Below, piece after piece: positions 1 to 64,000 of a DNA stretch of 64,000 nt. The position numbers were made by a program, and so were the translations under genes. Under the pieces are notes generated by a model. The model was not told where the DNA came from. It saw only the letters and a list, made by a program, of their open reading frames with translations, and ran no database searches. The stretch comes from Minisyncoccota bacterium (GTDB lineage: Bacteria > Patescibacteriota > Minisyncoccia > Moranbacterales > UBA1568), in contig JBPPMJ010000003.1 of assembly GCA_051306005.1 (NCBI GenBank), positions 249,396 to 313,395 on the forward strand, in the 5' to 3' direction. The number at the start of each line of letters is the position of its first letter. Within the stretch, counting starts at the first letter, position 1.

Positions 1-2
1 AT

Positions 3-122
3 ATCCGATCACGCGCGCTGTCCTTTGACAAAGAGCGATTTAAGGCTACAATACAAGACATCATTGAAAAGAGTTTGGCGCAACACCTGCAAGCTCGTCA
101 GATTGTTCCGTTATCACATTGA
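3..122 (+). CDS. 3' end of an upstream gene of unknown function (partial, about 39 codons)
   Basis: A reading frame is open from the window edge to TGA at 120-122 (…DKERFKATIQDIIEKSLAQHLQARQIVPLSH*). No family signal. Confidence 0.2.
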   Translation: MRSRALSFDKERFKATIQDIIEKSLAQHLQARQIVPLSH

Positions 123-137
123 TCACATCATCAACCT

Positions 138-737
138 ATGGAACTCAAAGAATACTTCCGCATTTTCAGAGAACAATCCGTCATCTTTTGGGGGATAACT
201 ATCGCTATTGTGGCGATAGCATTGGTGTGGTATATCAATCAGCCGATACGTTATCAAGCAACCTTGTTGCTCAATATCGGACGTACTGGTACACAAGATA
301 CTCAAGACTATACGTATGATAGTTTCTATCGTCTGCAGGCAGATGAGCGCTTTGCGGATACGGTGGTACGTTGGCTCAGTGCTCCACGTATCGTAGAAGA
401 TATTTATCAGTCAACGGCAGTGGAGGTTTCCTCAAACACCCCTTTTGTCGCCAAACGACTCTCCTCACAAGTTATTGAAGTTACGTATAGCAATGCCAAC
501 GTTCAACCCCTGAAAGATATCGCCATGAATATGACGACTGTTCTCAATCAGTATGCTGTCACACTCAATCAGGGAAACCAAGAAACGAATTGGTTTGTGA
601 TTATCGGAAGTGAGCCGGTTATTACCGATGCACGCATTTCTTTGCCTCTCACATTTGCTGTTGCGGTGGTCTGCGGACTTTTCTTTGGATTTTGGGGAAC
701 ACTCTTTCGTCACTACTGGCAGACAGACAGTAAATAA
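138..737 (+). CDS. Wzz/PCP-like polysaccharide chain-length determinant family protein (short form with two TM helices)
   Basis: N-terminus MELKEYFRIFREQSVIFWGITIAIVAIALVWY…PIRYQA resembles the Wzz N-terminal TM segment plus P-x-Y-x-A region. A second TM helix at the C-terminus (PLTFAVAVVCGLFFGFWGTLF) flanks a periplasmic domain of about 150 aa. Confidence 0.5.
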   Translation: MELKEYFRIFREQSVIFWGITIAIVAIALVWYINQPIRYQATLLLNIGRTGTQDTQDYTYDSFYRLQADERFADTVVRWLSAPRIVEDIYQSTAVEVSSNTPFVAKRLSSQVIEVTYSNANVQPLKDIAMNMTTVLNQYAVTLNQGNQETNWFVIIGSEPVITDARISLPLTFAVAVVCGLFFGFWGTLFRHYWQTDSK

Positions 738-815
738 TAAGAGAGACAAGTGTAGTCAAAAGCAAAACAAAGTACAAAGACGATACAGAAAAGATTTACT
801 CAGCATGTACGGATT

Positions 816-1979
816 ATGCGCATAGGGATTGATGTACGATGTTTGGCAGAAGGCAAACATACCGGAGTGGAAGAATATACCATTGCGTTGCTTCAGGATT
901 TGTTTCGGCTGGATCACAAAAACGAATATATTCTTTTTTTCAATGCATGGAAGCGGACAGCACCAGATTTTCAGTGGGCGACTCAGCACCCTCATGTTAC
1001 TTTGAAAACCTTTCATTTTCCCAACAAACTCCTGAATATGGCGTTGTGGTATGTGCGTTTCCCCAAGCTTGATCGTTTGCTGGGAGGTGTAGACGTGTTT
1101 TTTTTACCCAATTTGAACTTTGTGGCGTTGTCGGCACGCACGAAATTGGTCGTAACCGCTCATGATCTTTCCTTTGAATTATTTCCAGAGACTTTTTCAT
1201 GGAAACGGCGTTTTTGGCACTTTCTGATTGATTTTCGTCGTTTGGTGCGCAGAGCCGATCAGGTTATCGCCGTGTCTCAATCTACCAAGGATGACGTGAT
1301 AACATACTATGCAATAGCTTCCGAGAAAGTAAGCGTGATTCCGAGCGGTATAGACAATCGCTTTCACCCGATGAGTCGCAATGATACAGAGCTGGTTCGG
1401 GTTCAAGAAAAATATCATTTACCCTATCGTTGTATTTTGGCGTTGGCGACACTCGAACCACGCAAGAATATCATCGCTTTGTTGCGCAGTTATGAGGCGC
1501 TCCGTCGTCTCAACAATCCTGTATTGGATAAATACGCTCTCGTTATCGCCGGCACACCTGGTTGGAAAGACAAAGAAATCTTGCAAGAAATAGAACAATC
1601 TCCCTATCGGAAAAATATTGTGTTGCCTGGTTTCATCGCCGATGCAGACAAGACAGCGCTCTACAATCTGGCAAGCGTCTTTGTATACCCTTCTCTGTAT
1701 GAAGGATTTGGCTTCCCTCCTTTGGAAGCGATGGCATGCGGAGTGCCAGTGATTGCGTCACACTCTTCATCTTTACCAGAAGTGGTGGGGGATGCCGGTG
1801 TTTTGATTGATCCCTATCAGCCCGATGAGCTTTTGCAGGCTTTGCAACAAGTATTGTTGTTTCCGGAATTTGGTGAAACACTTCGACAAAGAGGCATCAA
1901 CCGTGCCAAGCTTTTTTCTTGGAAAAAATCAGCGCAAGCGACACTGCATATTTTTCAGCATCTTATCATTCACAAATAA
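816..1979 (+). CDS. GT4-family (GT-B fold) glycosyltransferase
   Basis: The C-terminal EX7E region is [39 protein letters not shown]. The N-terminus is [10 protein letters not shown], typical of GT4. Confidence 0.85.
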
Positions 1980-2060
1980 GGAGTTTGATTTTTCATTTTT
2001 TGTATTATACAATAGCAGTGGAGATAATATATCTTTGTGTAAATTGTTGTAAAAAATAAT

Positions 2061-3428
2061 ATGGCAAAAACAAAAAACCAGGGTATGGGGATAATGGCTT
2101 CCGTGGTCATTGTTTTTTTGGCATTCAGTTCTTTTCTGGGGATTTCAGCCATTGTCACACACAATAGATTGACTCTATTACCAAATTCTTGGGCAGATGA
2201 TGAAAGAGATTCGGAAGAAGAAGATGAAGAAGAAGAAAATGAAGATTCGGAAGAGCCGGAAGAAAAAGAAGAAAATGAAGATTCAAAAAAGCAAGAAGAA
2301 ACCAAGAAAAAGAATGATGAACAGAGAAGAGAGCAGGAGAAAAAAGATGCGGAAAGAAAGTTGGAGTCTCAAAAGAAGGTAGCCGAAAAAATATACGAGA
2401 AAGAAGATGAAGGAGAGGAATATGAAGACGATGAAGTCAAAGATGACACTGAATCGGAAGATGTACCGGAGAGCGAACACGGTATGTATCAAGAAAAGGA
2501 CAAGACTCTTTTGAAATTACGTCAGGATATAGTGGAAGCCCAAAAGCATCTTTTGGAAAAACAGAAGGAGGGTACGGATACTTCATCGGCTTTGACACGT
2601 CTGAACTTGGCAGAGTCTGATTTGGAAAAAATAAGCATCGCTTTTGATACCAACAATTTGGAAGAAGCCAAAATGTTGACCAAGCAGGTTAAGAGGACAA
2701 CTCACTCTGTTCAAGAGGATTTGCACGATACCAAAAAAATTGCTGAAGAGATATCCAAAGTAGAAAAGCGCTTTGCTCAAGTAGCTGAAAAAATAGTCAT
2801 ACTGAATGATTTGCACGGCGATACGACTCTCTTCAAAAATCAACTTTCTTATTTGCAAGCAGATTTTTCTTTTTTTACGACTTTGTTGAGTATGTATCCC
2901 GATACGGTAACCCGTGATACAATCAGAGTCTTTGAAAAACGCGTGCAACGTTTGCAAAGTTTGATAGAAGCAAATATCATCGTTTTAGGAGGAGATGATG
3001 ACATATTGAAGCATTACGATGATGAGGCAGATGAGCTTTTCAAGGATATGGAATATGTCGCAGATTTTGTAGATGGGGATGACAATAATGTTTCCCACCA
3101 AGTGAGGGGCATAGCAACCGAACAAAAAATCGATTCCGTGATTCTGAAACAAAAATTGGCAGAAGCGAATTCGCGCAGTGCTTTGACCAAGACTTTGTTT
3201 GGTCCCGAAAGTGATGCTCTCGCTGTATTGAGTACCCAGGCGACGGCGATTGATAATCGGGCGACCACATTAGAAAATGTTGCCACTCAAATGACGGATC
3301 CCGCTGTCAAAGAAATCTTGATGAGTCAGGTATCAGTGTTGCGCAGTGAAGCCACCAAGTTACAGGCCTATATCACTGCTGAAAATAACACGTTTAATTT
3401 CGCTCACTGGTTTGCGAAGCTTTTCTAG
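2061..3428 (+). CDS. Hypothetical membrane-anchored protein with an acidic low-complexity region and long predicted coiled coil
   Basis: It has an N-terminal TM helix (IMASVVIVFLAFSSFLGISAIV) followed by the D/E-rich block DDERDSEEEDEEEENEDSEEPEEKEENEDSKK. The rest is K/E/Q-rich heptad-like sequence. I recognise no catalytic motif. Confidence 0.55.
   Translation: MAKTKNQGMGIMASVVIVFLAFSSFLGISAIVTHNRLTLLPNSWADDERDSEEEDEEEENEDSEEPEEKEENEDSKKQEETKKKNDEQRREQEKKDAERKLESQKKVAEKIYEKEDEGEEYEDDEVKDDTESEDVPESEHGMYQEKDKTLLKLRQDIVEAQKHLLEKQKEGTDTSSALTRLNLAESDLEKISIAFDTNNLEEAKMLTKQVKRTTHSVQEDLHDTKKIAEEISKVEKRFAQVAEKIVILNDLHGDTTLFKNQLSYLQADFSFFTTLLSMYPDTVTRDTIRVFEKRVQRLQSLIEANIIVLGGDDDILKHYDDEADELFKDMEYVADFVDGDDNNVSHQVRGIATEQKIDSVILKQKLAEANSRSALTKTLFGPESDALAVLSTQATAIDNRATTLENVATQMTDPAVKEILMSQVSVLRSEATKLQAYITAENNTFNFAHWFAKLF
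2197..2300 (+). repeat. Imperfect GAA/GAT-rich coding tandem repeat (unit gaaaatgaagattc occurs twice) encoding the acidic tract
   Basis: The string gaaaatgaagattcggaagagccggaagaaaaagaagaaaatgaagattc is readable directly. It creates a spurious Lys-rich ORF (2197..2382) in another frame. Confidence 0.45.
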
Positions 3429-3447
3429 GACACCATCCAATTCTAGC

Positions 3448-3476
3448 TTGACATTTATGCAAAAAAGTGCTATTAT
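3448..3476 (+). promoter_or_regulatory. Sigma70-like promoter (TTGACA-17-TATTAT) for the gene at 3558
   Basis: TTGACA lies at 3448-3453, followed by a 17-nt spacer and TATTAT at 3471-3476. A GGGAGG Shine-Dalgarno precedes the ATG at 3558. Confidence 0.5.
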
Positions 3477-3557
3477 AAAAAGCTACTTTTGACTGGTTCA
3501 AAAGTATGACAAAATGGTTCTTTGAACATATGATGATTTTCTTGGGAGGATATATCC

Positions 3558-4175
3558 ATGAAACTGAAGCATTGCGTCATCGCCTCTGTTGCAACCGTGA
3601 CCTGCTGGACGTCCGATGTCCACGCTGATGAAGAAACTCCTCAAAAAGAGGAATCCTGGTTTTCGGGTTCATTACAAACCACGCGTTACGGTCAGGATTA
3701 TCAACCGTGGGAAGTATATGGCGAGGGGGAATTGACAGAGAAGCTTTCTGGGACCGTGGATATCATTACCGCACACGGGTACACAGAAGTGACAGCTGGT
3801 CTGGCCTACTATATTACACCGAATTTTGAAGTCGGCTTGAGTGTCGGTGGGGCACGGTATCTATCCGATACAGACAACAATGAAAGTATCCATCGGACGA
3901 TTGCGGGGTTTGTCTATCTGGCAACAGACAAGACGGTTACCGAAGTGACCGTGGAGCATTATGCGGATGATACCAATCCCTGGTACTACCAAGCATACAC
4001 AGAGTATGCTATCAGCGATGATGTCATGGTCGGTGTATACGGAGAGAAAGGTCCAGGTATCGGTCCGCGCGTCAGTTGGTCTCCAGGAGAACACGTCAGT
4101 CTCTGGATGGCGGTTCCGCTTGTTGATAGTGATACGGAAACATCAATGGTCGGTGGTATACGGATCACTTTCTAA
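3558..4175 (+). CDS. Secreted beta-barrel-like protein (signal peptide; OmpW/OmpA-like 8-strand pattern; C-terminal Phe)
   Basis: A signal peptide (MKLKHCVIASVATVTCWTSDVHA) leads the protein. Alternating hydrophobic/polar stretches follow (YYITPNFEVGLSVGGARYL, VMVGVYGEK). The terminal strand VGGIRITF ends in Phe, as in outer-membrane beta-barrels. Confidence 0.45.
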   Translation: MKLKHCVIASVATVTCWTSDVHADEETPQKEESWFSGSLQTTRYGQDYQPWEVYGEGELTEKLSGTVDIITAHGYTEVTAGLAYYITPNFEVGLSVGGARYLSDTDNNESIHRTIAGFVYLATDKTVTEVTVEHYADDTNPWYYQAYTEYAISDDVMVGVYGEKGPGIGPRVSWSPGEHVSLWMAVPLVDSDTETSMVGGIRITF

Positions 4176-4200
4176 GAAGCAACTTTGTCCATCAGACAAC

Positions 4201-4239
4201 CAACCTGTGTTCGCATGTTCGAATACAGGTTGTTTTTTT
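4201..4239 (+). terminator. Rho-independent terminator after the gene ending at 4175
   Basis: An 8-bp stem (caacctgt / acaggttg) encloses a 16-nt loop and is followed by TTTTTTT at 4233-4239. Confidence 0.6.
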
Positions 4240-4284
4240 GCGCGTTTTTATGATATACTTTCAGAGTAGCGTTATTATATCGTT

Positions 4285-5220
4285 ATGGATAAGAAATCAA
4301 AATTATTCTTCTTGATTTTTTTCCTGATTCTTACGGGAACAATCATGGTGACGTACTATCGGTATGTCGTGTTACATGACTACATAATTCAAGGAAGGTC
4401 AGAGTGTGATCCCTTTACCGAAGCCTGTTTCCTGTCTGTTTGTGACTCTGCGTCTGGTGAAGAATGTGCCAACAACACAGAAGAAGACACCACCTATTAT
4501 AAATTACAACAACGGAATGCTAAAAACATTCCGTTTTGTTATTCTCAGGACGAAAATTGCGATATGTGGACTTGTTCTCCTGATGAAAAAGATTGTTATG
4601 TTACTTTGTGCGATGAGACGACGGCACTAGCAGAAGACACCTCATGCAATGACCCCGTGTCTTACACTGCAGAGCATCCTCCTGAAGAAATGCTCGCAGA
4701 AGAAGATACAGAAAACCAAGAGGACTCAGTATCGGCAGAGACGGAATATTATGAGAGTAAAGATTTTTCTTTTGGTATTACGTACCCCGTTGAATGGATG
4801 CGGGCGGAGATGTCTGAGGCACGTGGTGATACGGATCGTGGAATACTGTTGTTGGAACAAACAGAAGAAACGGTGGATGCAGATTCTGCTTTGATAACCA
4901 TCATCTTTACGCCCGATATCACTCAAGTAACCCATACTTCACCAGACGCTCCACAAGATATCATTGAATACGGACAAGACCCGATGTTTACCGCCGTCCG
5001 TCCCATAACCTTCAACGGAGAGACAGCATTTATCGGGACACTTTCTGCCGATGCAAGTCAGAAAATCATTGTTATCAAGCACAAGCAACATATCTATCAA
5101 ATCCGTTATGACGGTTTGGGTGATCACATGGCTGAAATTGATACCGCTATTCAGTCCTTTGTTTTCCTCGATACCCAATCAGCGGAGAAACTTGTCAATA
5201 CGTCGATCGAAGCGCATTGA
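4285..5220 (+). CDS. Hypothetical membrane-anchored protein with a Cys-rich extracytoplasmic module
   Basis: It has an N-terminal TM helix (LFFLIFFLILTGTIMVTYY). About 12 Cys fall within about 100 aa (CDPFTEACFLSVCDSASGEEC…CYSQDENCDMWTCSPDEKDCYVTLCDE…SCNDP). Confidence 0.5.
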   Translation: MDKKSKLFFLIFFLILTGTIMVTYYRYVVLHDYIIQGRSECDPFTEACFLSVCDSASGEECANNTEEDTTYYKLQQRNAKNIPFCYSQDENCDMWTCSPDEKDCYVTLCDETTALAEDTSCNDPVSYTAEHPPEEMLAEEDTENQEDSVSAETEYYESKDFSFGITYPVEWMRAEMSEARGDTDRGILLLEQTEETVDADSALITIIFTPDITQVTHTSPDAPQDIIEYGQDPMFTAVRPITFNGETAFIGTLSADASQKIIVIKHKQHIYQIRYDGLGDHMAEIDTAIQSFVFLDTQSAEKLVNTSIEAH

Positions 5221-7039
5221 CGATGACAACGATGTCAATACATTCTTGGATAATGGCACCGGAGAGAGGGGAAATATAGCCGAGAGATGCCAGAAGCATG
5301 CCAAATACTGAGAGCCCTATACCAATGATGATACTTTGTAGCGCGACGGTATATGAACGGCGTCCGATATGGATAGCATCACGGATGAGCCATGCATCTC
5401 GTCCAAAAATAGCAACGTCCGCTGCCTCAATTGAAGCGCTATTCTCTGTTCCGGAGAAAACAATACCGATATCCGCCAGTGCGAGTGCTGGCGCGTCGTT
5501 CATCCCGTCACCCACCATCCCGACTAATTTTCCTTCTGCCTGATGACGTTGGATGAGAGCAGTTTTGGTCTCTGGACGGCAGTCAGCGTAGATTGGCAAT
5601 TTGAACGGACCAAATATCCGTTCCGCATTGACCTTTCTGTCACCGGTCAAGATGCCGAGCGTGTAACCTCGTTCTTGTAGGTACGTGAACAATTCATCGG
5701 CATCGGACTTGAGAATATCATCAAAAAAGAAACGAGCGATCAGGCGGGATTCATGATGAAGGTCAACATTCAGATCAACCACGATACCACTTTCGGTGTT
5801 GTCTTGAGCGCGGATGATACGATATGATGTACCATTGACCGTTCCAAAAATACCTTCGCCCATTTTCTCTGTAACATTCTGAGCATCCGGAATATCTGTC
5901 AAGGACACTGTAAAAGCTTTATTGAACGCTTTGGCGATGGGATGAAACGAATAGCGCTCCAGGGCAACGGCGATAGCGAGTGCGTCATCTTGGGAGTAGG
6001 TATGATCATGGACTATTATTTTTTTGAGATGAGGTTCTCCGAGAGTGAGTGTCCCCGTTTTATCAAAGAAAAATGTTTTGGTTTTTGCGAGAAGCTCCAG
6101 AACAAACGGACTTTTGATAATGATATTTTTGCGCGCAGCTTTGTTGAGTCCGCCGATAAAACTCACGGGTACAGCGATAAGGAGGGGACACGGTGTCGCA
6201 ATGACCAGGACTGCGAGAAAACGTTGCCAGTCATTCGTAACCCCATAAGCTCCAATGGCGAGTGCCAACGCAAAGAAAGTAAAGAAAAAATTATAACGTT
6301 CCGCCAAACGTACCATTGGTGAAGGGTGTTGTTTCCCTTCCTCTACCAACGACAAAATTTTGCGATATCCAGAACTCTCAAAATTACCTATGACTTCTAT
6401 CTGCAGAGCCTCACCGACATTAATAGATCCACTTTGTAGAATAGATTTTTCTCGATAAGTGACCGGCTCTATCTCTCCCGTCAAATTGGCTTCGTTGAGA
6501 ATGGCCCGTTTGGATATGAGTTTTCCCTCAAAAGCCAACATTTCTTGGGGACGGATTATCAAAACATCACCATTATTGACGGATTGAATGGGCATTTCAA
6601 TTGTATTGTCACCCCGTTGCACCAAAACTTTTTTGGGAATATTGGCAAAGAGACCACGCAGGGTTTTTTCGGCATGACTCGAGCCGTATTTTTCAAGTCC
6701 GGCACTGACCGCTATCATGAGAGAAATAACAGCCCCAGCCAAGATAGCATCCAACCAGAGTGCCGTGATGAGCGTGAGAAAAGCGAGGTAGTCCAAGTTC
6801 CATTTGTTCATCCTGATCCGTTCGTAGGATTCACCCAAGAGTTGCACGATGCCAATGAGAATGGCAATACCATAAAACCATGAGATACCCGACACAAATG
6901 CAGTGAGAATACTTATACAGACCAATAAAGGGAAGCGAAATTCCCGACTACGCACAATATCCAACAAACTAATCATATAAGAAAGACACCAAAAGATTAT
7001 ATTGTCTATTGTATCAGAAAATACGTTAAAAAAATGCAA
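5195..7039 (-). CDS. Cation-transporting P-type ATPase (no N-terminal metal-binding domain)
   Basis: It carries the TGE loop (NLTGEIEP), the DKTGTLT phosphorylation motif (FFFDKTGTLTLG) and the GDGxNDxP hinge (MVGDGMNDAPALALADIGIVF). A PCP-like TM motif (ATPCPLL) is present. The track start at 7039 is a TTG only 2 nt from the divergent wzt ATG. An internal ATG at about 6976 (MISLLDIV…) is the more likely start. Confidence 0.85.
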   Translation of the reverse strand: MHFFNVFSDTIDNIIFWCLSYMISLLDIVRSREFRFPLLVCISILTAFVSGISWFYGIAILIGIVQLLGESYERIRMNKWNLDYLAFLTLITALWLDAILAGAVISLMIAVSAGLEKYGSSHAEKTLRGLFANIPKKVLVQRGDNTIEMPIQSVNNGDVLIIRPQEMLAFEGKLISKRAILNEANLTGEIEPVTYREKSILQSGSINVGEALQIEVIGNFESSGYRKILSLVEEGKQHPSPMVRLAERYNFFFTFFALALAIGAYGVTNDWQRFLAVLVIATPCPLLIAVPVSFIGGLNKAARKNIIIKSPFVLELLAKTKTFFFDKTGTLTLGEPHLKKIIVHDHTYSQDDALAIAVALERYSFHPIAKAFNKAFTVSLTDIPDAQNVTEKMGEGIFGTVNGTSYRIIRAQDNTESGIVVDLNVDLHHESRLIARFFFDDILKSDADELFTYLQERGYTLGILTGDRKVNAERIFGPFKLPIYADCRPETKTALIQRHQAEGKLVGMVGDGMNDAPALALADIGIVFSGTENSASIEAADVAIFGRDAWLIRDAIHIGRRSYTVALQSIIIGIGLSVFGMLLASLGYISPLSGAIIQECIDIVVIVNALRSTY

Positions 7040-7041
7040 AA

Positions 7042-8370
7042 ATGCAAAAAATAAGGTACAATAGACAGATGATGAACAAAGATATTGCCATTTCAGTCAA
7101 AAACGTCAGCAAGGCCTTTCGTATACCTCACGAGAAAGTGAGTAGTGTTCGTGGTGCAGTTGTTTCGGCATTCAATAGAAATAGGGGCTATGAAGAATTC
7201 CAAGCCCTTGACGATGTTTCTTTTGAAGTGAAGAAAGGGGAATTCTTTGGCATCATTGGACGCAATGGAAGCGGTAAAAGCACGCTTCTGAAGGTCCTTG
7301 CCAGCATCTATCAAGCAGATAGTGGAAAAGTACAGATAAGCGGTCTCATATCGCCATTTTTGGAGCTCGGAATAGGTTTCAATCCCGAACTCTCTGGCAG
7401 GGACAATGTCTATCTGAACGCCACCGTGCTGGGAATGACTAAAAAGCAGATTGATGAGAAATTTGATGCTATCGTAGCATTTTCCGAGCTGGAGCGCTTC
7501 ATTGATCAGAAATTGAAGAATTATAGCAGTGGGATGCAGGTCCGTCTCGCTTTCTCCGTCTCCATCTACGCGAATCGCGATATACTGCTTATGGACGAGG
7601 TACTGGCTGTGGGGGACAGCAATTTTCAGAGTAAGTGTTTGGAGGAATTTGCCAAATATCGAGATATGGGGCGGACCGTCATCATCGTCACTCATGACAT
7701 CTCTGTCGTACAGAGGTATTGTGATCGAGCGATGCTCCTCCGCAATGGAAAGATCCTGAAAATCGGAAAAGCTGAAGAAGTGGGCAACGCCTATGTCTAT
7801 GAGAATATGAGCGACGAAGAACGACGGATGGTAGATGAACAGAAACAAAAATTGGAAAACGCCGAGAAGAATCTGAAAAATTTGAGAGGCAAAGAACTCG
7901 TGAGGGAAAAGCAGAGAATCGCGGAAGAAAAGAAGAAGCTCGAAGAAGAACGCAAAAACAAAGTCGCCGAAATAACGAAAGTAGAATTTTTGGACAAAAA
8001 TGGGAATATAAAGAATGTTTTTGAAACAGGGGACGATATTACGGCTAGGATATACTACTCAGCAAAAAAGAAAATAGAAAAACCAGTGTTTGGAGTCGCT
8101 ATTCATACCTCTGAAGGAATTCTTATTACTGGACCAAATACCAAAACATCGAATGTTAATATAGATTATGTTGAGAGTGATAGTTATATAGATTTTATAA
8201 TTTTAGGCAATAAACTTTTTACAGGTAACTATAGATTTACGGCAGCGATTTTTAATTGGGAATGTATAATACCATTTGACTTTAAGGATAGGGCATATGT
8301 CTTTAAGGTCGTTTCTCAAGAAGAAAATCAGAATGGTTTAATGAAAATGGATGTGCTATGGAAAAAATAA
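7042..8370 (+). CDS. wzt: Wzt/TagH/KpsT-type polysaccharide-export ABC transporter ATP-binding protein with a C-terminal coiled-coil and putative carbohydrate-binding extension
   Basis: The N-terminal domain matches this family: VKNVSKAFRIP…LDDVSFEVKKGEFFGIIGRNGSGKSTLL (Walker A). It continues LISPFLELGIGFNPELSGRDNVYLN and NYSSGMQVRLAFSV, the ABC signature. It also has ILLMDEVLAVGDSNFQ (Walker B) and IIVTHD (H-loop). About 170 extra C-terminal residues follow. These are a K/E coiled coil and then a beta-rich segment, similar in size and position to the Wzt C-terminal glycan-binding domain. Confidence 0.85.
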   Translation: MQKIRYNRQMMNKDIAISVKNVSKAFRIPHEKVSSVRGAVVSAFNRNRGYEEFQALDDVSFEVKKGEFFGIIGRNGSGKSTLLKVLASIYQADSGKVQISGLISPFLELGIGFNPELSGRDNVYLNATVLGMTKKQIDEKFDAIVAFSELERFIDQKLKNYSSGMQVRLAFSVSIYANRDILLMDEVLAVGDSNFQSKCLEEFAKYRDMGRTVIIVTHDISVVQRYCDRAMLLRNGKILKIGKAEEVGNAYVYENMSDEERRMVDEQKQKLENAEKNLKNLRGKELVREKQRIAEEKKKLEEERKNKVAEITKVEFLDKNGNIKNVFETGDDITARIYYSAKKKIEKPVFGVAIHTSEGILITGPNTKTSNVNIDYVESDSYIDFIILGNKLFTGNYRFTAAIFNWECIIPFDFKDRAYVFKVVSQEENQNGLMKMDVLWKK

Positions 8371-9332
8371 ACGAAGAGCAATTGAGAAGAGATATGGTTT
8401 TTCATTTATATGGAAGATTTTCTTTTATTAAGGAAATAATCAATAAAAACCGTATTGCAAATGAAAAACTAAAAATACTGGATGTGGGTGGTCGCGGAAA
8501 CTTGTTGAAGCAGTTTTTTCCTAACGACGCTGTTTTTTATTTAGATCCATTTATTGATTCTACTGATGAGAACTTCATCAAGGGAGATGGTTGTGCCATG
8601 CCTCTTGAAAATGAGAGCTTTGATTGGGTAGTTTCTACGGATGTATTTGAACATATACCACAGGAAAAACGAGAAGATTTTTTAAACGAGAAGATTCGCA
8701 TTGCAAAACGAGGTGTTATCTTGGTAGCGCCATTCTATACGCCTGAGGTTGCGCAAGCAGAAATAAATGCCAACGAAAATTATAAATTACTCCATAATGG
8801 AGATGATCATATCTGGCTACGAGAGCATATAGAAAATGGACTTCCTGATCCAGTGAATTTTGAACAATCCCTGAAGAATAAGAATCTTCCATTTCAAAAA
8901 TTACATAACAATAGATTGTTCTTATGGCAAACCCTTTTAGGTATTGAGTTTCTAATTGATGAAAATCATACCGAGAATACAAATAGGTATTTTGAAGATT
9001 TTAATTATTTTTACAATACTGAAGTAGCTCCATATGATAATCAGGAACCATCGTATAGAAAAATATATTTTATCAAAAAAGACAAAGTTTTACAGAATAT
9101 TGAAGTAACCAGTAAAACACTTGATGATAAGTTATTTTTAAAGGCAATTAAGAATGGGATAGATGTAGTTAATAGAATTTATCTTGAGAATAGAGTATCT
9201 AGAGATCAAGAAATACTGAAATGTAATGAGACTATCAATCAAAAAGATCAAGAACTTACTTTGGTTAAGTCATCAAAGTTTTGGAGAATAAGAGATTATT
9301 ATATTAAGATTAAAAATTTTTGGCATGGATAA
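8358..9332 (+). CDS. Class I SAM-dependent methyltransferase (Methyltransf_11/23-like)
   Basis: Motif I is KILDVGGRGNLLKQ and the post-I acidic residue is in FYLDP. Motif II/III is DWVVSTDVFEHIPQEKREDFLNEKIRIAKRGVILVAPF. It overlaps the wzt stop by 13 nt. The C-terminal tail is SSKFWRIRDYYIKIKNFWHG. Confidence 0.75.
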   Translation: MEKINEEQLRRDMVFHLYGRFSFIKEIINKNRIANEKLKILDVGGRGNLLKQFFPNDAVFYLDPFIDSTDENFIKGDGCAMPLENESFDWVVSTDVFEHIPQEKREDFLNEKIRIAKRGVILVAPFYTPEVAQAEINANENYKLLHNGDDHIWLREHIENGLPDPVNFEQSLKNKNLPFQKLHNNRLFLWQTLLGIEFLIDENHTENTNRYFEDFNYFYNTEVAPYDNQEPSYRKIYFIKKDKVLQNIEVTSKTLDDKLFLKAIKNGIDVVNRIYLENRVSRDQEILKCNETINQKDQELTLVKSSKFWRIRDYYIKIKNFWHG

Positions 9333-9351
9333 AAGTTTTTATTGAATATTT

Positions 9352-10167
9352 ATGAAATATCAAGAGAGTAAGTTGGCTCATGCGTATCTTGATGGTTTAT
9401 GTGGTTTGGAGATTGGGGGAAGCGCACATAACTCATTTGGCCTCAATACCAGGAATGTTGATTATTCCGCTAGTACGAGTACGGCATTTAAACAAGAAGA
9501 AGTAGTGATGTGTGGTGATTTAATGCATGTAGATATTGTCGCTCCTGGGGATAATATACTCGTTCCTGATGAGAGTGAAGACTTTATTATAAACTCACAT
9601 GTCATAGAGCACTTTCCCGATCCCATTAAGGCACTGAAAGAATGGTATCGAATTGTAAAGCGAGGCGGTTACATCTATATTATTGCTCCACACAAAGAAA
9701 GAACATTTGATAAGAATCGATCGAGAACAACACTTCAGGAACTTATTGAAAGACATGAATCTACTGAAATTTCTAAAGTAGATCCCCATGTACACTACTC
9801 CGTTTGGATAACGGAAGATTTAGTGGAATTAATTACGTATCTTGGCTGGAAAATCTCGTTTGTTCAAGATATTGATGATAAAGTTGGCAATGGTTTTGTT
9901 GTTGTTATACAAAAAAATACACAGAGTAATTTAAATATTGATATAGATCTTCATTTGAAGCGTGATTTATTCGAGTATTCAGATATTTTATTTAAAGATG
10001 CTAAAAGTATTGAAAAAATAATAGGCAGAATTATAGCTGATTCTAAAAAACAACATGTGATGGAAAATTCAAAATTTTGGAAATTGCGAGGTATGTATTT
10101 ATCTTTCAAGGAATTTTTTATTGCAAATAGAAAAGATAAACCAAAATTTAGAGGGAAGAATATTTAG
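9352..10167 (+). CDS. Class I SAM-dependent methyltransferase-like protein
   Basis: It has LEIGGSAHN and DFIINSHVIEHFPDPIKALKEWYRIVKRGGYIYIIAP, a Methyltransf_11-like core. The C-terminal tail NSKFWKLRGMYLSFKEFF is paralogous to the preceding gene. Confidence 0.6.
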   Translation: MKYQESKLAHAYLDGLCGLEIGGSAHNSFGLNTRNVDYSASTSTAFKQEEVVMCGDLMHVDIVAPGDNILVPDESEDFIINSHVIEHFPDPIKALKEWYRIVKRGGYIYIIAPHKERTFDKNRSRTTLQELIERHESTEISKVDPHVHYSVWITEDLVELITYLGWKISFVQDIDDKVGNGFVVVIQKNTQSNLNIDIDLHLKRDLFEYSDILFKDAKSIEKIIGRIIADSKKQHVMENSKFWKLRGMYLSFKEFFIANRKDKPKFRGKNI

Positions 10168-10184
10168 TAAATAATGAGATAGCT

Positions 10185-11531
10185 ATGTCTAAAAAACGTC
10201 ACGCACAAATAAAAGAAGTGAAACGGCTTTGCAAAAAAGCAGTTACTGTTTTTAAAGAACAAGGAATGGGTATTTTATTCGAACGAACTAAATTTGAAAT
10301 CTCCAGACGACTATTCATAATAAAAACTGAGGGTGAAAAAACAAGAAAAACAAGTATCATACCTGTTCGAGAATTAATGCGAAATAAATTCATCAATACT
10401 CGACCCATTGATAATATAAGAGTAAAAAGAGGTTCTTTTCGCTTAAATATTGTTACTGATAGTTTACAAAAAGACAGTCTCTTCGGAGGAGTTGCTACGT
10501 CTTTGGTTTTAGCCACGCTTTTTGTAAATAAATATGATATGCCCTTGCGAATTATTACAAGGACAACTGGAGCAAATTCAAAAGCGTATATAACCTTTTT
10601 AGAGTTGATGAAAATAAAAAAACCAAAAGAAGTGGAGTTTTTTTCGGATTATGACTCAATGTACACAAAAAGTAACTTCAAGCTTGAGGTCTCTGAGATG
10701 GATATTTTTCTTGCTACATCTTGGTGGACAGCTGAAGCTGTGCGAAGCGTTAATTTAAGGGAGAAATTTTTCTATATCCTGCAAGAGGTTGAAACTTTCT
10801 TTTATCCAAATGGTGATGAACAATACCGCTGTGAAAGTATATTGAAGAGTCATGATATACATTTTATTCTTAATTCTAAATTGCTCAGTGATTATTATAA
10901 GAACAATAATTTTGAACAAGTAAACAACAACAGTGTATATTTTGAGCCAGCTTTTCCGATTACCATTTATTCACCGTATAGAGTTGTATCAAAACAGAAA
11001 TCTAAATATAAATTATTTTTTTATTCAAGACCAAATAATACTAGAAATCTTTATTTCACGGGTTTGAGGATCCTTGATGAGGCTCTATTGAGAGGAATTA
11101 TACAATCAGATGAATGGGAAATTTGTTTTGCTGGAGCGTCTGTTGATAATATTGAATTTTCAACAGGTGTAAAACCAGTAATGTGTGGCCATATGAAATG
11201 GGAAGAATATGTTGATTTTCTTAAAACAGTGGATCTTGCTTTCTGTTTAATGTTTACTCCACACCCAAGCTATCCGCCCTTGGACGTTGCTAGTTCAGGA
11301 GGGATTGTTCTTACTAATAAGTTTGCCAATAAGAAAACTCTTGATAATTACTCTAAGAATATTATCTGTGAAGATTTAGATATCGAGTCTATGATGAGAG
11401 GGTTTAAAAGAGCCGTCATTTTGGCAAAGAATCATGAAATAAGAACAAAAAATTATACAGAAAATACTATAGATAAAGATTGGAATGCCACGTTTGAGCA
11501 TGTCTTTGATTTTATGAATAACAAAAAATAG
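10185..11531 (+). CDS. Putative glycosyltransferase (unassigned family; resembles WsaF-like GT-B enzymes)
   Basis: At about 448 aa it has no TM segment and has an alternating alpha/beta pattern. The segment KYKLFFYSRPNNTRNLYFTGLRILDEAL looks like a GT-B N-domain. The low-GC context sits between methyltransferases and another GT. I have no decisive motif for family assignment. Confidence 0.35.
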   Translation: MSKKRHAQIKEVKRLCKKAVTVFKEQGMGILFERTKFEISRRLFIIKTEGEKTRKTSIIPVRELMRNKFINTRPIDNIRVKRGSFRLNIVTDSLQKDSLFGGVATSLVLATLFVNKYDMPLRIITRTTGANSKAYITFLELMKIKKPKEVEFFSDYDSMYTKSNFKLEVSEMDIFLATSWWTAEAVRSVNLREKFFYILQEVETFFYPNGDEQYRCESILKSHDIHFILNSKLLSDYYKNNNFEQVNNNSVYFEPAFPITIYSPYRVVSKQKSKYKLFFYSRPNNTRNLYFTGLRILDEALLRGIIQSDEWEICFAGASVDNIEFSTGVKPVMCGHMKWEEYVDFLKTVDLAFCLMFTPHPSYPPLDVASSGGIVLTNKFANKKTLDNYSKNIICEDLDIESMMRGFKRAVILAKNHEIRTKNYTENTIDKDWNATFEHVFDFMNNKK

Positions 11532-11543
11532 AATAATCTTGTT

Positions 11544-12740
11544 ATGTATAATTTTGAAAATTCTAAAATTACTCAAGAAGTTAATCCGTGGAATACAAGA
11601 ATTGAAAAGAGGTTATCAATTCTTGTAAATAATTCTTCGCGAAAAAAGGTTGTTTATATTTATGAGGCAGCTGATACGAGTACATTTCGGTATAGGGCAT
11701 ATAATATGTGCCAATCATTATCCTATAGTAATAAGTACGAGGGGGTGTTCTTTTTTGAAGAAGAATTGGATATTATTTTTCAGTATCTTGATTATGCAAG
11801 TATAGTTATTTTTGTAAGGACTCGTTGGTCTGAATCAGTGGCTAATTTCTTTTATATAGTTAAGAAAAGGGGAATACCAACGCTTTTTGACTCTGACGAC
11901 TTGGTATTTGACCTTGAGTCATTGCCATTGCTCATGAACACCTTGGGGATAGACTTGAGTCGATCTGAGAATTATAGCCACTGGTTTTCTTATGTATCAC
12001 GCTTATGGCTCATGGGGAGTATGTGCGATGGATACATCGGGACAAATGAATTTTTAAAAAATAGGATGGAAACTATTTTTAATAAGCCCGCATTTGTGGT
12101 GAATAATTTTCTTAATAACGAGCAGTTAGAGGCATCTATGGAGATTTTTAATAAAAAGAAAAGCCTGACAAATTCGGAACCATTTACAATAGGGTACTTT
12201 AGCGGATCACCTTCTCATGTCAATGACTTTAAAAAAGTGGCGTCTGAAATAAAGGATCTCATGGATACATATGATGACATCCAATTAAGTGTTACTGGTT
12301 TTATGGAATTTCCAAGCTATCTAAAAGAGCATATTAAGTCTGGAAGGATTACATATACGAGCCTTGTGGATTTTTTGACACTACAGGTAAAGATAGCGAG
12401 TGTGGATGTTAATATCGTACCACTTGTGGTCAATGAATTTACTAACTGTAAATCAGAGCTGAAATTTTTTGAAGCTGCGATTGTAGGCACTGTTACTTGT
12501 GCGTCACCAATTTATTCTTACAAAGATAGTATCCAGGATAATAAAACTGGGTTTTTGTGTATGGATGGTGAGTGGTTTGTGGCGATTGAGAATATCTATA
12601 AAAAAAGAATAAGCGATGATATGGTGGCATTAGCGAATGAGTATTGTTTAGAACGGTATTCTCCAAATAAATCAGCCCAGATTCTAGAAGATATTTTTGA
12701 TATTATTTTATCAAAAATACTAATAATGAGAGATAACTGA
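11544..12740 (+). CDS. Putative GT-B fold glycosyltransferase
   Basis: The C-terminal region ELKFFEAAIVGTVTCASPIYSYKDSIQDNKTGFL resembles the GT4 E-x7-E nucleotide-sugar binding helix. There is no TM segment. Confidence 0.4.
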   Translation: MYNFENSKITQEVNPWNTRIEKRLSILVNNSSRKKVVYIYEAADTSTFRYRAYNMCQSLSYSNKYEGVFFFEEELDIIFQYLDYASIVIFVRTRWSESVANFFYIVKKRGIPTLFDSDDLVFDLESLPLLMNTLGIDLSRSENYSHWFSYVSRLWLMGSMCDGYIGTNEFLKNRMETIFNKPAFVVNNFLNNEQLEASMEIFNKKKSLTNSEPFTIGYFSGSPSHVNDFKKVASEIKDLMDTYDDIQLSVTGFMEFPSYLKEHIKSGRITYTSLVDFLTLQVKIASVDVNIVPLVVNEFTNCKSELKFFEAAIVGTVTCASPIYSYKDSIQDNKTGFLCMDGEWFVAIENIYKKRISDDMVALANEYCLERYSPNKSAQILEDIFDIILSKILIMRDN

Positions 12741-12764
12741 AAGCTTCTGATTCGAATAACTCTA

Positions 12765-13261
12765 ACGATAGACTGTAAAATCTGATATCGTAAACTCCTC
12801 AGCTCGGTCTGTCGGGTCGATTCTTAGCTCAATGAGTTTTTGTCCCAACTTTTTCTCGAGAAGATCAAAATTAATGAGCACATGATCAGATTTTGTATTA
12901 TCTGCGTATTTTTCGCTATACCAACCAATTGCAGGCTCACTTGCGAAGGAATAGTAGAGCCTGGCAAGTCCTGTTCTTCCTGATATGTTAAATTTTAAGC
13001 CCTTAAGCCCATCAGTATTAATGATGATTTGTGCGAATCGTTTGATGTTGAGATTAAAGTGTTATGATCACTTTCTTGGATATTGATAGTATTCTTCTCT
13101 GGTAACGTAAAGGAGATAGTCAAAAATTGTATAGAAGTGTCCGCCTGTTTTTCTATTATAAAATCTGTATTTCGATAAATCCGACGCCACCAGTTACGAG
13201 GATATTCATAGAACGTGTGAGAAAAAAATATCGTTATCATCAATTGTATTTTCCTCGCCAA
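12765..13261 (-). pseudogene. Frameshifted gene remnant of unknown family
   Basis: Two minus-strand frames are open and protein-like. One is the 88-aa ORF 12995..13261 (…FYEYPRNWWRRIYRNTDFIIEK…). The other is a 99-codon stop-free stretch at 12765..13061 with no ATG: …NIKRFAQIIINTDGLKGLKFNISGRTGLARLYYSFASEPAIGWYSEKYADNTKSDHVLINFDLLEKKLGQKLIELRIDPTDRAEEFTISDFTVYR*. The two frames overlap at 12995-13061. The remnant lies at the right edge of the low-GC cassette. Confidence 0.35.
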
Positions 13262-13977
13262 TCATTCAAGCGGATTTTGAGGAGAGCAAAAAACATATTG
13301 ATAGGGTCTCGGAGGATACTCACATTGGTATTGCGAAGGTCTCGAAGAATAGTGACTGGGAGCGTGGTGATACGAGTGTGTAATCGTCGCGCGAGAAATA
13401 TCAGCTCGGCGTCAAAGGCAAAACGCTGAACGGTGATTTTGGAAAAGAGTGCTAGCGCTGTTTCACGGCGGAAAAGCTTGAAACCACACTGTGTATCGGG
13501 ATATCGCACGTTGTTGAGGATGAGCGCTTGGAGCAGGTAGAAACCTCTGGCAAAAATAATCCGATACCAGGAAATGGGTTCATGAAATTTGGATCCACCG
13601 ATGAGTCGTGAGGCAATAACCATGTCTGATGTATCCAGAGCCGTGAGGAAACGGCCGAGTTCGGTGATGGCGATGGTGAGATCGGCATCCAAAAAGAGGA
13701 TAGGATCGTACTGTGAAGCGAGGACACCAGCTTTGACGGCAGAGCCTTTGCCTTGATTGACGGGAAAAGTGATGAGTACCAACGGGATTTCCGCGTGTTC
13801 TTTTTGGAGTTTTTTGACAATTTGATGAGTATGGTCTGGACTGCCATCGACGACAACGATGATTTCATAGCGGTCAAAGTGAGCGGTCAGGTAGCGTGCC
13901 ACAATCAGGATGTTGGTCGTGATGACGTCCGCTTCCTTGTAACAGGGGAGAATAACGGAGATTTCAGGATAGGTCAT
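13240..13977 (-). CDS. GT2-family glycosyltransferase (soluble DPM1/dolichol-phosphate-mannose synthase-like)
   Basis: The N-terminal half is ISVILPCYKEADVI…YEIIVVVDGSPDHT…NQGKGSAVKAGV…ILFLDADL. The likely start is the ATG at 13975-13977 (MTYPEIS). The track ORF extends further, to 14019. Confidence 0.8.
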   Translation of the reverse strand: MTYPEISVILPCYKEADVITTNILIVARYLTAHFDRYEIIVVVDGSPDHTHQIVKKLQKEHAEIPLVLITFPVNQGKGSAVKAGVLASQYDPILFLDADLTIAITELGRFLTALDTSDMVIASRLIGGSKFHEPISWYRIIFARGFYLLQALILNNVRYPDTQCGFKLFRRETALALFSKITVQRFAFDAELIFLARRLHTRITTLPVTILRDLRNTNVSILRDPINMFFALLKIRLNDWRGKYN

Positions 13978-14097
13978 AGAAGGGATAGTAAGAAATACAG
14001 GTATAGTATAGCATATCAAGAGATGGCTTTGCAGTTGTCTATTGGGGGTGAGTACGGTATACTGGAGGCATGTTTAATTTAATAGGTATTTTAGTAT

Positions 14098-15039
14098 ATG
14101 GAATCGACGAGTCCATTTTTATCCGTTATTGTGCCGTTATACAATGAGGCTGGTAATGTGATTGAGTTGCATCGTAAAATTCACACGGCGATGCAAAAAA
14201 TAGGGAAGTCTTTTGAAATTATTTTTATTGATGATGGTTCGACGGATACGACATTTGAAGAGACACGGAACCTCTCTCCGCTCACATTGATTGTGTTTCG
14301 CAAGAATTTTGGACAGACAGCGGCTTTTGATGCGGGTATCAAACAGGCGCAAGGGAATATTATTATCACGCTGGATGGTGATTTACAGAATGATCCGGCG
14401 GATATTCCGTTGTTGCTTGCCAAGATGGACGAGGGATATGACATCGTGTCTGGTTGGCGCTATAAGCGTCAAGATCCTTTGAGCAAGAAAATCCCGTCAC
14501 GTATTGCCAATATTTTGCGTAAAATGCTCATTCACGATAATATTCATGATTCAGGGTGCAGTCTCAAAGCCTATAAGCGAGAATGTTTCCGCGATGTGGA
14601 TCTGTTTGGTGAGATGCATCGTTTCATTCCTGCTATTTTGCAATTGGATGGCTATCGGGTTGGCGAGGTCAAGGTCTCTCATCATCCGCGTGTGCACGGT
14701 GTGACCAAGTACAATTGGAAACGCGGGTTCAAAGGTTTGGTGGATATGATTTCCATCTGGTTTTGGCGCAAGTATTCGTATCGTCCTTTGCATCTCTTTG
14801 GCGCGAGTGGCATATTGCTCTCCAGTATCGGTGGATTGATACTGCTTTGGATGATTGTAGAAAAGTTTTATTTCAATGCGTCTCTTGCGGATCGGATTTG
14901 GCCGTTGATCGGCATTTTCTTTCTCTTGGTGGGTATGCAACTTTTTGTTTCGGGTCTTTTGGCGGATATCGCTGTCCGAAGCTATTATCAAGTGCATCAA
15001 CGGATGAATTATACGATTCGTGAGACACGAAAACAATAA
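14098..15039 (+). CDS. Polyprenyl-phosphate glycosyltransferase (GT2; GtrB/ArnC-like, with two C-terminal TM helices)
   Basis: The GT2 core is LSVIVPLYNEAGNV…FEIIFIDDGSTDTT…NFGQTAAFDAGI…IITLDGDLQNDP. The C-terminus has two hydrophobic helices (LFGASGILLSSIGGLILLWMIV and IWPLIGIFFLLVGMQLFVSGLL), as in bactoprenol glucosyltransferase GtrB and ArnC. Confidence 0.85.
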   Translation: MESTSPFLSVIVPLYNEAGNVIELHRKIHTAMQKIGKSFEIIFIDDGSTDTTFEETRNLSPLTLIVFRKNFGQTAAFDAGIKQAQGNIIITLDGDLQNDPADIPLLLAKMDEGYDIVSGWRYKRQDPLSKKIPSRIANILRKMLIHDNIHDSGCSLKAYKRECFRDVDLFGEMHRFIPAILQLDGYRVGEVKVSHHPRVHGVTKYNWKRGFKGLVDMISIWFWRKYSYRPLHLFGASGILLSSIGGLILLWMIVEKFYFNASLADRIWPLIGIFFLLVGMQLFVSGLLADIAVRSYYQVHQRMNYTIRETRKQ

Positions 15040-15054
15040 ACAAGAATAAAATTT

Positions 15055-16362
15055 ATGAAATTGGCGTTTATCGGTACGGGGTATGTGGGATTGGTATCGG
15101 GAGTATGTATGGCAGAGTTGGGACATACGGTCATCTGCGCTGATAGAGACAAGAACAAAATTGCAAAACTGAAGAAGGGTGTGATGCCGATTTATGAATT
15201 GGGATTGGAGGAGCTTGTTGCCAAAAATGTCTCTGAAGGACGCTTATCTTTTACAACGTCGGTCGGTAAAGCAATCAAGTATGTTGATGTTGTATTTAGC
15301 GCAGTTGGAACGCCCGAAGATCCCAAGACTGGCAAAGCGGATATGCAATATGTCATTGCGGTGGCCAATATGTTTGCCAAGCATCTCAATGGATACAAAA
15401 TTCTTGTTAATAAGTCTACAGTGCCAGTGGGGACGGCGGATCAGTGTCGGGATATCATCTTGCACACGGGTAATAGTAAGTATGAGTTTGATGTGGTGTC
15501 CAATCCAGAATTTTTGCGCGAGGGGGCAGCGATCAAGGATTTTCTCAATCCTGATCGTGTCGTTGTTGGCGTATCATCTGATCGTGCCAGAGTGATCATG
15601 GAAAAAATTTATCGACCGATTACTCGTTCTGGCCGTCCAGTCATCGTGACCGATATCCGTAGTGCCGAATTGATCAAGTATGCTTCCAATGCTTTTCTTG
15701 CTACCAAGATTGCGTTTATCAATGAGATTGCTAATTTCTGTGAGAAGGCAGGTGCCAATGTAAAAGAAGTGGCACGGGGCATGGGAGCGGACAGTCGTAT
15801 CGGGTCGCGTTTTCTCTATGCTGGTATCGGGTACGGTGGGTCGTGTTTCCCCAAGGATGTCCAGGCGTTGTTGCAAACCGGCAAAGAATACGGACATGAG
15901 TTTCAAATTATTCAGGCGGTGGATCGTTCCAATGATATGCAAAAGATGCTTCCGATGAATTTTTTGAAGGGACACTTCAAGCGTTTAAAAGGTAAGACAA
16001 TCGCAGTGTGGGGATTGTCGTTCAAACCGCGGACTGATGATGTACGTGAAGCACCAGCTTTGTATGTCATCACGTCTCTTCTCAAGGCAGGCGCTCATGT
16101 CCAAGTATTTGATCCTGTGGCGATGGAAAGTTTTTGTCGTGTCTTGCCAGACAAGCGTATTCAATATATGCAGAGTGCATACGAGGCGGTCCAGGATGCA
16201 TCGGCATTGCTTGTGATGACCGAATGGGATGAGTTTCGTACGATAGAGTATGCGGAACTTTTGTCACGGATGCGAGAGCGAGTCATTATTGATGGACGCA
16301 ACATCTTTGAACGACGTGAAGCCGAGGCAGAAGGCTTCCTCTATTTTGGCATCGGCACATAG
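15055..16362 (+). CDS. ugd: UDP-glucose 6-dehydrogenase
   Basis: The NAD-binding N-terminus is MKLAFIGTGYVGLVSG. The catalytic Cys region is GYGGSCFPKDVQAL. The C-terminal UDP-binding domain has KGKTIAVWGLSFKPRTDDVRE. Confidence 0.85.
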   Translation: MKLAFIGTGYVGLVSGVCMAELGHTVICADRDKNKIAKLKKGVMPIYELGLEELVAKNVSEGRLSFTTSVGKAIKYVDVVFSAVGTPEDPKTGKADMQYVIAVANMFAKHLNGYKILVNKSTVPVGTADQCRDIILHTGNSKYEFDVVSNPEFLREGAAIKDFLNPDRVVVGVSSDRARVIMEKIYRPITRSGRPVIVTDIRSAELIKYASNAFLATKIAFINEIANFCEKAGANVKEVARGMGADSRIGSRFLYAGIGYGGSCFPKDVQALLQTGKEYGHEFQIIQAVDRSNDMQKMLPMNFLKGHFKRLKGKTIAVWGLSFKPRTDDVREAPALYVITSLLKAGAHVQVFDPVAMESFCRVLPDKRIQYMQSAYEAVQDASALLVMTEWDEFRTIEYAELLSRMRERVIIDGRNIFERREAEAEGFLYFGIGT

Positions 16363-16429
16363 GATACGTTGTTATCGAGAAAGTGTGCAACTGATGTAAT
16401 CACCCAAATAAATGTCAGATTGGCTATAA

Positions 16430-17620
16430 GTGTCTATGAAAATCTTGTTTCTCAATTATGAATATCCTCCGCTCGGAGGTGGTGCAGGTAATGCGACGGA
16501 GTATCTGCTTAGAGAATATGCTTTGATGCCTGATATGGAAGTGCACCTTGTTACGTCATCGGTGGATGACGCATATCATCAGACTGTGATAGGCGGACAG
16601 GTGACAGTGCATACGGTGCCGATTGGCAAAAATCCGAAGACACTTCATTTTCAGTCTACCAAAGATTTACTCCGTTATTCTTGGGCAGGGTATCATTTGG
16701 CGCAGACGTTGTTGCGAGAAGGCAATTTTGATATCATACATGCGTTTTTTGGCATACCATGTGGGGTGCAGGCGTATTTGCTGGGTCGACGTTTCCGCAT
16801 ACCTTATATTGTTTCTTTGCGTGGTGCGGATGTGCCTGGTTTCAGTGAACGATTCAGTTCTCTGGAGTTTGTTTTACGCCCGCTTATTCGGTTTGTCTGG
16901 CGTAGAGCCAGTGCGGTTGTGGCAGTCAGCCAGGGGATGCAGGCATTGGCACGAGAGACGAGTCCCAATCAGGAGATGAGTGTTATTCCCAATGGTATTG
17001 ATATACGGGATTTCATCATGAGTCCTGGGAGTACGGATGGTGTCTTGCGTCTCATTTCTACATCACGTCTGACTCCGCGTAAGGGATTGCACTACTTGAT
17101 AACCGCGATCAAGATATTGCGTGAACAATACGCGATAACGGCGGTAGAAGTACTTTGTATCGGTGATGGACACGAGCGTGCTCAGTTGGAACGACAGGCG
17201 CGAGAGATGGGGACGGCGGAGCAGATACGCTTCATCGGACGTGTTCCACATACGCAATTGGGAGAGTGGTATGCGCAGGCGGATGTTTTTGTTCTGCCTT
17301 CTCTGAATGAGGGGATGAGCAACGCGATGTTGGAAGCTCTTGCGTCTGGTTTGCCACTGCTTGTGACTCGGACTGGCGGTGCCGAAGAAGTGCTGGAGGA
17401 AGGAAAAAATGGTTTTGCCTTGGAAATGCACTCAGCGCAATCTATTGCTGATCAGGTGAAGCGTCTCATAGGTGATCCCGTACTTCGTCGACAGATGGCA
17501 CAGGCGAGTCGTGCCAAAGCAGAAACATTGACCTGGCAATGTGTCGCGCGCGCCTATCGTGCACAGTATGAGATGGCCATCATACCAGTAGCTCAAGAGT
17601 CATCATCTACTCCCGTATGA
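16430..17620 (+). CDS. GT4-family glycosyltransferase
   Basis: It has ILFLNYEYPPLGGGAGN and EGMSNAMLEALASGLPLLVTRTGGAEEVLEEGKNGFAL. The track start is GTG at 16430; an ATG lies at 16436. Confidence 0.85.
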   Translation: MSMKILFLNYEYPPLGGGAGNATEYLLREYALMPDMEVHLVTSSVDDAYHQTVIGGQVTVHTVPIGKNPKTLHFQSTKDLLRYSWAGYHLAQTLLREGNFDIIHAFFGIPCGVQAYLLGRRFRIPYIVSLRGADVPGFSERFSSLEFVLRPLIRFVWRRASAVVAVSQGMQALARETSPNQEMSVIPNGIDIRDFIMSPGSTDGVLRLISTSRLTPRKGLHYLITAIKILREQYAITAVEVLCIGDGHERAQLERQAREMGTAEQIRFIGRVPHTQLGEWYAQADVFVLPSLNEGMSNAMLEALASGLPLLVTRTGGAEEVLEEGKNGFALEMHSAQSIADQVKRLIGDPVLRRQMAQASRAKAETLTWQCVARAYRAQYEMAIIPVAQESSSTPV

Positions 17621-18570
17621 GATATTTTTTAATGCGTTATCGTCAAACATTGCTTCGACTTTTCAAAGTGTTGATAAGTGTGGGGTTGGTGATGTGGTTG
17701 GTCGGAAGGGTGGATTGGAGCGAAGTTGGTCGGCAATTGCAAAGTATTAATGGATGGTGGTTGGGTTGGTATGTTGTTTTTCAGTTATCGGGTAATGTCA
17801 TTTCTACGTGCAAGTGGCAAATCATCTCTGGTTTCAAGGGTATACACTTTACTCTGTACGAGGGTTTCTTTGCGTATTTGACTGGAGCATTCATCAATAA
17901 TTTTTTGCCATCCACTATTGGTGGTGATGCGTATCGTGCGTCATGGCTCGCTCGTCGTACTCACATGCGCACATCTGCTTTTTCTACGGTACTTTTTGAT
18001 CGTTTGAGCGGATTGTGGACCACGTCATTGTTTGCTTTATTCCTCAGCCCTTGGCTCTATTGGGTCAGTGGTGGTAACGCACCATTTTTTATCGCCGTTT
18101 CTCTGTTAATCGGATTTTTTGTGATCAATGTGTTGTTGGTGTTTCTGTGTTATCAGCAGTGGTTTCGGGTTTTGTTTGGGTTTCTTCCTTGGAACAACGT
18201 GCGTCATTTGTTGGAAGAGGTTATTTTTTATACTAAAAAACATATTTTGTGGTCCATCATCCGCTGGTCCGTGTTGTTTATAGTCGTCGGTATCGGGTTA
18301 TCCAATTTGATGCTTTTTTGGGCTCTGGGAAGTAACATCCACCCCGTATCTTTTCTGAGTATTATTTTTTTGGTAACTATTGTTTCCGCCATCCCGCTCT
18401 CCATCAATAATATTGGTATCAAAGAGTGGGCGTACGTAACTTTTTTTGGTTTGGTGGGCATCTCGGTGGAAACCGCTATCACAGTCGCGCTCCTCTCGCG
18501 TTTTCTTCAGATGGTCATCTCTTTCATCGCGCTCCCTCGGTATCTGAGAAAGGAAAATGGGGTAGTATAG
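17617..18570 (+). CDS. UPF0104 / lysyl-phosphatidylglycerol-synthase-TM-like ('flippase-like') polytopic membrane protein
   Basis: About 8 hydrophobic helices are present. The conserved-type motif is FINNFLPSTIGGDAYRASWLARRT. It overlaps the upstream GT4 gene as ATGA. Confidence 0.5.
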   Translation: MRYFLMRYRQTLLRLFKVLISVGLVMWLVGRVDWSEVGRQLQSINGWWLGWYVVFQLSGNVISTCKWQIISGFKGIHFTLYEGFFAYLTGAFINNFLPSTIGGDAYRASWLARRTHMRTSAFSTVLFDRLSGLWTTSLFALFLSPWLYWVSGGNAPFFIAVSLLIGFFVINVLLVFLCYQQWFRVLFGFLPWNNVRHLLEEVIFYTKKHILWSIIRWSVLFIVVGIGLSNLMLFWALGSNIHPVSFLSIIFLVTIVSAIPLSINNIGIKEWAYVTFFGLVGISVETAITVALLSRFLQMVISFIALPRYLRKENGVV

Positions 18571-18596
18571 TGTGCGTTTCTAGGGAGAATGATTTT

Positions 18597-20240
18597 TCAA
18601 TAGGTCAGGCATCCTTGTGGAAAAGTGGCACTTGGTTCAGGCAGGTCAGTGATCTCGAATGTAGCACCAAGCGTGCCGAAAGGAATCAAATCGTTGTCTT
18701 CTTCCAACCTGTATTCGTTGATGAAAAGGTGATTGAATCCGACAGGTATTGTTTTTTGTTTCCCTCTCATATAACATCCGCGGTATCCGTATTCTGCCGA
18801 AAGTACATAGTACATTGATTTGACGTGATGACTTTCTCCGGAAATAAGTATTGGAGTCGTCGGTACGAATTTTTGATTGGCTGTTTTGGCGATCGCTCTT
18901 AATTGTCCGAGTGTCACCTTTGCTTCGGTGCCAAACCGTAGATCACGACTGCTTTCCTCTGCTGATACTTGAGAGACTGCCAGTTCACGGAGATATTTCG
19001 TGGTTGCTTGAAGGTTGAGAAGAATCAAAGCGGTACCGATAAATATTGCGGTATATTTCAGCCGTGGTTGGTGGCTGGTGTTTAGAATACGTTCAATGGC
19101 GAGACCGAAAAATATGAAAAGAGGCGGTATGAGACCGAGATAGAAACGAGTTTCTATCTCATACGCCACCAGTATCGTGACAAGAAAGAAACCACCAAAC
19201 CATAGCCCGATGAATGAGAGCGCCTTTTTCTGACGCGGAACCACGATGGATTTCCAGTGGCGATAGTTTGAGATAATTATAAAACTGAATAAGATCATAC
19301 TTGCAATGGAATAGGGGAGTGCTTCTTGGCATTCTTGGTCACATTTAACAGAAAGACCACGCGTCAGTATCATGTCGGTGTTTTGTTGTCCGGTAGTGAT
19401 GAGCCAGATGATGCGACTTCCCTGCTGATATGCGCGGATCGTTTTTTCGTACCAAGCGTGCTTGGTATCTTGATATTTCTCGCTAGTAGTTGCTGAGAGA
19501 AACATCTTTGTGTTAGATCCATTTGTTTGCCACTCATAGACAAAGAGTGGGGCTTGGAGGGTTATTACTATCATCATGGAAATAATAATTTCTCTAAGAC
19601 GAAGTTCTTTTGAAAAAATTTGAAAGAGTATTAGTCCTATGCCGAGGCCGAGTATCGCCACCATATGTAGCTGTGCAATGATACCTAAGGATATGGCAGC
19701 TGCGATGAGAAGCCATCGTCGTTCGTTACCATTTTTCTCTATGGCACTAAGAAAAAACCAAGAAAACATAGTTGTGAAGAACGGCAGACTGTTTGGGTTC
19801 CATGCGAAACGGGAAAATGTTACCAACAAGAGAGAAATACTTGCCATTGTCGTAAGCCACAAAGACACGGGGACGGAAAGGAATCGCCGAAGAAGCAAAA
19901 AAAGGAATGGTATGGTAAGAATACCGAATAGTAGATCCGGATAGGCGAAGCTTTCCGGCGTACCGCCGAACAGTTTACCTGAAACATACTGGAAATAATA
20001 GGAAATCGGTCCGAGTCGAAACCCTGTACTGCCAGCTTCTGAACCAAGGAGTGGCAATGATATGATACCGTTAATCATCGCCTGTTCCATGATAAGTGCG
20101 TCACGTGCCTGGTCAGATTTGAAAACAAGCCAATCGCTATGGTGTATGGTCCGTAATCCGATACCGACAAGAGAGATGGCAATGAGAACGAGAAAGGAAT
20201 ATTTCACGCGCCATTTTTCCATATAATTTTTGATGGACAT
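18597..20240 (-). CDS. GT-C fold membrane glycosyltransferase, ArnT/PMT_2-like (subfamily A)
   Basis: It has more than 10 TM helices. The first extracytoplasmic loop carries DQARDALIMEQ…LPLLGSEAGSTGFRLGP. Later it has FSRFAWNPNSLPFF. A large C-terminal soluble domain follows. Confidence 0.75.
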   Translation of the reverse strand: MSIKNYMEKWRVKYSFLVLIAISLVGIGLRTIHHSDWLVFKSDQARDALIMEQAMINGIISLPLLGSEAGSTGFRLGPISYYFQYVSGKLFGGTPESFAYPDLLFGILTIPFLFLLLRRFLSVPVSLWLTTMASISLLLVTFSRFAWNPNSLPFFTTMFSWFFLSAIEKNGNERRWLLIAAAISLGIIAQLHMVAILGLGIGLILFQIFSKELRLREIIISMMIVITLQAPLFVYEWQTNGSNTKMFLSATTSEKYQDTKHAWYEKTIRAYQQGSRIIWLITTGQQNTDMILTRGLSVKCDQECQEALPYSIASMILFSFIIISNYRHWKSIVVPRQKKALSFIGLWFGGFFLVTILVAYEIETRFYLGLIPPLFIFFGLAIERILNTSHQPRLKYTAIFIGTALILLNLQATTKYLRELAVSQVSAEESSRDLRFGTEAKVTLGQLRAIAKTANQKFVPTTPILISGESHHVKSMYYVLSAEYGYRGCYMRGKQKTIPVGFNHLFINEYRLEEDNDLIPFGTLGATFEITDLPEPSATFPQGCLTY

Positions 20241-20295
20241 ATTGTTATTTCGCTACTATCTGAGCACGCGTAAAAAAAGAAACGCCAGTCAGAAT

Positions 20296-21993
20296 CTAAA
20301 AAGCGCTGACTTCTCGGTCCATATTTTTTTCAGGACTGTCGGTGATGATGCCGATTTTACATTGTTTTTGCTGAGACGAAAACGTCAAGAGGGTAAAACG
20401 TCCGAAGCGCTCTTCTTGTAAGACAGTATAGCAAAACTTGTATTCGGCTAAACGTTTTTCTTTTACAGTGTTTTCAGTAATGACAAAGACGATTGAATTT
20501 TCACTTACTTCTTCTTTGGGAGAAAAATCTGCTACTATCACTTCTTGTTTACTGATGAGGTATTCTATGGAACGTTTGAATTCAAACGGAGCAATGAAAA
20601 GCTTTTTGTCGGGTTCGTTATAGCGCGTTTTGATGATTGATTCAGTAATGCGTTTGGCTTCACCCAGACTGATGCCACCGTAGGTGCTGTCCTTGGCAGT
20701 GTAATCATCCAAATCATAGCTTTGCATATAGGCACGGAGGTTGCCTGCAATCACTATGAGGAAGAAGAGGGTGATGAGGGTGACAGCGATACGTGTATGT
20801 TGACGCAAATGCGTGAAGAGGTATTCTGCCATCAACCCGAGAAACAGAAATGGTAGAAAGAACACGACAATGAAAAATCGGACACTAAGCTCTTCGGCGA
20901 TAGGAAGAAACAAAACAAACAGGAGTCCGGTTGTAGCCGTGGTCAGCCACAAGAAATGTTGTTTGTGTTGGAGCGTTTTACGTTGGAGGCGTTGAATGGT
21001 GAGCCATGTGCCAAGCGTGAAGAATGTAATGCCAAAGACAAAAAGGAGTATCTCGCCTTTGTCTTTACTGGCGATGAGTTTGTAGGGTTTGAACCAATTT
21101 TTTTGTGGCTCGATACCAGTCAAGGCATACGTATTGCCAATGAGAAAGAAGTGTACATCCGAGAGGATATTTTGTGTTATTGATACGTTTTTTTCAGTTT
21201 TCTTTTCGGTACCAGCGAAAAAAGAAGCGATGTTGGTACCGTGATTTTGGATATCAAAAATAAAGAAAGGGGTATGACTGAGAATAGTGATACCTATGGT
21301 CAATATTATTGGACGCCACGCAATGTTTTTGTGTTGAAAAAAGAGGCATCCCTGGCTCATGACAAAGAGTATCGGCATCAACAAAAAAAGGGTAGTGTGG
21401 AGTTGCATCCCGATACCCATGATGACACCGAGCAGTCCAAAGTGAAAAAGACGATGACGAGCATCAGGGACAAGAGTGCGTTGGAGCAAAATGAGAAAGG
21501 CGAAGAGAAAGAAGGGAATGAGATTTGGATTCCATGCAAAGCGTGAGTAACGGATGTTGTAGAACGAAAGTGCGTAGAGCAGTGAAAGTCCCAGTGTGAG
21601 GAACGGTGAAAAAAATAAACGGAAAAAAATAAAGAAGAGGCCGATGGAGGCAATACTTGCCAATGGCACGATGAGTGCCATTCCTGCTGGTGTATGACCG
21701 AACAGTAAGGCGGAACCATATTCCAAATAATAGAATGCTGGACCGAGATGAAAAGTGGTACCGCCGGCCTTGGGGCCCAAGAGTGGAAAGTTGCCTGTGA
21801 ACATTTGATCGATGACTTTGGCATCACGTACTTGATCAGCGTTGAAACGTGTCAAATATTCAAAATTGTTGAGGCGCATAAAAGCACCGATACAGAGGAT
21901 ACTGAGTAAAAGAAGCGTGATATGATGCCGATGAATCCAGAGAATAGCTGAAGTGTTTTTGATGTGAGAAGAGCTATTTTTTTTCATAGACAT
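20296..21993 (-). CDS. GT-C fold membrane glycosyltransferase, ArnT/PMT_2-like (subfamily A paralog)
   Basis: It has DQVRDAKVIDQ…PLLGPKAGGTTFHLGP and YSRFAWNPNLIPFF. It lies in tandem with the 18597..20240 paralog. Confidence 0.75.
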   Translation of the reverse strand: MSMKKNSSSHIKNTSAILWIHRHHITLLLLSILCIGAFMRLNNFEYLTRFNADQVRDAKVIDQMFTGNFPLLGPKAGGTTFHLGPAFYYLEYGSALLFGHTPAGMALIVPLASIASIGLFFIFFRLFFSPFLTLGLSLLYALSFYNIRYSRFAWNPNLIPFFLFAFLILLQRTLVPDARHRLFHFGLLGVIMGIGMQLHTTLFLLMPILFVMSQGCLFFQHKNIAWRPIILTIGITILSHTPFFIFDIQNHGTNIASFFAGTEKKTEKNVSITQNILSDVHFFLIGNTYALTGIEPQKNWFKPYKLIASKDKGEILLFVFGITFFTLGTWLTIQRLQRKTLQHKQHFLWLTTATTGLLFVLFLPIAEELSVRFFIVVFFLPFLFLGLMAEYLFTHLRQHTRIAVTLITLFFLIVIAGNLRAYMQSYDLDDYTAKDSTYGGISLGEAKRITESIIKTRYNEPDKKLFIAPFEFKRSIEYLISKQEVIVADFSPKEEVSENSIVFVITENTVKEKRLAEYKFCYTVLQEERFGRFTLLTFSSQQKQCKIGIITDSPEKNMDREVSAF

Positions 21994-22034
21994 ATCAGGT
22001 TCAGAGTACGGTTTATATTTCTTGGAAAATTTTG

Positions 22035-23963
22035 CTATTGCCGAAATGGAATAACAGCGATGAAATTGTCAGGACGATTATTGATATGGATCGACCAAAC
22101 AGATTTTTCTCGTAGCTGATCGAAATAATAATCGCTGTCTTTGGCGGGCTGAGGATTGTTTTCCAAGAGAAAACGGTTGCTTACCTTGATGGCGCCACGC
22201 TTGGAAATGACGAAGTAATCCGGGGTGACACGGGCAAGGTCTATGTGCCGTGACTTGAGACACTTGCCGACGAAAAATCGGCAGACGGTGTCGCTGTTGG
22301 ACCAGATAATCAAACGCTCGGCATCGGGTAGGCTATTAAGGTACTGTGCCGACTCATAAGAGCCGTGTCCCCAGGAATCATGGATGGAAAGTGTTTGTGG
22401 TAAGAGAAAATTGGTATAGCTAAAATAGAATGGGCGGGAGATGAAAGCCAATGTACCCATAACCAAAAGCAAAAGAAATGCTATTCTCATAAATATACTG
22501 GATGCATTGATGCGCTTGGCAAACAAGTCCGTCAATATTACGGCAGAGAGTATTGCGATGAGCGGGTAGAGAAGAATGATATAGCGAACGTTGGTCACTA
22601 CTTGAGCATACTGAGCAGATATGAGATACAAGAGGATGAATGAGATCATGGTAACAATGATAGCGCCGGCCGTATCGGAAACTTTACGCAACAGGATTTG
22701 AGTAAAGGCACAGAGAAACAGAAAGAGTACAAGAGGGGAGACGGAGAAAATTAAAGGAGTGGCTTCCATTAAAAACAACTGAAACGTGGTATGAAGAGAG
22801 TCGTCTTTTCTATCCAAAATCGGCTTGAAGTTGAATTCTTTTGGCTCATTGGCATAGGCTTGATCGCGTAGGGAGCTAACGGGCGATAGGCGTTCACCGC
22901 TCCAGACATTGATGAGAAGAAGGGTAATGAGTAGAAGAAAGAGTGATGATATGATAGTTAATATCCAATGGCGTTTGTTGGCTAACCAGCCGAGACCTAT
23001 TCCGACTAAACGTTGAAATGATAGAAGAGTCAAAAGGAGTACAAAGGCACTACTGGCGATAACAAGAAAATTTTTGAGAGTGAGGAATTGAGAAATACCC
23101 TTGAAAAGATATTCTGGATGGAATAAAACAGCTGGAAGGAACACGGAAAAAATGACTAAAGAGATGAGAAAGATGCAGAAGATATCCACTAGGTAACGTA
23201 GAAGTTGTTTGGCAGTTATTTGTTTTGCCGTATCGGAATCTTGAAAGATGATGTGAGCAAGAAAAAAAAGTCCATAAAACAGGAAGAGAATGAAGGCGGT
23301 ATATTTTGATAGAAGTGCAAAACCAGTCAGGATACCAGTGAGCCAAAGAAATGTGATTTTTTTTGTCCGTACAAGCGCCATATAGGCGCATATTGAGAGT
23401 CCGCCGAAAATCCAGAATACACTGTCTGGATTGATGATTTGGGACATACCGAGCAGGATAGGATTGAGAGCAATGAAGATAGTACTGAATAACGCAATTG
23501 GATAAGAGGCGAAGCCCAAGAATAGCAGTCGGAAAAAAAGAAAGAGCGAGAGCGTGGCAAAGATAAGTACTGGCAGACGGAATGTGAAGTTGGTCTGTTC
23601 GCTTTGCGCGATGTTGTAGGCTTCGAATAGCTTTTCTCCTTCCCCTGACTGAGGGATTTTTTCATTATTTTTCGGATGTGGCTCGAAGAGAAGTCCGATG
23701 CCAGAAATGAGAGCGACCGTGACTCCGGGTTTGTCGTTGATGTAGGTTTGCTCCCACTCTTGAGTTTTGATGGCACTCCAGTATTGCTCGATTCGACTAT
23801 ATTTCCAGAGATGTTCATCAGTCGTTTCAAATTTCCCTAAATGAAAAAAACCTAAAAAAAAGAAAACGATCATCGTGATAAGAAGAACAATATGAGAGAA
23901 GTGACGCTCTAACGTCAGCCGGTGAACGGATTTTGATTTGAAAGAGAGGGTTTGATTATGCAT
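22035..23963 (-). CDS. GT-C fold membrane glycosyltransferase, ArnT/PMT-like (subfamily B)
   Basis: A DE-motif loop is present: TTDEHLWKYSRIEQYW…NDKPGVTVAL. It has multiple TM helices and a C-terminal extracytoplasmic domain. Confidence 0.75.
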   Translation of the reverse strand: MHNQTLSFKSKSVHRLTLERHFSHIVLLITMIVFFFLGFFHLGKFETTDEHLWKYSRIEQYWSAIKTQEWEQTYINDKPGVTVALISGIGLLFEPHPKNNEKIPQSGEGEKLFEAYNIAQSEQTNFTFRLPVLIFATLSLFLFFRLLFLGFASYPIALFSTIFIALNPILLGMSQIINPDSVFWIFGGLSICAYMALVRTKKITFLWLTGILTGFALLSKYTAFILFLFYGLFFLAHIIFQDSDTAKQITAKQLLRYLVDIFCIFLISLVIFSVFLPAVLFHPEYLFKGISQFLTLKNFLVIASSAFVLLLTLLSFQRLVGIGLGWLANKRHWILTIISSLFLLLITLLLINVWSGERLSPVSSLRDQAYANEPKEFNFKPILDRKDDSLHTTFQLFLMEATPLIFSVSPLVLFLFLCAFTQILLRKVSDTAGAIIVTMISFILLYLISAQYAQVVTNVRYIILLYPLIAILSAVILTDLFAKRINASSIFMRIAFLLLLVMGTLAFISRPFYFSYTNFLLPQTLSIHDSWGHGSYESAQYLNSLPDAERLIIWSNSDTVCRFFVGKCLKSRHIDLARVTPDYFVISKRGAIKVSNRFLLENNPQPAKDSDYYFDQLREKSVWSIHINNRPDNFIAVIPFRQ

Positions 23964-23969
23964 ATAATT

Positions 23970-26339
23970 TTATGGTGTAAAAGAAAATATCTTCACAAAT
24001 TGTCCGGGACGACCATTGATGTACACTTCAAAAACAGGATCATTCTGCTGATAGTAGGCATCAAAACGGATCAGTCCTTCGTCATTGAGAAGATAGGGGT
24101 TGACCATCATCCTTACTGTCCGACTTTCACGTCCGGTGGATATCACCACATAATCCAGTTCGGAGGAGGCAATTTCTGAAAAATTGAACCCGTCCAAGCA
24201 CGTGCCGACGAAAAACTTGCAGACACCGCGTTTATCCGTCCAAATAGTAAGGTTTTTGGCATTGGGGATATGATTCAGATAATTTGCCGCCTCGTAACTG
24301 CCACTTCCCATATCCTTGATATCAATGGTGTAAGCATTTGGCAAAAGAGCTGACGAAAAACTGAGAGGAAATGGATTCAGCATCAAAACACTTATTCCTG
24401 AAACGGCAAGTAGCACCACTCCGACCAAAAAGTGTTGCTCCCATACTTTCAGAGCTGGCAGGACACGGATGAGATACTGCATCAGCCATGCCAGTCCGAT
24501 GCCACCAACGATGCTCAAAAGCGGATACAGGATGATTTGGTAGCGGTTGATCAAGACCACCTGATTGACGGTTGCCCCGAGAAAAAAGAGGAGAATAAAC
24601 AGAATGACGGCAAAAATAAAGCGATGTGTCCGGGTATTTTCACGGCGCCGATACCATGCAGAACCAAGAGCGATCATACAGCCTGCGAAAATGAGTGTCG
24701 GGATGCCAAAAAATAGAGGATAAAAATTCGTCAAAAAAATACTGGAAATTGCGCTAATTTCATAGGTGCTCTTGGGCGAAGCGAGGATATGCATAAAATC
24801 CATCCACCGCATTTGAAAAAAACTGTTGATCAGCACAAAGCCTATGATGCCCGCAAAGAGGATCAATATCGCGCTAAAAACGTACTCTTGGTATTGTTTC
24901 AGCTTGTCCATTACGAACGTACTGATACTGCGTTCACCCAAAAAATGCTGATCAAGCCAGATAAGAACAATAAAGACGAGAAACAGTGGCGCTACTTTTT
25001 CAAATGCCTGACTCAAAATCGTTCCGGTGATAAGATCAATCGGGCGCACCCACATAGCCGGCAACAAAAGATAGAATGTTGAAAGCCCAGTACCCAGCCA
25101 GATACCGAAAAAGTTCAGCTCGCGTTTGAAGTATTGGGTAAATGGCAGGGTATTATTTTGCGCGAAAAGATAGCGCACGATGATGTATCCGAAAAAGTAT
25201 ATAATGAGAAAGTTGGCGACGTATTTGGTGAGGAGCGCCAGTCCCAACAGGATGCCAGAAAAAATAAGCATTCGCAGTTGTCGTTTTTCCAAAAAGACGA
25301 GATATGCCAGAAAGGAGAGTGGCGCAAAAATCCATAATAACGAATCTGGATTGACGATTTTGCTGATACCGATGAGCAGGGGGGAAAGCGCTATACTCGC
25401 ATACGCGTACAGCGCCGTCCTGTTTCCCAAAAGAGGCACCAGAAAAAAATAGAAAAGCGGAAGCAGTATCGTGATAACGATCAATAGCGGAAGGCGGAAC
25501 GCCAGATACATATCCCTGATGTCGGCTTGTTCATTGTTGGCAGAAAAGACGGCACGCGTATCACGATAGTCTTTTGGCGAGACAAAGAGCAGTCCCGGAC
25601 CAGTCACCATTGTCAGTGTCACTCCGGGTTTGTCGCTCACATCTGTTTTCTCCCAATCCCCTTCGCTGAGGTTTTTCCAGAAACTACCGATGCGTCCTTC
25701 CAACCAGAGTGGTTCATCTACAGAAGCAAATTCCGTCAAACGCAAACATCCAAAACTAAAAAAAACAATGGTCAGAAGGAGTACCGCGAGCAGGTTGGCG
25801 GTACCGTATTTTTTGATAGCTGAAGCGAAAGGGGGTGGGATAAAAAACAAAATGACGGATTGAATGGTGAAACGCTCATACTGTGGTTGAATGACGGAAA
25901 GTGCCCAGTACACGAAAGCAGAGATACAATATATCCCAACACCGAACAAGGCTGGCGCAGGAGAGTGATGAGAGAATGACAGTCCAATGGTGAGTAGGAT
26001 CGCCGAAGGAAGAAAAAAAACAAGCATTTCCTTGAGAACCATCGGCATCTGCCATTGTGTCCGGCGTCCAATGAGGATGAAACCAGAAAGAATAACGCAT
26101 AAAAAAATAATATAAAAAACGTCAGCGTACCACATACTCCGAAAGACTTTGAAAAAGGGTGTCCGAACGAGATCTTGGAGAAGAAAAAGTCCTGCTGTTA
26201 GAAGCGTGACAACACTCCATACAAAAGGTGATCGTAAGAATGAGGGGATTGGCATAGGGGAAAAATTATTACTCAGTAATTTCCAAGCGTGATATCTTGT
26301 CAAAATCCTTAAAAAGACTATACTATGATGAGTGCTCAC
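23970..26339 (-). CDS. GT-C fold membrane glycosyltransferase, ArnT/PMT-like (subfamily B paralog, 789 aa)
   Basis: It has SVDEPLWLEGRIGSFW…SDKPGVTLTM. About 13 or more TM helices are present. It sits 6 nt from the preceding paralog. Confidence 0.75.
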   Translation of the reverse strand: MSTHHSIVFLRILTRYHAWKLLSNNFSPMPIPSFLRSPFVWSVVTLLTAGLFLLQDLVRTPFFKVFRSMWYADVFYIIFLCVILSGFILIGRRTQWQMPMVLKEMLVFFLPSAILLTIGLSFSHHSPAPALFGVGIYCISAFVYWALSVIQPQYERFTIQSVILFFIPPPFASAIKKYGTANLLAVLLLTIVFFSFGCLRLTEFASVDEPLWLEGRIGSFWKNLSEGDWEKTDVSDKPGVTLTMVTGPGLLFVSPKDYRDTRAVFSANNEQADIRDMYLAFRLPLLIVITILLPLFYFFLVPLLGNRTALYAYASIALSPLLIGISKIVNPDSLLWIFAPLSFLAYLVFLEKRQLRMLIFSGILLGLALLTKYVANFLIIYFFGYIIVRYLFAQNNTLPFTQYFKRELNFFGIWLGTGLSTFYLLLPAMWVRPIDLITGTILSQAFEKVAPLFLVFIVLIWLDQHFLGERSISTFVMDKLKQYQEYVFSAILILFAGIIGFVLINSFFQMRWMDFMHILASPKSTYEISAISSIFLTNFYPLFFGIPTLIFAGCMIALGSAWYRRRENTRTHRFIFAVILFILLFFLGATVNQVVLINRYQIILYPLLSIVGGIGLAWLMQYLIRVLPALKVWEQHFLVGVVLLAVSGISVLMLNPFPLSFSSALLPNAYTIDIKDMGSGSYEAANYLNHIPNAKNLTIWTDKRGVCKFFVGTCLDGFNFSEIASSELDYVVISTGRESRTVRMMVNPYLLNDEGLIRFDAYYQQNDPVFEVYINGRPGQFVKIFSFTP

Positions 26340-26408
26340 ATCATAACGATGGCGGTTAGGAAACCGTTCTCTTTGTACAGTATAGCAAATTTTTTCTAAA
26401 AAAACAGT

Positions 26409-28202
26409 ATGCCGTTGCCGAAGATAGGGAAGCCATCATATAGTACATATTTTTTGATAGCTATTATTGCCCTGGGCATTTTTTTGCGTTTTTTCTTTTT
26501 GACGGATTGGACGCACTTCGAACTTGATCAGGCGCGGGACGCAAGGGTGATCGATCTCGGGCTCAATGGGGATATCTTTGACCTGCCATTGCTTGGACCC
26601 AAGGCTGGAGGCACATTTTTACGCTTGGGACCGGGATTTTACTGGTTAGAATATATCGGGGCATTGTTATTCGGCGGTGCGGTCATCGGGAGTGTCGTCA
26701 TGGTAGCACTGACTTCTGTCGCATCTATACCTCTTTTCTATCTTATTGTCAAACGGATTTTTGTTGCCCGTTTGGCACTGGGATTGACGCTACTTTCTGC
26801 CGTTTCCGTTTTTATGGTACTCTACGGACGTTTTGCATGGAATCCGAACCTTCTTCCCTTCTTTACTCTTTTGGGTTGCTACGGATTATTGCGGACAGTG
26901 GACAATAAAGAGGCTCACCGGGGACGCTGGCTGATGGTATCAGCATTGGCACTGGGCCTCGGTACTCAGATGCATTTTTTGGCATTTTTGGCTTTACCAA
27001 CGATTGCGGTTGTATTTCTTCTCATAAAAAGACCGCGAATAGCGCTGAAATTCTGGCTGGGATCATTCGGTATCATCGCCTTCTTGTACCTCCCGATGGC
27101 GCTCAATGAGATCGCAACTGGCGGATTGAATACTCAGGAATTTTTAGGCGCTATTTCCGAAAAATCCACCAAAGAGGATCATTCATTGGTCGAAAAAGCC
27201 ATCCGCAATGTCAGCGAATTTGGTTTGCAGGGTATCATCATCACCACCGGATTTGAAGGGGCAATGTTTCCCGTAGTTGTTATCGAAGACGGGGGCATCG
27301 AATATGCCTGTGATCGCAAATGTGATGACGGAAAATGGTACGGCCTTTTTGGCATTTTCATACTCGGACTGAGTCTGATAACACTTGGTTATAATCTGTG
27401 CGCCAAAAAAACCAGTCAGCGTACCGACGCCCTCCTTCTTTCTAGTTTGTGGTTTGGGGTGACATTTGTTTTGTTCTTGCCATTGGCGTACGGTGTCGCT
27501 CCACGATTTTTTCTATTGAACGCCCCACTCTTTTTTATTCTCTTGGGATTGTTGACAGAGTTTTGTGAAGGATGCGTGTCACGGAGAAAACGGTGGGGAA
27601 ATTATGTCGGCGTGGCAGTGATAGCAATTTTTATCTCACTTAATAGCCTTTTCCTTATCCAGCGCTTTGATGAGTTGTCACATGCTGGAACAGAAAAAGT
27701 GGAAAGCAACCCGGATCGTATTTTGAAAGAACGAGTGCGCGTAACATTGAAGCAACAATTGGCTATCGTCGATTTTATGGAGCACCAATCAGTGCTCAAC
27801 GGAAACGTGCCGGTGTATATGTTTAGCGAACCTCAGTATCGGCGCGCGTTGAAGTACCTAATGGAACAACGCGGTCTGGAAAATGACGTGTTGGGCTTTA
27901 GTGGAATATATAGACAGGGAGTCTCTTTTCTTATCATTCGTGCTTCATCCAATGTAGAAAGCGGGGTAGCAAAATATCTCGATATGTATACCGTCGGCAA
28001 AACTACGTCTTTTGGTACGTTGATAGCAATAGAACTTCACCCAAAACCCGAATCGATCACGGGAGAACGTCAAGATTTCTCCGTTCCGGAAGCCACCGGT
28101 TCCTCCAGCGCGCCTCCACGCTACACCACGCGGGAATTTTTGACACGAACATTTGGGGAAAAATCTCCTGCGAAGACAGATGATGAATCCACTGAAGAGT
28201 AA
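26409..28202 (+). CDS. GT-C fold membrane glycosyltransferase, ArnT/PMT_2-like (subfamily A paralog)
   Basis: It has DQARDARVIDL…PLLGPKAGGTFLRLGP and YGRFAWNPNLLPFF. Its C-terminal soluble domain ends in an S/T/E-rich tail. Confidence 0.75.
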   Translation: MPLPKIGKPSYSTYFLIAIIALGIFLRFFFLTDWTHFELDQARDARVIDLGLNGDIFDLPLLGPKAGGTFLRLGPGFYWLEYIGALLFGGAVIGSVVMVALTSVASIPLFYLIVKRIFVARLALGLTLLSAVSVFMVLYGRFAWNPNLLPFFTLLGCYGLLRTVDNKEAHRGRWLMVSALALGLGTQMHFLAFLALPTIAVVFLLIKRPRIALKFWLGSFGIIAFLYLPMALNEIATGGLNTQEFLGAISEKSTKEDHSLVEKAIRNVSEFGLQGIIITTGFEGAMFPVVVIEDGGIEYACDRKCDDGKWYGLFGIFILGLSLITLGYNLCAKKTSQRTDALLLSSLWFGVTFVLFLPLAYGVAPRFFLLNAPLFFILLGLLTEFCEGCVSRRKRWGNYVGVAVIAIFISLNSLFLIQRFDELSHAGTEKVESNPDRILKERVRVTLKQQLAIVDFMEHQSVLNGNVPVYMFSEPQYRRALKYLMEQRGLENDVLGFSGIYRQGVSFLIIRASSNVESGVAKYLDMYTVGKTTSFGTLIAIELHPKPESITGERQDFSVPEATGSSSAPPRYTTREFLTRTFGEKSPAKTDDESTEE

Positions 28203-28205
28203 CGT

Positions 28206-37314: not shown

Positions 37315-39300
37315 TTAAAATTCAGTGAGACGTTTATAAATATGGATATCATCTGAAACGTAGACGCGAGAAAATTTTGATGATTTTTCAAATTGTTTCG
37401 AATCAAATTTCGGATTAATAATGACAAAATTAACTCCCAGTTCATTATAGCATTTTTCACCTTTTGGAGTGTTTGGGACGGAAATCATTAAAAACGTACA
37501 TTGTTCACGAGATGGATTATCTTGGTAACGTTTGAAAAAACCGCGAGAGAGCGGATAGGCATAATCTTGCATAAAAAAAAGTTTTATCCAAGAATCAGCG
37601 ACGATATAATTATGATCTTTGAGAATAATGGCATCCGATGGCACAGTCTGTGCTAAATAATGAGATGCAGAAAAGGTCTGTACCGTTGCGGGAGCCTTAC
37701 TTGCTGGTAATAAGGATACACTGTTGTCAAACGAACCGTTGCTCATGACAAATAAAAACAGTATCCCACTTGTTAGTACAAAGAGATAGGAGGGAGAACG
37801 CAGAAGGTGCTTCTTAGATTGTGACAAAGCCAAGAAAGTCAGAGTGGCAAACGATGCGAGAATACCAAGCGGAAATGAAAGATAGGATCCGATGCGATTA
37901 GAAGGGATATCGATAAAGAGCCAGTGAGGAAAGAACGTCATCACGATCAAGATTCCGCTCCATCCTGCCAAAAAAGCGCCAGCATAGTTCATTTTTGGCA
38001 TTATAAAAAGAAGGATGATCATACCTATTACACCGAGCGCTACCCGAGCCTGACCAATAGATTCACTAATCTGTAAAAATGAAAGTCCGGTTCGTGTCGT
38101 TTTGGTGGGTGTACCTAAAGCGGTGCCAAAGGAATCAATGGAGATATATGTTGGCATGGCGATAAACAAGAAAAACAAACAAGCAAAAACAAACATACTT
38201 AATGGGGCAGGAGAAATAAAAAGTTTCCACCAAGAGAGAAGGATATCGGTGATAATGGGAAGGCGAATAACAAGAAAAATAAATACCGAGGCGAGGAGAA
38301 TAAATATGAGTATCAACATACTGAGATGATGCGTATAAGCAAGGGCAAAGGTAAAAAACATGCCCAGCGCCAAAAAATCAGAACGTTTCTCTTGAAAGGC
38401 ACGCAAATACGTTAAAATAATAAGTGGAATAAAAAAGTTACCAAATATGTTTCCCACTACTCCGCCTGAGACGAATTTTGCCTGTGGCGACGCCAGGGTA
38501 TACAGCGGACCAAAGAAAAACAACGTCACGAGTGCCACATTTGATGGTGTGAAAATTGATTTGAGCAATGAAGATGGTATAATCAAAGATTCTGCTAAGC
38601 GAAATGCGAGAACAAAAAGTGCTAATGTGCTGAATATATTGACAAACAACAAAAAAATTACCGGAAAAGCGGAAAAAAAATCTAGATGGGTAAAAATCTG
38701 TATGCCTGCAAAAGGTAAGTGTTCTCCGATGATAAAATCATCAATAGGTTGTGGAGCGGTCAATTGATAGTGTTCGTTTGCATCAGTTATGATTTCTTGT
38801 TTTTCGTATGTTGGGAGTGTGCCAGTTATGGTGATGTATTTGGCCCAATACATATGGTGCCCCAAATCAGTTGCTGTTGGAAGCACGGCATGAGCAAGAA
38901 AAAAAGTTTTAATCAAAATAGTGAGTCCTATTAGGAGTATGAAGAGAGTTTGTTGTCGGGCATTGAAAGGAATGTTGACAGTAGTTAACGGTAGTTGCGG
39001 TCTGTTTACATCAATTGGTCTGCAGTAACGATACAACAATTTGATAAGACCAAGACTTACCAGTACACTGATTGTGCCGAGCAAAATATTAGTCCGATTG
39101 AGTATGAAACCCACTGTTCCCAGAAAAATCATGAGAAAATCCAATAATCCGATGCTCAGGGCAAAAGAAAAGAGGAATGTTTCAAAAATGGATAAGGTGG
39201 TACGCCGTGGAAAAAAAATATGTAAAATAACCCATCCAGGAGCCATCAAAAGTCCACCAAGAGCAAGAAAAAACAGGCTAGTTTGAGAGATAAATTCCAT
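37315..39300 (-). CDS. Large polytopic membrane protein (about 16 or more TM helices + C-terminal soluble domain); possible GT-C/YfhO-like glycosyltransferase
   Basis: It is 661 aa and almost entirely hydrophobic helices. A loop reads LPTATDLGHHMYWAKY. The C-terminal approximately 130 aa are soluble. I cannot assign a family from motifs alone. Confidence 0.55.
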   Translation of the reverse strand: MEFISQTSLFFLALGGLLMAPGWVILHIFFPRRTTLSIFETFLFSFALSIGLLDFLMIFLGTVGFILNRTNILLGTISVLVSLGLIKLLYRYCRPIDVNRPQLPLTTVNIPFNARQQTLFILLIGLTILIKTFFLAHAVLPTATDLGHHMYWAKYITITGTLPTYEKQEIITDANEHYQLTAPQPIDDFIIGEHLPFAGIQIFTHLDFFSAFPVIFLLFVNIFSTLALFVLAFRLAESLIIPSSLLKSIFTPSNVALVTLFFFGPLYTLASPQAKFVSGGVVGNIFGNFFIPLIILTYLRAFQEKRSDFLALGMFFTFALAYTHHLSMLILIFILLASVFIFLVIRLPIITDILLSWWKLFISPAPLSMFVFACLFFLFIAMPTYISIDSFGTALGTPTKTTRTGLSFLQISESIGQARVALGVIGMIILLFIMPKMNYAGAFLAGWSGILIVMTFFPHWLFIDIPSNRIGSYLSFPLGILASFATLTFLALSQSKKHLLRSPSYLFVLTSGILFLFVMSNGSFDNSVSLLPASKAPATVQTFSASHYLAQTVPSDAIILKDHNYIVADSWIKLFFMQDYAYPLSRGFFKRYQDNPSREQCTFLMISVPNTPKGEKCYNELGVNFVIINPKFDSKQFEKSSKFSRVYVSDDIHIYKRLTEF

Positions 39301-39309
39301 ACGAAAACA

Positions 39310-40389
39310 CTACATATTTTTTTTTATAAACATTGCCAAGGCTTCGATATACAGACGAGAAATGATATTCCAATGATAGGTCATTTCTGTATAATGACGT
39401 GCACGATTTCCGAGTAATTTCCGTTCTTCTTCATTTTCAAAGAGTCTGATGATTTCTTGAATAAAAGACTCTGGATTTCCTGATTCCACCAAGAGACCAT
39501 TTTCTTTATGACGAATGGCATCGCGCAAACCCTCTAAATCAGAAGCGATGACTGGACGACCACAAGCAGACGCTTCAATAACGGCGATGCCAAAACCTTC
39601 CATATCATGAGGAACCTTGATGTTCGGTTGAACAAAAACATCGATGGTATTGAGTAGTAAATTGCGTTCAGTATCACTGACCTTGCCAAGTAAATAAACA
39701 CGATTTTGCAAAGCAGTTTCTCGGATAGCATTTTCAATCTGTTTTTTTTCCGGTCCATCACCCGCCAAAACGTAAAGTATTTTTTCGGGTAAATGTGGTA
39801 AAACAAAACGAATAAACCATTCCGCGCCCTTGCGTTTCGCAAGACGACCGCTCGTTAATAGAACAAATTTATCCGATAAGTTTTCGTGTAGAAAATCTGC
39901 AAGTTGATCTCGCGTGTACCGCCCTTGTACTGAGTCAGTGTCAATGCCATTATGCACGACCGTAATATTGTCTGCTGGAATGTGTTTGGCAATCGCTGAT
40001 TGGCGCGTTTCCTCACTTACTGCGATCAGTCCGTCTAAGGCTGGGAGAAAATGCCCGACCCACCACAGCTGATAAAAAGGATTTTTGTAGAGAATATCGA
40101 GTCCATGAATGACGGAAACAACAGTTTTTTTGGGAAAAAAGAGTTTGATGATCCAACCGACAATAGCCAGTACACCGTCGCCCAAAAGAATGACATCATA
40201 TCGACGAGCTTTCCATAGTGTTACTAATGTGACAAAGGGTAAAAACCAAAATAATGCTTTTTTGCCATGATGATTGGCAATAGTATCAGTAGGTTGCACA
40301 CGTTTGAGCCAAAGAGAGAGCGCATAATTCTGATTTTCTATACCACCGGTAACTGGTGGATAGGCACGTGAAATAAAGAGGATACGCAT
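39310..40389 (-). CDS. GT4-family glycosyltransferase
   Basis: It has MRILFISRAYPPVTGGIENQ and EGFGIAVIEASACGRPVIASDLEGLRDAIRHKENGLLVE. Confidence 0.85.
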   Translation of the reverse strand: MRILFISRAYPPVTGGIENQNYALSLWLKRVQPTDTIANHHGKKALFWFLPFVTLVTLWKARRYDVILLGDGVLAIVGWIIKLFFPKKTVVSVIHGLDILYKNPFYQLWWVGHFLPALDGLIAVSEETRQSAIAKHIPADNITVVHNGIDTDSVQGRYTRDQLADFLHENLSDKFVLLTSGRLAKRKGAEWFIRFVLPHLPEKILYVLAGDGPEKKQIENAIRETALQNRVYLLGKVSDTERNLLLNTIDVFVQPNIKVPHDMEGFGIAVIEASACGRPVIASDLEGLRDAIRHKENGLLVESGNPESFIQEIIRLFENEEERKLLGNRARHYTEMTYHWNIISRLYIEALAMFIKKNM

Positions 40390-40392
40390 AAT

Positions 40393-41346
40393 TTATTTCT
40401 TGTAACGTTCTTTTTTGACCTGGTACATCAGATCTTCGGTTAATTGTCGACTGGATTTTATCATATCGGCAATAAAAGCAAAAATAAGCAATTGAATGCC
40501 GATGATAAAAAGTACACTAGAAGTAAGTAAGTAGTTGAGATAGGGCGTTACCTTGAGTCCGCTCGTGAAATATTGAATGAAGAAAAGTATGAAGCCGAGT
40601 ACTGCCAAAAGAATAAGCAAGAAAGCCGGTGTACCAAAAAATTTCATTGGGCGGACATCACGTACCGCTTTCAAAATAATACGGAAACTGTTACTGACGT
40701 AGTTGAAAATACTTTTGACCACACGAGACTTACGTCCTGCAAAATAAGTAACTTCCACCGGCACCCACATTATTTTCAGATTTTTTCCTAGGGCATCAAT
40801 AATGGTTTCTTGTGTATACGTGAAATCGCCTGGTAAATTGAGACGCAGTAATGCCTCACGGTTATAGGCACGAAAACCACAGGTCAAATCTTTGATTTTT
40901 ACATTCATAAAACGACCGATAATGTATGCCGCGAAACGATTGAGAATATCCTTGACAATAGGGATGTCTTTGGCTTTCAAATGGTCAAAGCGATCAGCAC
41001 TGACCATATCCACTTGATTTGCCAGGATAGGTGCGATTATTTTGATAATGTCTTGGGGGTCGAATTGTCCATCGGCATCTATATTGACCATGAGATCGGC
41101 ACCATTTTCCAATGCGCGTTCCACTGCGTGACGAAAGGTTTTTCCGATTCCGCGATTGACTCCGTTGGAATAGACAAAATCTGCTCCTGCTTCTTGAGCG
41201 ACAATATAAGTACGGTCTTTGGAGCCATCATCGATGACTTGTACGAGTACTTTACTAATGCCAGGTATTTGGCGCGGAATTCTTTGAATAGTGCTTGCGA
41301 TCTTTTCTTCTTCATTATAGGCCGGTAAATTGACAATAAGACGCAT
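40393..41346 (-). CDS. Polyprenyl-phosphate glycosyltransferase (GT2, DPM1/GtrB-like with C-terminal TM helices)
   Basis: The GT2 core is MRLIVNLPAYNEEEKI…VQVIDDGSKDRT…NRGIGKTFRHAV…LMVNIDADGQFDPQDI. The C-terminal hydrophobic helices are FFGTPAFLLILLAVLGFILFFI and SSVLFIIGIQLLIFAFIADMI. Confidence 0.8.
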   Translation of the reverse strand: MRLIVNLPAYNEEEKIASTIQRIPRQIPGISKVLVQVIDDGSKDRTYIVAQEAGADFVYSNGVNRGIGKTFRHAVERALENGADLMVNIDADGQFDPQDIIKIIAPILANQVDMVSADRFDHLKAKDIPIVKDILNRFAAYIIGRFMNVKIKDLTCGFRAYNREALLRLNLPGDFTYTQETIIDALGKNLKIMWVPVEVTYFAGRKSRVVKSIFNYVSNSFRIILKAVRDVRPMKFFGTPAFLLILLAVLGFILFFIQYFTSGLKVTPYLNYLLTSSVLFIIGIQLLIFAFIADMIKSSRQLTEDLMYQVKKERYKK

Positions 41347-41350
41347 ACGC

Positions 41351-41590
41351 TTATTTTTTTTGAATTAAAAATTTTGGATTCACGCATTGAAAATCACAGG
41401 TTTCTTTGGCTCCATCAAGACCAGTTTTGAGAAGATCTTTTTGGCATTGTGTCAGATGCTCCTGGCACGTAGATTTACTTGCCTCAAAATAGCGTGTATT
41501 GATCTCGTAACCGAAATAGGGTAACGCAAAATAAGCAATAGTGATAACACCAGCCCCCCATACAATAAGTCGTAAAAGTCCCAAAATCAT
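41351..41590 (-). CDS. Small membrane protein with an extracytoplasmic 4-Cys segment
   Basis: It has an N-terminal TM helix (LLRLIVWGAGVITIAYFALPYF) followed by CQEHLTQC…CDFQC. Confidence 0.4.
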   Translation of the reverse strand: MILGLLRLIVWGAGVITIAYFALPYFGYEINTRYFEASKSTCQEHLTQCQKDLLKTGLDGAKETCDFQCVNPKFLIQKK

Positions 41591-41593
41591 ACA

Positions 41594-42880
41594 TTAACGA
41601 CCGATACCTCGATAGATTATGCCAGATTTTATGAATGCGTCTTTATCAAGGCAATTTTTACCATCCACGATAACTTTGATATTATATTTTTTGAGTAACA
41701 CCGGTGTAATCAATTCCTTGAATTCACGATGATCGGTCGCCAAAATGAGCGCGTGTGATTTCTTGAGCAGAGTTTCCAAAGATTTGACAGTAGAATGACT
41801 TTTGACATGCGGATCAAAGGTCTCGATACGACACCAGTGTTGCTTGAGGTAAGTCATAATCTTGAGAGAAGGAGATTCCCGCAAATCATCAACATTGGCC
41901 TTGTAAGAAAGTCCGAGGATACCAATGACCGTACCATTCATCGGCATCTTGTTTTCATTGAGAGCATCCTGTAAACGTTCAACCGTATATTCAGGCATAC
42001 CGTCATTGGTCTCAATAGCGAGTTTCAGAAATTGGTGATTGAAACCAGATTCCTTGGCACGTTCTACGAGATAGTGCGGATCGACTGGGATACAATGTCC
42101 GCCCACTCCACAGGAAGGATAATGTGCCATAAAGGCAAATGGTTTGGTTGCGGCGCCCTCAATAACGTCTTTGATGTCGATATCGAGTTTGTCAAATGAA
42201 CGAGCAATCTCATTAACGAAAGCGATATTGATGTTGCGGAATGAATTTTCGAGAATTTTTACGGCTTCTGCTTCGCGAATAGTTTTCATAGGACGGACCT
42301 CAGCATCCACGATGGAACGGTAGAAATGCAGTGCCATTGCCAAGCCTTTTTTCTCAAATGAACCAACTACACGGGGAATATTGGTGACATTCCATCGCAC
42401 ATCACCAGGGTTGATGCGTTCTGGACAGTGTGCAATAAAAATATCTTTACCGACTGTAAAACCATGTTTCTGAAAAATAGGCAGGATGACTTCTTCGGAA
42501 ACATGCGGATTGACGGTTGATTCCAAAATAACCAGAGCACCTTTTTTGGTATGGGTTGCGATAAGCTCTGTTGCATTAATAACCGCACTGAGATCAGGAT
42601 GATGCGCCGTGTCTACTGGTGTCGGTACACAGATAATATGAATATCGGCAGAAACGATGTCCTTAGATTCACTGGTCGTCCTGAATGGATATTTTAAGAG
42701 ATTTTCTTTGAGAAAATCGTCCTTGAAAATATGTTCGCCTTTTTTGAGCATGCTGATCTTGTTTTTGTCGATATCAAAACCGATAACCTCATAATTTTTT
42801 TCTTGGGCCCGAACTGCCAGAGGAAGCCCCACATAACCTAGCCCGACAATCGATACGATTTTTGGCATATACTTTTCCAT
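41594..42880 (-). CDS. Nucleotide-sugar dehydrogenase (UDP-N-acetyl-D-mannosamine/-glucosamine 6-dehydrogenase family, WecC/WbpA-like)
   Basis: The N-terminus is KIVSIVGLGYVGLPLAV, Rossmann NAD binding. It has ICVPTPV and the catalytic Cys in PSCGVGGHCIPVDP. The C-terminal domain has GTVIGILGLSYKANVDDLRESP. Confidence 0.85.
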   Translation of the reverse strand: MEKYMPKIVSIVGLGYVGLPLAVRAQEKNYEVIGFDIDKNKISMLKKGEHIFKDDFLKENLLKYPFRTTSESKDIVSADIHIICVPTPVDTAHHPDLSAVINATELIATHTKKGALVILESTVNPHVSEEVILPIFQKHGFTVGKDIFIAHCPERINPGDVRWNVTNIPRVVGSFEKKGLAMALHFYRSIVDAEVRPMKTIREAEAVKILENSFRNINIAFVNEIARSFDKLDIDIKDVIEGAATKPFAFMAHYPSCGVGGHCIPVDPHYLVERAKESGFNHQFLKLAIETNDGMPEYTVERLQDALNENKMPMNGTVIGILGLSYKANVDDLRESPSLKIMTYLKQHWCRIETFDPHVKSHSTVKSLETLLKKSHALILATDHREFKELITPVLLKKYNIKVIVDGKNCLDKDAFIKSGIIYRGIGR

Positions 42881-43147
42881 AAAATAACACTTACTGGATA
42901 GAATTATCTCACCGCTTTTCTCATTATAGAGAAGAGGCTGTTTTTTAGCAAATCAAAAATGTCTTTTTATAGATTGATCGTGTATCTTTTTCTTGCCTTT
43001 TTTATTTATCCTTGACTTTGAGAGAATACTATGCCATTATATTATATCAGCAGAGATTTTTGTTGATAGTTTTGTTAACAATGTATGCAACATGATTGGT
43101 TCCATAATAGTCCGCCACATAAGGCAAAAACACCAAGGAGAAATGCG

Positions 43148-43519
43148 ATGAATATGCTCAGTATTTTGTATCATCACTATATGGGCTTGATAATGCGCCA
43201 TAAGTGGATATCTCTACAAAAAACCGAAACATCGCCGTTTGTACAACAACCTATTGTTTCCCTGCAGAATATTATTCGACGTACTACCCCTTATCAGGAG
43301 TTGTGTTGTGAAATCATTAACGCTTTGAAAAAAATCGATGACTTAGTCGTCGTCTGTCATGATCCTCTGGGGGCTGTCACTGGTGATGAATGTGAAAGGC
43401 AAAAACATGCCAACGCACAGCTGATTTTTGCGTTGGAACATGAACAAGTCTCACTCACTGAACTTTTGGAACTGGCAGATTTATTGTGGGAAATTGGTGT
43501 TTGGGTGGTAGAACCGTAA
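43148..43519 (+). CDS. Hypothetical small protein (ORFan-like)
   Basis: An AAGGAG Shine-Dalgarno lies 7 nt upstream of the ATG at 43148 (MNMLSILYHHY…). The track ORF starts further upstream, at 43085. I recognise no motif. Confidence 0.45.
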   Translation: MNMLSILYHHYMGLIMRHKWISLQKTETSPFVQQPIVSLQNIIRRTTPYQELCCEIINALKKIDDLVVVCHDPLGAVTGDECERQKHANAQLIFALEHEQVSLTELLELADLLWEIGVWVVEP

Positions 43520-43539
43520 AGAAACGAGGAGGAATACTT

Positions 43540-43848
43540 ATGTCAGTCACAACATTATCCGGTGAACGTCTACTGGCAATGGCACCACTGTGGGCAAAAT
43601 TGCAGGATATTCAGAAAATTCATTGGGTTAATGGGTATATCAAAGAACTGCGTTTTTTGAGTGAATCACATGGCAATCGGGTGGTCCTTAAACTCGATAA
43701 TGGCGCCTTGATTCTATTGGAGCATGGTGACGTGATCGATCACAGATTTGCTGTTGACAGCCATATCAAGGGATTTCTGGTGGAATATGAAGTTTACGAG
43801 TTAGGACGATTTTATTCCACCATCAATTTTTTTACATCACATGATTAA
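43540..43848 (+). CDS. Hypothetical small protein (ORFan-like)
   Basis: A GAGGAGG Shine-Dalgarno lies 7 nt upstream of the ATG at 43540 (MSVTTLSGERLL…). The gene is followed by a terminator. Confidence 0.5.
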   Translation: MSVTTLSGERLLAMAPLWAKLQDIQKIHWVNGYIKELRFLSESHGNRVVLKLDNGALILLEHGDVIDHRFAVDSHIKGFLVEYEVYELGRFYSTINFFTSHD

Positions 43849-43873
43849 AATGATGTTGTGAACTTATGCAGTA

Positions 43874-43909
43874 GGGCAGTTTATACATAGTTATAGACTG
43901 CCCTTTTTT
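43874..43909 (+). terminator. Rho-independent terminator after the small-gene pair
   Basis: The stem is gggcagt / actgccc (43874-43880 / 43897-43903), followed by TTTTTT. Confidence 0.55.
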
Positions 43910-44064
43910 ATGTGTATTTTCCGTAACTTTTCTCATAATGTCATTGTGCGGGAGTGGCACTTGAGTTGTTTGAGAAAAAATAGCATTCTTTTTTTTGTTG
44001 GCTTTATTTTTAGGAAAGAGTACAATTGATTTCATGAGAATTCTGAGACATTACTTGTGACAAT

Positions 44065-44667
44065 ATGTTCCTTACCGAGAAAATAGATCTGGCAATTAAA
44101 AAGGCGACTCTTTTGCATCAGGGACAGACGCGCAAGGGGAGTGAAACTCCTTATATCGTTCATCCGTATGCAGTCGCTTTCCTTTTAGCTCATCACACCA
44201 ATGATGAGGATGTTATTATTGCCGGGCTCTTACACGATGTTTTGGAAGATGTGCCGACATATAGTGCTGATGATATGCGCAAAGATTTCGGAGAACGCGT
44301 GACCTCTATTGTCTTGGAGGTGACCGAAGTATTTACTAAAGCTGAACAGCAAGATCATGCACTTCGACGTGCTTCTTGGAAAATGCGCAAGGACAATTAT
44401 CTGAATCGTTTGCAGACGGATAGCAAAGAAGCCTTGCTTGTCGTAATGGCGGATAAAATACATAATATACGTTCATTACTGCATATGTATCAGACATCCG
44501 ATAGTAATCTGTCGCAGTATTTCAACGCGAACATTGATAACCTTCTTTGGTTTTATGGTGAAGTGGTGCGTATTACTCGGACTCGTTTGGATCACCCGCT
44601 AGTAGATGAGTTACAAAAAACTTTTGAAGAAGTGCGCGATACTCTCGTCCAAAAACGTATCTTTTGA
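44065..44667 (+). CDS. HD-domain phosphohydrolase (small RelA/SpoT-type (p)ppGpp-hydrolase-like)
   Basis: It has H…HD in HPYAVAFLLAHHTNDEDVIIAGLLHDVLEDV. At about 200 aa it has no synthetase domain. Confidence 0.7.
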   Translation: MFLTEKIDLAIKKATLLHQGQTRKGSETPYIVHPYAVAFLLAHHTNDEDVIIAGLLHDVLEDVPTYSADDMRKDFGERVTSIVLEVTEVFTKAEQQDHALRRASWKMRKDNYLNRLQTDSKEALLVVMADKIHNIRSLLHMYQTSDSNLSQYFNANIDNLLWFYGEVVRITRTRLDHPLVDELQKTFEEVRDTLVQKRIF

Positions 44668-44681
44668 TATACTGATACCAT

Positions 44682-45830
44682 ATGCGTATTGGTATCAATG
44701 CTTCATTTTTACGCAAACCGGGTACCGGCATCGGTCAGGTAACCCTGTCTTTTTTGCGGACCCTGACCGAATTGCCTGAATATACCAAAGATCATCAGTG
44801 GATTCTTTATTGTGAGGCTGAGCCATCCCTGTCATTTGTATTGCCATCAAATTTTCAGGTTATAGTATTTCTACCGATGTGGAAACGGGATGATATATTG
44901 CGTAAAATATGGTGGGAACACCAGGTTGGCAAAAAAGCGATAAAGGATGGATGCGAGATATTTCTCAGTCTTTATCAGTCAGGGGTGCGGATGAGGGGGC
45001 ATAGTACGCATGTGATGATTGTACATGATATTATTCCCAATCTTTTTCCGCTGTACCGTGGCAATATGCGACAAGCATACTATTGGAACACAGTCGAACG
45101 AGGTATTCTTTCCGCACATCACCTCGTTGCTGTTTCAGAACATACTAAAAATGATATTGTCCGCATCCTTGATGTTGTTTCTGATAACGTCAGTGTCGCT
45201 TATCCTGACGTATCCCCGATGTTTCGAACATTGCTTTCTCTTAATCAAAGAAAAATGGTTTTGCAAAAATATACCCTTCAAGCTGGTTATATTTATCATG
45301 GTGGGGGATTGGAAATTCGTAAAAATACCGCTCATGTCTTACATACGTATGCCAAACTTGTGTCTGAAACAACGAATGTAGATATTCCTCCATTGGTTAT
45401 TTCTGGTAACATATTTTCTGTCAAAAATGCATTAGCGACTGATGTTGTCGGTCTTATACGGACATTGGGTATAGAACACCGTGTGCATCTTTTGGGTTTC
45501 GTACCAGCAGAAGATTTACCGGCACTTTATCAATCAGCCCTTTTTTTTGTTTACCCGTCATTGTATGAAGGTTTTGGACTGCCGGTTCTTGAAGCACTCA
45601 ACAGTGGTGTGCCAGTCATTACGTCAAACGCCTCGGCTTTGCCAGAAGTCGGAGGAGACGCTGTTGTGTATGTGGATGCTGAGAATAGGGAAATGCTTGT
45701 CGAACAAATGAAGCGCTTGATAGGAGATACGGCTTTGCGTGCTGAATTGATGAGGCAAGGTCTTGTGCAGGCCCAAAAATTCAATTGGCAATATTTTACG
45801 CTCCATATTCTCAAGACACTGATTCGCTAA
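44682..45830 (+). CDS. GT4-family glycosyltransferase
   Basis: It has YEGFGLPVLEALNSGVPVITSNASALPEVGGDAVVYVD. Confidence 0.85.
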   Translation: MRIGINASFLRKPGTGIGQVTLSFLRTLTELPEYTKDHQWILYCEAEPSLSFVLPSNFQVIVFLPMWKRDDILRKIWWEHQVGKKAIKDGCEIFLSLYQSGVRMRGHSTHVMIVHDIIPNLFPLYRGNMRQAYYWNTVERGILSAHHLVAVSEHTKNDIVRILDVVSDNVSVAYPDVSPMFRTLLSLNQRKMVLQKYTLQAGYIYHGGGLEIRKNTAHVLHTYAKLVSETTNVDIPPLVISGNIFSVKNALATDVVGLIRTLGIEHRVHLLGFVPAEDLPALYQSALFFVYPSLYEGFGLPVLEALNSGVPVITSNASALPEVGGDAVVYVDAENREMLVEQMKRLIGDTALRAELMRQGLVQAQKFNWQYFTLHILKTLIR

Positions 45831-45840
45831 TTTTTTCTTT

Positions 45841-47442
45841 ATGCTAGCATATACTGCCATCATTTCTTTACTTCCCCAATGGAATGCCAACAAGATTCGT
45901 TTGGTGTGTGCCAACATGGTCATTGGAATCTTACTTATCATTTGTTCTTTTTTTGGTGTTTTTCCGCTTGCTCCGATTAACTTTCTTTTCTTTTCATTCG
46001 TTTTGTTGTTGCTTGGTTTGTATCGGCCAGGTTGGTTTTTTTTGCTGATAGTTGGTATGTTGCCCTATGAAAGCATCAATATGGCTCCAGTGGGAATGAT
46101 CTTCACGTTGCGACCATATCAGTGGTTGTTGTTTTTGTTTATTCCCGCTTTGTGTATCCGTCTTTTTTTTCGACGTTTTCCCGTTGAGACATTCCGTCCG
46201 CACCTTTTGGATATGCTCCCTACTTTTCTCATCATTGGATCATTCCTCTCAGCACTCACGAGTGAAAACGTTTCCCTAGCAATGAGACAGAGTGTTATTC
46301 TTTTGACTTTTTTGATGTTGTATTTTATGGGGCGTATTTTTGTTCGTTCTTATCAAGATATACGCATGATTTTACCCTTCATTCTCTCTTCGGGTGTGAT
46401 TATTGCAATCTATGCCATCATTCAGAATAGTTTGTCGCTCTTTGGATATGCTAATTTGGCTGTTATGACCGGTAGACCAAACGCTGTTTTTACAGAAGCG
46501 GATTGGTTGGGAGGCTATCTTGCCGTCATTATCACTATCCTCACGTCTCTCATTATTATTCCAAAACCAGTGACACAAAATACGTCATTGCGCTGTACAC
46601 GGAGTGTTCTGGCACTCCTTCTTTGGCTCTGTTTTACCGCACTCATTATCACGGTCAGTCGCAGTGCTTGGCTCGCCACCGTTGGCGCTCTTACTTTTTT
46701 GCTTCTTGTTACCTTTTGGCAAAGAGGAGGGCTTGGTGCCTGGTATTTCCATAACATGTATGTACTGAAAAGAATGTTTTTTTTGCAGAGTTTTATTACT
46801 GTACCGTTTTTGCTTGCCATGAGTGTGGTGATTATCTTTCATCTCACGCCGTTTGATTTGTTTGACAGGAGCAAAAGCGTGGTTTCTGGAGAGCAAAAAA
46901 TTACTGTTTCTTGTCAACAGCCTGTCGTACTACCGGAAAAAATAAATTCGTTGGAAGAGTTGTCACTGTATCATTGTGGTCATATTCAATTGGAAAACAA
47001 GGATATTGAAATGCTAACTGGAAAATATGTCACGGAAGTAAAACGAGATGATCCCAATATCAATATCCGGCAAGATATTTATGCACGATCCTTCTCTCTT
47101 CTCAAAGAACATTGGGTGATGGGGATTGGTTTCGGTATTATCTCACAATATCTCGGAACTGATGGTCGTGGTGCTGGACTCAATGCCAGCAATCTCTTTT
47201 TGGAGGTTTGGTTGGGAGCAGGAATTATTGGATTTTTAGCATTCACGGCATTTTGGTTTTGGCTCGGTTTGTATTGGATATATCGTGGTATTATTGATGC
47301 GCCTCTTTTCGGTACAGCTCTCAGCGCGGTGTGGGTGGCGACAACATTGTTTAATGTCTTTAATTCAGGATTATTTTTGGGCTGGCTCTTTTTGTTAATG
47401 GCTTGCCTCATGATTTCATATTTTTCTTATGACCAACGTTAA
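45841..47442 (+). CDS. O-antigen ligase/polymerase family (Wzy_C-like) polytopic membrane protein
   Basis: It has about 12 TM helices. The conserved-type loop is ITVSRSAWLATVGALTFLL. A large extracytoplasmic loop is also present (…VVSGEQKITVSCQQPVV…). Confidence 0.6.
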   Translation: MLAYTAIISLLPQWNANKIRLVCANMVIGILLIICSFFGVFPLAPINFLFFSFVLLLLGLYRPGWFFLLIVGMLPYESINMAPVGMIFTLRPYQWLLFLFIPALCIRLFFRRFPVETFRPHLLDMLPTFLIIGSFLSALTSENVSLAMRQSVILLTFLMLYFMGRIFVRSYQDIRMILPFILSSGVIIAIYAIIQNSLSLFGYANLAVMTGRPNAVFTEADWLGGYLAVIITILTSLIIIPKPVTQNTSLRCTRSVLALLLWLCFTALIITVSRSAWLATVGALTFLLLVTFWQRGGLGAWYFHNMYVLKRMFFLQSFITVPFLLAMSVVIIFHLTPFDLFDRSKSVVSGEQKITVSCQQPVVLPEKINSLEELSLYHCGHIQLENKDIEMLTGKYVTEVKRDDPNINIRQDIYARSFSLLKEHWVMGIGFGIISQYLGTDGRGAGLNASNLFLEVWLGAGIIGFLAFTAFWFWLGLYWIYRGIIDAPLFGTALSAVWVATTLFNVFNSGLFLGWLFLLMACLMISYFSYDQR

Positions 47443-48613
47443 ACAGACTGTTGCTATTGATATCCGTTTACTCGGCAAGAAACGCACCGGCGATGAAATG
47501 GTTTTTTTTCATCTCACCAAAGAAGTTATCAAACTCAACACAGAGACTACAGACTATCATTTGTTGACCGATAGAGTTGATACTGCACAGCGACGCGCTT
47601 TGGCGGAACGATTGGAATGTAGCGATAATTCTGCAGTACAGATTGTTTCACTTAAAGCTCAAAATCGTTTTATTTGGAATATATGGGTTTTACCGTTGTA
47701 TCTTTGGCGTCAACGTATCGATGTTCTGCATACACAATACATCATCCCTTTTTTTTATCCGAAACATACAAAAATTGTTGTTCATATACATGATATTTCT
47801 TTTCGTGTTTATCCAGAACTTATTCGTTGGACAGATCGTCTTTTCCTCTACCTGCTTATTCCTCGTTCGTTGCGTCGCGCGAAACGTATTTTGACTCCTT
47901 CACAATTTACAAAAAATGAAATAATACATTGGTACCATATTGCACCCCAAAAAATTGCCGTTATTCCAAATGCGGTTGGGGAGGAATTTATGCGATCTAC
48001 CTCTCTGGTGCCGGAAGCCGTAGTGGCGCTGAAAACAAAATATCATTTACCAAAAAGATTTCTGATTGTTGTGGGAACGCTCCAGCCTCGCAAAAACATC
48101 CCGTTTCTCATCACAGCTTTCGCAAATTTTCAAATCAAAATCGGGCAATCACATCCGCAATGTGCCGATATAGGACTCGTTATTGTGGGGAATCCGCAGG
48201 CGCACCATACTGATCCGCGTATTCGTGAGGTTATTCATGAATATCACCTTGAGTCATTGATACATTTTCCCGGTTTTATTGAGACTCCTGACCTTCCACA
48301 TGTTATTGGTATGGCGGAGGCACTCGTTTTCCCCTCTCTTTACGAAGGATTTGGTATCCCGCTTTTGGAGGCTATGAGCCAGGGAGTACCTATCATTTCC
48401 TCTAATATCGCCAGTTTACGAGAGGTGGCAGATGATGCCGCCCTCTATTTTGATCCTCAAAGCCTTGCTCGTTGTACGGAAATACTGTATACTCTTTTTA
48501 TTAATCCAAAACAACGAGAAGAGCTTATACGGTGCGGAAAAAAGCGCCTTCAATTTTTTTCTTGGACAAAAAGCGCCATTCTTCTCTCCAATGAATACCA
48601 TTCTTTAATATGA
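47429..48613 (+). CDS. GT4-family glycosyltransferase
   Basis: It has YEGFGIPLLEAMSQGVPIISSNIASLREVADDAALYFDP. It overlaps the upstream gene by 14 nt. Confidence 0.85.
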   Translation: MTNVKQTVAIDIRLLGKKRTGDEMVFFHLTKEVIKLNTETTDYHLLTDRVDTAQRRALAERLECSDNSAVQIVSLKAQNRFIWNIWVLPLYLWRQRIDVLHTQYIIPFFYPKHTKIVVHIHDISFRVYPELIRWTDRLFLYLLIPRSLRRAKRILTPSQFTKNEIIHWYHIAPQKIAVIPNAVGEEFMRSTSLVPEAVVALKTKYHLPKRFLIVVGTLQPRKNIPFLITAFANFQIKIGQSHPQCADIGLVIVGNPQAHHTDPRIREVIHEYHLESLIHFPGFIETPDLPHVIGMAEALVFPSLYEGFGIPLLEAMSQGVPIISSNIASLREVADDAALYFDPQSLARCTEILYTLFINPKQREELIRCGKKRLQFFSWTKSAILLSNEYHSLI

Positions 48614-49818
48614 ATTCAATGAACCAAGCAACATCCAAAAATAATTCTCCATCGATTCCACCAAAACGAAAACATCGCTGGTTACGTATTGTCTTGTTTT
48701 TCATCATTCTTTTGATGATTGCCAGTGGCGTTATTTTAGCAAAAACAGGTTTTGTTTTAAATCGCATTTCGGAAGGAAAGGCAGGTGTTTTTGAAAGTTT
48801 CTTGAAATCATTACCTGGGGTAAAGCAAACGCTTACGGGTGAATCGGAGGGAAGAATTAATATCCTTATTCTGGGAATGCGTGGTGAGGGAGTGGCGGGG
48901 GGAGGGTTACTTGCGGATACTATCATGGTACTTTCTGTGCATCTAAAACAAAATGAACAGGATACAACGCGTGCCTCTCTCGTTTCTATTCCACGTGATT
49001 TATATGTGCAGGTACCGGGACGCGCCGAACAACGCAAGATAAACGCCGTATACGTTCTCGGAGAAGAACGCGAATCACACAAAGGAGGCATTGAAGATAT
49101 GCGTACCATCGTCGGTGACATTACTGGTTTAGAGATTCCTTATGCAATAACCATCAATTTTCAAGGTTTCAAGGATCTCGTCAATGCATTGGGAGGTATT
49201 TCTGTTACGCTTGACCACCCTTTTGAAGAAAGCATGCAATTCCGTGAGCCACATGTCTGTGATGGAAATGTCTTTACCATCCCTACCAATCCGCCACAAT
49301 ATGAGAATAAATATCATGTCCGTAAAGATGGTACACGGTATGTCGCTAAGAGTTATCCATTGTGCTACAATCCAAACCTTGAGTGTGGAGGAAGTTTTTT
49401 CTTGAATGTGGGTGTGAATATTTTAGATGGTGATAAAGCGTTGTGTTTCTCTCGTGCCCGTGTCACTTCCAATGATTTCGAACGCGCTAAGCGTCAACAA
49501 CAAGTGATTGATAGTATCATGACCAAAGCGACATCTGTCGGTGTTCTCACGAGTTTTGATACGATTAACGGTATTCTGAACAGCCTAGGTGACAATGTAC
49601 GCACCAATTTGGAAACTTGGGAATTGAAGCGCCTTTTCGACCTGTATCAACAAATAGGCGCTGATGTCAAATTGTCTCAAAAGGTGCTAGACACCTCTGA
49701 AAATGGGCTTTTGTATCATCCAGAAAACAGTGCGACAGAAGCCGGGTACATTCTTTTGCCACAAGGAGATAATTATGATCGTATTCATGAATTATTTCAA
49801 AATATTCTCAATCCCTAA
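48610..49818 (+). CDS. LytR-CpsA-Psr (LCP) family glycopolymer phosphotransferase
   Basis: An N-terminal TM anchor precedes the LCP core: INILILGMRGEGVAGGGLLADTIMVLSV…SIPRDLYVQVPG…KINAVY. It overlaps the upstream gene as ATGA. Confidence 0.75.
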   Translation: MNSMNQATSKNNSPSIPPKRKHRWLRIVLFFIILLMIASGVILAKTGFVLNRISEGKAGVFESFLKSLPGVKQTLTGESEGRINILILGMRGEGVAGGGLLADTIMVLSVHLKQNEQDTTRASLVSIPRDLYVQVPGRAEQRKINAVYVLGEERESHKGGIEDMRTIVGDITGLEIPYAITINFQGFKDLVNALGGISVTLDHPFEESMQFREPHVCDGNVFTIPTNPPQYENKYHVRKDGTRYVAKSYPLCYNPNLECGGSFFLNVGVNILDGDKALCFSRARVTSNDFERAKRQQQVIDSIMTKATSVGVLTSFDTINGILNSLGDNVRTNLETWELKRLFDLYQQIGADVKLSQKVLDTSENGLLYHPENSATEAGYILLPQGDNYDRIHELFQNILNP

Positions 49819-49833
49819 AATATTGGCAGGGAA

Positions 49834-50655
49834 ATGAAGACTGAACTTACTATAGCAATCAATGGTCACAAGAGTCCGGAATTACTCCGTCTTTGTCTCA
49901 GCTCCATTTTGGAGCATATGGCTGATACCGATATTTCTTACGAGGTTATCGTGACAGATAGTGAGACTGGAGAAGAGACTGAAACGTTGATGCGGGAAGA
50001 GTTTTCAAGCTTCCGTTTTTTTCCTTTTCAAGAAAATGTTGGCTTCAAAACGATGATCAATAGGTCTCTGCAAGAGGCGCAAGGACAATACATTTTTCTT
50101 ATTAATAGTGATATCATTCTGACACAGAAAACATTACCGGGTTTATTGAGTTATCTCAAATCACATCCAGAAATCGGTATTCTGGGTCCAAAGCAATTGA
50201 ATTTTAACGGAACATTACAACCAAGCTGTTTTCGTTTTTATCATCCTCTGACGATAGTGTATCGGCGTACTTGGCTTGGAAAATTGCCTTTTGCCAAACA
50301 ACATATTGATTGGTTTGTTATGGCGGATTATGATAAACAGGTACCACGCGGTGTGGACTGGCTGATGGGTTCGGCATTACTCGTATCTCAGGATGCGGTA
50401 CGGCGTGTTGGACCTATGGATCAGCGTTTTTTCATGTACATGGAAGATGTAGATTGGTGCCGACGTTTCTGGGAACAAGGCTTGCAAGTTGTGTATTATC
50501 CATATGTGTTTGTATATCATTATCATGGTAAAGCGAGCGCACGAGGAGGATTTCTCGGCTCACTTCTCTTTAATCGCTTGACCTGGTATCATATTAGAAG
50601 CGCTGTGCAATATTTTTGGAAGTATCGTCATAAACCATTGCCAGTCATTCGATAA
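49834..50655 (+). CDS. GT2-family glycosyltransferase (WbbL/rhamnosyltransferase-like)
   Basis: It has YEVIVTDSETGEET…, GILGPKQLNFNG and DWLMGSALLVSQDAVRRVGPMDQRFFMYMEDVDWCRR. Confidence 0.75.
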   Translation: MKTELTIAINGHKSPELLRLCLSSILEHMADTDISYEVIVTDSETGEETETLMREEFSSFRFFPFQENVGFKTMINRSLQEAQGQYIFLINSDIILTQKTLPGLLSYLKSHPEIGILGPKQLNFNGTLQPSCFRFYHPLTIVYRRTWLGKLPFAKQHIDWFVMADYDKQVPRGVDWLMGSALLVSQDAVRRVGPMDQRFFMYMEDVDWCRRFWEQGLQVVYYPYVFVYHYHGKASARGGFLGSLLFNRLTWYHIRSAVQYFWKYRHKPLPVIR

Positions 50656-50669
50656 ACCTATTTTTTCTT

Positions 50670-51977
50670 ATGGAAGAATCTCGTCAAATAGCACCAGAAA
50701 TCACAGATGCAATGATCAACAAAAATGCAGAATACGAACGCGGTCATCGTATTTTCAAACGATCTATCACCGTTCTTTTTATAGTACTATTTCTTGGTGT
50801 GGTGTTTTTTGTAGGTTATGAGTATGGCAGGAAGTATGGTATCAATGTCTCGGAAAATCATGAGAAGATCTCTCAAAATGAGGCAATTTTGCTGAACAAG
50901 AACAGCCAAGATAAAACTATTGATTTCGCTTTATTTTGGAGAGTGTGGGGAATTTTGAAAGAAAAGTACGTTGATGGAGGCACGCTCGATGCCAATACAC
51001 TTGTTTACGGGGCTATTGAGGGTATGCTGTCCGCAACGGGTGATCCCTATACTACATTCTTTGATCCGGCGGAAAATAAAGAGTTTCAAGAGGATATTTC
51101 CGGTGTTTTTGAGGGCATTGGGGCAGAGATGGGTATTAAGGATGATGTTCTGACTATTATAGCACCGCTTGAAGGTACTCCTGCTGAACAAGCTGGATTG
51201 ATGGCGGACGACAAAATATTGACTATTGATGACAAAAGCACTACGAATATGTCAGTGGAACAAGCGGTTGGGTTGATTCGCGGTAAAAAAGGTACTGAAG
51301 TTAAATTGAACATCTTTCACATAGGCGATGAAGAGCCACATGATGTCTTGATTAAACGCGATGTTATTTTGGTAAAAAGCGTACGTTTTGAAATGAAAGA
51401 GAATGATATTGCTCTGATTCGCGTGAGTCGCTTCGGTGAAGATACTGAAAAAGCTTTTCGTACAGCTATCAAGCAAGCATTGGATGCTCATGCCCAAAAA
51501 CTTATTTTGGATATGCGGAATAATCCGGGTGGTTTTCTGGATACGTCTGTTGAAATGGCAAGTCTTATGCTTCCGACTAAACAAATAGTCGTTATGGAAG
51601 AAGACGGTACCGGATCTAGAAAAGAACTGCGATCTCGTGGTGGTGATCAAGTCTCTCATCTCCCTACCGTTGTACTCATCAATGAAGGGAGTGCTAGTGC
51701 TTCAGAAATTTTGGCAGGTGCATTACGGGAAAACAGAGATAATGTGACCGTGATTGGTAAGAAATCATTTGGCAAAGGATCAGTACAAGAGCTTATTTCC
51801 CTTACCAAGGAAACATCTGTGAAAATTACCGTGGCACGCTGGCTGACACCCAAGGGTAATCAAATCAACAAGGTTGGTATCAGTCCGGATATTGAAGTCA
51901 CATTGACTCGTGATGATTTGAACAATAAGCGTGATCCACAATTAGATAAGGCGCTGGAAGTTCTGAAAACCAAGTAA
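50670..51977 (+). CDS. ctpA: Carboxy-terminal processing peptidase (S41 family, Tsp/CtpA) with PDZ domain
   Basis: The PDZ domain is FEGIGAEMGIKDDVLTIIAPLEGTPAEQAGLMADDKIL. The S41 motifs are LILDMRNNPGG and LINEGSASASEILAGAL. An N-terminal TM anchor is present. Confidence 0.85.
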   Translation: MEESRQIAPEITDAMINKNAEYERGHRIFKRSITVLFIVLFLGVVFFVGYEYGRKYGINVSENHEKISQNEAILLNKNSQDKTIDFALFWRVWGILKEKYVDGGTLDANTLVYGAIEGMLSATGDPYTTFFDPAENKEFQEDISGVFEGIGAEMGIKDDVLTIIAPLEGTPAEQAGLMADDKILTIDDKSTTNMSVEQAVGLIRGKKGTEVKLNIFHIGDEEPHDVLIKRDVILVKSVRFEMKENDIALIRVSRFGEDTEKAFRTAIKQALDAHAQKLILDMRNNPGGFLDTSVEMASLMLPTKQIVVMEEDGTGSRKELRSRGGDQVSHLPTVVLINEGSASASEILAGALRENRDNVTVIGKKSFGKGSVQELISLTKETSVKITVARWLTPKGNQINKVGISPDIEVTLTRDDLNNKRDPQLDKALEVLKTK

Positions 51978-52004
51978 AAGTTGGAATATTGAAGCATCCT
52001 TTTG

Positions 52005-52031
52005 TTAGCACTTCATTGACGAGAGTGCTGG
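52005..52031 (+). promoter_or_regulatory. CIRCE-like inverted repeat (HrcA operator) overlapping a candidate -35 box upstream of groES
   Basis: The element reads TTAGCACTT-(9 nt CATTGACGA)-GAGTGCTGG, against the CIRCE consensus TTAGCACTC-N9-GAGTGCTAA. TTGACG at 52016-52021 plus a 17-nt spacer plus TATGCT form a plausible sigma70 promoter. Confidence 0.55.
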
Positions 52032-52078
52032 GATATGTTATGCTGTACTCAAACAGTAATCCAATTAAGAGTAAGTAT

Positions 52079-52354
52079 ATGCAAAAAATGAATGTACAGC
52101 CACTCGGAGAAAATATCTTGATTCAGCCAGAAAAGCCTGAACAAAAAACTGAAGCGGGGATTTATTTACCTGAGAGTGCCAGTCAAGAGCGCTCACAACT
52201 TGGCAAAGTGATGGCTATTGGAGACAGTGAGAAAATTCATGTTAAAATCGGACAAAGAGTTATTTTCCGCCGTTATGGCGGTGAAGAGGTAAAAATTGCT
52301 GGAACGGAATATCTCATCGCCAACCACAAGGACGTTTTGGCTATTGTCGACTAA
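52079..52354 (+). CDS. groES: Co-chaperonin GroES
   Basis: It has MNVQPLGENILIQPEKPEQKTEAGIYLPESA…GKVMAIGD…EYLIANHKDVLAIV. The start is at 52079 or 52088; the track ORF has a spurious 5' extension. Confidence 0.85.
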   Translation: MQKMNVQPLGENILIQPEKPEQKTEAGIYLPESASQERSQLGKVMAIGDSEKIHVKIGQRVIFRRYGGEEVKIAGTEYLIANHKDVLAIVD

Positions 52355-52379
52355 AGAGTGGTTTACACCGAATATGAGA

Positions 52380-52416
52380 CAGGATGAGTAGGTATACCTA
52401 CTCATCCTGTTTTTTT
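52380..52416 (+). terminator. Rho-independent terminator after groES
   Basis: A 13-bp perfect stem (caggatgagtagg / cctactcatcctg) encloses a tata loop and is followed by 7 T. The T-tract overlaps the stop of the convergent minus-strand gene. Confidence 0.65.
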
Positions 52417-53236
52417 ATGGCTCCAGAATAAATCTTGATTCAGAAGTGAGATAATTGTTACCTCGCAGGGTACGCACTGAAAAGATACCTAGATCGAAAA
52501 GACGGACACCAGCTTGAAAAGAAGCCAAGTCATTCTCACCATAGACGATTATTTTTTTATTGGCTGGTATTTCCGTTACCCGTTTTTCTAATTCATTGAG
52601 TGGAATATTAAGTGCTCCCTGGATATGTTTTTTTGCGAATGCATCCGGATTTTGGACGTCAAGAAAGAAATATGGTATCAATCCTTCATTCTTGATTTTC
52701 TGATATTCTTCAAAAACAATGTAAGTGATTTTAGATTGATCAACAAATGAATTGGGATCACCAATAGTTACTGTCGGCAATTGTTTATTTTTCCAATTTT
52801 CGATACCACCTTTCAAAACAAAGTAAGATAATGATTTTTGACGAAAAATATTGTGTATTGCTTCAAGAATGTTGGCATTGTCATGAGGCAGTATGAGCAC
52901 TACCGCTTCATCTGTATTCTTGGGTGGCGAAAAGGTATTGAGAGTCCCAAGGGTCATTGGACGAGCATGGGCAATATGCTCCGTTTGAAAAGATGCTTCA
53001 TCTCGAACGTCAAGAAGAACGACTGTTTCGCCATTTTGTATTTTTTTGAGCAATACTTCCGCATCAATCCATGGAATATCCTCTGTTTTGGTTTCAGAGA
53101 CGACCGGAAGGGTATTTTTTTCATTTTCCCCCCACATAAATGTTTTTCCAAGAAAATAACCACTGACCAAGAGAATAAGGACACCACCAAAAAAAAGAGT
53201 TTTTATATCCTGATTACTTCTTGGTGTTGGTGTCAT
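52415..53236 (-). CDS. Membrane-anchored tandem rhodanese-homology-domain protein (no cysteine; predicted non-catalytic)
   Basis: An N-terminal TM helix precedes two rhodanese-like repeats (…VVLLDVRDEASFQTEHIAHAR… and …FFLDVQNPDAFAKKHIQGALNIP…KIIVYGENDL). The whole protein contains zero Cys, so the catalytic Cys loops read ILPHDNAN and VYGENDL. Confidence 0.65.
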   Translation of the reverse strand: MTPTPRSNQDIKTLFFGGVLILLVSGYFLGKTFMWGENEKNTLPVVSETKTEDIPWIDAEVLLKKIQNGETVVLLDVRDEASFQTEHIAHARPMTLGTLNTFSPPKNTDEAVVLILPHDNANILEAIHNIFRQKSLSYFVLKGGIENWKNKQLPTVTIGDPNSFVDQSKITYIVFEEYQKIKNEGLIPYFFLDVQNPDAFAKKHIQGALNIPLNELEKRVTEIPANKKIIVYGENDLASFQAGVRLFDLGIFSVRTLRGNNYLTSESRFILEP

Positions 53237-53239
53237 ATT

Positions 53240-54289
53240 TTATTGCAAGAAAGTGCCGATAAAATCAGGATTACCCAGAAGAAATTCTCGGATAGACATC
53301 CTATTTTTTCCTGCCAACTGTACTTCTTCCAAAAATATGATACCCGAGGTTGTTTGCACACCGATTTTGTCACTCAATTCAAAGACCTGACCAATAGGAT
53401 GAGTGATTGTTTGAGTCATTTTTTGATATGAGATTTTGTGAAGTTTCAATCGTAATAGCTCTCCGTCTTTTTTCCAAAAAACAAAAATGCCAGGCCAAGA
53501 GGAGAGCGCACGGAAACGATTGTAAATAGAAAGAGCTTCATCGGTCCAAAGAATGTGTCCATCTTCACGTTCAATCAATTGACAAAGAGTTGCTTGATTG
53601 TTGTCCTGTTTTTTTGCTTCAATAGCATGTGTGATCCACAGGGGTATCGTCTCTAACAAAAGGGTTTCCGCCAAAGAAAGAATACGCGACATCAATTCTA
53701 CTCGTGTCTCATCCTGATGAATGTGTAGGGATCGTTGAGCGAGGATATTACCCGTATCCATACCCTCATCCATAAGTATAATCGTTGCTCCGGTTTCTTC
53801 CGCACCTGTGAGGAGGGCGTTTTGTACCGGTGAAGCACCGCGCCACTTTGGGAGTAGAGAGGCATGAACATTGATACATCCAAAGCCAGGTATGCGCAGA
53901 ACCGCAAGGGGGAGTATTTTTCCGTATGCAACTACGATGATAAGGTCTGGTTTCAAGGAAGCTATTTTTTGTATCACTTCTGCTGTGAATTTTTCTGGTT
54001 GTTCTACAAGAATATCATGCTGTATCGCTATTTTTTTCACTGCGCTTTGTTGTATTTCTTGTTTGCGTCCAATAGGTCGATCGGGTTTGGTAAAGACTGA
54101 TACGATGTTATATTGTTGCGCTATAAGACTAGAAAGCAGGGAAGCAGAAAAATCTGGTGTACCCATGAAAACCACACGTATTTGAGGCGAAACTGAAAGG
54201 GAAGAATTACCGTGATGCTTATCCATCTGAGAAGGGATTGGTGTCGTTTTATATATGGGTAAATGAAAAATGTCTCGCAACGTTCTCAT
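53240..54289 (-). CDS. fmt: Methionyl-tRNA formyltransferase
   Basis: It has RVVFMGTPDFSA, INVHASLLPKWRGASPVQNALLTG and TGATIILMDEGMDTGNIL. The likely start is an internal ATG (MDKHHG…, about 54226). Confidence 0.85.
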   Translation of the reverse strand: MRTLRDIFHLPIYKTTPIPSQMDKHHGNSSLSVSPQIRVVFMGTPDFSASLLSSLIAQQYNIVSVFTKPDRPIGRKQEIQQSAVKKIAIQHDILVEQPEKFTAEVIQKIASLKPDLIIVVAYGKILPLAVLRIPGFGCINVHASLLPKWRGASPVQNALLTGAEETGATIILMDEGMDTGNILAQRSLHIHQDETRVELMSRILSLAETLLLETIPLWITHAIEAKKQDNNQATLCQLIEREDGHILWTDEALSIYNRFRALSSWPGIFVFWKKDGELLRLKLHKISYQKMTQTITHPIGQVFELSDKIGVQTTSGIIFLEEVQLAGKNRMSIREFLLGNPDFIGTFLQ

Positions 54290-54317
54290 AGTGTTTCTCT
54301 ATTCTGGTTAGAAGAAT

Positions 54318-54779
54318 TTATTTTTGTTGCTTGGCGTGACGATTGATAATCAAAATGCCTTCCAGATGATCAATTTCATGTTGGATAACAACGGCTAAGA
54401 GTCCGGTGGCACGCAATTTTTTGGGCAATCCCTTTTCATTTTGATAGCGTACAGTCACTTCTTCGGAACGAATAATAGGGAAAAATTGTCCAGGTAAACT
54501 CAAACAACCCTCTTCAAAAACAATTTTTTCTTGAGAATAAGATGTGATCTCTGGGTTGATGAAATAAAAAACTTCACCCTCTACCTCGGCAACCGCCAAA
54601 CGAAGCGACTGATTAATCTGAGGAGCTGCTAATCCTACACCGTTTTCTTGGTGCATTTTTTCTATCATTTTTGGTAACAATGCCTGAATCTCCGGATGGA
54701 GAGGATCTTTCACACGCTCTGTTTTTTGCAGTAAAATTTCAGTAGTGGCGCCGGTAACAAGTGGAAGCATACTATTCAA
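54318..54779 (-). CDS. def: Peptide deformylase
   Basis: The three Def motifs are present: GVGLAAPQINQS, EGCLSLPG and HEIDHLEG. Confidence 0.9.
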   Translation of the reverse strand: MNSMLPLVTGATTEILLQKTERVKDPLHPEIQALLPKMIEKMHQENGVGLAAPQINQSLRLAVAEVEGEVFYFINPEITSYSQEKIVFEEGCLSLPGQFFPIIRSEEVTVRYQNEKGLPKKLRATGLLAVVIQHEIDHLEGILIINRHAKQQK

Positions 54780-56749
54780 AGAAATGAAATGGGGTCAACG
54801 TCGATAGTGATTGTCTGATGATTTTTTTTTAAAAAAATACGTACTGGTTCTGGTAATGGTTTGTCTCTGGCGATACGTAGGAGAAGGGTATAGCCATATT
54901 TTTTGCGACTCGAACGACTTTTGACGGAACGAGGTATACTCAAACGATAATCAGTAGGCAATAGGGGTACCATCTCCTGATATATTTTTTGTGCTTTTAT
55001 TTCTGCTTGAGTTTCAATGGTGTCATAACAGGTCAGGGCTATCAAGCGCGAAAACGGAGGATAGAAAAGAGCTGATCGTTCTTCCATGATATGTTGACTA
55101 AAGGCAGTTCCGTCCATCGTCGTTATTCGTTGCAAAAATGCGCTTTCCGGATGAAAAGTTTGCACGATCACGTTTTTGTGTGAAGGAACGACGTTTTTTG
55201 GATTAGTCTGCAATGTTGCTCGTGTCAATAAGTGAAAAAAATTTTCATCGGCACGAAAATCTGCAAACCCGAGAAGACTATCTGCATCAATGATACCGAT
55301 AAAAGCAAGTTTTGGCAAGAGATGTGACTTGAGAATCATCTGTGTACCGATGAGAATATCCACCTTACTTTGTTGTGCTCTTTTGACAAATTGACGCACT
55401 TGCTTGAGTGTCTGAAGTGCCATACTGTCAACGCGCTCAACATGAGCATTGGCGAAGAGTTTTTTTGCTTCCCGTTCTACTTGTTCCGTGCCAAAACCGA
55501 CATGTCGAAAAGAGAGGTGCCCACAAGCGGGACAGCTTGGGAAAGAGCCCGTTTTGTATGTACACCCTAAACAATGGAAAGAGCCATCTTTGAGTGCTGT
55601 CAAAGTGTGTCCAGATAGGGGACAACGTAGGATATGCTTACAATGTTCACAAACGGAAAAAGCATAAAGGCCTTGACGATGAATGTACAATAGCACTTGT
55701 TGCTTGTTGGATAATGCCGTTCGTGTTGCTTCTATGAGTGCCTGTGAGAGAGGAGAATAATTTTTATGATATCGTTCAAGACGCAGATTGACGATTTCTA
55801 GTTGCGATCCAAGAGCGTGTTGCATTCGCAGAGGAACAAACGGTGATAACTGATTTTCTTGTATTGCATTTCTACTGGATATGCTTGGCGTTCTGGAAGT
55901 TAAAACGAGCGTTGCTTGATGCAGTAATGCCAATTGATGAACTACTCGTTTGCTGTCATAGCGCGGGCTCATATCCCATTGTTTATAACTTTCATCTTGT
56001 TCCTCGGTCAATAAAATTAAACCAAGAGTATGGAATGGAGCAAAGAGTCCTTGGCGTGTCGCCAAGATAATACGTACCTCATCGGCACGAATCTTTTCCC
56101 ATACCGAAAAATAGGCTCCTCGTGCCAACTGACTGGAGAGAACGGCGATTGTTTCTGTTGGAAAATGTTCGTGTAACATATTTTCCCATTCCGGAAGTAA
56201 CATGATTTCCGGTACTAGTATCAAGACTTGTCGTTTTTTTATTGTTTGTCTGATTATGTGTTCAAATACTGATGATGTATCATCTAATGCCGATACATCC
56301 AGAAACCCTGGTGTCGTGAACGATAGGGCCTGATAGATCTTTAAGATCGATTTAGTCTGTGTGTTTGAGCGTGTCGGGAAATTTTTTGTATCGGATACTG
56401 GTGATATTTTTTTTACCAAACGAGTTCGTTGGGGGATGAAATGTTTGAGAGTTTTTCCCAAGGAAGTGAAATATTCTTCGCTAATATATTCTGCTAATTC
56501 CCTTTGTTTCTCTGTGACAAACTGTGGGGCCAATATTGCACCAACAAACTTCATCCATGGGGGTGCCTGGCCGGGGAGGGGGGCACAGGCGAATACCACC
56601 CCTTTGATAATTTGTTTACCAAAAGGAATGGAAACATATGCTCCTGGCAATATGGCTTCATGTGCCAGATAACTGAACAAGGGAGAGCGATTGAGCGGAA
56701 GAATCACTATTGGAGCAATTTCTAGACGATAGAGGGGTATTGATTTCAT
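54776..56749 (-). CDS. priA: Primosomal protein N' (replication restart helicase PriA)
   Basis: It has the DEEH-type box (LILLTEEQDESY) and a Cys-rich zinc-binding insert: CEHCKHILRCPLSGHTLTALKDGSFHCLGCTYKTGSFPSCPACGH. The start overlaps the def stop by 4 nt. Confidence 0.85.
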   Translation of the reverse strand: MKSIPLYRLEIAPIVILPLNRSPLFSYLAHEAILPGAYVSIPFGKQIIKGVVFACAPLPGQAPPWMKFVGAILAPQFVTEKQRELAEYISEEYFTSLGKTLKHFIPQRTRLVKKISPVSDTKNFPTRSNTQTKSILKIYQALSFTTPGFLDVSALDDTSSVFEHIIRQTIKKRQVLILVPEIMLLPEWENMLHEHFPTETIAVLSSQLARGAYFSVWEKIRADEVRIILATRQGLFAPFHTLGLILLTEEQDESYKQWDMSPRYDSKRVVHQLALLHQATLVLTSRTPSISSRNAIQENQLSPFVPLRMQHALGSQLEIVNLRLERYHKNYSPLSQALIEATRTALSNKQQVLLYIHRQGLYAFSVCEHCKHILRCPLSGHTLTALKDGSFHCLGCTYKTGSFPSCPACGHLSFRHVGFGTEQVEREAKKLFANAHVERVDSMALQTLKQVRQFVKRAQQSKVDILIGTQMILKSHLLPKLAFIGIIDADSLLGFADFRADENFFHLLTRATLQTNPKNVVPSHKNVIVQTFHPESAFLQRITTMDGTAFSQHIMEERSALFYPPFSRLIALTCYDTIETQAEIKAQKIYQEMVPLLPTDYRLSIPRSVKSRSSRKKYGYTLLLRIARDKPLPEPVRIFLKKNHQTITIDVDPISFL

Positions 56750-56859
56750 AATGTCATTGTATCAGATAGAAGTACATTCTTCCCAGTTTTTTGCGACATC
56801 TTGTTTCATGTTTTAGATGAGATGTTGATTTTTTGGCTCATATATGCTATTCATAAGAT

Positions 56860-57408
56860 ATGAATAAGACACGAAGACTTTTCGTTGGCATTCCTTTGTC
56901 CAAAGAATTGCGCAAAAGAATACAACGAACCCAGATGACTTGGCCAGCAGAGCCAGTGATTTTGACGGCGCCTGAAAATTTGCACGTGACCCTTTTCTTT
57001 TTGGGTTTTGTACATGAAGAAGATGTGGCTGATGTTTGTCAAAAAGTTGGAGAAGCCTGTGAAGATGTTGAAGCCTTTGAGCTTATTTTTAATACTATAA
57101 AATTGGTAGAGAATCCAGCAGATCCGAAGATGATTTGGTTGTCTGGAGCACCGAGCGAAATGCTCAAGAATTTGCAGGCTAAAATTGAGAAAATATTTTC
57201 TTCTTTCGTGATAGACAAGAAAAGTTACCGTCCACATGTAACACTGGCGAAAATCAAAAAATCAAAATGGCGATCTCTTGAAAATCCACCTCTCATTACT
57301 GAAACCGTCAATCTTATTGAAACTGTCGACACCGTAGCTGTTTTTGAAAGTTTGTCAATTGATGATAAACGTCGCTATGAACAGATAGACACATTTTCGC
57401 TTTTGTAA
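56860..57408 (+). CDS. thpR: RNA 2',3'-cyclic phosphodiesterase (2H phosphoesterase, ThpR/LigT family)
   Basis: It has two H-x-T-x motifs (HVTLFFLG and HVTLAKI) in an approximately 180-aa protein. Confidence 0.75.
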   Translation: MNKTRRLFVGIPLSKELRKRIQRTQMTWPAEPVILTAPENLHVTLFFLGFVHEEDVADVCQKVGEACEDVEAFELIFNTIKLVENPADPKMIWLSGAPSEMLKNLQAKIEKIFSSFVIDKKSYRPHVTLAKIKKSKWRSLENPPLITETVNLIETVDTVAVFESLSIDDKRRYEQIDTFSLL

Positions 57409-57413
57409 ACCCT

Positions 57414-58121
57414 ATGGAGATGCTTGGTATTCCCATTGATTGCTTGACACGCAAAGAGATTGTGGCAAACGTTCAGCAATTTTTATCTGAACCGATATTT
57501 CATCGTGTTACCACTATTAACCCTGAATTCCTTTTGGAAGCGGAAAAAAATATTGATTTTCGAACCGCTTTGTTGACGGCTGATATGCGTGTTGTAGATG
57601 GATTTGGTATCGTTTTTGTCGGATGGTTGTTGCGGTGGCAACACAGGAGACGTTTTACCGGTGTCGATCTTATGGAAGTAATTCTTCGTACCGCACAGGA
57701 AAAACAACTTTCTCTTTTTCTTGCTATCAACAAAGACGGACTGAGTTCTTACAGAGAAATACGCTCCGTTTTATTGAAACAATATCCAAATATAAATATA
57801 CATGGCAAGGACATTGATCCAACAATGTGGAAAACACATTTGATCATTGATGATTCCATAGTCTTATGCAATTTCGGGGCACCGACGCAGGAAATTTTTC
57901 TTGATAATCTGAAAAATCAACATACTATCAGGCTTGCGATAGGTGTTGGTGGTGCGTTGGACTATCTGACCGGCAAACAAAAACGTGCGCCAAATATGTT
58001 GAGAATTGTCGGTTTGGAATGGTGTTGGCGTCTTATCCAACAGCCTAAACGCTGGAAGCGTATATGGTGTGCCGTGATTGTGTTTCCTTTTCGCGTTATC
58101 TCCACTACAATACATATATAA
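57414..58121 (+). CDS. WecB/TagA/CpsF (GT26) family glycosyltransferase
   Basis: It has MLGIPIDCLTRKE…TTINPEFLLEA…TADMRVVDGFGIV and the C-terminal GVGGALDYLTGKQKRAPNMLRIVGLEWCWRLIQQPKRWKR. Confidence 0.75.
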   Translation: MEMLGIPIDCLTRKEIVANVQQFLSEPIFHRVTTINPEFLLEAEKNIDFRTALLTADMRVVDGFGIVFVGWLLRWQHRRRFTGVDLMEVILRTAQEKQLSLFLAINKDGLSSYREIRSVLLKQYPNINIHGKDIDPTMWKTHLIIDDSIVLCNFGAPTQEIFLDNLKNQHTIRLAIGVGGALDYLTGKQKRAPNMLRIVGLEWCWRLIQQPKRWKRIWCAVIVFPFRVISTTIHI

Positions 58122-58144
58122 TAAGGATTGTTCAGAAAATAATT

Positions 58145-59671
58145 ATGTCTCATGCAACTTTTCCGATACGCGCACGTTTCGCCCCATCACCGACTGGTCT
58201 TTTACATGTTGGTGGTTTGCGGACTGCGTTGTATAATTATCTTTTTGTCAAGAAAAATGACGGTGATTTTTTATTACGTATTGAAGACACGGATCAACAA
58301 CGCTTCGTACAGGGAGCCATTGAGGCACTTATTACCAGCCTTGATACGGCAGGAATAACGGCGAATGAGGGTGTTTATCTGGAACATGGAGTGGTCGGCC
58401 AAAGAGGCACATCCGGACCGTATATTCAATCAAAACGGTTGGATATCTATAAAAAACATGTAGATATGTTGATAGAAAATCGAAACGCGTATTACTGTTT
58501 TTGTAGTCACAAGCGCCTCATCAAATTACGTGAAGATCAAGCGAACAATAAACAGGCACCAAAATATGACAAACACTGTCTCTCTTTGAAAAAAGACGAG
58601 TGTATGAAAAAAATAAATGATGGTGAAGCATATGTAATCCGTCTGAATGTCCTTGCCGAGAGAGGGGATGTGATATTTGAAGATATCATTCGTGGACTGG
58701 TCACTATCAATGTACGAGATATTGACGATCAGGTGTTGTTGAAGTCTGATGGTTTTCCCACGTATCATCTGGCCAATGTCGTGGACGATCATTTGATGCA
58801 TATCACACATGTAATTCGTGCCGAAGAATGGTTACCAAGTACTCCAAAACATATTTTGTTGTATGAAGCTTTTGGGTGGGAGATACCTGTGTACGCGCAC
58901 TTGCCACTTCTCCTCAATGCTGATAAGAGTAAACTTTCCAAACGACAAGGAGATGTCGCGGTAGAAGAGTATCTCGCCAAGGGTTATTTGCAAGAAGCGC
59001 TCGTTAATTTTGTTGCCTTGCTTGGATGGAATCCTGGTGCGGGTAGTACCCAGGAAATTTTTACGATGGATGAATTAGTAGAAAAATTTGATCTCACACA
59101 GGTGCACAAAGCCGGAGCGATATTTGACCTGAAAAAATTAGATTGGATGAATGCGGAGTATATCAAGCGAATGACTATCAATGAACTTTACGAACGCGCG
59201 TGCGTATTCCTCGAAGCCAAAGATTTTTTTCTTGCTTGGCAAAAACGTCACTCGATGCTTGGCGAAGAAGCACAAACGGCATTTATGAAAAGAGTGCTCA
59301 CAGTCGAGCAGGATCGTTTGGCCAAACTTTCGGATGTGGGAGAGAATAATCCGTTTTTCTTTTCCGATGATATCACATATAATGTAGCACTGCTTCACTG
59401 GAAACAAAATACGACAGATATGACGAAAGAGGCGCTTGCGAAAGCCGAATCTACACTTGCGAATGTGAACGATACTGATTGGGAAACAAGAAGAACATTA
59501 GAAACTATTTTGATGGCAACGGCAGGGGAACGAAGAGGGGATTTCCTCTGGCCACTGCGTGTCGCGCTCACTGGAGCGGAGCGTTCGCCGTCACCATTTG
59601 ATGTCGCCTGGGTCTTGGGGAAGAGCGAAAGCTTGAAACGTATTCGAAGCGCCATTGCGTTCCTTACATAA
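58145..59671 (+). CDS. gltX: Glutamyl-tRNA synthetase
   Basis: It is a class I aaRS: RFAPSPTGLLHVGGLRTAL (HIGH) and KLSKRQG (KMSKS). The DALR-type anticodon-binding C-terminal domain is present. The ATG is at 58145; the track ORF starts upstream, at 58064. Confidence 0.9.
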   Translation: MSHATFPIRARFAPSPTGLLHVGGLRTALYNYLFVKKNDGDFLLRIEDTDQQRFVQGAIEALITSLDTAGITANEGVYLEHGVVGQRGTSGPYIQSKRLDIYKKHVDMLIENRNAYYCFCSHKRLIKLREDQANNKQAPKYDKHCLSLKKDECMKKINDGEAYVIRLNVLAERGDVIFEDIIRGLVTINVRDIDDQVLLKSDGFPTYHLANVVDDHLMHITHVIRAEEWLPSTPKHILLYEAFGWEIPVYAHLPLLLNADKSKLSKRQGDVAVEEYLAKGYLQEALVNFVALLGWNPGAGSTQEIFTMDELVEKFDLTQVHKAGAIFDLKKLDWMNAEYIKRMTINELYERACVFLEAKDFFLAWQKRHSMLGEEAQTAFMKRVLTVEQDRLAKLSDVGENNPFFFSDDITYNVALLHWKQNTTDMTKEALAKAESTLANVNDTDWETRRTLETILMATAGERRGDFLWPLRVALTGAERSPSPFDVAWVLGKSESLKRIRSAIAFLT

Positions 59672-59805
59672 CAGGTATTGACCCGATGTTACCCGGCACT
59701 GTGTTTGGAAAAGAAAGAAATTTGCTTTTCACTCACTTCTCTGTCTGCCGACAAGCAGGTTTGGGTAATAAAGCACTTTTCGGTTGTGGTATACTGAAAG
59801 GTACT

Positions 59806-61080
59806 ATGCACCAACAATACAAAAATTATCGTGCCGGTTTGCTCGTAACTCTCATCCTGTTGAATGGCGTTTTTTTTGCGGATTGGAGAACAAGTAGAAG
59901 AGTACAGGCCGCGCAAACAACCAAGGAGCAAGAAAAAGCTTTGGATCAAAAAGAAGATGAGCTGGATGCTATCAAGGCGAAAATCAAAGCCTACAACCAG
60001 ATCATCAGCCTCAAAGAGCGCCAAGGATCGACACTTGCTGACCAGATCAATGCTCTCGAAGCGCAGGCCGGCAAACTAGAACTCGAGATCAATCTCAATA
60101 AGAAAAAATTAGATACGCTGGAGAATGATGTTGCCAGTCTCAATCGGCGTATAGTCGAAAAAGAATCACTGATCAACAGCCAAAAACAACTGCTTTCGGA
60201 ACTGATGCGCACATACTACGATGGTTATTCTGGCAGTGTTTCCACACTTATTTTTTCGACGGATGAGACGCTTTCTTATCTGAACAATGAAGGGTGGACA
60301 AAGGAAGTGAACAGCAAGATCAGCGATATGCTGGATTCGGTCAAAACACTACGCGAAAGCCTGGTAGGAGAACGTGCTATCATTGAAGAAAAGAAGACCG
60401 AAACTGCCACGCTACATATGCAGTTGACCGAACGCAATGATTTCCTCGAAAGCGCGAAAGAAAATAAGGCCTATCTCCTCAATAAGACACAGGCTGAAGA
60501 AAAAAAATATGCAACTCTGGTAGATGACCTCGAGGAGCAACGTCGCGATATACAAAATGAAATTGAAAATATTGAAGCTGGTAAAGTGAGCTATTTGGTA
60601 GATCTTCCTAAAGGTAATGGACAGTTAGAATATCCTATCAAGACCCCTATAAAAAAATGTCCGTCAAAACCATGTATCACTCAAGGGTATGGAAAAACTA
60701 GCTATTCTGGCCATTATGCTTCCGGTATGCACAATGGTATCGATTTTGCTGATATTTCAGGATCGTCCATTTATGCTGCCGCAGACGGAAAAGTAATTGG
60801 AAAAGGCGATCTAAAAAATCTTGCCTATGGTCGTTGGCTCGCGATTGATCATGGAAATGGTTTGATAACACTCTATGCACATCTTAGCTCATTTACCGTA
60901 AATAAGGGTGATAAAGTCAATAAAGGGGAGACTATTGGCAAGATGGGAAGTACTGGAAATTCAACAGGATCTCATCTCCATTTCACTGTCTATGCTGCCA
61001 AATCTTATGAGGTAGTTCTTTACAAAGGTAAGTCTCTTCCAACTGGAGCCCCGACTAATCCCAGCAAATATCTTCGTTAA
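59806..61080 (+). CDS. M23-family peptidase with N-terminal coiled coil (EnvC/NlpD-like)
   Basis: A TM anchor and a long coiled coil are followed by the LytM domain: GMHNGIDFADISGSSIYAAADGKV…HGNGLITLYAHLSS…GSTGNSTGSHLHFTVY. The likely start is ATG 59806 (MHQQYKNYRAGLLV…). Confidence 0.8.
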   Translation: MHQQYKNYRAGLLVTLILLNGVFFADWRTSRRVQAAQTTKEQEKALDQKEDELDAIKAKIKAYNQIISLKERQGSTLADQINALEAQAGKLELEINLNKKKLDTLENDVASLNRRIVEKESLINSQKQLLSELMRTYYDGYSGSVSTLIFSTDETLSYLNNEGWTKEVNSKISDMLDSVKTLRESLVGERAIIEEKKTETATLHMQLTERNDFLESAKENKAYLLNKTQAEEKKYATLVDDLEEQRRDIQNEIENIEAGKVSYLVDLPKGNGQLEYPIKTPIKKCPSKPCITQGYGKTSYSGHYASGMHNGIDFADISGSSIYAAADGKVIGKGDLKNLAYGRWLAIDHGNGLITLYAHLSSFTVNKGDKVNKGETIGKMGSTGNSTGSHLHFTVYAAKSYEVVLYKGKSLPTGAPTNPSKYLR

Positions 61081-61089
61081 TCTGCTTGT

Positions 61090-61848
61090 ATGAAAAAAAC
61101 AGAGTATCCTCTTCGTGTACGCTTTGCCAAAGATATTGTGGCAGAAGTAATTTTGCCTGATAAGCAGACTGGAAAAGTCGCTATTTTTGCTAGTGGTTTT
61201 CCTTCATCGCCAAACAAAAAAAGTCTTTTGCAATTTTTGGCTCGACAGGGATACGTCGCCATCTTTCCACGCTATCGTGGTACATGGGAAAGCGATGGTT
61301 TTTTTCTTGAACGTTCACCCGCGCAAGACATACGCGATGTCATTGATGATCTTACCAAAAATAAGGGCTTTATAAACATCGCCACGGGAGAATTCCAGAA
61401 AATAAAAGTATCTGCTATCCATCTCTTTGGCGCGTCATTCGGGGGATCGGCCGTGATACTGAATAGTCATCTGCCAATAGTAAAAAAGGTCATAGCTCTC
61501 GCACCTGTATTAGATTGGAGTATTGAAGGGGAGTCCGAACCATTCGTACCACATATTCGTTTTGTAAAAGAGGGATTTGGTGGTGCATATCGTGTGCGTC
61601 ACCCGCAAGATTGGCACAAACTCATTCAAAGAGATTTCTATAACCCTATTGCCAATACACATACCATTGTTGGAAAAAAAATTTTTCTTTTACATTGTCT
61701 GGATGATACTATCGTCCCATACGAACCGATTATCAGTTTTGCCCAAAAAACAAGAGCGACGTATTTTTTGAAACCAAAGGGTGGGCATAGTATCAATATT
61801 ACACACCTCTTTTTTTGGAAAAAGATTTCTGTATTTCTGGGTACCTAA
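61090..61848 (+). CDS. Alpha/beta-hydrolase fold protein (esterase/peptidase-like)
   Basis: The nucleophile elbow is HLFGASFGGS, a GxSxG motif. It has C-terminal HCLDDT and GGHS segments, consistent with an Asp/His triad. Confidence 0.6.
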   Translation: MKKTEYPLRVRFAKDIVAEVILPDKQTGKVAIFASGFPSSPNKKSLLQFLARQGYVAIFPRYRGTWESDGFFLERSPAQDIRDVIDDLTKNKGFINIATGEFQKIKVSAIHLFGASFGGSAVILNSHLPIVKKVIALAPVLDWSIEGESEPFVPHIRFVKEGFGGAYRVRHPQDWHKLIQRDFYNPIANTHTIVGKKIFLLHCLDDTIVPYEPIISFAQKTRATYFLKPKGGHSINITHLFFWKKISVFLGT

Positions 61849-61914
61849 TACATACAATAAAGACAGCCATAGATCAGACACGCGTTTGGCTTTCTGTGAA
61901 GTACTTATCAAATA

Positions 61915-61944
61915 CATGTCGCATAAGTTATATTATGCGACATG
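61915..61944 (+). terminator. Perfect 12-bp inverted repeat hairpin (catgtcgcataa-6 nt-ttatgcgacatg) between convergent genes
   Basis: This is directly readable at 61915-61944 and is followed by an A/T-rich stretch. Confidence 0.5.
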
Positions 61945-61986
61945 TTATGTATTGAATTGAAATACAAAAAAAGATATTTTTCAATA

Positions 61987-62028
61987 AAAAACCGGAAATG
62001 ATGTACAAAGTACTTCTTTTCCGGTTTT
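61987..62028 (-). terminator. Rho-independent terminator for the GGDEF gene
   Basis: The stem is aaaaccggaaa / tttccggtttt. On the minus strand the hairpin is followed by a U-tract (complement of aaaaa at 61986-61990). Confidence 0.55.
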
Positions 62029-62041
62029 GTGGCAGACATTG

Positions 62042-62797
62042 TTACTGCATACGGCGACTAGTGATTTTATTCTTCCCGTTTTGTTTTGATTCGCGGGCAA
62101 GATCATCTGCGAAACTGAGCGCAATCGATAATTCTTCTTGCGAAAGACTCCGATAACCTTTTTGCCATGGACCATGTAATGGCACCATTTTAGTTAATCC
62201 GATACTCACAGTCACTTCTGGCAATTTTTGTTGCTGATTGATACAAAGAGCGTTTCCTATCATAGAAACTATTTTTTCACAAAAAATATCAAGCATATTT
62301 TGTGCCGCTCCTAGACTGGTATATGGCAATACCACATTGAACTCATCCCCACCTACACGGGCGATGATATCGTTGTTTCTTTTAAATGTATCTTTCAGTG
62401 CCTTAGCTACCGTCTGAATAGCTACATCACCAACCCCATGGCCGTATCGATCATTGATTATTTTTAGACAATCAATGTCAATAAATGCCACACATATTGG
62501 CGGAGAAACATGCATAGTCGTCAAGGACCTTGTTATGCTATGCGCGACCAAATTCCATGTATATTCCAATCCCCTCCGATTCAAAACTTCAGTCAATAGA
62601 TCAGTCATGGATTCTTCCTGAGCTTTCTTCAGGTGAGATTCTAACACATCAATGTACATCAGTGCACCATCCAATTCCTCCCCTGTTTCTTTCAGAATTT
62701 TCAAAACCTGTTCATAGGACTGACGTAGGTCTTCAAGAGTGATACCTGGATCCAAAACACCATCAAAATCAAGTAAATCATTAAATGATCGTGACAT
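62042..62797 (-). CDS. GGDEF-domain diguanylate cyclase (short N-terminal coiled coil, intact I-site)
   Basis: It has RNNDIIARVGGDEFNVVL, with the RxxD I-site five residues before GGDEF. It also has ICVAFIDIDCLKIINDRYGHGVGD. Confidence 0.8.
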   Translation of the reverse strand: MSRSFNDLLDFDGVLDPGITLEDLRQSYEQVLKILKETGEELDGALMYIDVLESHLKKAQEESMTDLLTEVLNRRGLEYTWNLVAHSITRSLTTMHVSPPICVAFIDIDCLKIINDRYGHGVGDVAIQTVAKALKDTFKRNNDIIARVGGDEFNVVLPYTSLGAAQNMLDIFCEKIVSMIGNALCINQQQKLPEVTVSIGLTKMVPLHGPWQKGYRSLSQEELSIALSFADDLARESKQNGKNKITSRRMQ

Positions 62798-63059
62798 GTG
62801 AATTCTCCTTTGCCTTTGGTTGAATGTTGTTAATGAACAAAGTGCTTTGATATGATAACATAAAAATATTTATTTGTCAATATTTGTAAGCATTATTGTA
62901 GTAGAATTCATATTATTTAAGCTTAAAAAATGACTTTTTAGCTCAAATCTTTGGAAGAAGGTATAAACAATTTTACTACAAATATTAACAATAAATGATC
63001 CTGGTGTTACAATAAGAAGTGACCAACTCTCCACAATATTTTTTTAAGGTTTGGGTGTT

Positions 63060-64000
63060 ATGCGTATTTCCTTTTCTGCCTTTGATACTTATCAAACCTG
63101 TCCTTTGAAATATAAGTTTCGACAGATAGACAAGATAAAAGAACCAAAATCTAAAGAAGCTGTTTTTGGAACATTGTTACATGCGGTTCTTCACTATATT
63201 CATACTCCCGCTATTTTGTCCCCTTCTGTTGAACAGGCCTTGGATTATTTTGCCAAAGGCTGGAACAGTGAAGTCTATGAAAACGAGATGGAAGAACGGG
63301 CAGCCTTTACTCAGGGCGTAACTATCATCCAGAACTATCTCGCACGCAACAAACCAGCAGACTACAACATCGTGGCCCTTGAAAGTCGTTTTGCGATAGA
63401 AATCGGTAATGACATTTCTGGTAAACACATTGTTTCTGGTATCATTGACCGCATCGACAAAACGGCAGATGGTTATGAGATCATAGACTACAAGACAACA
63501 CGCAAAATGCCTTCTCAGGACAAAGTAGACAATGATATTCAACTCTCCATTTATCTCAAGGCATTCTTGGAACGATACCCGAAAGAAATGGCACATATAG
63601 ACAAAATAACCGTCAGTCTCTATTATCTCAAACACGGTGTCAAACTTTCTTCCACACGCACTATGGAACAATTGGCGAATCTTGAAAAGACGTTTTTGGA
63701 TGTTATCAAAGTGATTGAAGAAGAGCATTTTGAACCGATTCTCTCCCCTCTCTGTGATTGGTGCGGGTATCAGAAAATATGTCCTTTGTGGAAACATAAA
63801 TTTACGGATACGCACATATTGGAAACGGATGATGTTAAACAGACCATTGAAGAGTATATTGATCTCAAAAATAATCTGGGAAAAGAAAAATTACGACTTG
63901 CCAAGCTTCAAGAGATTATTTTGCAATATATGGATCAAGAAGGTGTAGATCGTGTTTTCGATGACAACGGCATCATAGCCAAATCATTGCGTAAAACTTA
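63060..64000 (+). CDS. PD-(D/E)xK nuclease with Cas4/AddB-type Fe-S cysteine arrangement (partial; runs off the window end)
   Basis: The ATG at 63060 has an open frame to 64000. It has one N-terminal Cys (YQTCPLKYKF) and a C-terminal C-x2-C-x5-C (CDWCGYQKIC). The nuclease core is GIIDRIDKTADGYEIIDYKT, a D…E-x-K motif. The opposite-strand ORF 63177..63815 is a shadow. Confidence 0.65.
   Translation, partial: MRISFSAFDTYQTCPLKYKFRQIDKIKEPKSKEAVFGTLLHAVLHYIHTPAILSPSVEQALDYFAKGWNSEVYENEMEERAAFTQGVTIIQNYLARNKPADYNIVALESRFAIEIGNDISGKHIVSGIIDRIDKTADGYEIIDYKTTRKMPSQDKVDNDIQLSIYLKAFLERYPKEMAHIDKITVSLYYLKHGVKLSSTRTMEQLANLEKTFLDVIKVIEEEHFEPILSPLCDWCGYQKICPLWKHKFTDTHILETDDVKQTIEEYIDLKNNLGKEKLRLAKLQEIILQYMDQEGVDRVFDDNGIIAKSLRKT

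Follow-up and report, generated by a model that had tools for sequence, protein, structure and literature searches.

Organization of the locus

The window, i.e., the complete 64-kb stretch of DNA analyzed, contains a wzt gene followed on the plus strand by two methyltransferase and two glycosyltransferase genes. To the left it is flanked by a divergently oriented P-type ATPase gene of host composition (5195–7039, minus strand; Pfam E1-E2_ATPase and Hydrolase) and to the right by a GT2 glycosyltransferase gene of host composition (13240–14019, minus strand; GC 0.47, GC3 0.51; Pfam Glycos_transf_2, E = 3e-24). The wzt open reading frame is listed from nt 7042; nt 7069 corresponds to the start of P0001, a database protein of identical sequence. 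It begins with an ABC nucleotide-binding domain (NBD; 7069–7770, plus strand; Pfam ABC_tran, E = 2e-21), for which the best sequence matches in the PDB are Aquifex aeolicus Wzt (8dku/7k2t, E = 1e-63) and TagH/TarH (E = 1e-50). The NBD is followed by a Lys/Glu-rich helical linker composed of a hinge helix and a helical hairpin (7771–7941, plus strand; AlphaFold helices 235–271 and 275–296), by a conserved junction, EEERKNKVAEITKVEFLDKNGNIKNVFETG, that comprises the helix end and beta-strands 1–2 of the C-terminal domain (7942–8031, plus strand), and by a type-specific Wzt_C carbohydrate-binding domain (CBD; 8032–8370, plus strand; GC 0.312, GC3 about 0.25). The first-pass annotation had described the C-terminal extension as a Wzt glycan-binding domain, and this holds: Wzt_C (PF14524) matches residues 302–435 of the open reading frame with E = 5.4e-26 and 91.7 bits (cut-off 30.4), and the AlphaFold model is all-beta over residues 300–432 with pLDDT mostly above 90, forming a beta-sandwich (jelly-roll) fused to the NBD. 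A Foldseek search ranks full-length A. aeolicus WzmWzt structures first (7k2t/8dku, E about 1e-35), with both domains aligned, so that Pfam, PDB sequence and fold comparisons all identify an NBD of the Wzt/TagH type.

The partner permease is not encoded within the window. No Wzm or ABC2_membrane protein was found among the window's open reading frames scanned against Pfam, and the Wzm proteins of three relatives used as tblastn queries gave no match in the 64 kb. In related loci wzm adjoins wzt (L006, L008, L173) or lies 9–10 kb upstream of it (L003–L005); here it may be located outside the window, elsewhere on the 494-kb source contig. No duplicated wzt sequence is present at the locus.

The end of wzt and the start of the first cassette gene, MT1, share 13 nt. 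MT1 (8358–9332, plus strand; Pfam Methyltransf_11, E = 7e-8) encodes a class I SAM methyltransferase that has a coiled coil at its C-terminus and a tail reading SKFWRIR. MT2 (9352–10167, plus strand; Pfam Methyltransf_11, E = 9e-11) encodes a second class I SAM methyltransferase ending in SKFWKLR, which is unrelated to MT1 apart from a common SAM-fold core and tail. Both genes thus place a SAM-dependent methyltransferase fold beside the transporter gene. For MT1 no PDB sequence match was obtained at E ≤ 0.1, MT2 matched generic SAM methyltransferases only, and in NCBIfam both gave only sub-threshold generic matches. As neither resembles WbdD or another characterized terminator in sequence, a terminator function is predicted from genomic context alone; MT1 is the proposed chain-terminating (capping) enzyme.

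The next gene (10185–11531, plus strand) encodes a GT-B glycosyltransferase, a putative rhamnosyltransferase of the WsaF family, with WsaF_C (E = 4e-40, 137 bits) and WsaF_N (E = 5e-14, 53 bits) both above the curated cut-off of 27 bits and a match of residues 84–419 to the solved WsaF structure (PDB 2x0d, E = 1.5e-37). The last gene (11544–12740, plus strand) encodes a second glycosyltransferase with a weak GT4-like match that lies below the curated cut-off (Pfam Glyco_trans_1_4, E = 4e-5). Lys, Asn and Ile are abundant in the proteins encoded by the cassette.

A composition break within wzt

A two-change-point maximum-likelihood fit of G+C over nt 4000–17000 places the left boundary of a low-GC block at nt 7969 (2-log-likelihood support 7831–8005) and the right boundary at nt 13252 (support 13171–13333), with GC values of 0.444, 0.327 and 0.457 to the left, within and to the right of the block (log-likelihood gain 101). 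The block as a whole (7969–13252) is delimited by this fit and by its tetranucleotide deviation, and it is reproduced in independent assemblies (see below). The lowest-GC 5 kb of the window is the stretch starting at nt 8001 (0.328 versus a median of 0.41), and the 3-kb windows with the most deviant tetranucleotide usage fall in 8001–13000 (TETRA z-score correlation 0.36–0.40 versus a median of 0.70). Within wzt, GC3 drops after codon 309 (support 298–352) from 0.51 to 0.26, a change matched in strength by 0 of 2000 permutations. Moreover, when codon usage is scored as a log-likelihood ratio within each amino acid, which removes the confounding richness in Lys, Asn and Ile, the NBD reaches +0.147 per codon, i.e., within the range of host genes (+0.04 to +0.27), and the C-terminal domain −0.109, close to the values of the four genes of the cassette (−0.106 to −0.123); the cumulative maximum lies at wzt codon 310, nt 7971.

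The first-pass annotation had estimated by eye a GC drop near nt 7,950 inside wzt, with an NBD of native composition and an AT-rich C-terminal domain, methyltransferases and glycosyltransferases, and the base-composition, tetranucleotide and codon-usage comparisons all agree with this, the NBD having a GC of 0.454. Two of its details have to be revised. The low-GC sequence does not end at nt 12740 with the last glycosyltransferase gene but continues for about 500 bp to about nt 13250. Furthermore, the coiled coil, which had been placed on the AT-rich cassette side, has a host-like GC3 of 0.51–0.55 and belongs to the resident NBD part; its richness in Lys and Glu gives it an AT-rich appearance that is confined to the first two codon positions. 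The break is therefore not located between NBD and coiled coil but behind the latter, at beta-strands 1–2 (nt about 7942–8031).

Discordant relatives on the two sides of the junction

The nearest relatives of the NBD and linker (NBD 88–89%, linker 58–79% identity) carry unrelated C-terminal domains (19–27%) and unrelated downstream genes. Three loci (L001, L002, L003) are about 85–95% identical to the window through NBD, linker and junction and then fall to 13–36%. The linker is 76–79% identical to those of L001, L002 and L093, whose C-terminal domains are unrelated, and thus goes with the NBD. The junction segment is 77–93% identical across many C-domain types with type-specific residues following directly, and together with the composition break this makes it the likely crossover zone. 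The reverse pattern is seen in L004, L006 and L008: the CBD of the window is 65–71% identical to the same-type domains of these loci, L094 and L172 (13–31% to other types), and these nearest C-terminal domains are found on more distant NBDs (79–88%) with linkers that are mostly different or missing. The two parts of wzt thus have different closest relatives.

The best relative of the cassette, L172, encodes CBD, MT1, MT2, WsaF-like and second glycosyltransferase in the same order as the window, with 70/71/65/68/67% identity. The L172 contig, which ends inside wzt and does not cover its NBD, is uniformly low in GC (cassette 0.323, remainder 0.341), similar to the block of the window. In L172 the cassette is followed after 20 nt by a convergent, intact gene for a 619-residue PMT_2-like protein. 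With this protein as tblastn query, a truncated and frameshifted 3' remnant of such a membrane glycosyltransferase gene was recovered at the right end of the block (12765–13099, minus strand; GC 0.376): residues 530–619 match nt 13034–12765 with 82% identity (E = 2e-48), residues 509–529 match nt 13099–13037 in another frame with 62% identity, and the region contains only short broken open reading frames. A close donor was not found among the relatives compared, L172 being the best at 65–71% identity, so that either the event is not recent on the scale of the diversity sampled or the donor belongs to a lineage not yet sampled. The persistence of the 12-point GC gap is only partly explained in this setting.

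The first-pass annotation had proposed that the whole specificity module, i.e., the Wzt C-terminal domain, the methyltransferases and the glycosyltransferases, was exchanged as one unit. The block does behave as an exchanged unit and its five parts recur together in L172. Across loci, only CBD and MT1 are consistently linked: MT2 occurs in the window and L172 only, being absent from L004, L173, L006 and L008, and the glycosyltransferase module varies. Orthologues of the WsaF-like enzyme are also found in L173 (53%) and L004 (54%), always followed, as in L172, by the second glycosyltransferase (53% in L173, 55% in L004). In addition, the block holds the truncated neighbor-gene remnant beyond the last glycosyltransferase gene.

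Linkage and exchange across related loci

An MT1 orthologue is the first gene after wzt in eight of ten loci with the same CBD type and in none of 45 others (Fisher p = 3.7e-8), most loci with the orthologue have the 13-nt overlap as well, and pairwise identities of CBD and MT1 correlate (Pearson r = 0.76). In L006 and L008, the CBD–MT1 pair is combined with a different glycosyltransferase module. Alternative cassettes at this site, which had been suggested as a check, occur in related assemblies: at least 22 CBD types are carried on NBDs that are 60–100% identical. Pairwise identities of NBD and CBD show a Spearman rho of 0.17, and NBDs that are 96–100% identical can bear CBDs that are 23–31% identical and different downstream genes. 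Similarity is lost at wzt codons 321–344 in four pairs of sister or close contigs. In the pair L094/L093, identity is 99.6% over the 8744 bp that end at wzt codon 80 and 87.5% for codons 108–344, beyond which the two contigs can no longer be aligned; L097 and L099 are 98.3% identical through codon 338, and L119 and L129 99.2% through codon 266.

The GC step is a family-wide phenomenon. The NBD has a higher GC than the CBD in 57 of 57 related wzt genes examined and than the upstream 4 kb in 28 of 36 loci, and the family means (NBD 0.429, upstream 0.385, downstream 0.339) show that it is on average richer in GC than both flanks, so that the step is in part characteristic of the gene family and does not by itself prove a recent event at this locus. 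It is the homology mosaic and the gene remnant that document the event in the genome of the window.

Origin of the low-GC block

Most probably, the AT-rich block that starts inside wzt is an imported cassette, and wzt is a recombinant gene in a Wzt-led, ABC-transporter-dependent surface-glycan cassette of an uncultured member of the Moranbacteria, a clade of the CPR; equally probable, as part of this explanation, is that the same kind of swap happened many times in the clade, with the sugar-reading domain exchanged together with the sugar-making enzymes. The relationships on the two sides of the boundary are discordant in similarity rankings and in sister contigs, composition is discontinuous at both ends beyond amino-acid effects, and the L172 cassette and the neighbor remnant provide a donor-type context and a scar. 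The chimeric nature of wzt is thereby supported.

Alternatively, the complete wzt gene and its cassette might have arrived or moved together beside the P-type ATPase, the GC step then being a habit of the family and no crossover marker. The consistently higher GC of the NBD in related genes fits this, as do the absence of the normally adjacent wzm and the neighborhoods of the ATPase orthologues in 10 other Moranbacteria genomes (53–69% identical), none of which has wzt alongside; designation of the left part as resident is therefore based on composition and mosaic and not on conserved position. Joint arrival is nevertheless unlikely, since codon usage switches at codon 310 from that of the host genes to that of the cassette genes, the wzt genes closest in NBD and linker bear different CBD types whereas the closest CBDs belong to genes with more distant NBDs, and the sister contigs prove crossovers at exactly the same place. 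Moreover, the GC of the CBD tracks that of the downstream cassette (r = 0.76, slope 1.06) and not that of the NBD, and repeated swaps are therefore the best explanation for the family-wide step.

Another alternative is rapid evolution of CBD and downstream genes in situ, driven by diversifying selection and AT-biased mutation and without any transfer; their AT-rich look would then reflect the Lys-, Asn- and Ile-rich proteins they encode. Polysaccharide loci are AT-rich in many bacteria, and the cassette proteins do have this amino-acid composition. Such evolution in situ is very unlikely: the break is still seen at third codon positions and when codon usage is conditioned on the amino acid, NBD and CBD similarity rankings are discordant to a degree that leaves near-identical NBDs with dissimilar CBDs, a broken piece of a donor-context neighbor gene lies at the right end, and the sister contigs contradict it. 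An artificial join of two strains or species at the conserved wzt stretch would be conceivable in a metagenome-assembled genome, all the more as contigs of relatives frequently break off within wzt (L172, L175, P0042), indicating that assemblers struggle there. However, host-like sequence resumes beyond the block, which would require two switches, and the sequence is reproduced by assemblies from three other sequencing runs, one of which (L010) is 100% identical over nt 6791–13363 and thereby crosses both junctions; L009 shows one mismatch across nt 2007–9915. An assembly artefact is hence extremely improbable.

A model for cassette exchange

Under the favored explanation of an imported cassette, the resident DNA would comprise the 5' 900 nt of wzt, i.e., NBD and helical linker, to which a contiguous segment of about 5.3 kb from a low-GC relative would have been joined, beginning at the first CBD beta-strands. 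The incoming block would consist of the type-specific CBD, both methyltransferases, the WsaF-like enzyme, the second glycosyltransferase and a 3' stump of the PMT_2-like gene neighboring the cassette in the donor. The left crossover probably occurred in the 30-residue junction conserved across CBD types, and the right end would have arisen by an illegitimate cut through the PMT_2-like gene. The Wzt_C domain and its fold match to A. aeolicus WzmWzt, the similarity to WsaF and the dTDP-rhamnose-type genes adjoining the related cassette in L173 suggest that the two glycosyltransferases polymerize a polyprenol-linked chain that probably contains rhamnose, and that MT1, possibly together with MT2, methylates its non-reducing end and thereby stops elongation. 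The CBD would recognize this methyl cap and license export by Wzm/Wzt; the genetic linkage of the CBD type with one methyltransferase family is consistent with binding of a modified glycan terminus that is needed for export. As reader (CBD) and writer (MT1) would have to match, they are proposed to be inherited as a pair. With the swap point inside wzt, one crossover could replace CBD and MT1 and keep an NBD that fits the resident Wzm. The host being a CPR bacterium (Moranbacteria/Minisyncoccota), the product would be a wall or surface glycan and not an LPS O antigen, a label used in the first-pass annotation that applies by analogy only.

The locus thus extends a known biological principle to a new clade, and the evidence for it is unusually clean. 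A further-reaching and speculative reading is that the NBD–CBD junction of wzt is a dedicated cassette-acceptor site in Moranbacteria, perhaps in the wider CPR, with the conserved NBD, which has to fit the resident Wzm, and the beta1–beta2 junction forming a homology arm under selection, and with wzt organizing a population-level switching of surface glycans. If so, a single crossover would install a matched set of cap reader, cap writer and polymerases, dozens of glycan types might arise, possibly driven by phage or by host-attachment pressure on episymbionts, and the coiled coil and SKFWKLR tail of otherwise unrelated terminators could be a common docking element to the resident machinery.

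Comparison with known systems

Cuthbertson et al. 2005 (J Biol Chem) and Clarke et al. reportedly found that the Wzt NBD is conserved and interchangeable and that the divergent C-terminal domain sets substrate specificity. The polymannan systems of E. coli O8/O9a and Klebsiella O3/O5 resemble the window in having a two-part Wzt and a methyltransferase-type terminator encoded beside the transporter, and in the match required between reader and writer, as proposed here. The cap concept for these Wzm–Wzt systems has been summarized before (PMC9445017, PMC3482155). In contrast to them, the window comes from a CPR bacterium, which has no LPS, wzm does not precede wzt, NBD and CBD are separated by a helical segment of about 60 residues, and the putative terminators, both small methyltransferases of a single domain, show no detectable similarity to WbdD. 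Moreover, the exchange point inside wzt is documented here by sister contigs; for enterobacterial loci no description of such a point was found in the literature searched.

In A. aeolicus, the CBD of WzmWzt binds a 3-O-methyl mannose/rhamnose cap that terminates a rhamnose/mannose polymer (PMC9445017). This transporter (7k2t, 8dku, 8dky) is the best match of the window Wzt in sequence and fold for both domains, and its cap chemistry is the one predicted here from the methyltransferases and the WsaF-like glycosyltransferase. However, overall identity is 31–32%, sequence similarity of the CBD is marginal (E = 0.4), and the A. aeolicus linker has 9 residues, unlike the long helical linker of the window.

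The slg cluster of Geobacillus stearothermophilus directs the ABC-transporter-dependent formation of a polyrhamnan that is terminated by O-methylation. As in the window, this S-layer glycan system operates in an envelope without outer membrane and includes a WsaF-family enzyme, the solved structure described above. Geobacillus has its methyltransferase as one domain of the multifunctional protein WsaE, whereas the window encodes two stand-alone methyltransferases; it lacks an S-layer target and dTDP-rhamnose genes, and sequence identity is limited to the WsaF-like glycosyltransferase.

Finally, in O-antigen and capsule loci of low GC, AT-rich glycan cassettes are replaced by recombination in conserved genes at their edges (galF/gnd in Enterobacteriaceae, dexB/aliA in pneumococcus, kps regions 1 and 3), so that diversity results from block swapping and not from point mutation. 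The window likewise shows a variable AT-rich block replaced with a conserved edge as homology arm. In contrast to these loci, its right end is an illegitimate cut through a neighboring gene, and its left arm is not a flanking gene but the 5' two-thirds of wzt, the 3' third of which belongs to the cassette, so that each swap creates a chimeric protein.

A composition break inside wzt

It was found that the G+C content of 400-nt windows falls from 0.44-0.47 to 0.26-0.36 across ~7,900-13,200. A two-change-point likelihood fit on GC places the edges of this block at 7969 (support 7831-8005) and 13252 (13171-13333), with a GC of 0.444 before, 0.327 within and 0.457 after the block. The left edge lies within wzt (7042/7069-8370), which encodes an ABC_tran nucleotide-binding domain (NBD) and a C-terminal extension that matches Wzt_C at E=5e-26, in agreement with its first assignment as a Wzt carbohydrate-binding C-domain (CBD). 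The gene is followed by two Methyltransf_11 proteins (MT1, 8358-9332; MT2, 9352-10167), a WsaF_N/WsaF_C glycosyltransferase (GT) similar to WsaF of known structure (E=1.5e-37), and a second GT with a weak GT4-like match; for MT1, MT2 and the second GT no informative relative was returned by PDB or NCBIfam searches. Both flanking genes, for a P-type ATPase transcribed divergently and a GT2 transcribed convergently, have host composition.

The four genes 3' of wzt have a GC3 of 0.25-0.33, whereas the surrounding genes range from 0.40 to 0.51, and within wzt GC3 changes from 0.51 to 0.26 after codon 309 (matched by 0 of 2000 permutations). As the cassette proteins are Lys/Asn/Ile-rich, codon choice in the window genes was scored conditional on the amino acid: the NBD resembles host genes (+0.147 per codon) and the C-domain cassette genes (-0.109), with the switch at codon 310 (nt 7971). 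Moreover, the 3-kb windows at 8-13 kb show the most deviant tetranucleotide z-score profiles of the whole window. Sliding GC, change-point fit, tetranucleotide scan and conditional codon usage thus all show the composition break inside wzt that the first-pass annotation had described. However, the boundary does not lie between NBD and coiled coil, as proposed there, but beyond the linker: the break at 7969-7971 falls within the conserved wzt junction, where beta-strand 1 of the C-domain begins in the structural model. The C-domain and the following genes are AT-rich as described, but the coiled-coil linker is host-like at third codon positions, and low GC runs through the last GT and continues for ~500 bp beyond it. 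A promoter and terminator scan gave no signal above shuffled expectation.

Wzt as a mosaic protein

In the AlphaFold model of Wzt (pLDDT 83.7), the NBD is followed by a pair of long helices (residues 235-296) and a beta-sandwich (300-432). Full-length A. aeolicus WzmWzt gives the best fold matches to both domains of the model; the closest solved relatives of the NBD are A. aeolicus Wzt and TagH/TarH. The Lys/Glu-rich helical segment between NBD and CBD (7771-7941; model helices 235-271 and 275-296) spans ~60 residues; linkers of relatives have 5-53 residues and that of A. aeolicus Wzt has 9 (PMC9445017).

For 120 full-length homologues, identities were determined separately for NBD, linker and C-domain. 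The proteins nearest in the NBD (NBD 87-90%, linker 63-81%) have C-domains only 27-44% identical, and those nearest in the C-domain (72-74%) have NBDs of 73-83% and linkers that are mostly unrelated or missing. Similarly, sliding identity in codon alignments with three related loci (L001, L002, L003) stays at ~85-95% through NBD, linker and a conserved 30-residue junction (nt 7942-8031, EEERKNKVAEITKVEFLDKNGNIKNVFETG) and then falls to 13-36%, and three others (L004, L006, L008) are 53-83% identical to the window in the C-domain but lack its linker type. The two halves of wzt, whose comparison the first-pass annotation had suggested, have different nearest relatives, and the gene is chimeric. 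In L004 (10001-11299), L006, L007 and L094, the NBD carries an insertion of 20-23 residues (PKKGT..PVKSGGARPPKAEFHG) downstream of the Walker A region, at wzt codons ~81-108.

Recombination within wzt across the clade

Pairs of sister contigs that are near-identical diverge only from inside wzt onward. L094 and L093 are 99.6% identical over 8,744 bp to wzt codon 80 and 87.5% identical over codons 108-344, with no alignment thereafter; L097/L099 are 98.3% identical through codon 338, L119/L129 99.2% through codon 266 and L100/L104 85% through codon 321. The breakpoints therefore cluster at the two linker ends, and these pairs prove that crossovers at the linker and junction occur. Since the NBD insertion coincides with the identity step from 99.6% to 87.5% in L094/L093, there is another crossover point inside the NBD.

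A GC step inside wzt characterises the whole family: GC is higher in the NBD than in the C-domain in 57 of 57 genes (mean +0.107), GC3 in 54 of 57, and NBD GC exceeds that of the downstream 4 kb in 45 of 46 loci. C-domain GC tracks the downstream cassette (r=0.76, slope 1.06) and NBD GC does so weakly (r=0.43). The host-to-cassette step of the window, 0.12, is the largest of 31 loci. Such a step is usable as an annotation marker of the cassette boundary.

Several further features of these loci were observed. The first ~120 nt of wzt are repeated at least once upstream in L002 (1345-1465, 2631-2751), L007 (617-737, 3447-3565, 4733-4851), L093 and L094, at the starts of small ORFs flanking DUF3800 genes; such copies, of which the window has none, resemble traces left by insertions in which the wzt 5' end was duplicated. 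Contigs repeatedly end inside wzt near the CBD junction (L172 1-437, L175 16-483 and the database protein P0042), which fits strain-level assembly-graph forks, so that metagenome assemblies of strain variants part at the wzt junction. Gene callers report these ends as 'stand-alone' Wzt_C proteins, which are truncation artefacts; a candidate split Wzt with a stand-alone CBD was rejected as a gene call truncated at a contig end. Among the closely related wzt genes (65-76% identity in the NBD), about one in five encode the NBD alone, 245-265 residues without CBD (L128, L140, L146, L149, L151, L152, L156, L158-L160, L162, L165, L168, L169), and are presumably cap-independent exporters of the same clade.

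The CBD and MT1 as the stable unit

The 80 metagenome loci and the earlier ones together yielded 57 distinct full-length Wzt, whose C-domains form at least 22 types in single-linkage clustering at 45%; a search with the type-specific CBD alone, within its word-index limit, listed two matches. An MT1 orthologue follows wzt in 8 of 10 loci of the window type compared to 0 of 45 of other types (p=3.7e-8), which carry different genes at this position. It is present in all five closest same-type loci (L004/L005, L006, L007, L008, L094; C-domains 65-71%), where the end of wzt and the start of MT1 share 13 nt, as in the window, and in two more distant ones it is not the first gene after wzt. Among loci of this type, MT1 distances are correlated with those of the C-domains (r=0.76). 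CBD and MT1 are linked.

The GT modules are less faithful. The WsaF-like and second GT are present in the window, L172, L173 and L004, an 801-residue GT4-GT2 fusion takes their place in L006 and L008, and of the loci compared only the window and L172 have MT2. The stable unit is therefore CBD plus MT1, with the polymerase module as a second, looser layer, and of the module that the first-pass annotation took to be exchanged as one, CBD and MT1 are the parts consistently linked across loci.

An element following a coiled coil, Q.KDQEI..MKSSKFWKLR..YLK.K, forms the C-terminus of both MT1 and MT2 (9237-9332 and 10033-10120). It recurs in wzt-adjacent cassette proteins of at least seven other CBD types (L006, L008, L094, L098, L100, L103, L105, L114, L117, L119, L132, L138, L139, L163), in long proteins between a terminator-like domain and GT domains, and may serve these proteins as a shared tail for docking or membrane binding.

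Origin of the block

The best relative of MT1 led to L172, a contig with the same gene order as the window, in which CBD, MT1, MT2, WsaF-like and second GT are 70/71/65/68/67% identical and which is uniformly low in GC (cassette 0.323, other 6.5 kb 0.341), at the level of the window block (0.327). The DNA alignment runs on beyond the stop of the last GT: the minus strand at 13034-12765 codes for the C-terminal 90 residues of a convergent PMT_2-like protein of L172 (82% identity), with a further 21 residues in a different frame and all ORFs there broken. The truncated stump accounts for the low-GC 'intergenic' tail of 500 bp, which had no tblastx match in the first set of loci and was recognised only against L172. 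The block was imported and left a scar. A scan of viral contigs found no wzt relatives and therefore no sign of a phage vehicle.

The stump is the strongest single evidence for a contiguous foreign segment and against divergence in place without transfer, a reading that is very improbable, as it also conflicts with the almost uncorrelated pairwise NBD and C-domain identities (rho 0.17), the amino-acid-conditioned codon break at codon 310 and the sister contigs that diverge from inside wzt. Even less credit can be given to an assembly artefact; a chimera was rejected because both junctions are identical in independent assemblies from other sequencing runs.

Import of the whole wzt together with the cassette is unlikely, though it deserves more weight. 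It would accommodate the family-wide GC step and an NBD that is on average GC-richer than both flanks, and L172 stops inside wzt and so offers no NBD for comparison. Moreover, wzm is missing from the window and the ATPase-wzt adjacency is not conserved: in one-genome-per-species contigs, a set without the window's own genome, none of 10 Moranbacteria orthologues of the ATPase (53-69% identical) has an adjoining wzt. Alternative cassettes in related assemblies, which the first-pass annotation had suggested looking for, exist downstream of same-type and other-type wzt genes. Against joint import stand the sister contigs, in which crossovers at the wzt linker or junction do happen, as they would in an exchange inside wzt.

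Proposed pathway and genomic context

In characterised systems, a terminal methyl, phosphomethyl or Kdo cap halts chain growth and is recognised by the CBD of Wzt (PMC9445017), as work of Cuthbertson from 2005 is also reported to describe. By analogy, the WsaF-like and second GT would assemble the chain, MT1, alone or together with MT2, would cap it, the CBD would read the cap and Wzm/Wzt would export the product, which an LCP enzyme such as that at 48610-49818 could attach to the wall. The WsaF similarity and dTDP-rhamnose-type genes beside the related L173 cassette suggest rhamnose as chain sugar; the window itself has no such genes.

A Pfam scan of window ORFs and tblastn found no wzm (ABC-2 permease) in the 64 kb. 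In relatives, wzm lies directly 5' of wzt (L006, L008, L173) or 9-10 kb upstream (L003-L005), where Y1 transposase-like, DUF3800, 23S_rRNA_IVP, Schlafen/AlbA_2 and LCAT-lipase genes intervene and the interval resembles a second hotspot of insertion.

Elsewhere, the window is rich in wall-glycan genes (LCP, TagA/WecG, Wzy_C, flippase, five PMT-like, two UGDH). Four PMT/PMT_2-family membrane glycosyltransferase genes (18597-20240, 22035-23963, 23970-26339, 26409-28202), with an unassigned 565-residue ORF (20296-21993) among them, lie near LPG_synthase_TM, two UDP-glucose-dehydrogenase-like, Wzy_C, LCP and TagA/WecG genes, and the surface-glycosylation gene density of 18597-28202 is unusual for a small genome. 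At 2001-2800, in the ORF 2061-3428, which has no Pfam match, GC is reduced and purines are strongly skewed (GC skew up to 0.42, AT skew up to 0.52), probably because a charged stretch of low complexity is encoded there.

Comparison with known systems

An identical database protein is labelled Minisyncoccota and close homologues Moranbacteria; the host is therefore a CPR bacterium. CPR/Patescibacteria live attached to other microbes, and to our knowledge almost nothing is known about their cell surface. The locus indicates that they use a probably cap-dependent Wzm/Wzt-type pathway, diversified by swapping matched reader/writer/polymerase cassettes inside the transporter gene. Moreover, the 22 or more CBD types on near-identical NBDs are natural pairs of CBD and putative terminator, which could teach the rules of cap recognition and guide the design of chimeric exporters for glycoengineering. 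Neither Wzt in CPR nor recombination within wzt genes was the subject of any paper in the literature searched, an absence that is no proof of novelty.

Low-GC swappable cassettes are classical for polysaccharide loci, and the architecture and logic found here are those of the cap-dependent Wzm/Wzt systems of E. coli O8/O9a, A. aeolicus and the Geobacillus S-layer glycan, so that the window locus is a well supported case of known biology. What is new is that the host belongs to the CPR, that sister contigs document a swap point within the transporter gene, and that a scar is present; further new features are how many CBD types a conserved NBD carries, a long helical linker and a wzt set apart from wzm.

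Follow-up and report, generated by a model that had tools for sequence, protein, structure and literature searches.

In the 64-kb stretch of DNA analysed here (the window), the gene of a Wzt-like ATPase is followed directly by two putative methyltransferase genes, and no gene for an ABC-2 permease (Wzm) adjoins it. This raises the question of where the permease of the system is, and whether the ATPase works with one at all. The best reading, to which we assign a probability of about 0.8, is that the run of genes at 7069-12740 supplies the glycan-specific half of an ordinary cap-dependent ABC export system whose wzm lies elsewhere in the genome. Gene order, rather than new biology, best accounts for the missing permease, and no new export route is needed. 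The features on which the argument relies are collected in Table 1.

Table 1. Features of the wzt locus and other features of the window mentioned in the text (TM, transmembrane; NBD, nucleotide-binding domain).
Feature	Position	Strand	Remarks
wzt, 433-aa ATPase	7069-8370	+	Pfam ABC_tran and Wzt_C; in-frame alternative ATG at 7042
NBD, domain within wzt	about 7069-7770	+	
Two-helix linker of wzt	about 7771-7959	+	long, helical, between NBD and Wzt_C
Wzt_C carbohydrate-binding domain (CBD) of wzt	about 7966-8367	+	
MT1, putative SAM-dependent methyltransferase, 324 aa	8358-9332	+	Methyltransf_11; C-terminal coiled coil, SSKFWRIR motif
MT2, putative SAM-dependent methyltransferase, 271 aa	9352-10167	+	Methyltransf_11; C-terminal SKFWKLR motif
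WsaF-like GT4 glycosyltransferase, 448 aa, probably a rhamnosyltransferase	10185-11531	+	WsaF_C, WsaF_N
Glycosyltransferase-like protein, 398 aa, final gene of the run	11544-12740	+	Glyco_trans_1_4
Low-GC stretch	7900-13300		composition profile; from the NBD/linker-CBD junction inside wzt through MT1, MT2 and both glycosyltransferases
Heavy-metal (P1B) P-type ATPase, 593 aa, outside the system	5195-6976	-	E1-E2_ATPase E = 1.9e-33, Hydrolase E = 1.4e-23
LPG_synthase_TM protein	17617-18570		
Wzx-like gene	32098-33582		Polysacc_synt/MurJ/MatE
14-TM protein	37315-39300		predicted TM helices
Wzy_C gene	45841-47442		Wzy_C

The ATPase and its carbohydrate-binding domain

The ORF at 7042-8370 (+) matched the Pfam profiles ABC_tran (E = 2.2e-21) and Wzt_C (PF14524; E = 5.4e-26, 91.7 bits against a cut-off of 30.4), which bears out the initial annotation of a Wzt-like ATPase with a C-terminal extension at these coordinates. 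Its tenth codon, M10 (position 7069), is the start in the NCBI gene call for the identical protein (MGK2848829.1). In sequence searches against the PDB, the best match of the NBD was Wzt of Aquifex aeolicus (8DKU/7K2T, E = 1.4e-63), followed by TagH/TarH (7DD0, E = 2e-51; 6JBH, E = 2.3e-50) and mycobacterial Wzt (9QFX, E = 7.5e-41). The top NCBIfam matches were the TagH models, yet these scored under their own cut-offs.

The full-length AF2 model of Wzt (pLDDT 83.8) ranked 8DKU_A first in the PDB (E = 1.8e-35, 32% identity over 433 columns), with both the NBD and the CBD covered. Residues 300-433 of the model are all-beta, with block-mean pLDDT values of about 85-97, while the sequence similarity of the CBD to that of A. 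aeolicus Wzt is marginal (domain E = 24). The Walker A (GRNGSGKST), signature (YSSGM), Walker B (MDE), D-loop (AVGD) and H-loop (H209) motifs are invariant in the sequences of 62 relatives. The hinge-helix tyrosine is conserved as well: Tyr242 aligns with Tyr233 of A. aeolicus Wzt, a hinge-helix residue in contact with the O antigen (PMC9445017). Non-synonymous differences from relatives amount to 0.08-0.11 in the NBD while synonymous sites are saturated, which points to long-term purifying selection. The protein is a CBD-bearing Wzt of the type that serves cap-dependent, ABC-transporter-dependent glycan export, with intact NBD motifs and a fused C-terminal jelly-roll domain of the Wzt_C family.

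Enzymes encoded with the ATPase and a break in composition

The putative cap-adding enzymes are encoded together with the transporter ATPase, as two Methyltransf_11 genes directly 3' of wzt, the first of them translationally coupled. Both ORFs, already annotated as methyltransferases, exceeded the Methyltransf_11 gathering score of 21.2 bits (MT1, 33.4 bits; MT2, 42.7 bits, E = 9.1e-11), the profile being matched in part only in each case. Among the methyltransferases of the PDB, MT1 had no phmmer match and a weak profile match (E = 0.004), and MT2 weakly matched 1VLM (E = 4.2e-6). The single-sequence AF2 model of MT1 (pLDDT 31.5) was too low in confidence for use. The two proteins have a C-terminal motif in common (Table 1).

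The initial annotation had MT1 begin 13 nt before the wzt stop. This overlap with the stop at 8370 is real, and it is kept identically in the relatives L012 and L134; the Wzt-MT1 pair with its overlap is also conserved in L098-L104. In L098, L103 and L134, MT1 forms the N-terminal domain of methyltransferase-glycosyltransferase fusions of 1017-1516 aa. Both assignments as methyltransferases come from Pfam scores only, and MT1 is a candidate chain-terminating capping enzyme.

The WsaF-like protein encoded next matched WsaF_C (E = 3.7e-40) and WsaF_N (E = 4.5e-14) in Pfam and WsaF itself (2X0D) with E = 1.5e-37. Its PHPSYPPLD aligns, with Asp in place of Glu, to PHPSYPPLE of WsaF, a proline-rich motif considered a possible rhamnose signature (PMC2943079). 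The 64-kb window contains no rml (dTDP-rhamnose) genes. The Glyco_trans_1_4 match of the final protein (E = 4e-5) is under the gathering score; its gene and the WsaF-like gene are syntenic in L012 (55% identity). The whole run of five genes is intact and tightly packed.

The low-GC stretch has a G+C content of about 27-41% per 300-nt window (mean about 33%), compared with about 44-50% in the flanks. The same break, with a high-GC NBD and a low-GC CBD, was present in all 10 relatives checked, and the median identity among 119 relatives is 82% for the NBD versus 49% for the CBD. This compositional and conservation break at the NBD/CBD junction indicates that the varying unit comprises the CBD, the capping enzymes and the glycosyltransferases. 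Judged from composition and conservation, the low-GC stretch is a glycan-specific variable cassette, and the exchanged unit would begin inside wzt.

The position of wzm

All searches for a permease in the window were empty. Pfam gave no ABC-2 family match among all ORFs of at least 150 aa in the 64 kb, the best E value of tblastn with the clade Wzm against the window was 1.4, and an HMM built from 127 Wzm sequences of the clade reached at best E = 0.94 against the 1511 six-frame stop-to-stop segments of at least 25 aa. Nor does the window encode a polytopic protein of Wzm type (about 260 aa, six TM helices). The earlier statement that the 64 kb hold no ABC-2 permease was therefore correct, and the Wzx-like gene at 32098 and the Wzy/WaaL-like gene at 45841, which had been pointed out along with it, are both real.

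In the close relatives, wzm was upstream of wzt and on the same strand whenever it was seen. An NAD-dependent epimerase gene is its neighbour in relatives. The gap between the two genes was about 0.1-0.2 kb in two loci (L109 and L102), 1.7-3.5 kb in three (1.75 kb in L114, 2.2 kb in L134 and 3.5 kb in L100) and 8-10 kb in four (8.2 kb in L133, 8.5 kb in L014, 8.7 kb in L107 and 9.6 kb in L012/L013). One further locus, L101, has no wzm in the 10 kb to each side of wzt, the upstream side being occupied by PriA, Fmt and rhodanese genes. L139 has no wzm within 4.7 kb upstream of wzt, while in L135 and L132 wzm is present with no wzt nearby. The gaps contain genes for Y1 transposase, Fic, RhuM, DUF3800 and AAA_14/DUF4143 proteins, nucleotidyltransferase toxin-antitoxin pairs and LCAT-like lipases, and in L100, L107, L108 and L133 also 5' remnants of wzt. 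Adjacency of wzm to wzt, which is absent here, is thus absent or loose in most close relatives. The orphan-like wzt of L101 and the solitary wzm of L135 and L132 indicate that unlinked pairs are normal in the lineage. Because kilobases of mobile and defence-type cargo repeatedly sit at the junction and the two genes are unlinked in some of the genomes, pairing and pathway calls cannot rely on neighbours, and adjacency is no guide for pairing wzm with wzt in Moranbacteria-type genomes. Like the variable cassette, this is a side result of modest value for annotators of CPR genomes and for studies of surface-glycan diversity.

Given such split and unlinked pairs, a permease gene located elsewhere in the genome is much the most convincing reading. 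It is one of three explanations that had been offered initially, and the only one strongly favoured by the relatives; for a different membrane partner, or a hybrid of the ABC and Wzx/Wzy routes, we found no positive evidence. The circumstance that a Wzx-like flippase, a Wzy_C protein and many polytopic proteins are encoded in the same 64 kb is all that speaks for a coupling of Wzt to the 14-TM protein, the LPG_synthase_TM protein or Wzx. However, the NBD is 76-88% identical to the NBDs of Wzm-bearing relatives, which argues for the same partner surface, and to our knowledge no ABC NBD of the Wzt family works with such partners. Neither the clade HMM nor Pfam with E values as high as 5 showed any ABC-2 resemblance among the membrane proteins of the window. 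These proteins are 317-789 aa long with 5-15 predicted TM helices, as against about 258 aa and six helices in Wzm. Wzx is encoded 24 kb and Wzy_C 37 kb away from wzt, in separate runs with glycosyltransferases of their own, one of them on the opposite strand, and the wzt operon itself (7069-12740) encodes no membrane protein. We regard such a coupling as hardly credible. A wzm slightly beyond the left edge of the window, on the same strand and in one polysaccharide cluster with wzt, would be ordinary gene-order variation. It would agree with the upstream position of wzm in the relatives, up to 9.6 kb from wzt, and with the plus-strand glycosyltransferase genes that occupy the left end of the window and the next 1.1 kb. 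Nevertheless, the 7.0 kb in the window and 1.1 kb from Logan contig L016, where there is just another glycosyltransferase and no wzm, already place wzt at least 8.2 kb from any upstream wzm. In addition, the minus-strand metal ATPase gene immediately upstream (TIGR01525, E = 1.9e-117, 393.5 bits against a cut-off of 346; 593-aa gene call from Logan contig L009) is divergent from wzt, fills the site of wzm in canonical loci and marks the left boundary, breaking any operon. At its left end the window carries a block (GT4, Wzz-like, GT4, acidic protein) that 80 Moraniibacteriota genomes conserve as a core block, and in all 80 the 10 kb to each side of it are free of wzm and wzt. With this block and the glycosyltransferase upstream, a wzm just outside the window appears unlikely.

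A scan of genome contigs for this locus returned only relatives, at no more than 85% identity. Among the about 122 clusters listed, which had at least 76% identity to the clade Wzm queries, no Wzm could be assigned to this genome, and the member lists of 37 of these clusters held no MGK accession. Since the identity of partner Wzm proteins within the clade is 54-100%, the Wzm of this genome may rank below the 120 best clusters listed, and the negative result is a weak one. Taken at face value, it would suit a loss of wzm that left wzt as an orphan stranded by rearrangement, non-functional but undecayed, or kept for a channel-free role. The locus is indeed clearly rearranged relative to the relatives, and the 5' wzt pseudogene remnants in the latter show that the region decays. 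Against this stand not only the weakness of the search and the normality of unlinked pairs, with L101 showing the same orphan-like layout and L135 and L132 a solitary wzm, but also an intact wzt ORF with all catalytic motifs, identical in the Logan assemblies of five sequencing runs, and a wholly intact five-gene operon. Loss is for these reasons very unlikely. It appears highly improbable that the genome is truly Wzm-less and that Wzt works without an ABC-2 channel, either energizing another membrane protein or acting as a soluble cap-sensing ATPase that passes completed chains to some other translocation route; if true, this would add a mode of coupling truly new to this family of ATPases.

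Proposed route and known export systems

With wzm elsewhere in the genome, the polymer would be built on a polyprenol carrier at the cytoplasmic face by glycosyltransferases, of which the WsaF-like one would probably add rhamnose. Methylation of the non-reducing end by one or both methyltransferases would stop elongation, and the cap would be recognized by the CBD of Wzt together with the hinge helix of the NBD. The NBD dimer would then drive translocation through the Wzm (ABC-2) channel, the final acceptor being presumably the wall, an S-layer or a lipid. On the upstream side of wzt, the wzm gene would be no closer than 8 kb, and on the downstream side no closer than 56 kb; as in relatives, its neighbour would probably be an NAD-dependent epimerase gene. 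The wzm-wzt junction of the lineage is probably a hotspot at which accessory DNA is inserted and the cassette of CBD and enzymes exchanged, and a rearrangement in this genome probably put wzt beside housekeeping and core envelope genes.

The likeness to ABC-transporter-dependent O-polysaccharide export, proposed in the initial annotation, holds in one respect: the analogy to cap-dependent export is sound, being based on the fold match to 8DKU and on the coupled methyltransferase. The A. aeolicus WzmWzt O-antigen transporter (7K2T, 8DKU) has the same two-domain Wzt, with an NBD and a C-terminal CBD. Its cap is a 3-O-methyl mannose or rhamnose, and a methyltransferase in the present locus would fit a methyl cap (PMC9445017). 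Unlike in A. aeolicus, wzm is not adjacent here, and the NBD-CBD linker, with about 60 residues in two helices, appears longer in the model. Moreover, A. aeolicus is a diderm with LPS, whereas the present host belongs to the CPR bacteria of Moranbacteria type; its wall genes are Gram-positive-like, and the window includes LCP ligase and TagA-like genes. The product is therefore unlikely to be an LPS O-antigen, and the label O-polysaccharide is probably wrong for this locus.

In the Wzm-Wzt system of Escherichia coli O9a/O8 (PMC3482155, PMC9445017), a terminal modification by WbdD ends the chain and is coupled to export through the serotype-specific C-terminal domain of Wzt. The terminator WbdD carries a coiled coil; that of MT1 is short. 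The kinase domain of WbdD is absent here, and the polymer is probably not a polymannose. The pattern of a conserved NBD and a variable CBD recurs in the present clade, which extends the O8/O9a principle of a conserved engine with a serotype-specific reader to uncultivated, probably monoderm bacteria.

TagGH/TarGH, the wall teichoic acid exporter, contains the NBD family next closest to the present Wzt and is also similar in its envelope context with LCP ligase and TagA-like genes. The C-terminal region of Bacillus subtilis TagH is, however, not a Wzt_C domain, and Staphylococcus aureus TarH has none; in addition, no polyol-phosphate synthesis genes lie beside wzt here. The mycobacterial wzt-glfT1-wzm genes, which encode a lipid-linked galactan exporter, are a precedent both for non-adjacent wzt and wzm and for a Wzm-Wzt exporter whose substrate is a wall polysaccharide and whose host has no LPS (PMC13018209). 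There, however, a single gene intervenes within one operon, in contrast to 64 kb with no wzm, and Wzt has no CBD, in contrast to the present one.

The S-layer glycan (slg) cluster of Geobacillus stearothermophilus NRS 2004/3a, wzm-wzt-wsaE-wsaF, has in common with the present locus the order wzt, methyltransferase, WsaF-type rhamnosyltransferase (PMC2943079). The wzm and wzt genes of slg clusters are neighbours, the pair being next to glycosyltransferase genes or one ORF off, whereas here there is no wzm in 64 kb. WsaE is trifunctional, with its methyltransferase as the N-terminal domain, whereas the methyltransferases here stand alone; the fusions of L098, L103 and L134 parallel WsaE. For the slg system, it has been proposed that Wzt reads a 2-O-methyl cap (PMC2943079). 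Just as wzm, wzt and wsaE overlap in G. stearothermophilus, the stop of wzt overlaps the start of the next gene in both clusters, and both have a Wzy_C-type transferase elsewhere in the envelope gene set and a low G+C content (PMC2943079).

Search for wzm in the window

The initial annotation had described a wzt gene followed by methyltransferase genes, with no Wzm permease encoded in the 64-kb window, and this description proved correct by Pfam, tblastn and six-frame HMM analysis. No match to the ABC-2 family was found in any of the 54 ORFs of at least 150 aa in the window (Pfam), nor in a lenient Pfam rescan of its unassigned membrane proteins. When the window was searched by tblastn with the Wzm of a relative, the best E value was only 1.4. 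Similarly, a Wzm HMM built on 127 sequences (120 from the clade, the rest more distant) reached at best E = 0.94 against all six-frame stop-to-stop segments of at least 25 aa. No degenerate or frameshifted wzm, and no second Wzt or Wzt fragment, was detected in the window. A hydropathy census of the window revealed no six-TM protein with a length near 260 aa; its polytopic proteins are GT-C/PMT_2-like, Wzx, Wzy_C and LPG_synthase_TM proteins, plus three of unassigned family that have 9-14 TM helices. In relatives, wzm usually has a gene for a 317-aa NAD-dependent epimerase on its left; with this synteny as a guide, both a homologue of the epimerase and the SecDF neighbourhood were found to be absent from the window.

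The wzt gene run and its cassette structure

The closest homologues of Wzt, of Wzm and of the flanking genes all come from Moranbacteria/Moraniibacteriota MAGs. From wzt on, the genes are tightly spaced (a 13-nt overlap between wzt and MT1, then gaps of 19, 17 and 12 nt), and wzt, the methyltransferase genes MT1 and MT2 and two glycosyltransferase genes may therefore be read as a five-gene operon. A promoter scan of 6700-14200 returned 31 candidates versus 27.9 +/- 5.9 in shuffled sequence, which is not a clear excess. In the NCBI gene call of an identical protein, annotated as "ABC transporter ATP-binding protein", wzt starts at M10 (7069).

Features at the left side of the window, in the wzt gene run, and wzt remnants in related loci (L-numbers)
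Feature	Position	Strand	Size, matches and remarks
GT4, beyond the left edge	L016:109-1233		On a Logan contig overlapping the left end
Wzz-like protein	138-737		199 aa
GT4	816-1979
Heavy-metal P-type ATPase	5195-6976	-	Divergent from wzt, directly upstream
wzt	7042-8370	+	442-aa ORF; Pfam ABC_tran E=2.2e-21, Wzt_C E=5.4e-26
MT1, putative methyltransferase	8358-9332	+	324 aa; Methyltransf_11 above gathering score (Pfam)
MT2, putative methyltransferase	9352-10167	+	271 aa; Methyltransf_11 above gathering score (Pfam)
WsaF-type GT4	10185-11531	+	WsaF_C E=3.7e-40 (Pfam)
GT-like protein	11544-12740	+	Next after the WsaF-type GT4
wzt 5' remnant	L100:8462-8719		aa 2-62
wzt 5' remnant	L107:6773-7327		aa 3-169
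wzt 5' remnant	L108:2195-2299		aa 2-36
wzt 5' remnant	L133:8107-8767		aa 2-224, with frameshift

The NBD of Wzt aligned with Aquifex aeolicus Wzt at E=1.4e-63, and an AF2 model of the protein (62 homologues; pLDDT 83.8) had full-length A. aeolicus Wzt (8DKU_A) as its top match (E=1.8e-35, 433 columns), followed at lower rank by NBD-only Wzt, TagH/TarH and mycobacterial Wzt. Unlike A. aeolicus Wzt, the modelled protein has a long two-helix linker (residues 235-297). Its Tyr242 aligns with Tyr233 of A. aeolicus, a hinge-helix residue in contact with the bound O antigen (PMC9445017). The catalytic motifs show no variation among relatives, and the NBD differs from theirs by 0.08-0.11 at non-synonymous sites, synonymous sites being saturated.

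The GC content falls from about 45% to about 31-34% at approximately position 7900, i.e. at the junction between the NBD and the linker-CBD inside wzt, and remains low to about 13300, across both methyltransferases and both glycosyltransferases. An intragenic break at the NBD/CBD junction was present in all ten relatives checked, which suggests that a single exchanged cassette comprises the CBD and the glycan-specific enzymes. The median identity among 119 relatives was 82% for the NBD versus 49% for the CBD. The variable unit is therefore composed of the CBD, the capping enzymes and the glycosyltransferases, set on a conserved NBD, in agreement with what is established for Wzt, whose C-terminal domain is serotype-specific (PMC9445017).

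Among described systems, the locus most resembles the gene cluster for the S-layer glycan in Geobacillus stearothermophilus (PMC2943079). In that cluster, the genes wzm, wzt and wsaE overlap; the rhamnan is capped by a 2-O-methyltransferase located at the N terminus of WsaE, WsaF acts as a rhamnosyltransferase, and binding of the methylated end has been proposed for Wzt. The WsaF homologue of the window matches WsaF (2X0D) with E=1.5e-37 and retains the PHPSYPPL(E/D) motif. The MT1 homologue of three relatives makes up the N-terminal domain of a WsaE-like methyltransferase-glycosyltransferase fusion of 1017-1516 aa. A single-sequence AF2 model of MT1 reached a pLDDT of only 31.5. Both MT1 (9240-9332) and MT2 (10050-10167) end in a coiled coil and a conserved SSKFW(K/R)(I/L)R motif, an arrangement that recalls WbdD, with its coiled-coil ruler followed by a C-terminal membrane or partner anchor. 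The repeat QQKDQEITNLNHTI that precedes the motif differs in copy number among relatives (L098, L099, L100, L101, L104).

The window also encodes an LCP-family ligase, a TagA/WecG-type transferase, Wzx, a Wzy_C protein and a run of GT-C-like proteins. Its envelope glycan gene set is Gram-positive-like, which makes an LPS-type O-polysaccharide unlikely. Our literature search on Wzt in Patescibacteria found no papers.

Spacing of wzm and wzt in related genomes

In every close relative where wzm was seen, it lies 5' of wzt on the same strand; adjacency is uncommon. The gap is about 0.1-0.2 kb in L109 and L102, 1.75 kb in L114, 2.2 kb in L134, 3.5 kb in L100, 8.2 kb in L133, 8.5 kb in L014, 8.7 kb in L107 and 9.6 kb in L012/L013. 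L101 has no wzm within 10 kb on either side of wzt, and L139 has none in the 4.7 kb available upstream. Upstream of wzt in L101 are PriA, Fmt and rhodanese genes on the opposite strand, so that wzt adjoins housekeeping genes, as it does in the window. The converse is also seen: L135 has a wzm but no wzt in the 10 kb upstream or the roughly 5.9 kb downstream of it, and L132 has a wzm with no wzt nearby, on a contig that ends about 0.8 kb downstream of wzm.

The genes found between wzm and wzt encode Y1 transposase, Fic, RhuM, DUF3800 and AAA_14/DUF4143 proteins, as well as nucleotidyltransferase toxin-antitoxin pairs, 23S_rRNA_IVP-like proteins and large LCAT-like lipases. Four relatives have a 5' remnant of wzt between wzm and the intact wzt, amid Fic, RhuM, DUF3800, AAA_14 and transposase-type cargo, a pattern suggestive of a hotspot for insertion or replacement at the start of wzt. 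The wzt locus belongs to a known type of system, here in a phylum that is under-studied, and shows a loosened wzm-wzt linkage typical of the lineage. The mycobacterial wzt-glfT1-wzm operon is a milder precedent for the separation of the two genes (PMC13018209).

Location of the partner permease

Three explanations had been put forward for the missing permease: a gene elsewhere in the genome, a different membrane partner, or a hybrid with the Wzx-Wzy route. The frequent splitting or unlinking of wzm and wzt in relatives supports the first, and we estimate at about 0.8 the probability that wzm is encoded elsewhere in this genome. A wzm only slightly further upstream of the window would agree with the gene order and the longer gaps of the relatives. 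The left end, however, belongs to a block (upstream GT4, Wzz-like protein, GT4 and an acidic 455-aa protein) whose order is kept in nearly all of 80 Moraniibacteriota genomes, gathered by scanning with that upstream GT4 as the seed; wzm or wzt lies within 10 kb on either side of it in 0/80. The wzt cassette has therefore been brought beside this core block in the present genome. The 1.1 kb beyond the edge covered by the Logan contig adds only that GT4, and a wzm just past the edge, or slightly further on, is unlikely.

Complete loss of wzm from this genome appears very improbable. No Wzm attributable to this MAG was found among the 37 Wzm clusters inspected, or among the best 120 matches listed per clade-Wzm protein search; this negative result is weak because partner Wzm identity within the clade spans 54-100% and only those best matches were listed. 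Two Wzm candidates, P0326 and P0194, were dismissed as coming from other samples or genomes. An alternative membrane partner or a hybrid route is, on indirect grounds, hardly credible. Wzx and Wzy_C are indeed encoded in the window, but their gene runs are separate and contain glycosyltransferases of their own, and the hybrid route was rejected for this reason.

Several other features of the window deserve mention. The acidic 455-aa protein of the left-end block (1-5220) has a coiled coil and one N-terminal TM helix; it is often followed by 205- and 311-aa proteins, and none of the three belongs to a Pfam or NCBIfam family. Downstream of the glycosyltransferases, 17617-18570 encodes an LPG_synthase_TM (MprF flippase-like) protein; in L012 (14935-17085) a 716-aa version comes right after the wzt-MT-WsaF-GT run, with a GtrA-like gene. 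The 1.2 kb between divergent gene runs at 42880-44065 contains no ORF of at least 150 aa, and tRNA and Rfam matches are zero there and across the window. Thymidylate-kinase-like and RtcB RNA ligase genes (33579-35699) lie within the minus-strand Wzx/glycosyltransferase run, and a LigT-like 2',5' RNA ligase gene is found at 56860-57408; a LigT homologue is located directly 3' of wzm in L132. The region 18597-32073 encodes a series of large polytopic proteins, of which four have PMT_2/PMT (GT-C) matches; the series suggests extensive extracytoplasmic glycosylation. It includes a beta-helix/PGA_cap protein and two unassigned polytopic proteins (20296-21993 and 30547-32073) with a predicted TM spacing like that of their PMT_2/PMT neighbours.

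Follow-up and report, generated by a model that had tools for sequence, protein, structure and literature searches.

A conserved Moranbacteria locus with two sugar-dehydrogenase modules and seven GT-C-type proteins, a probable pathway for a cell-surface glycoconjugate

The window analysed here, a stretch of 64,000 nucleotides, stems from a MAG of the Moranbacteria type (Patescibacteria), an uncultured bacterium of ultra-small size. Positions 13240-42880 form a super-locus that is kept across Moranbacteria. Its two modules, each composed of a nucleotide-sugar 6-dehydrogenase, a TM-anchored GT2 and a GT4, enclose seven GT-C-type membrane transferases (Table 1). Five of these genes (GT2a, GT2b, Ugd, UPF0104 and GT2c) had been named in an earlier sequence-only reading; all were located where it had placed them and their families hold. 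The gene order GT2b-Ugd-GT4-UPF0104-GT-C array was seen again in most of 80 related genomes, among relatives whose GT2b is 64-81% identical, and because the order recurs in this way the grouping is far beyond chance. With denominators that differ per gene in this synteny survey (71, 58, 51 and 45 loci), Ugd directly followed GT2b in 48/71 loci, the GT4 was present in 52/58, UPF0104 in 42/51, at least one GT-C in 38/45 and at least two in 35/45. The neighbourhood of GT2, UPF0104 and GT-C genes, whose conservation the earlier reading had proposed to check, is kept across relatives.

Table 1. Features of the super-locus, in positions of the window.
Feature	Coordinates	Strand	Evidence
GT2a, DPM1/PpgS-like GT2, 245 aa, TM-less	13240..13977	-	PF00535 E 2.7e-24
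GT2b, GtrB/ArnC-architecture polyprenyl-phosphate GT2, 313 aa, two C-terminal TM helices	14098..15039	+	PF00535 E 3e-30
Ugd, UDP-glucose 6-dehydrogenase, TuaD-like	15055..16362	+	three UDPG_MGDP_dh (UDPG/MGDP dehydrogenase) domains, TuaD 546 bits
GT4 (GT-B) glycosyltransferase	16430..17620	+	PF00534 E 2.9e-38
UPF0104, stand-alone PF03706 MprF-type flippase-domain protein	17617..18570	+	PF03706 123 bits vs cut-off 33.4
GT-C 1, PMT_2 type	18597..20240	-	PF13231 36.6 bits vs 26.1
GT-C 2, paralogue of GT-C 1 and 5, without Pfam match	20296..21993	-	hhalign 100% probability to GT-C 1/5
GT-C 3, PMT type	22035..23963	-	PF02366 46.6 bits vs 22.7
GT-C 4, PMT/PMT_2 type, N-terminal extension	23970..26339	-	PF13231 45.8 bits; hhalign 100% to GT-C 3
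GT-C 5, PMT_2 type	26409..28202	+	PF13231 42.1 bits; hhalign 100% to GT-C 1/2
Membrane-anchored right-handed beta-helix + PGA_cap protein, within array	28206..30524	+	PF13229 E 6e-19, PF09587
Probable sixth GT-C, without Pfam family	30547..32073	+	hhalign 92-94% to GT-C 1/2/5, 255-341 columns
Wzx/MOP-family flippase-like protein, far edge of array	32098..33582	-	PF01943, PF03023, PF01554
Seventh GT-C-fold protein, 661 aa, DUF6541-like, second module	37315..39300	-	AF2 + Foldseek
GT4b, second-module GT4	39310..40389	-	PF00534 E 8.8e-37
GT2c, AglJ/DPMS-like GT2, two C-terminal TM helices	40393..41346	-	PF00535
Second nucleotide-sugar 6-dehydrogenase, UDP-HexNAc/ManNAc dehydrogenase type	41594..42880	-	TIGR03026 408 bits

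Within the block GT2b is conserved best, with a median identity of 74% to its relatives. Residues 8-309 match three ArnC structures end to end (E ~5e-48) and GtrB with an E-value of ~4e-27, and these alignments take in both hydrophobic C-terminal helices (residues 236-254 and 270-288; TM segments were called by hydropathy, KD19 ≥ 1.6). Among 201 orthologues D93/D95/Q97, R121, K130, S134, S155 and R198 are invariant, and the DGDLQN motif, R121, S134 and R198 are the counterparts of the DXD motif, R128, S141 and R205 of ArnC (10.1101/2025.01.29.634835). Judged by its sequence, GT2b belongs to the GtrB/ArnC/DPMS class of polyprenyl-phosphate glycosyltransferases, as had been proposed: it has the architecture as well as the invariant residues for catalysis and for the acceptor phosphate, and both GT2b and GT2c have two C-terminal helices. 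GT2a, in contrast, shows no hydrophobic segment at the above threshold. Its best solved relative is the P. furiosus DPMS (PfDPMS), to which it aligns over residues 5-223, with counterparts of the DXD motif and of DPMS R117, R131 and R202 in place. The gene lies on the minus strand, a point on which the earlier reading was silent, divergent from GT2b and the rest, and directly adjoins GT2b in just 10/71 relatives.

Ugd carries the GGSCFPKD catalytic-Cys motif; its best NCBIfam model is TuaD, and it reaches 469 bits with the NDP-sugar dehydrogenase subfamily model (cut-off 189.8). The position of Ugd beside an ArnC-like enzyme had suggested an analogy with the Ara4N pathway, in which UDP-GlcA would give rise to a nucleotide-linked pentose or aminopentose, to be loaded onto the lipid carrier by GT2b. 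ArnC, the Und-P-L-Ara4FN transferase, is indeed the best relative of GT2b among both solved structures and NCBIfam models, and Ugd starts only 15 bp after GT2b, while in the Arn pathway pmrE is functionally linked to arn. However, GT2b scores 172 bits with the ArnC equivalog model, the cut-off of which is 529, residues specific to ArnC and to GtrB are absent from it, and its invariant Ser155 and Lys130 replace Met162 and the sugar-contacting Arg137 of ArnC. Neither the 64-kb window nor the conserved block contains an Arn-type decarboxylase, aminotransferase, formyltransferase or deformylase, and ArnA/B/D/E/F genes are absent; the sole formyltransferase in the window (53240-54289) adjoins def and is fmt, and the conserved block is too tightly packed for ArnA/B/D-type genes. 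Moreover, Ugd is missing from the block in four loci (L064, L068, L070 and L071). The Ara4N analogy is therefore unsupported, and such a pathway is regarded as highly improbable. The Patescibacteria host is expected to be of the monoderm type, in which case the lipid A target would be absent as well.

The GT-C array converges on UPF0104 and starts 26 bp past the stop codon of that gene. GT-C 1 has at least eight TM segments and an invariant D43/D47 after TM1, corresponding invariant residues are D53/D57 in GT-C 2 and the DE motif D49-E50 in GT-C 3, the acidic motif of GT-C 4 is D208-E209, and the sixth candidate has a conserved D33-E34 after TM1. In locus L083, three tandem paralogues of this sixth gene stand in for the PMT-type array. 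The AF2 model of the 661-aa protein (pLDDT 83, pTM 0.87) retrieved only GT-C structures among the top 15 Foldseek hits (DPY19, STT3, ArnT, AftA, PglB and EmbB; E-values down to 4e-8). On the basis of PMT/PMT_2 matches above cut-off, profile-profile links, the invariant acidic motif after TM1 and the fold of the 661-aa protein, we conclude that the locus encodes seven GT-C-type proteins, the upper of the "six or seven" previously estimated. The beta-helix/PGA_cap protein within the array has a single N-terminal TM segment, adjoins GT2b in four loci (L032, L034, L035 and L071) and is possibly a glycan-modifying enzyme.

The Wzx-like gene borders the array on its far side and keeps this position in L083, L084 and L086. 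Wzx-like proteins have precedents for flipping polyprenyl-P-sugars in GacK (10.1101/180810) and Citrobacter ORF14 (PMC11127046), and this protein is as good a candidate for that step as UPF0104. The window also encodes Wzy_C, Wzz-like, Wzt ATPase, LCP and TagA/WecG proteins in addition to Wzx, and further GT4 and GT2 genes. Beyond the Wzx-like gene, the array is flanked by the second module, a mirrored set of sugar dehydrogenase, GT2c, GT4 and GT-C. GT2c, with TM segments at 239-257 and 278-296, matched TIGR04182 over its full length with 110 bits, which is under the cut-off, and PfDPMS with an E-value of 3.7e-16; from these similarities it is a candidate second polyprenyl-P-sugar synthase. 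The nearest equivalogs of the second dehydrogenase are UDP-ManNAc dehydrogenase and TviB, all below cut-off. It heads the second module in relatives, where this module is kept, and GT4b takes the same position in L084, L086 and L087.

The gap between Ugd and UPF0104 is filled by the GT4, a gene missed by the sequence-only reading. The characterised proteins nearest to it are generic (BshA, MshA, PimA/B, EpsE and TuaC) and point to no lipid acceptor. The UPF0104 assignment survived both the profile and the fold test: the protein also scores above the TIGR00374 cut-off, and its AF2 model (pLDDT 89.5), for which the top six Foldseek hits were all MprF (TMq 0.59-0.66), has the MprF flippase fold. 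The two genes overlap by 4 bp, and in 45 loci both were present in 36, the GT4 only in one, UPF0104 only in none and neither in eight. In more distant relatives GT4::UPF0104 occurs as a single protein; P0260 and P0266 are of this kind and, among fused proteins, come closest to the UPF0104 profile. Over the full length of each, P0260 shares 41% identity with the GT4 and 37% with UPF0104, and its neighbourhood holds a GT2b orthologue (67% identity), Ugd, the fusion, three unk508 paralogues, Wzx, Tmk-like and RtcB genes. Overlap, co-occurrence and fusion make UPF0104 most likely, as judged from gene arrangement, the flippase partner of the GT4, and the flippase-like protein would thus be more likely to move the product of the GT4 than that of GT2b.

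This bears directly on the "complete donor module" seen by the earlier reading, a scaled-up Gtr/Arn three-component system with UPF0104 as the dedicated flippase of the GT2b product and the GT-Cs as transferases; in such a system the GT4 would be an unrelated neighbour. In favour of this view, the window has no GtrA/SMR-like small membrane ORF, and UPF0104 abuts the GT-C array here and directly adjoins a GT-C in 26/36 loci; it stays there even in four permuted loci (L020, L024, L027 and L030), where the GT4 is found with GT2b-Ugd. In addition, archaeal UPF0104 domains, predicted flippases in glycosylation, are fused to AglD-type GT2s and lie near PMT/STT3-like GT-Cs and AglD-like GT2s, a GT2, UPF0104 and GT-C neighbourhood also found here (Makarova et al. 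2015; PMC5898192). In the Moranbacteria lineage, however, the partner to which UPF0104 is coupled or fused is a GT4 and not a GT2, with no GT2::UPF0104 fusion among the top 150 representatives. The presence of UPF0104 also follows the GT4 rather than the GT-Cs, as six loci have GT2b and a GT-C but no UPF0104; the array retains a candidate flippase of the Wzx/MOP type, and no UPF0104 protein is known to flip a polyprenyl-P-sugar. The permuted loci, and L012 and L017 with the two genes 2-5.6 kb apart, indicate that physical coupling of GT4 and UPF0104 is not obligatory and that UPF0104 may be tied to the GT-C step, but we consider the three-component reading rather doubtful. What stands of the earlier interpretation is the class of GT2b, UPF0104, the seven GT-Cs and the conserved neighbourhood, while the complete module and the Ara4N analogy do not.

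The other polymer genes allow a reading without any coupling, in which Ugd and the GT4 would serve a cytoplasmic Wzx/Wzy- or ABC-dependent pathway for a teichuronic-acid-like polymer, GT2b and the GT-Cs would only decorate that polymer, and UPF0104 would be a general phospholipid translocase. In line with this, TuaD and TuaC are among the best NCBIfam matches of Ugd and the GT4, and a role as general lipid translocases has been put forward for PplT/UPF0104 proteins (10.1101/2022.03.11.483950). Yet these other genes lie outside the block that relatives conserve, the window yielded no initiating phosphoglycosyltransferase, and the GT4::UPF0104 fusion and strict co-occurrence favour a specific pair, which leaves this explanation improbable.

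[quoted passage not shown] GT2b, and probably GT2c and GT2a, would load monosaccharides onto polyprenyl phosphate at the cytoplasmic face, and these donors would be flipped by UPF0104, the conserved Wzx-like protein or both, and used outside by the GT-C enzymes. Like GpgS/GpgF and HexS/HexF, the GT4 and UPF0104 would produce another lipid-linked glycoside, plausibly a glycolipid that in turn serves the GT-Cs as acceptor or anchor, and carry it across the membrane. GpgSDF (P. aeruginosa GlcN-phosphatidylglycerol) and HexSDF (C. difficile aminohexosyl glycolipid) are precedents of such GT-B and UPF0104 systems, in which the role of the stand-alone UPF0104 flippase is itself putative (PMC12713373, PMC10128005). 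The likeness lies in family and gene arrangement, a cytoplasmic GT-B gene with a stand-alone UPF0104/MprF-like flippase-domain gene; here the genes overlap and are fused in relatives. Unlike in those systems, no deacetylase lies beside them, and the pair sits between polyprenyl-P GT2/Ugd and the GT-C array.

As in the three-component systems (GtrA/B/V of Shigella and Salmonella, GacI/J/K/L of S. pyogenes, Citrobacter ORF12/14/15 and the mycobacterial DPA/PPM-dependent GT-C pathways), a GtrB/ArnC/DPMS-class GT2 is found beside GT-C-fold transferases with a candidate flippase near, and, as in Corynebacterineae, several GT-Cs would draw on a small set of common lipid-linked donors (PMC11127046, 10.1101/180810). 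The present locus differs in its seven GT-Cs of at least four sequence families, its two mirrored modules, both of which include a sugar 6-dehydrogenase of their own and a GT4, the lack of a GtrA/SMR protein and its host, a genome-reduced Patescibacteria lineage without a characterised envelope glycan. The dehydrogenase-GT2 pairing, seen twice here, would fit the example of Rhizobium, where RgtE provides bactoprenyl-P-galacturonic acid for the ArnT-like GT-Cs RgtA-D,F, a precedent for a uronic acid on polyprenyl phosphate being transferred by a GT-C (PMC7663294). This likeness is one of gene pairing; a UDP-GlcA 4-epimerase was not seen here, and the Rgt target is LPS, which Patescibacteria are not expected to make. 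Ugd may supply UDP-GlcA for GT2b, the GT4 or both, in which case the glycoconjugate of these bacteria would probably be acidic.

All genes that the sequence-only reading had named were found in the ORF map. Ahead of the GT-C array, the run of GT-C-type membrane transferase genes that follows the UPF0104 gene, it had left out a GT4 glycosyltransferase gene. From GT2b, a GT2 glycosyltransferase, to the UPF0104 protein, the genes of the block are separated by gaps of 15 and 67 bp, followed by a 4-bp overlap of the GT4 stop codon with the UPF0104 start. The first GT-C gene is set off from this block by a 26-bp convergent junction. When 12600-18800 was scanned for promoters and terminators, the counts equalled those expected from shuffled sequence and were uninformative on operon structure, and the Rfam scan of the whole window found no RNA family.

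Features of the GT2b block and of the second module (window positions)
Feature	Position	Strand	Description
GT2a	13240-13977	-	245 aa; PF00535, E 2.7e-24; divergent from the rest of the block
GT2b	14098-15039	+	PF00535, E 3e-30
Ugd	15055-16362	+	three UDPG/MGDP dehydrogenase domains (PF03721, PF00984, PF03720)
GT4	16430-17620		396 aa; PF00534, E 2.9e-38
UPF0104 protein	17617-18570	+	PF03706, 123 bits vs cut-off 33.4
Second module	37315-42880	-	dehydrogenase, 79-aa TM ORF, GT2c, GT4b, 661-aa GT-C (DUF6541-like), then 125-aa TM ORF and GT
Second-module dehydrogenase	41594-42880	-	UDP-HexNAc-type 6-dehydrogenase
GT2c	40393-41346	-	AglJ/DPMS-like GT2, two C-terminal helices

Hydropathy analysis found no hydrophobic segment in GT2a. 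Its best solved relative is the dolichol-P-mannose synthase (DPMS) of P. furiosus, and within the aligned residues 5-223 lie the DXD motif and counterparts of R117, R131 and R202 of DPMS. For GT2b, residues 8-309 align to residues 10-312 of ArnC (three structures, E ~5e-48), residues 7-308 to Synechocystis GtrB (E ~4e-27) and residues 7-252 to P. furiosus DPMS. Kyte-Doolittle hydropathy peaks at residues 236-254 and 270-288 indicate two C-terminal TM helices, colinear with those of the solved members. Residue assignments for GT2b were taken from the structural paper on ArnC (10.1101/2025.01.29.634835). The GT2b motif 93-DGDLQN-98 is aligned with 100-DADLQN-105 of ArnC and DADLQD of GtrB, and D93, D95 and Q97 are invariant among 201 orthologues. 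R121, S134 and R198, likewise invariant in this set, correspond to R128, S141 and R205 of ArnC and sit at the aligned positions that bind the acceptor and donor phosphates, where DPMS has R117, S135 and R202.

The position that discriminates between the families is Asp157 in GtrB, Met (Met162) in ArnC and Gly in DPMS (10.1101/2025.01.29.634835); in GT2b it is an invariant Ser155. At the position of Arg137, which contacts Ara4FN in ArnC, GT2b has an invariant Lys130, the same residue as in GtrB, while Ser134, at the Ser/Ala position, is ArnC/DPMS-like. GT2b scored 171.9 bits against the ArnC equivalog PRK10714 (cut-off 529) and 146 bits against the PgfS equivalog (cut-off 500). By its alignments, conserved residues and C-terminal helices GT2b is a member of the polyprenyl-phosphate GT2 class (GtrB/ArnC/DPMS), predicted to transfer a monosaccharide from a nucleotide sugar to polyprenyl phosphate, but it is neither ArnC nor GtrB proper. 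ArnC was rejected because of the score below cut-off, Ser155 and Lys130 in place of Met162 and Arg137, and the lack of ArnA, ArnB, ArnD and ArnE/F nearby; GtrB was rejected because of Ser155 for Asp157, Ser134 for Ala, and the lack of a GtrA partner in the window.

Ugd scored 469 bits against the NDP-sugar dehydrogenase subfamily TIGR03026 (cut-off 189.8) and contains the catalytic-Cys motif GGSCFPKD; by architecture, subfamily score and motif it is a predicted member of the UDP-glucose 6-dehydrogenase class. Its best equivalog, TuaD, gave 546 bits, under the cut-off of 700, so the substrate is taken from the best match only. The neighborhood of Ugd and an ArnC-like enzyme had suggested a donor made by analogy with the Ara4N pathway. 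This analogy was not supported: UDP-GlcA decarboxylase, aminotransferase and deformylase were all missing from the window ORFs of at least 150 aa (Pfam and NCBIfam), and neither the 64-kb window nor the conserved block contains ArnA, ArnB, ArnD or ArnE/F. In the relatives, the block leaves no space for additional genes. The only formyltransferase, at 53240, was considered as an ArnA N-terminal domain and rejected; it is a 349-aa Fmt-type protein and, because its gene directly adjoins the peptide deformylase gene def, was identified as fmt. In four relatives, Ugd is gone from the block.

A search of a species-level genome collection gave 303 confirmed relatives of GT2b, the overwhelming majority of them from Moraniibacteriota/Parcubacteria MAGs. 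For synteny, 80 loci with flanks of up to 10 kb were compared with the window proteins, and only loci with a flank sufficient to see the gene in question were counted. GT2b was directly followed by Ugd in 48 of 71 loci, the GT4 orthologue came next in 52/58 and UPF0104 was present in 42/51. At least one GT-C was seen in 38 of 45 loci, at least two in 35 and at least three in 17, and all four partners were found in 19 of the 28 loci with at least 8 kb on both flanks. GT2a was a direct neighbor of GT2b in 10/71 loci only. Conservation was graded: median identity to the window fell from 74% in GT2b through 63% in Ugd, 46.5% in GT4 and 45% in UPF0104 to 28-41% in the GT-Cs. Many contigs of loci L003-L082, whose genes share 64-81% identity with the Moranbacteria-type locus described here, are titled 'uncultured Bdellovibrionales bacterium' in public records, which is probably a placeholder or mislabelled taxonomy.

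The UPF0104 protein scored 64.9 bits against TIGR00374 (cut-off 43.2). A PDB sequence search with this protein gave no match, and a fold search was used instead. The AlphaFold2 model, built from 40 orthologues (pLDDT 89.5, pTM 0.85), had MprF at all of Foldseek ranks 1-6 (TMq 0.59-0.66, probability 1.0), and from rank 7 onward TM was below 0.3. The UPF0104 assignment of the sequence-only reading thus stood, with the Pfam and TIGR00374 scores above their cut-offs and a predicted MprF membrane-domain fold.

The genetic partner of UPF0104 appears to be GT4. In the 45 loci whose flank reaches 8 kb or more beyond GT2b on the downstream side, GT4 and UPF0104 occurred together in 36, GT4 alone in one, UPF0104 alone in none and neither in eight; GT-Cs were found without UPF0104 in six of the 45. 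A UPF0104 profile search over 1.84 billion representatives gave 18,617 relatives at E ≤ 1e-3, and the nearest multidomain proteins among the best 150 of these were two GT4::UPF0104 fusions, P0260 and P0266. P0260 matches both window proteins over the full length of each, GT4 at 41% identity and the UPF0104 protein at 37%. The neighborhood is the same too: its locus (L083) encodes a GT2b orthologue (67%), Ugd and the fusion, then three proteins paralogous to the 508-aa array protein, Wzx, a Tmk-like protein and RtcB. The operons gpgSDF (PMC12713373) and hexSDF (PMC10128005), each with a GT-B and a UPF0104 gene, produce glycosylated membrane lipids with experimental support, and GpgF and HexF are their putative lipid translocases. 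GT4 and UPF0104 in the window form a comparable genetic pair of a GT-B enzyme and a UPF0104 protein that stands alone; unlike GpgSDF and HexSDF, which have a deacetylase as third component, no polysaccharide deacetylase was found in the block or window by Pfam and NCBIfam scans.

Alternatively, UPF0104 may handle the product of GT2b, instead of or besides that of GT4. This would agree with archaeal UPF0104 domains that are fused to AglD-type GT2s beside GT-Cs (PMC5898192), with four permuted relatives in which UPF0104 remains with the GT-Cs and GT4 with GT2b-Ugd, and with insertions between GT4 and UPF0104 in two loci (L012, L017). Taken together, the 4-bp overlap, the co-occurrence, the fusions and the published operons point to the GT4 product as the one that UPF0104 most probably translocates. 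The nearest characterized relatives of GT4 (BshA, MshA, PimA/B, EpsE, TuaC) were too generic for an acceptor to be assigned.

Other fusions were seen among the UPF0104 relatives, with a sulfotransferase (P0366) and with an alpha/beta hydrolase (P0341). P0322 and P0349 (1168-1180 aa) combine UPF0104 with a further 7-8-TM domain and a large soluble domain without family; they could not be claimed as UPF0104::GT-C fusions, because the extra polytopic domain had no Pfam match and did not resemble the GT-Cs of the window. The block of L083 also contains two inserted Metallophos (calcineurin-like phosphoesterase) genes, at 9029-9994 and 16655-17695, one of them between Ugd and the fusion, and the window has no counterpart of either.

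The number of GT-Cs, estimated from the sequence at six or seven, was settled at seven by families, hhalign and fold. Four array proteins matched PMT or PMT_2 above the Pfam cut-off. Profile-profile comparison with hhalign distinguished a subfamily 18597/20296/26409 from a subfamily 22035/23970, with ~95% probability that the two are related; it also linked the array protein GT-C 2 to the Pfam-positive GT-Cs and tied the 508-aa protein (30547-32073) to the 18597/20296/26409 subfamily at 92-94% probability. PDB sequence searches with two GT-Cs gave no match, and neither the 508-aa nor the 661-aa membrane protein had a usable Pfam match even at E ≤ 5. The model of the 661-aa protein (37315-39300; pLDDT 83) matched in fold only GT-C enzymes, namely DPY19, STT3, ArnT, AftA, PglB and EmbB (lowest E 4e-8). 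Just past TM1, in the first outside loop, an invariant acidic motif reads DQxRD in the 18597/20296/26409 subfamily, DE in 22035/23970 and DE in the 508-aa protein. The array proteins are thus GT-Cs: they are polytopic, carry the acidic motif and have a family or fold match.

The order of the second module recurs in L084, L086 and L087, followed in relatives by RtcB, Tmk-like, Wzx and the PMT-type array, and L084 and L021 lie ~7 kb apart on one 767-kb contig. Since the second module is conserved together with the array in relatives, 13240-42880 is one conserved super-locus, in which the GT-C array stands between two like modules, each with a sugar 6-dehydrogenase, a TM-anchored GT2 and a GT4. 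Within the array, the protein encoded at 28206-30524 is anchored in the membrane and combines a right-handed beta-helix with a PGA_cap-like domain at the C-terminus; it may act on glycans outside the cytoplasm as a lyase, epimerase or hydrolase. In L032, L034, L035 and L071, its homologues are found immediately upstream of GT2b. Beyond the second dehydrogenase, 1.2 kb (42880-44065) has no convincing ORF or Rfam match, and the counterpart side in relatives carries GT2, EamA or GFO_IDH genes.

Besides the UPF0104 protein, the window holds a second flippase candidate, the Wzx/MOP protein at 32098-33582, which is conserved at the far edge of the GT-C array in relatives. Wzx-type flippases are used by the GacK and Citrobacter ORF14 systems (10.1101/180810; PMC11127046), and with this precedent the Wzx/MOP protein is, by analogy, an alternative candidate for flipping the polyprenyl-P-sugar. 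No GtrA/SMR-like small multi-TM ORF was found in the window. The trio of the Wzx-like flippase, a thymidylate-kinase-like protein and the RtcB RNA ligase (32098-35699) is kept within the super-locus in L083, L084 and L086. The gene at 7042-8370 codes for an ABC ATPase of the Wzt type, including the glycan-binding Wzt_C domain, and no Wzm permease gene adjoins it; its neighbor on the opposite strand is a P-type ATPase. At 8001-12740 lies a low-GC island (GC 0.32 vs 0.40-0.48 in the flanks) with two methyltransferases, a WsaF-like protein and a GT. About 29 relatives have at this position a GacI/GacJ-like pair (223-aa GT2 and DUF2304) and GT4 genes, and the island looks like a cassette replacement. 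No remnant of the GacI-like GT2 or of the DUF2304 gene was found in the 500-bp gap 12741-13240 or elsewhere in the window, which lacks DUF2304 genes altogether.

In the proposed mechanism, GT2b, GT2c and possibly GT2a would make polyprenyl-P-monosaccharides on the cytoplasmic face; these would be flipped by the Wzx-like and/or UPF0104 proteins and then used outside by the GT-Cs. A further lipid-linked glycoside, which may serve as acceptor or anchor, would be made and flipped by GT4 and UPF0104. Since a 6-dehydrogenase is paired twice with a polyprenyl-P-type GT2, the products likely contain uronic acid, for which either a GT2 or GT4 could be the user; a lipid-linked uronic acid has precedent in bactoprenyl-P-GalA, made via RgtE (PMC7663294). 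In the fullest form of this reading, to which we give roughly one chance in eight, Moranbacteria would build an acidic lipoglycan or wall polymer wholly outside the membrane, with Pren-P-GlcA from Ugd and GT2b and Pren-P-HexNAc-uronate from the second dehydrogenase and GT2c as donors, and the seven GT-Cs polymerizing onto a glycolipid anchor made by GT4 and flipped by UPF0104. If true, Pren-P-GlcA would be a lipid-linked donor not yet described, and, Saccharibacteria aside, the pathway would give a Patescibacteria lineage its first defined envelope polymer.

The components and the general logic are known already from three-component systems, Corynebacterineae-style multi-GT-C pathways and the GpgSDF/HexSDF pairs. 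In full-text literature searches that paired Patescibacteria/CPR with GT-C, ArnT or polyprenyl terms, no paper on the block came up, nor was a description found of their conserved combination in these bacteria, of the mirrored modules or of the evidence from GT4::UPF0104 fusions. Patescibacteria are host-attached bacteria with genomes of ~1 Mb, and to our knowledge almost nothing has been learned about the chemistry of their surface. The lineage studied here retains a conserved super-locus of ~30 kb. Because GT2b is conserved across species (64-81% identity) while the GT-Cs diverge down to around 30%, the locus suggests a constant donor that feeds variable surface structures, which would fit a host-interaction molecule. 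The locus offers a concrete, testable parts list. Finally, the gene fusion argues that stand-alone UPF0104 proteins act with GT-B glycosyltransferases, which bears on the unproven flippase role of a very large family.
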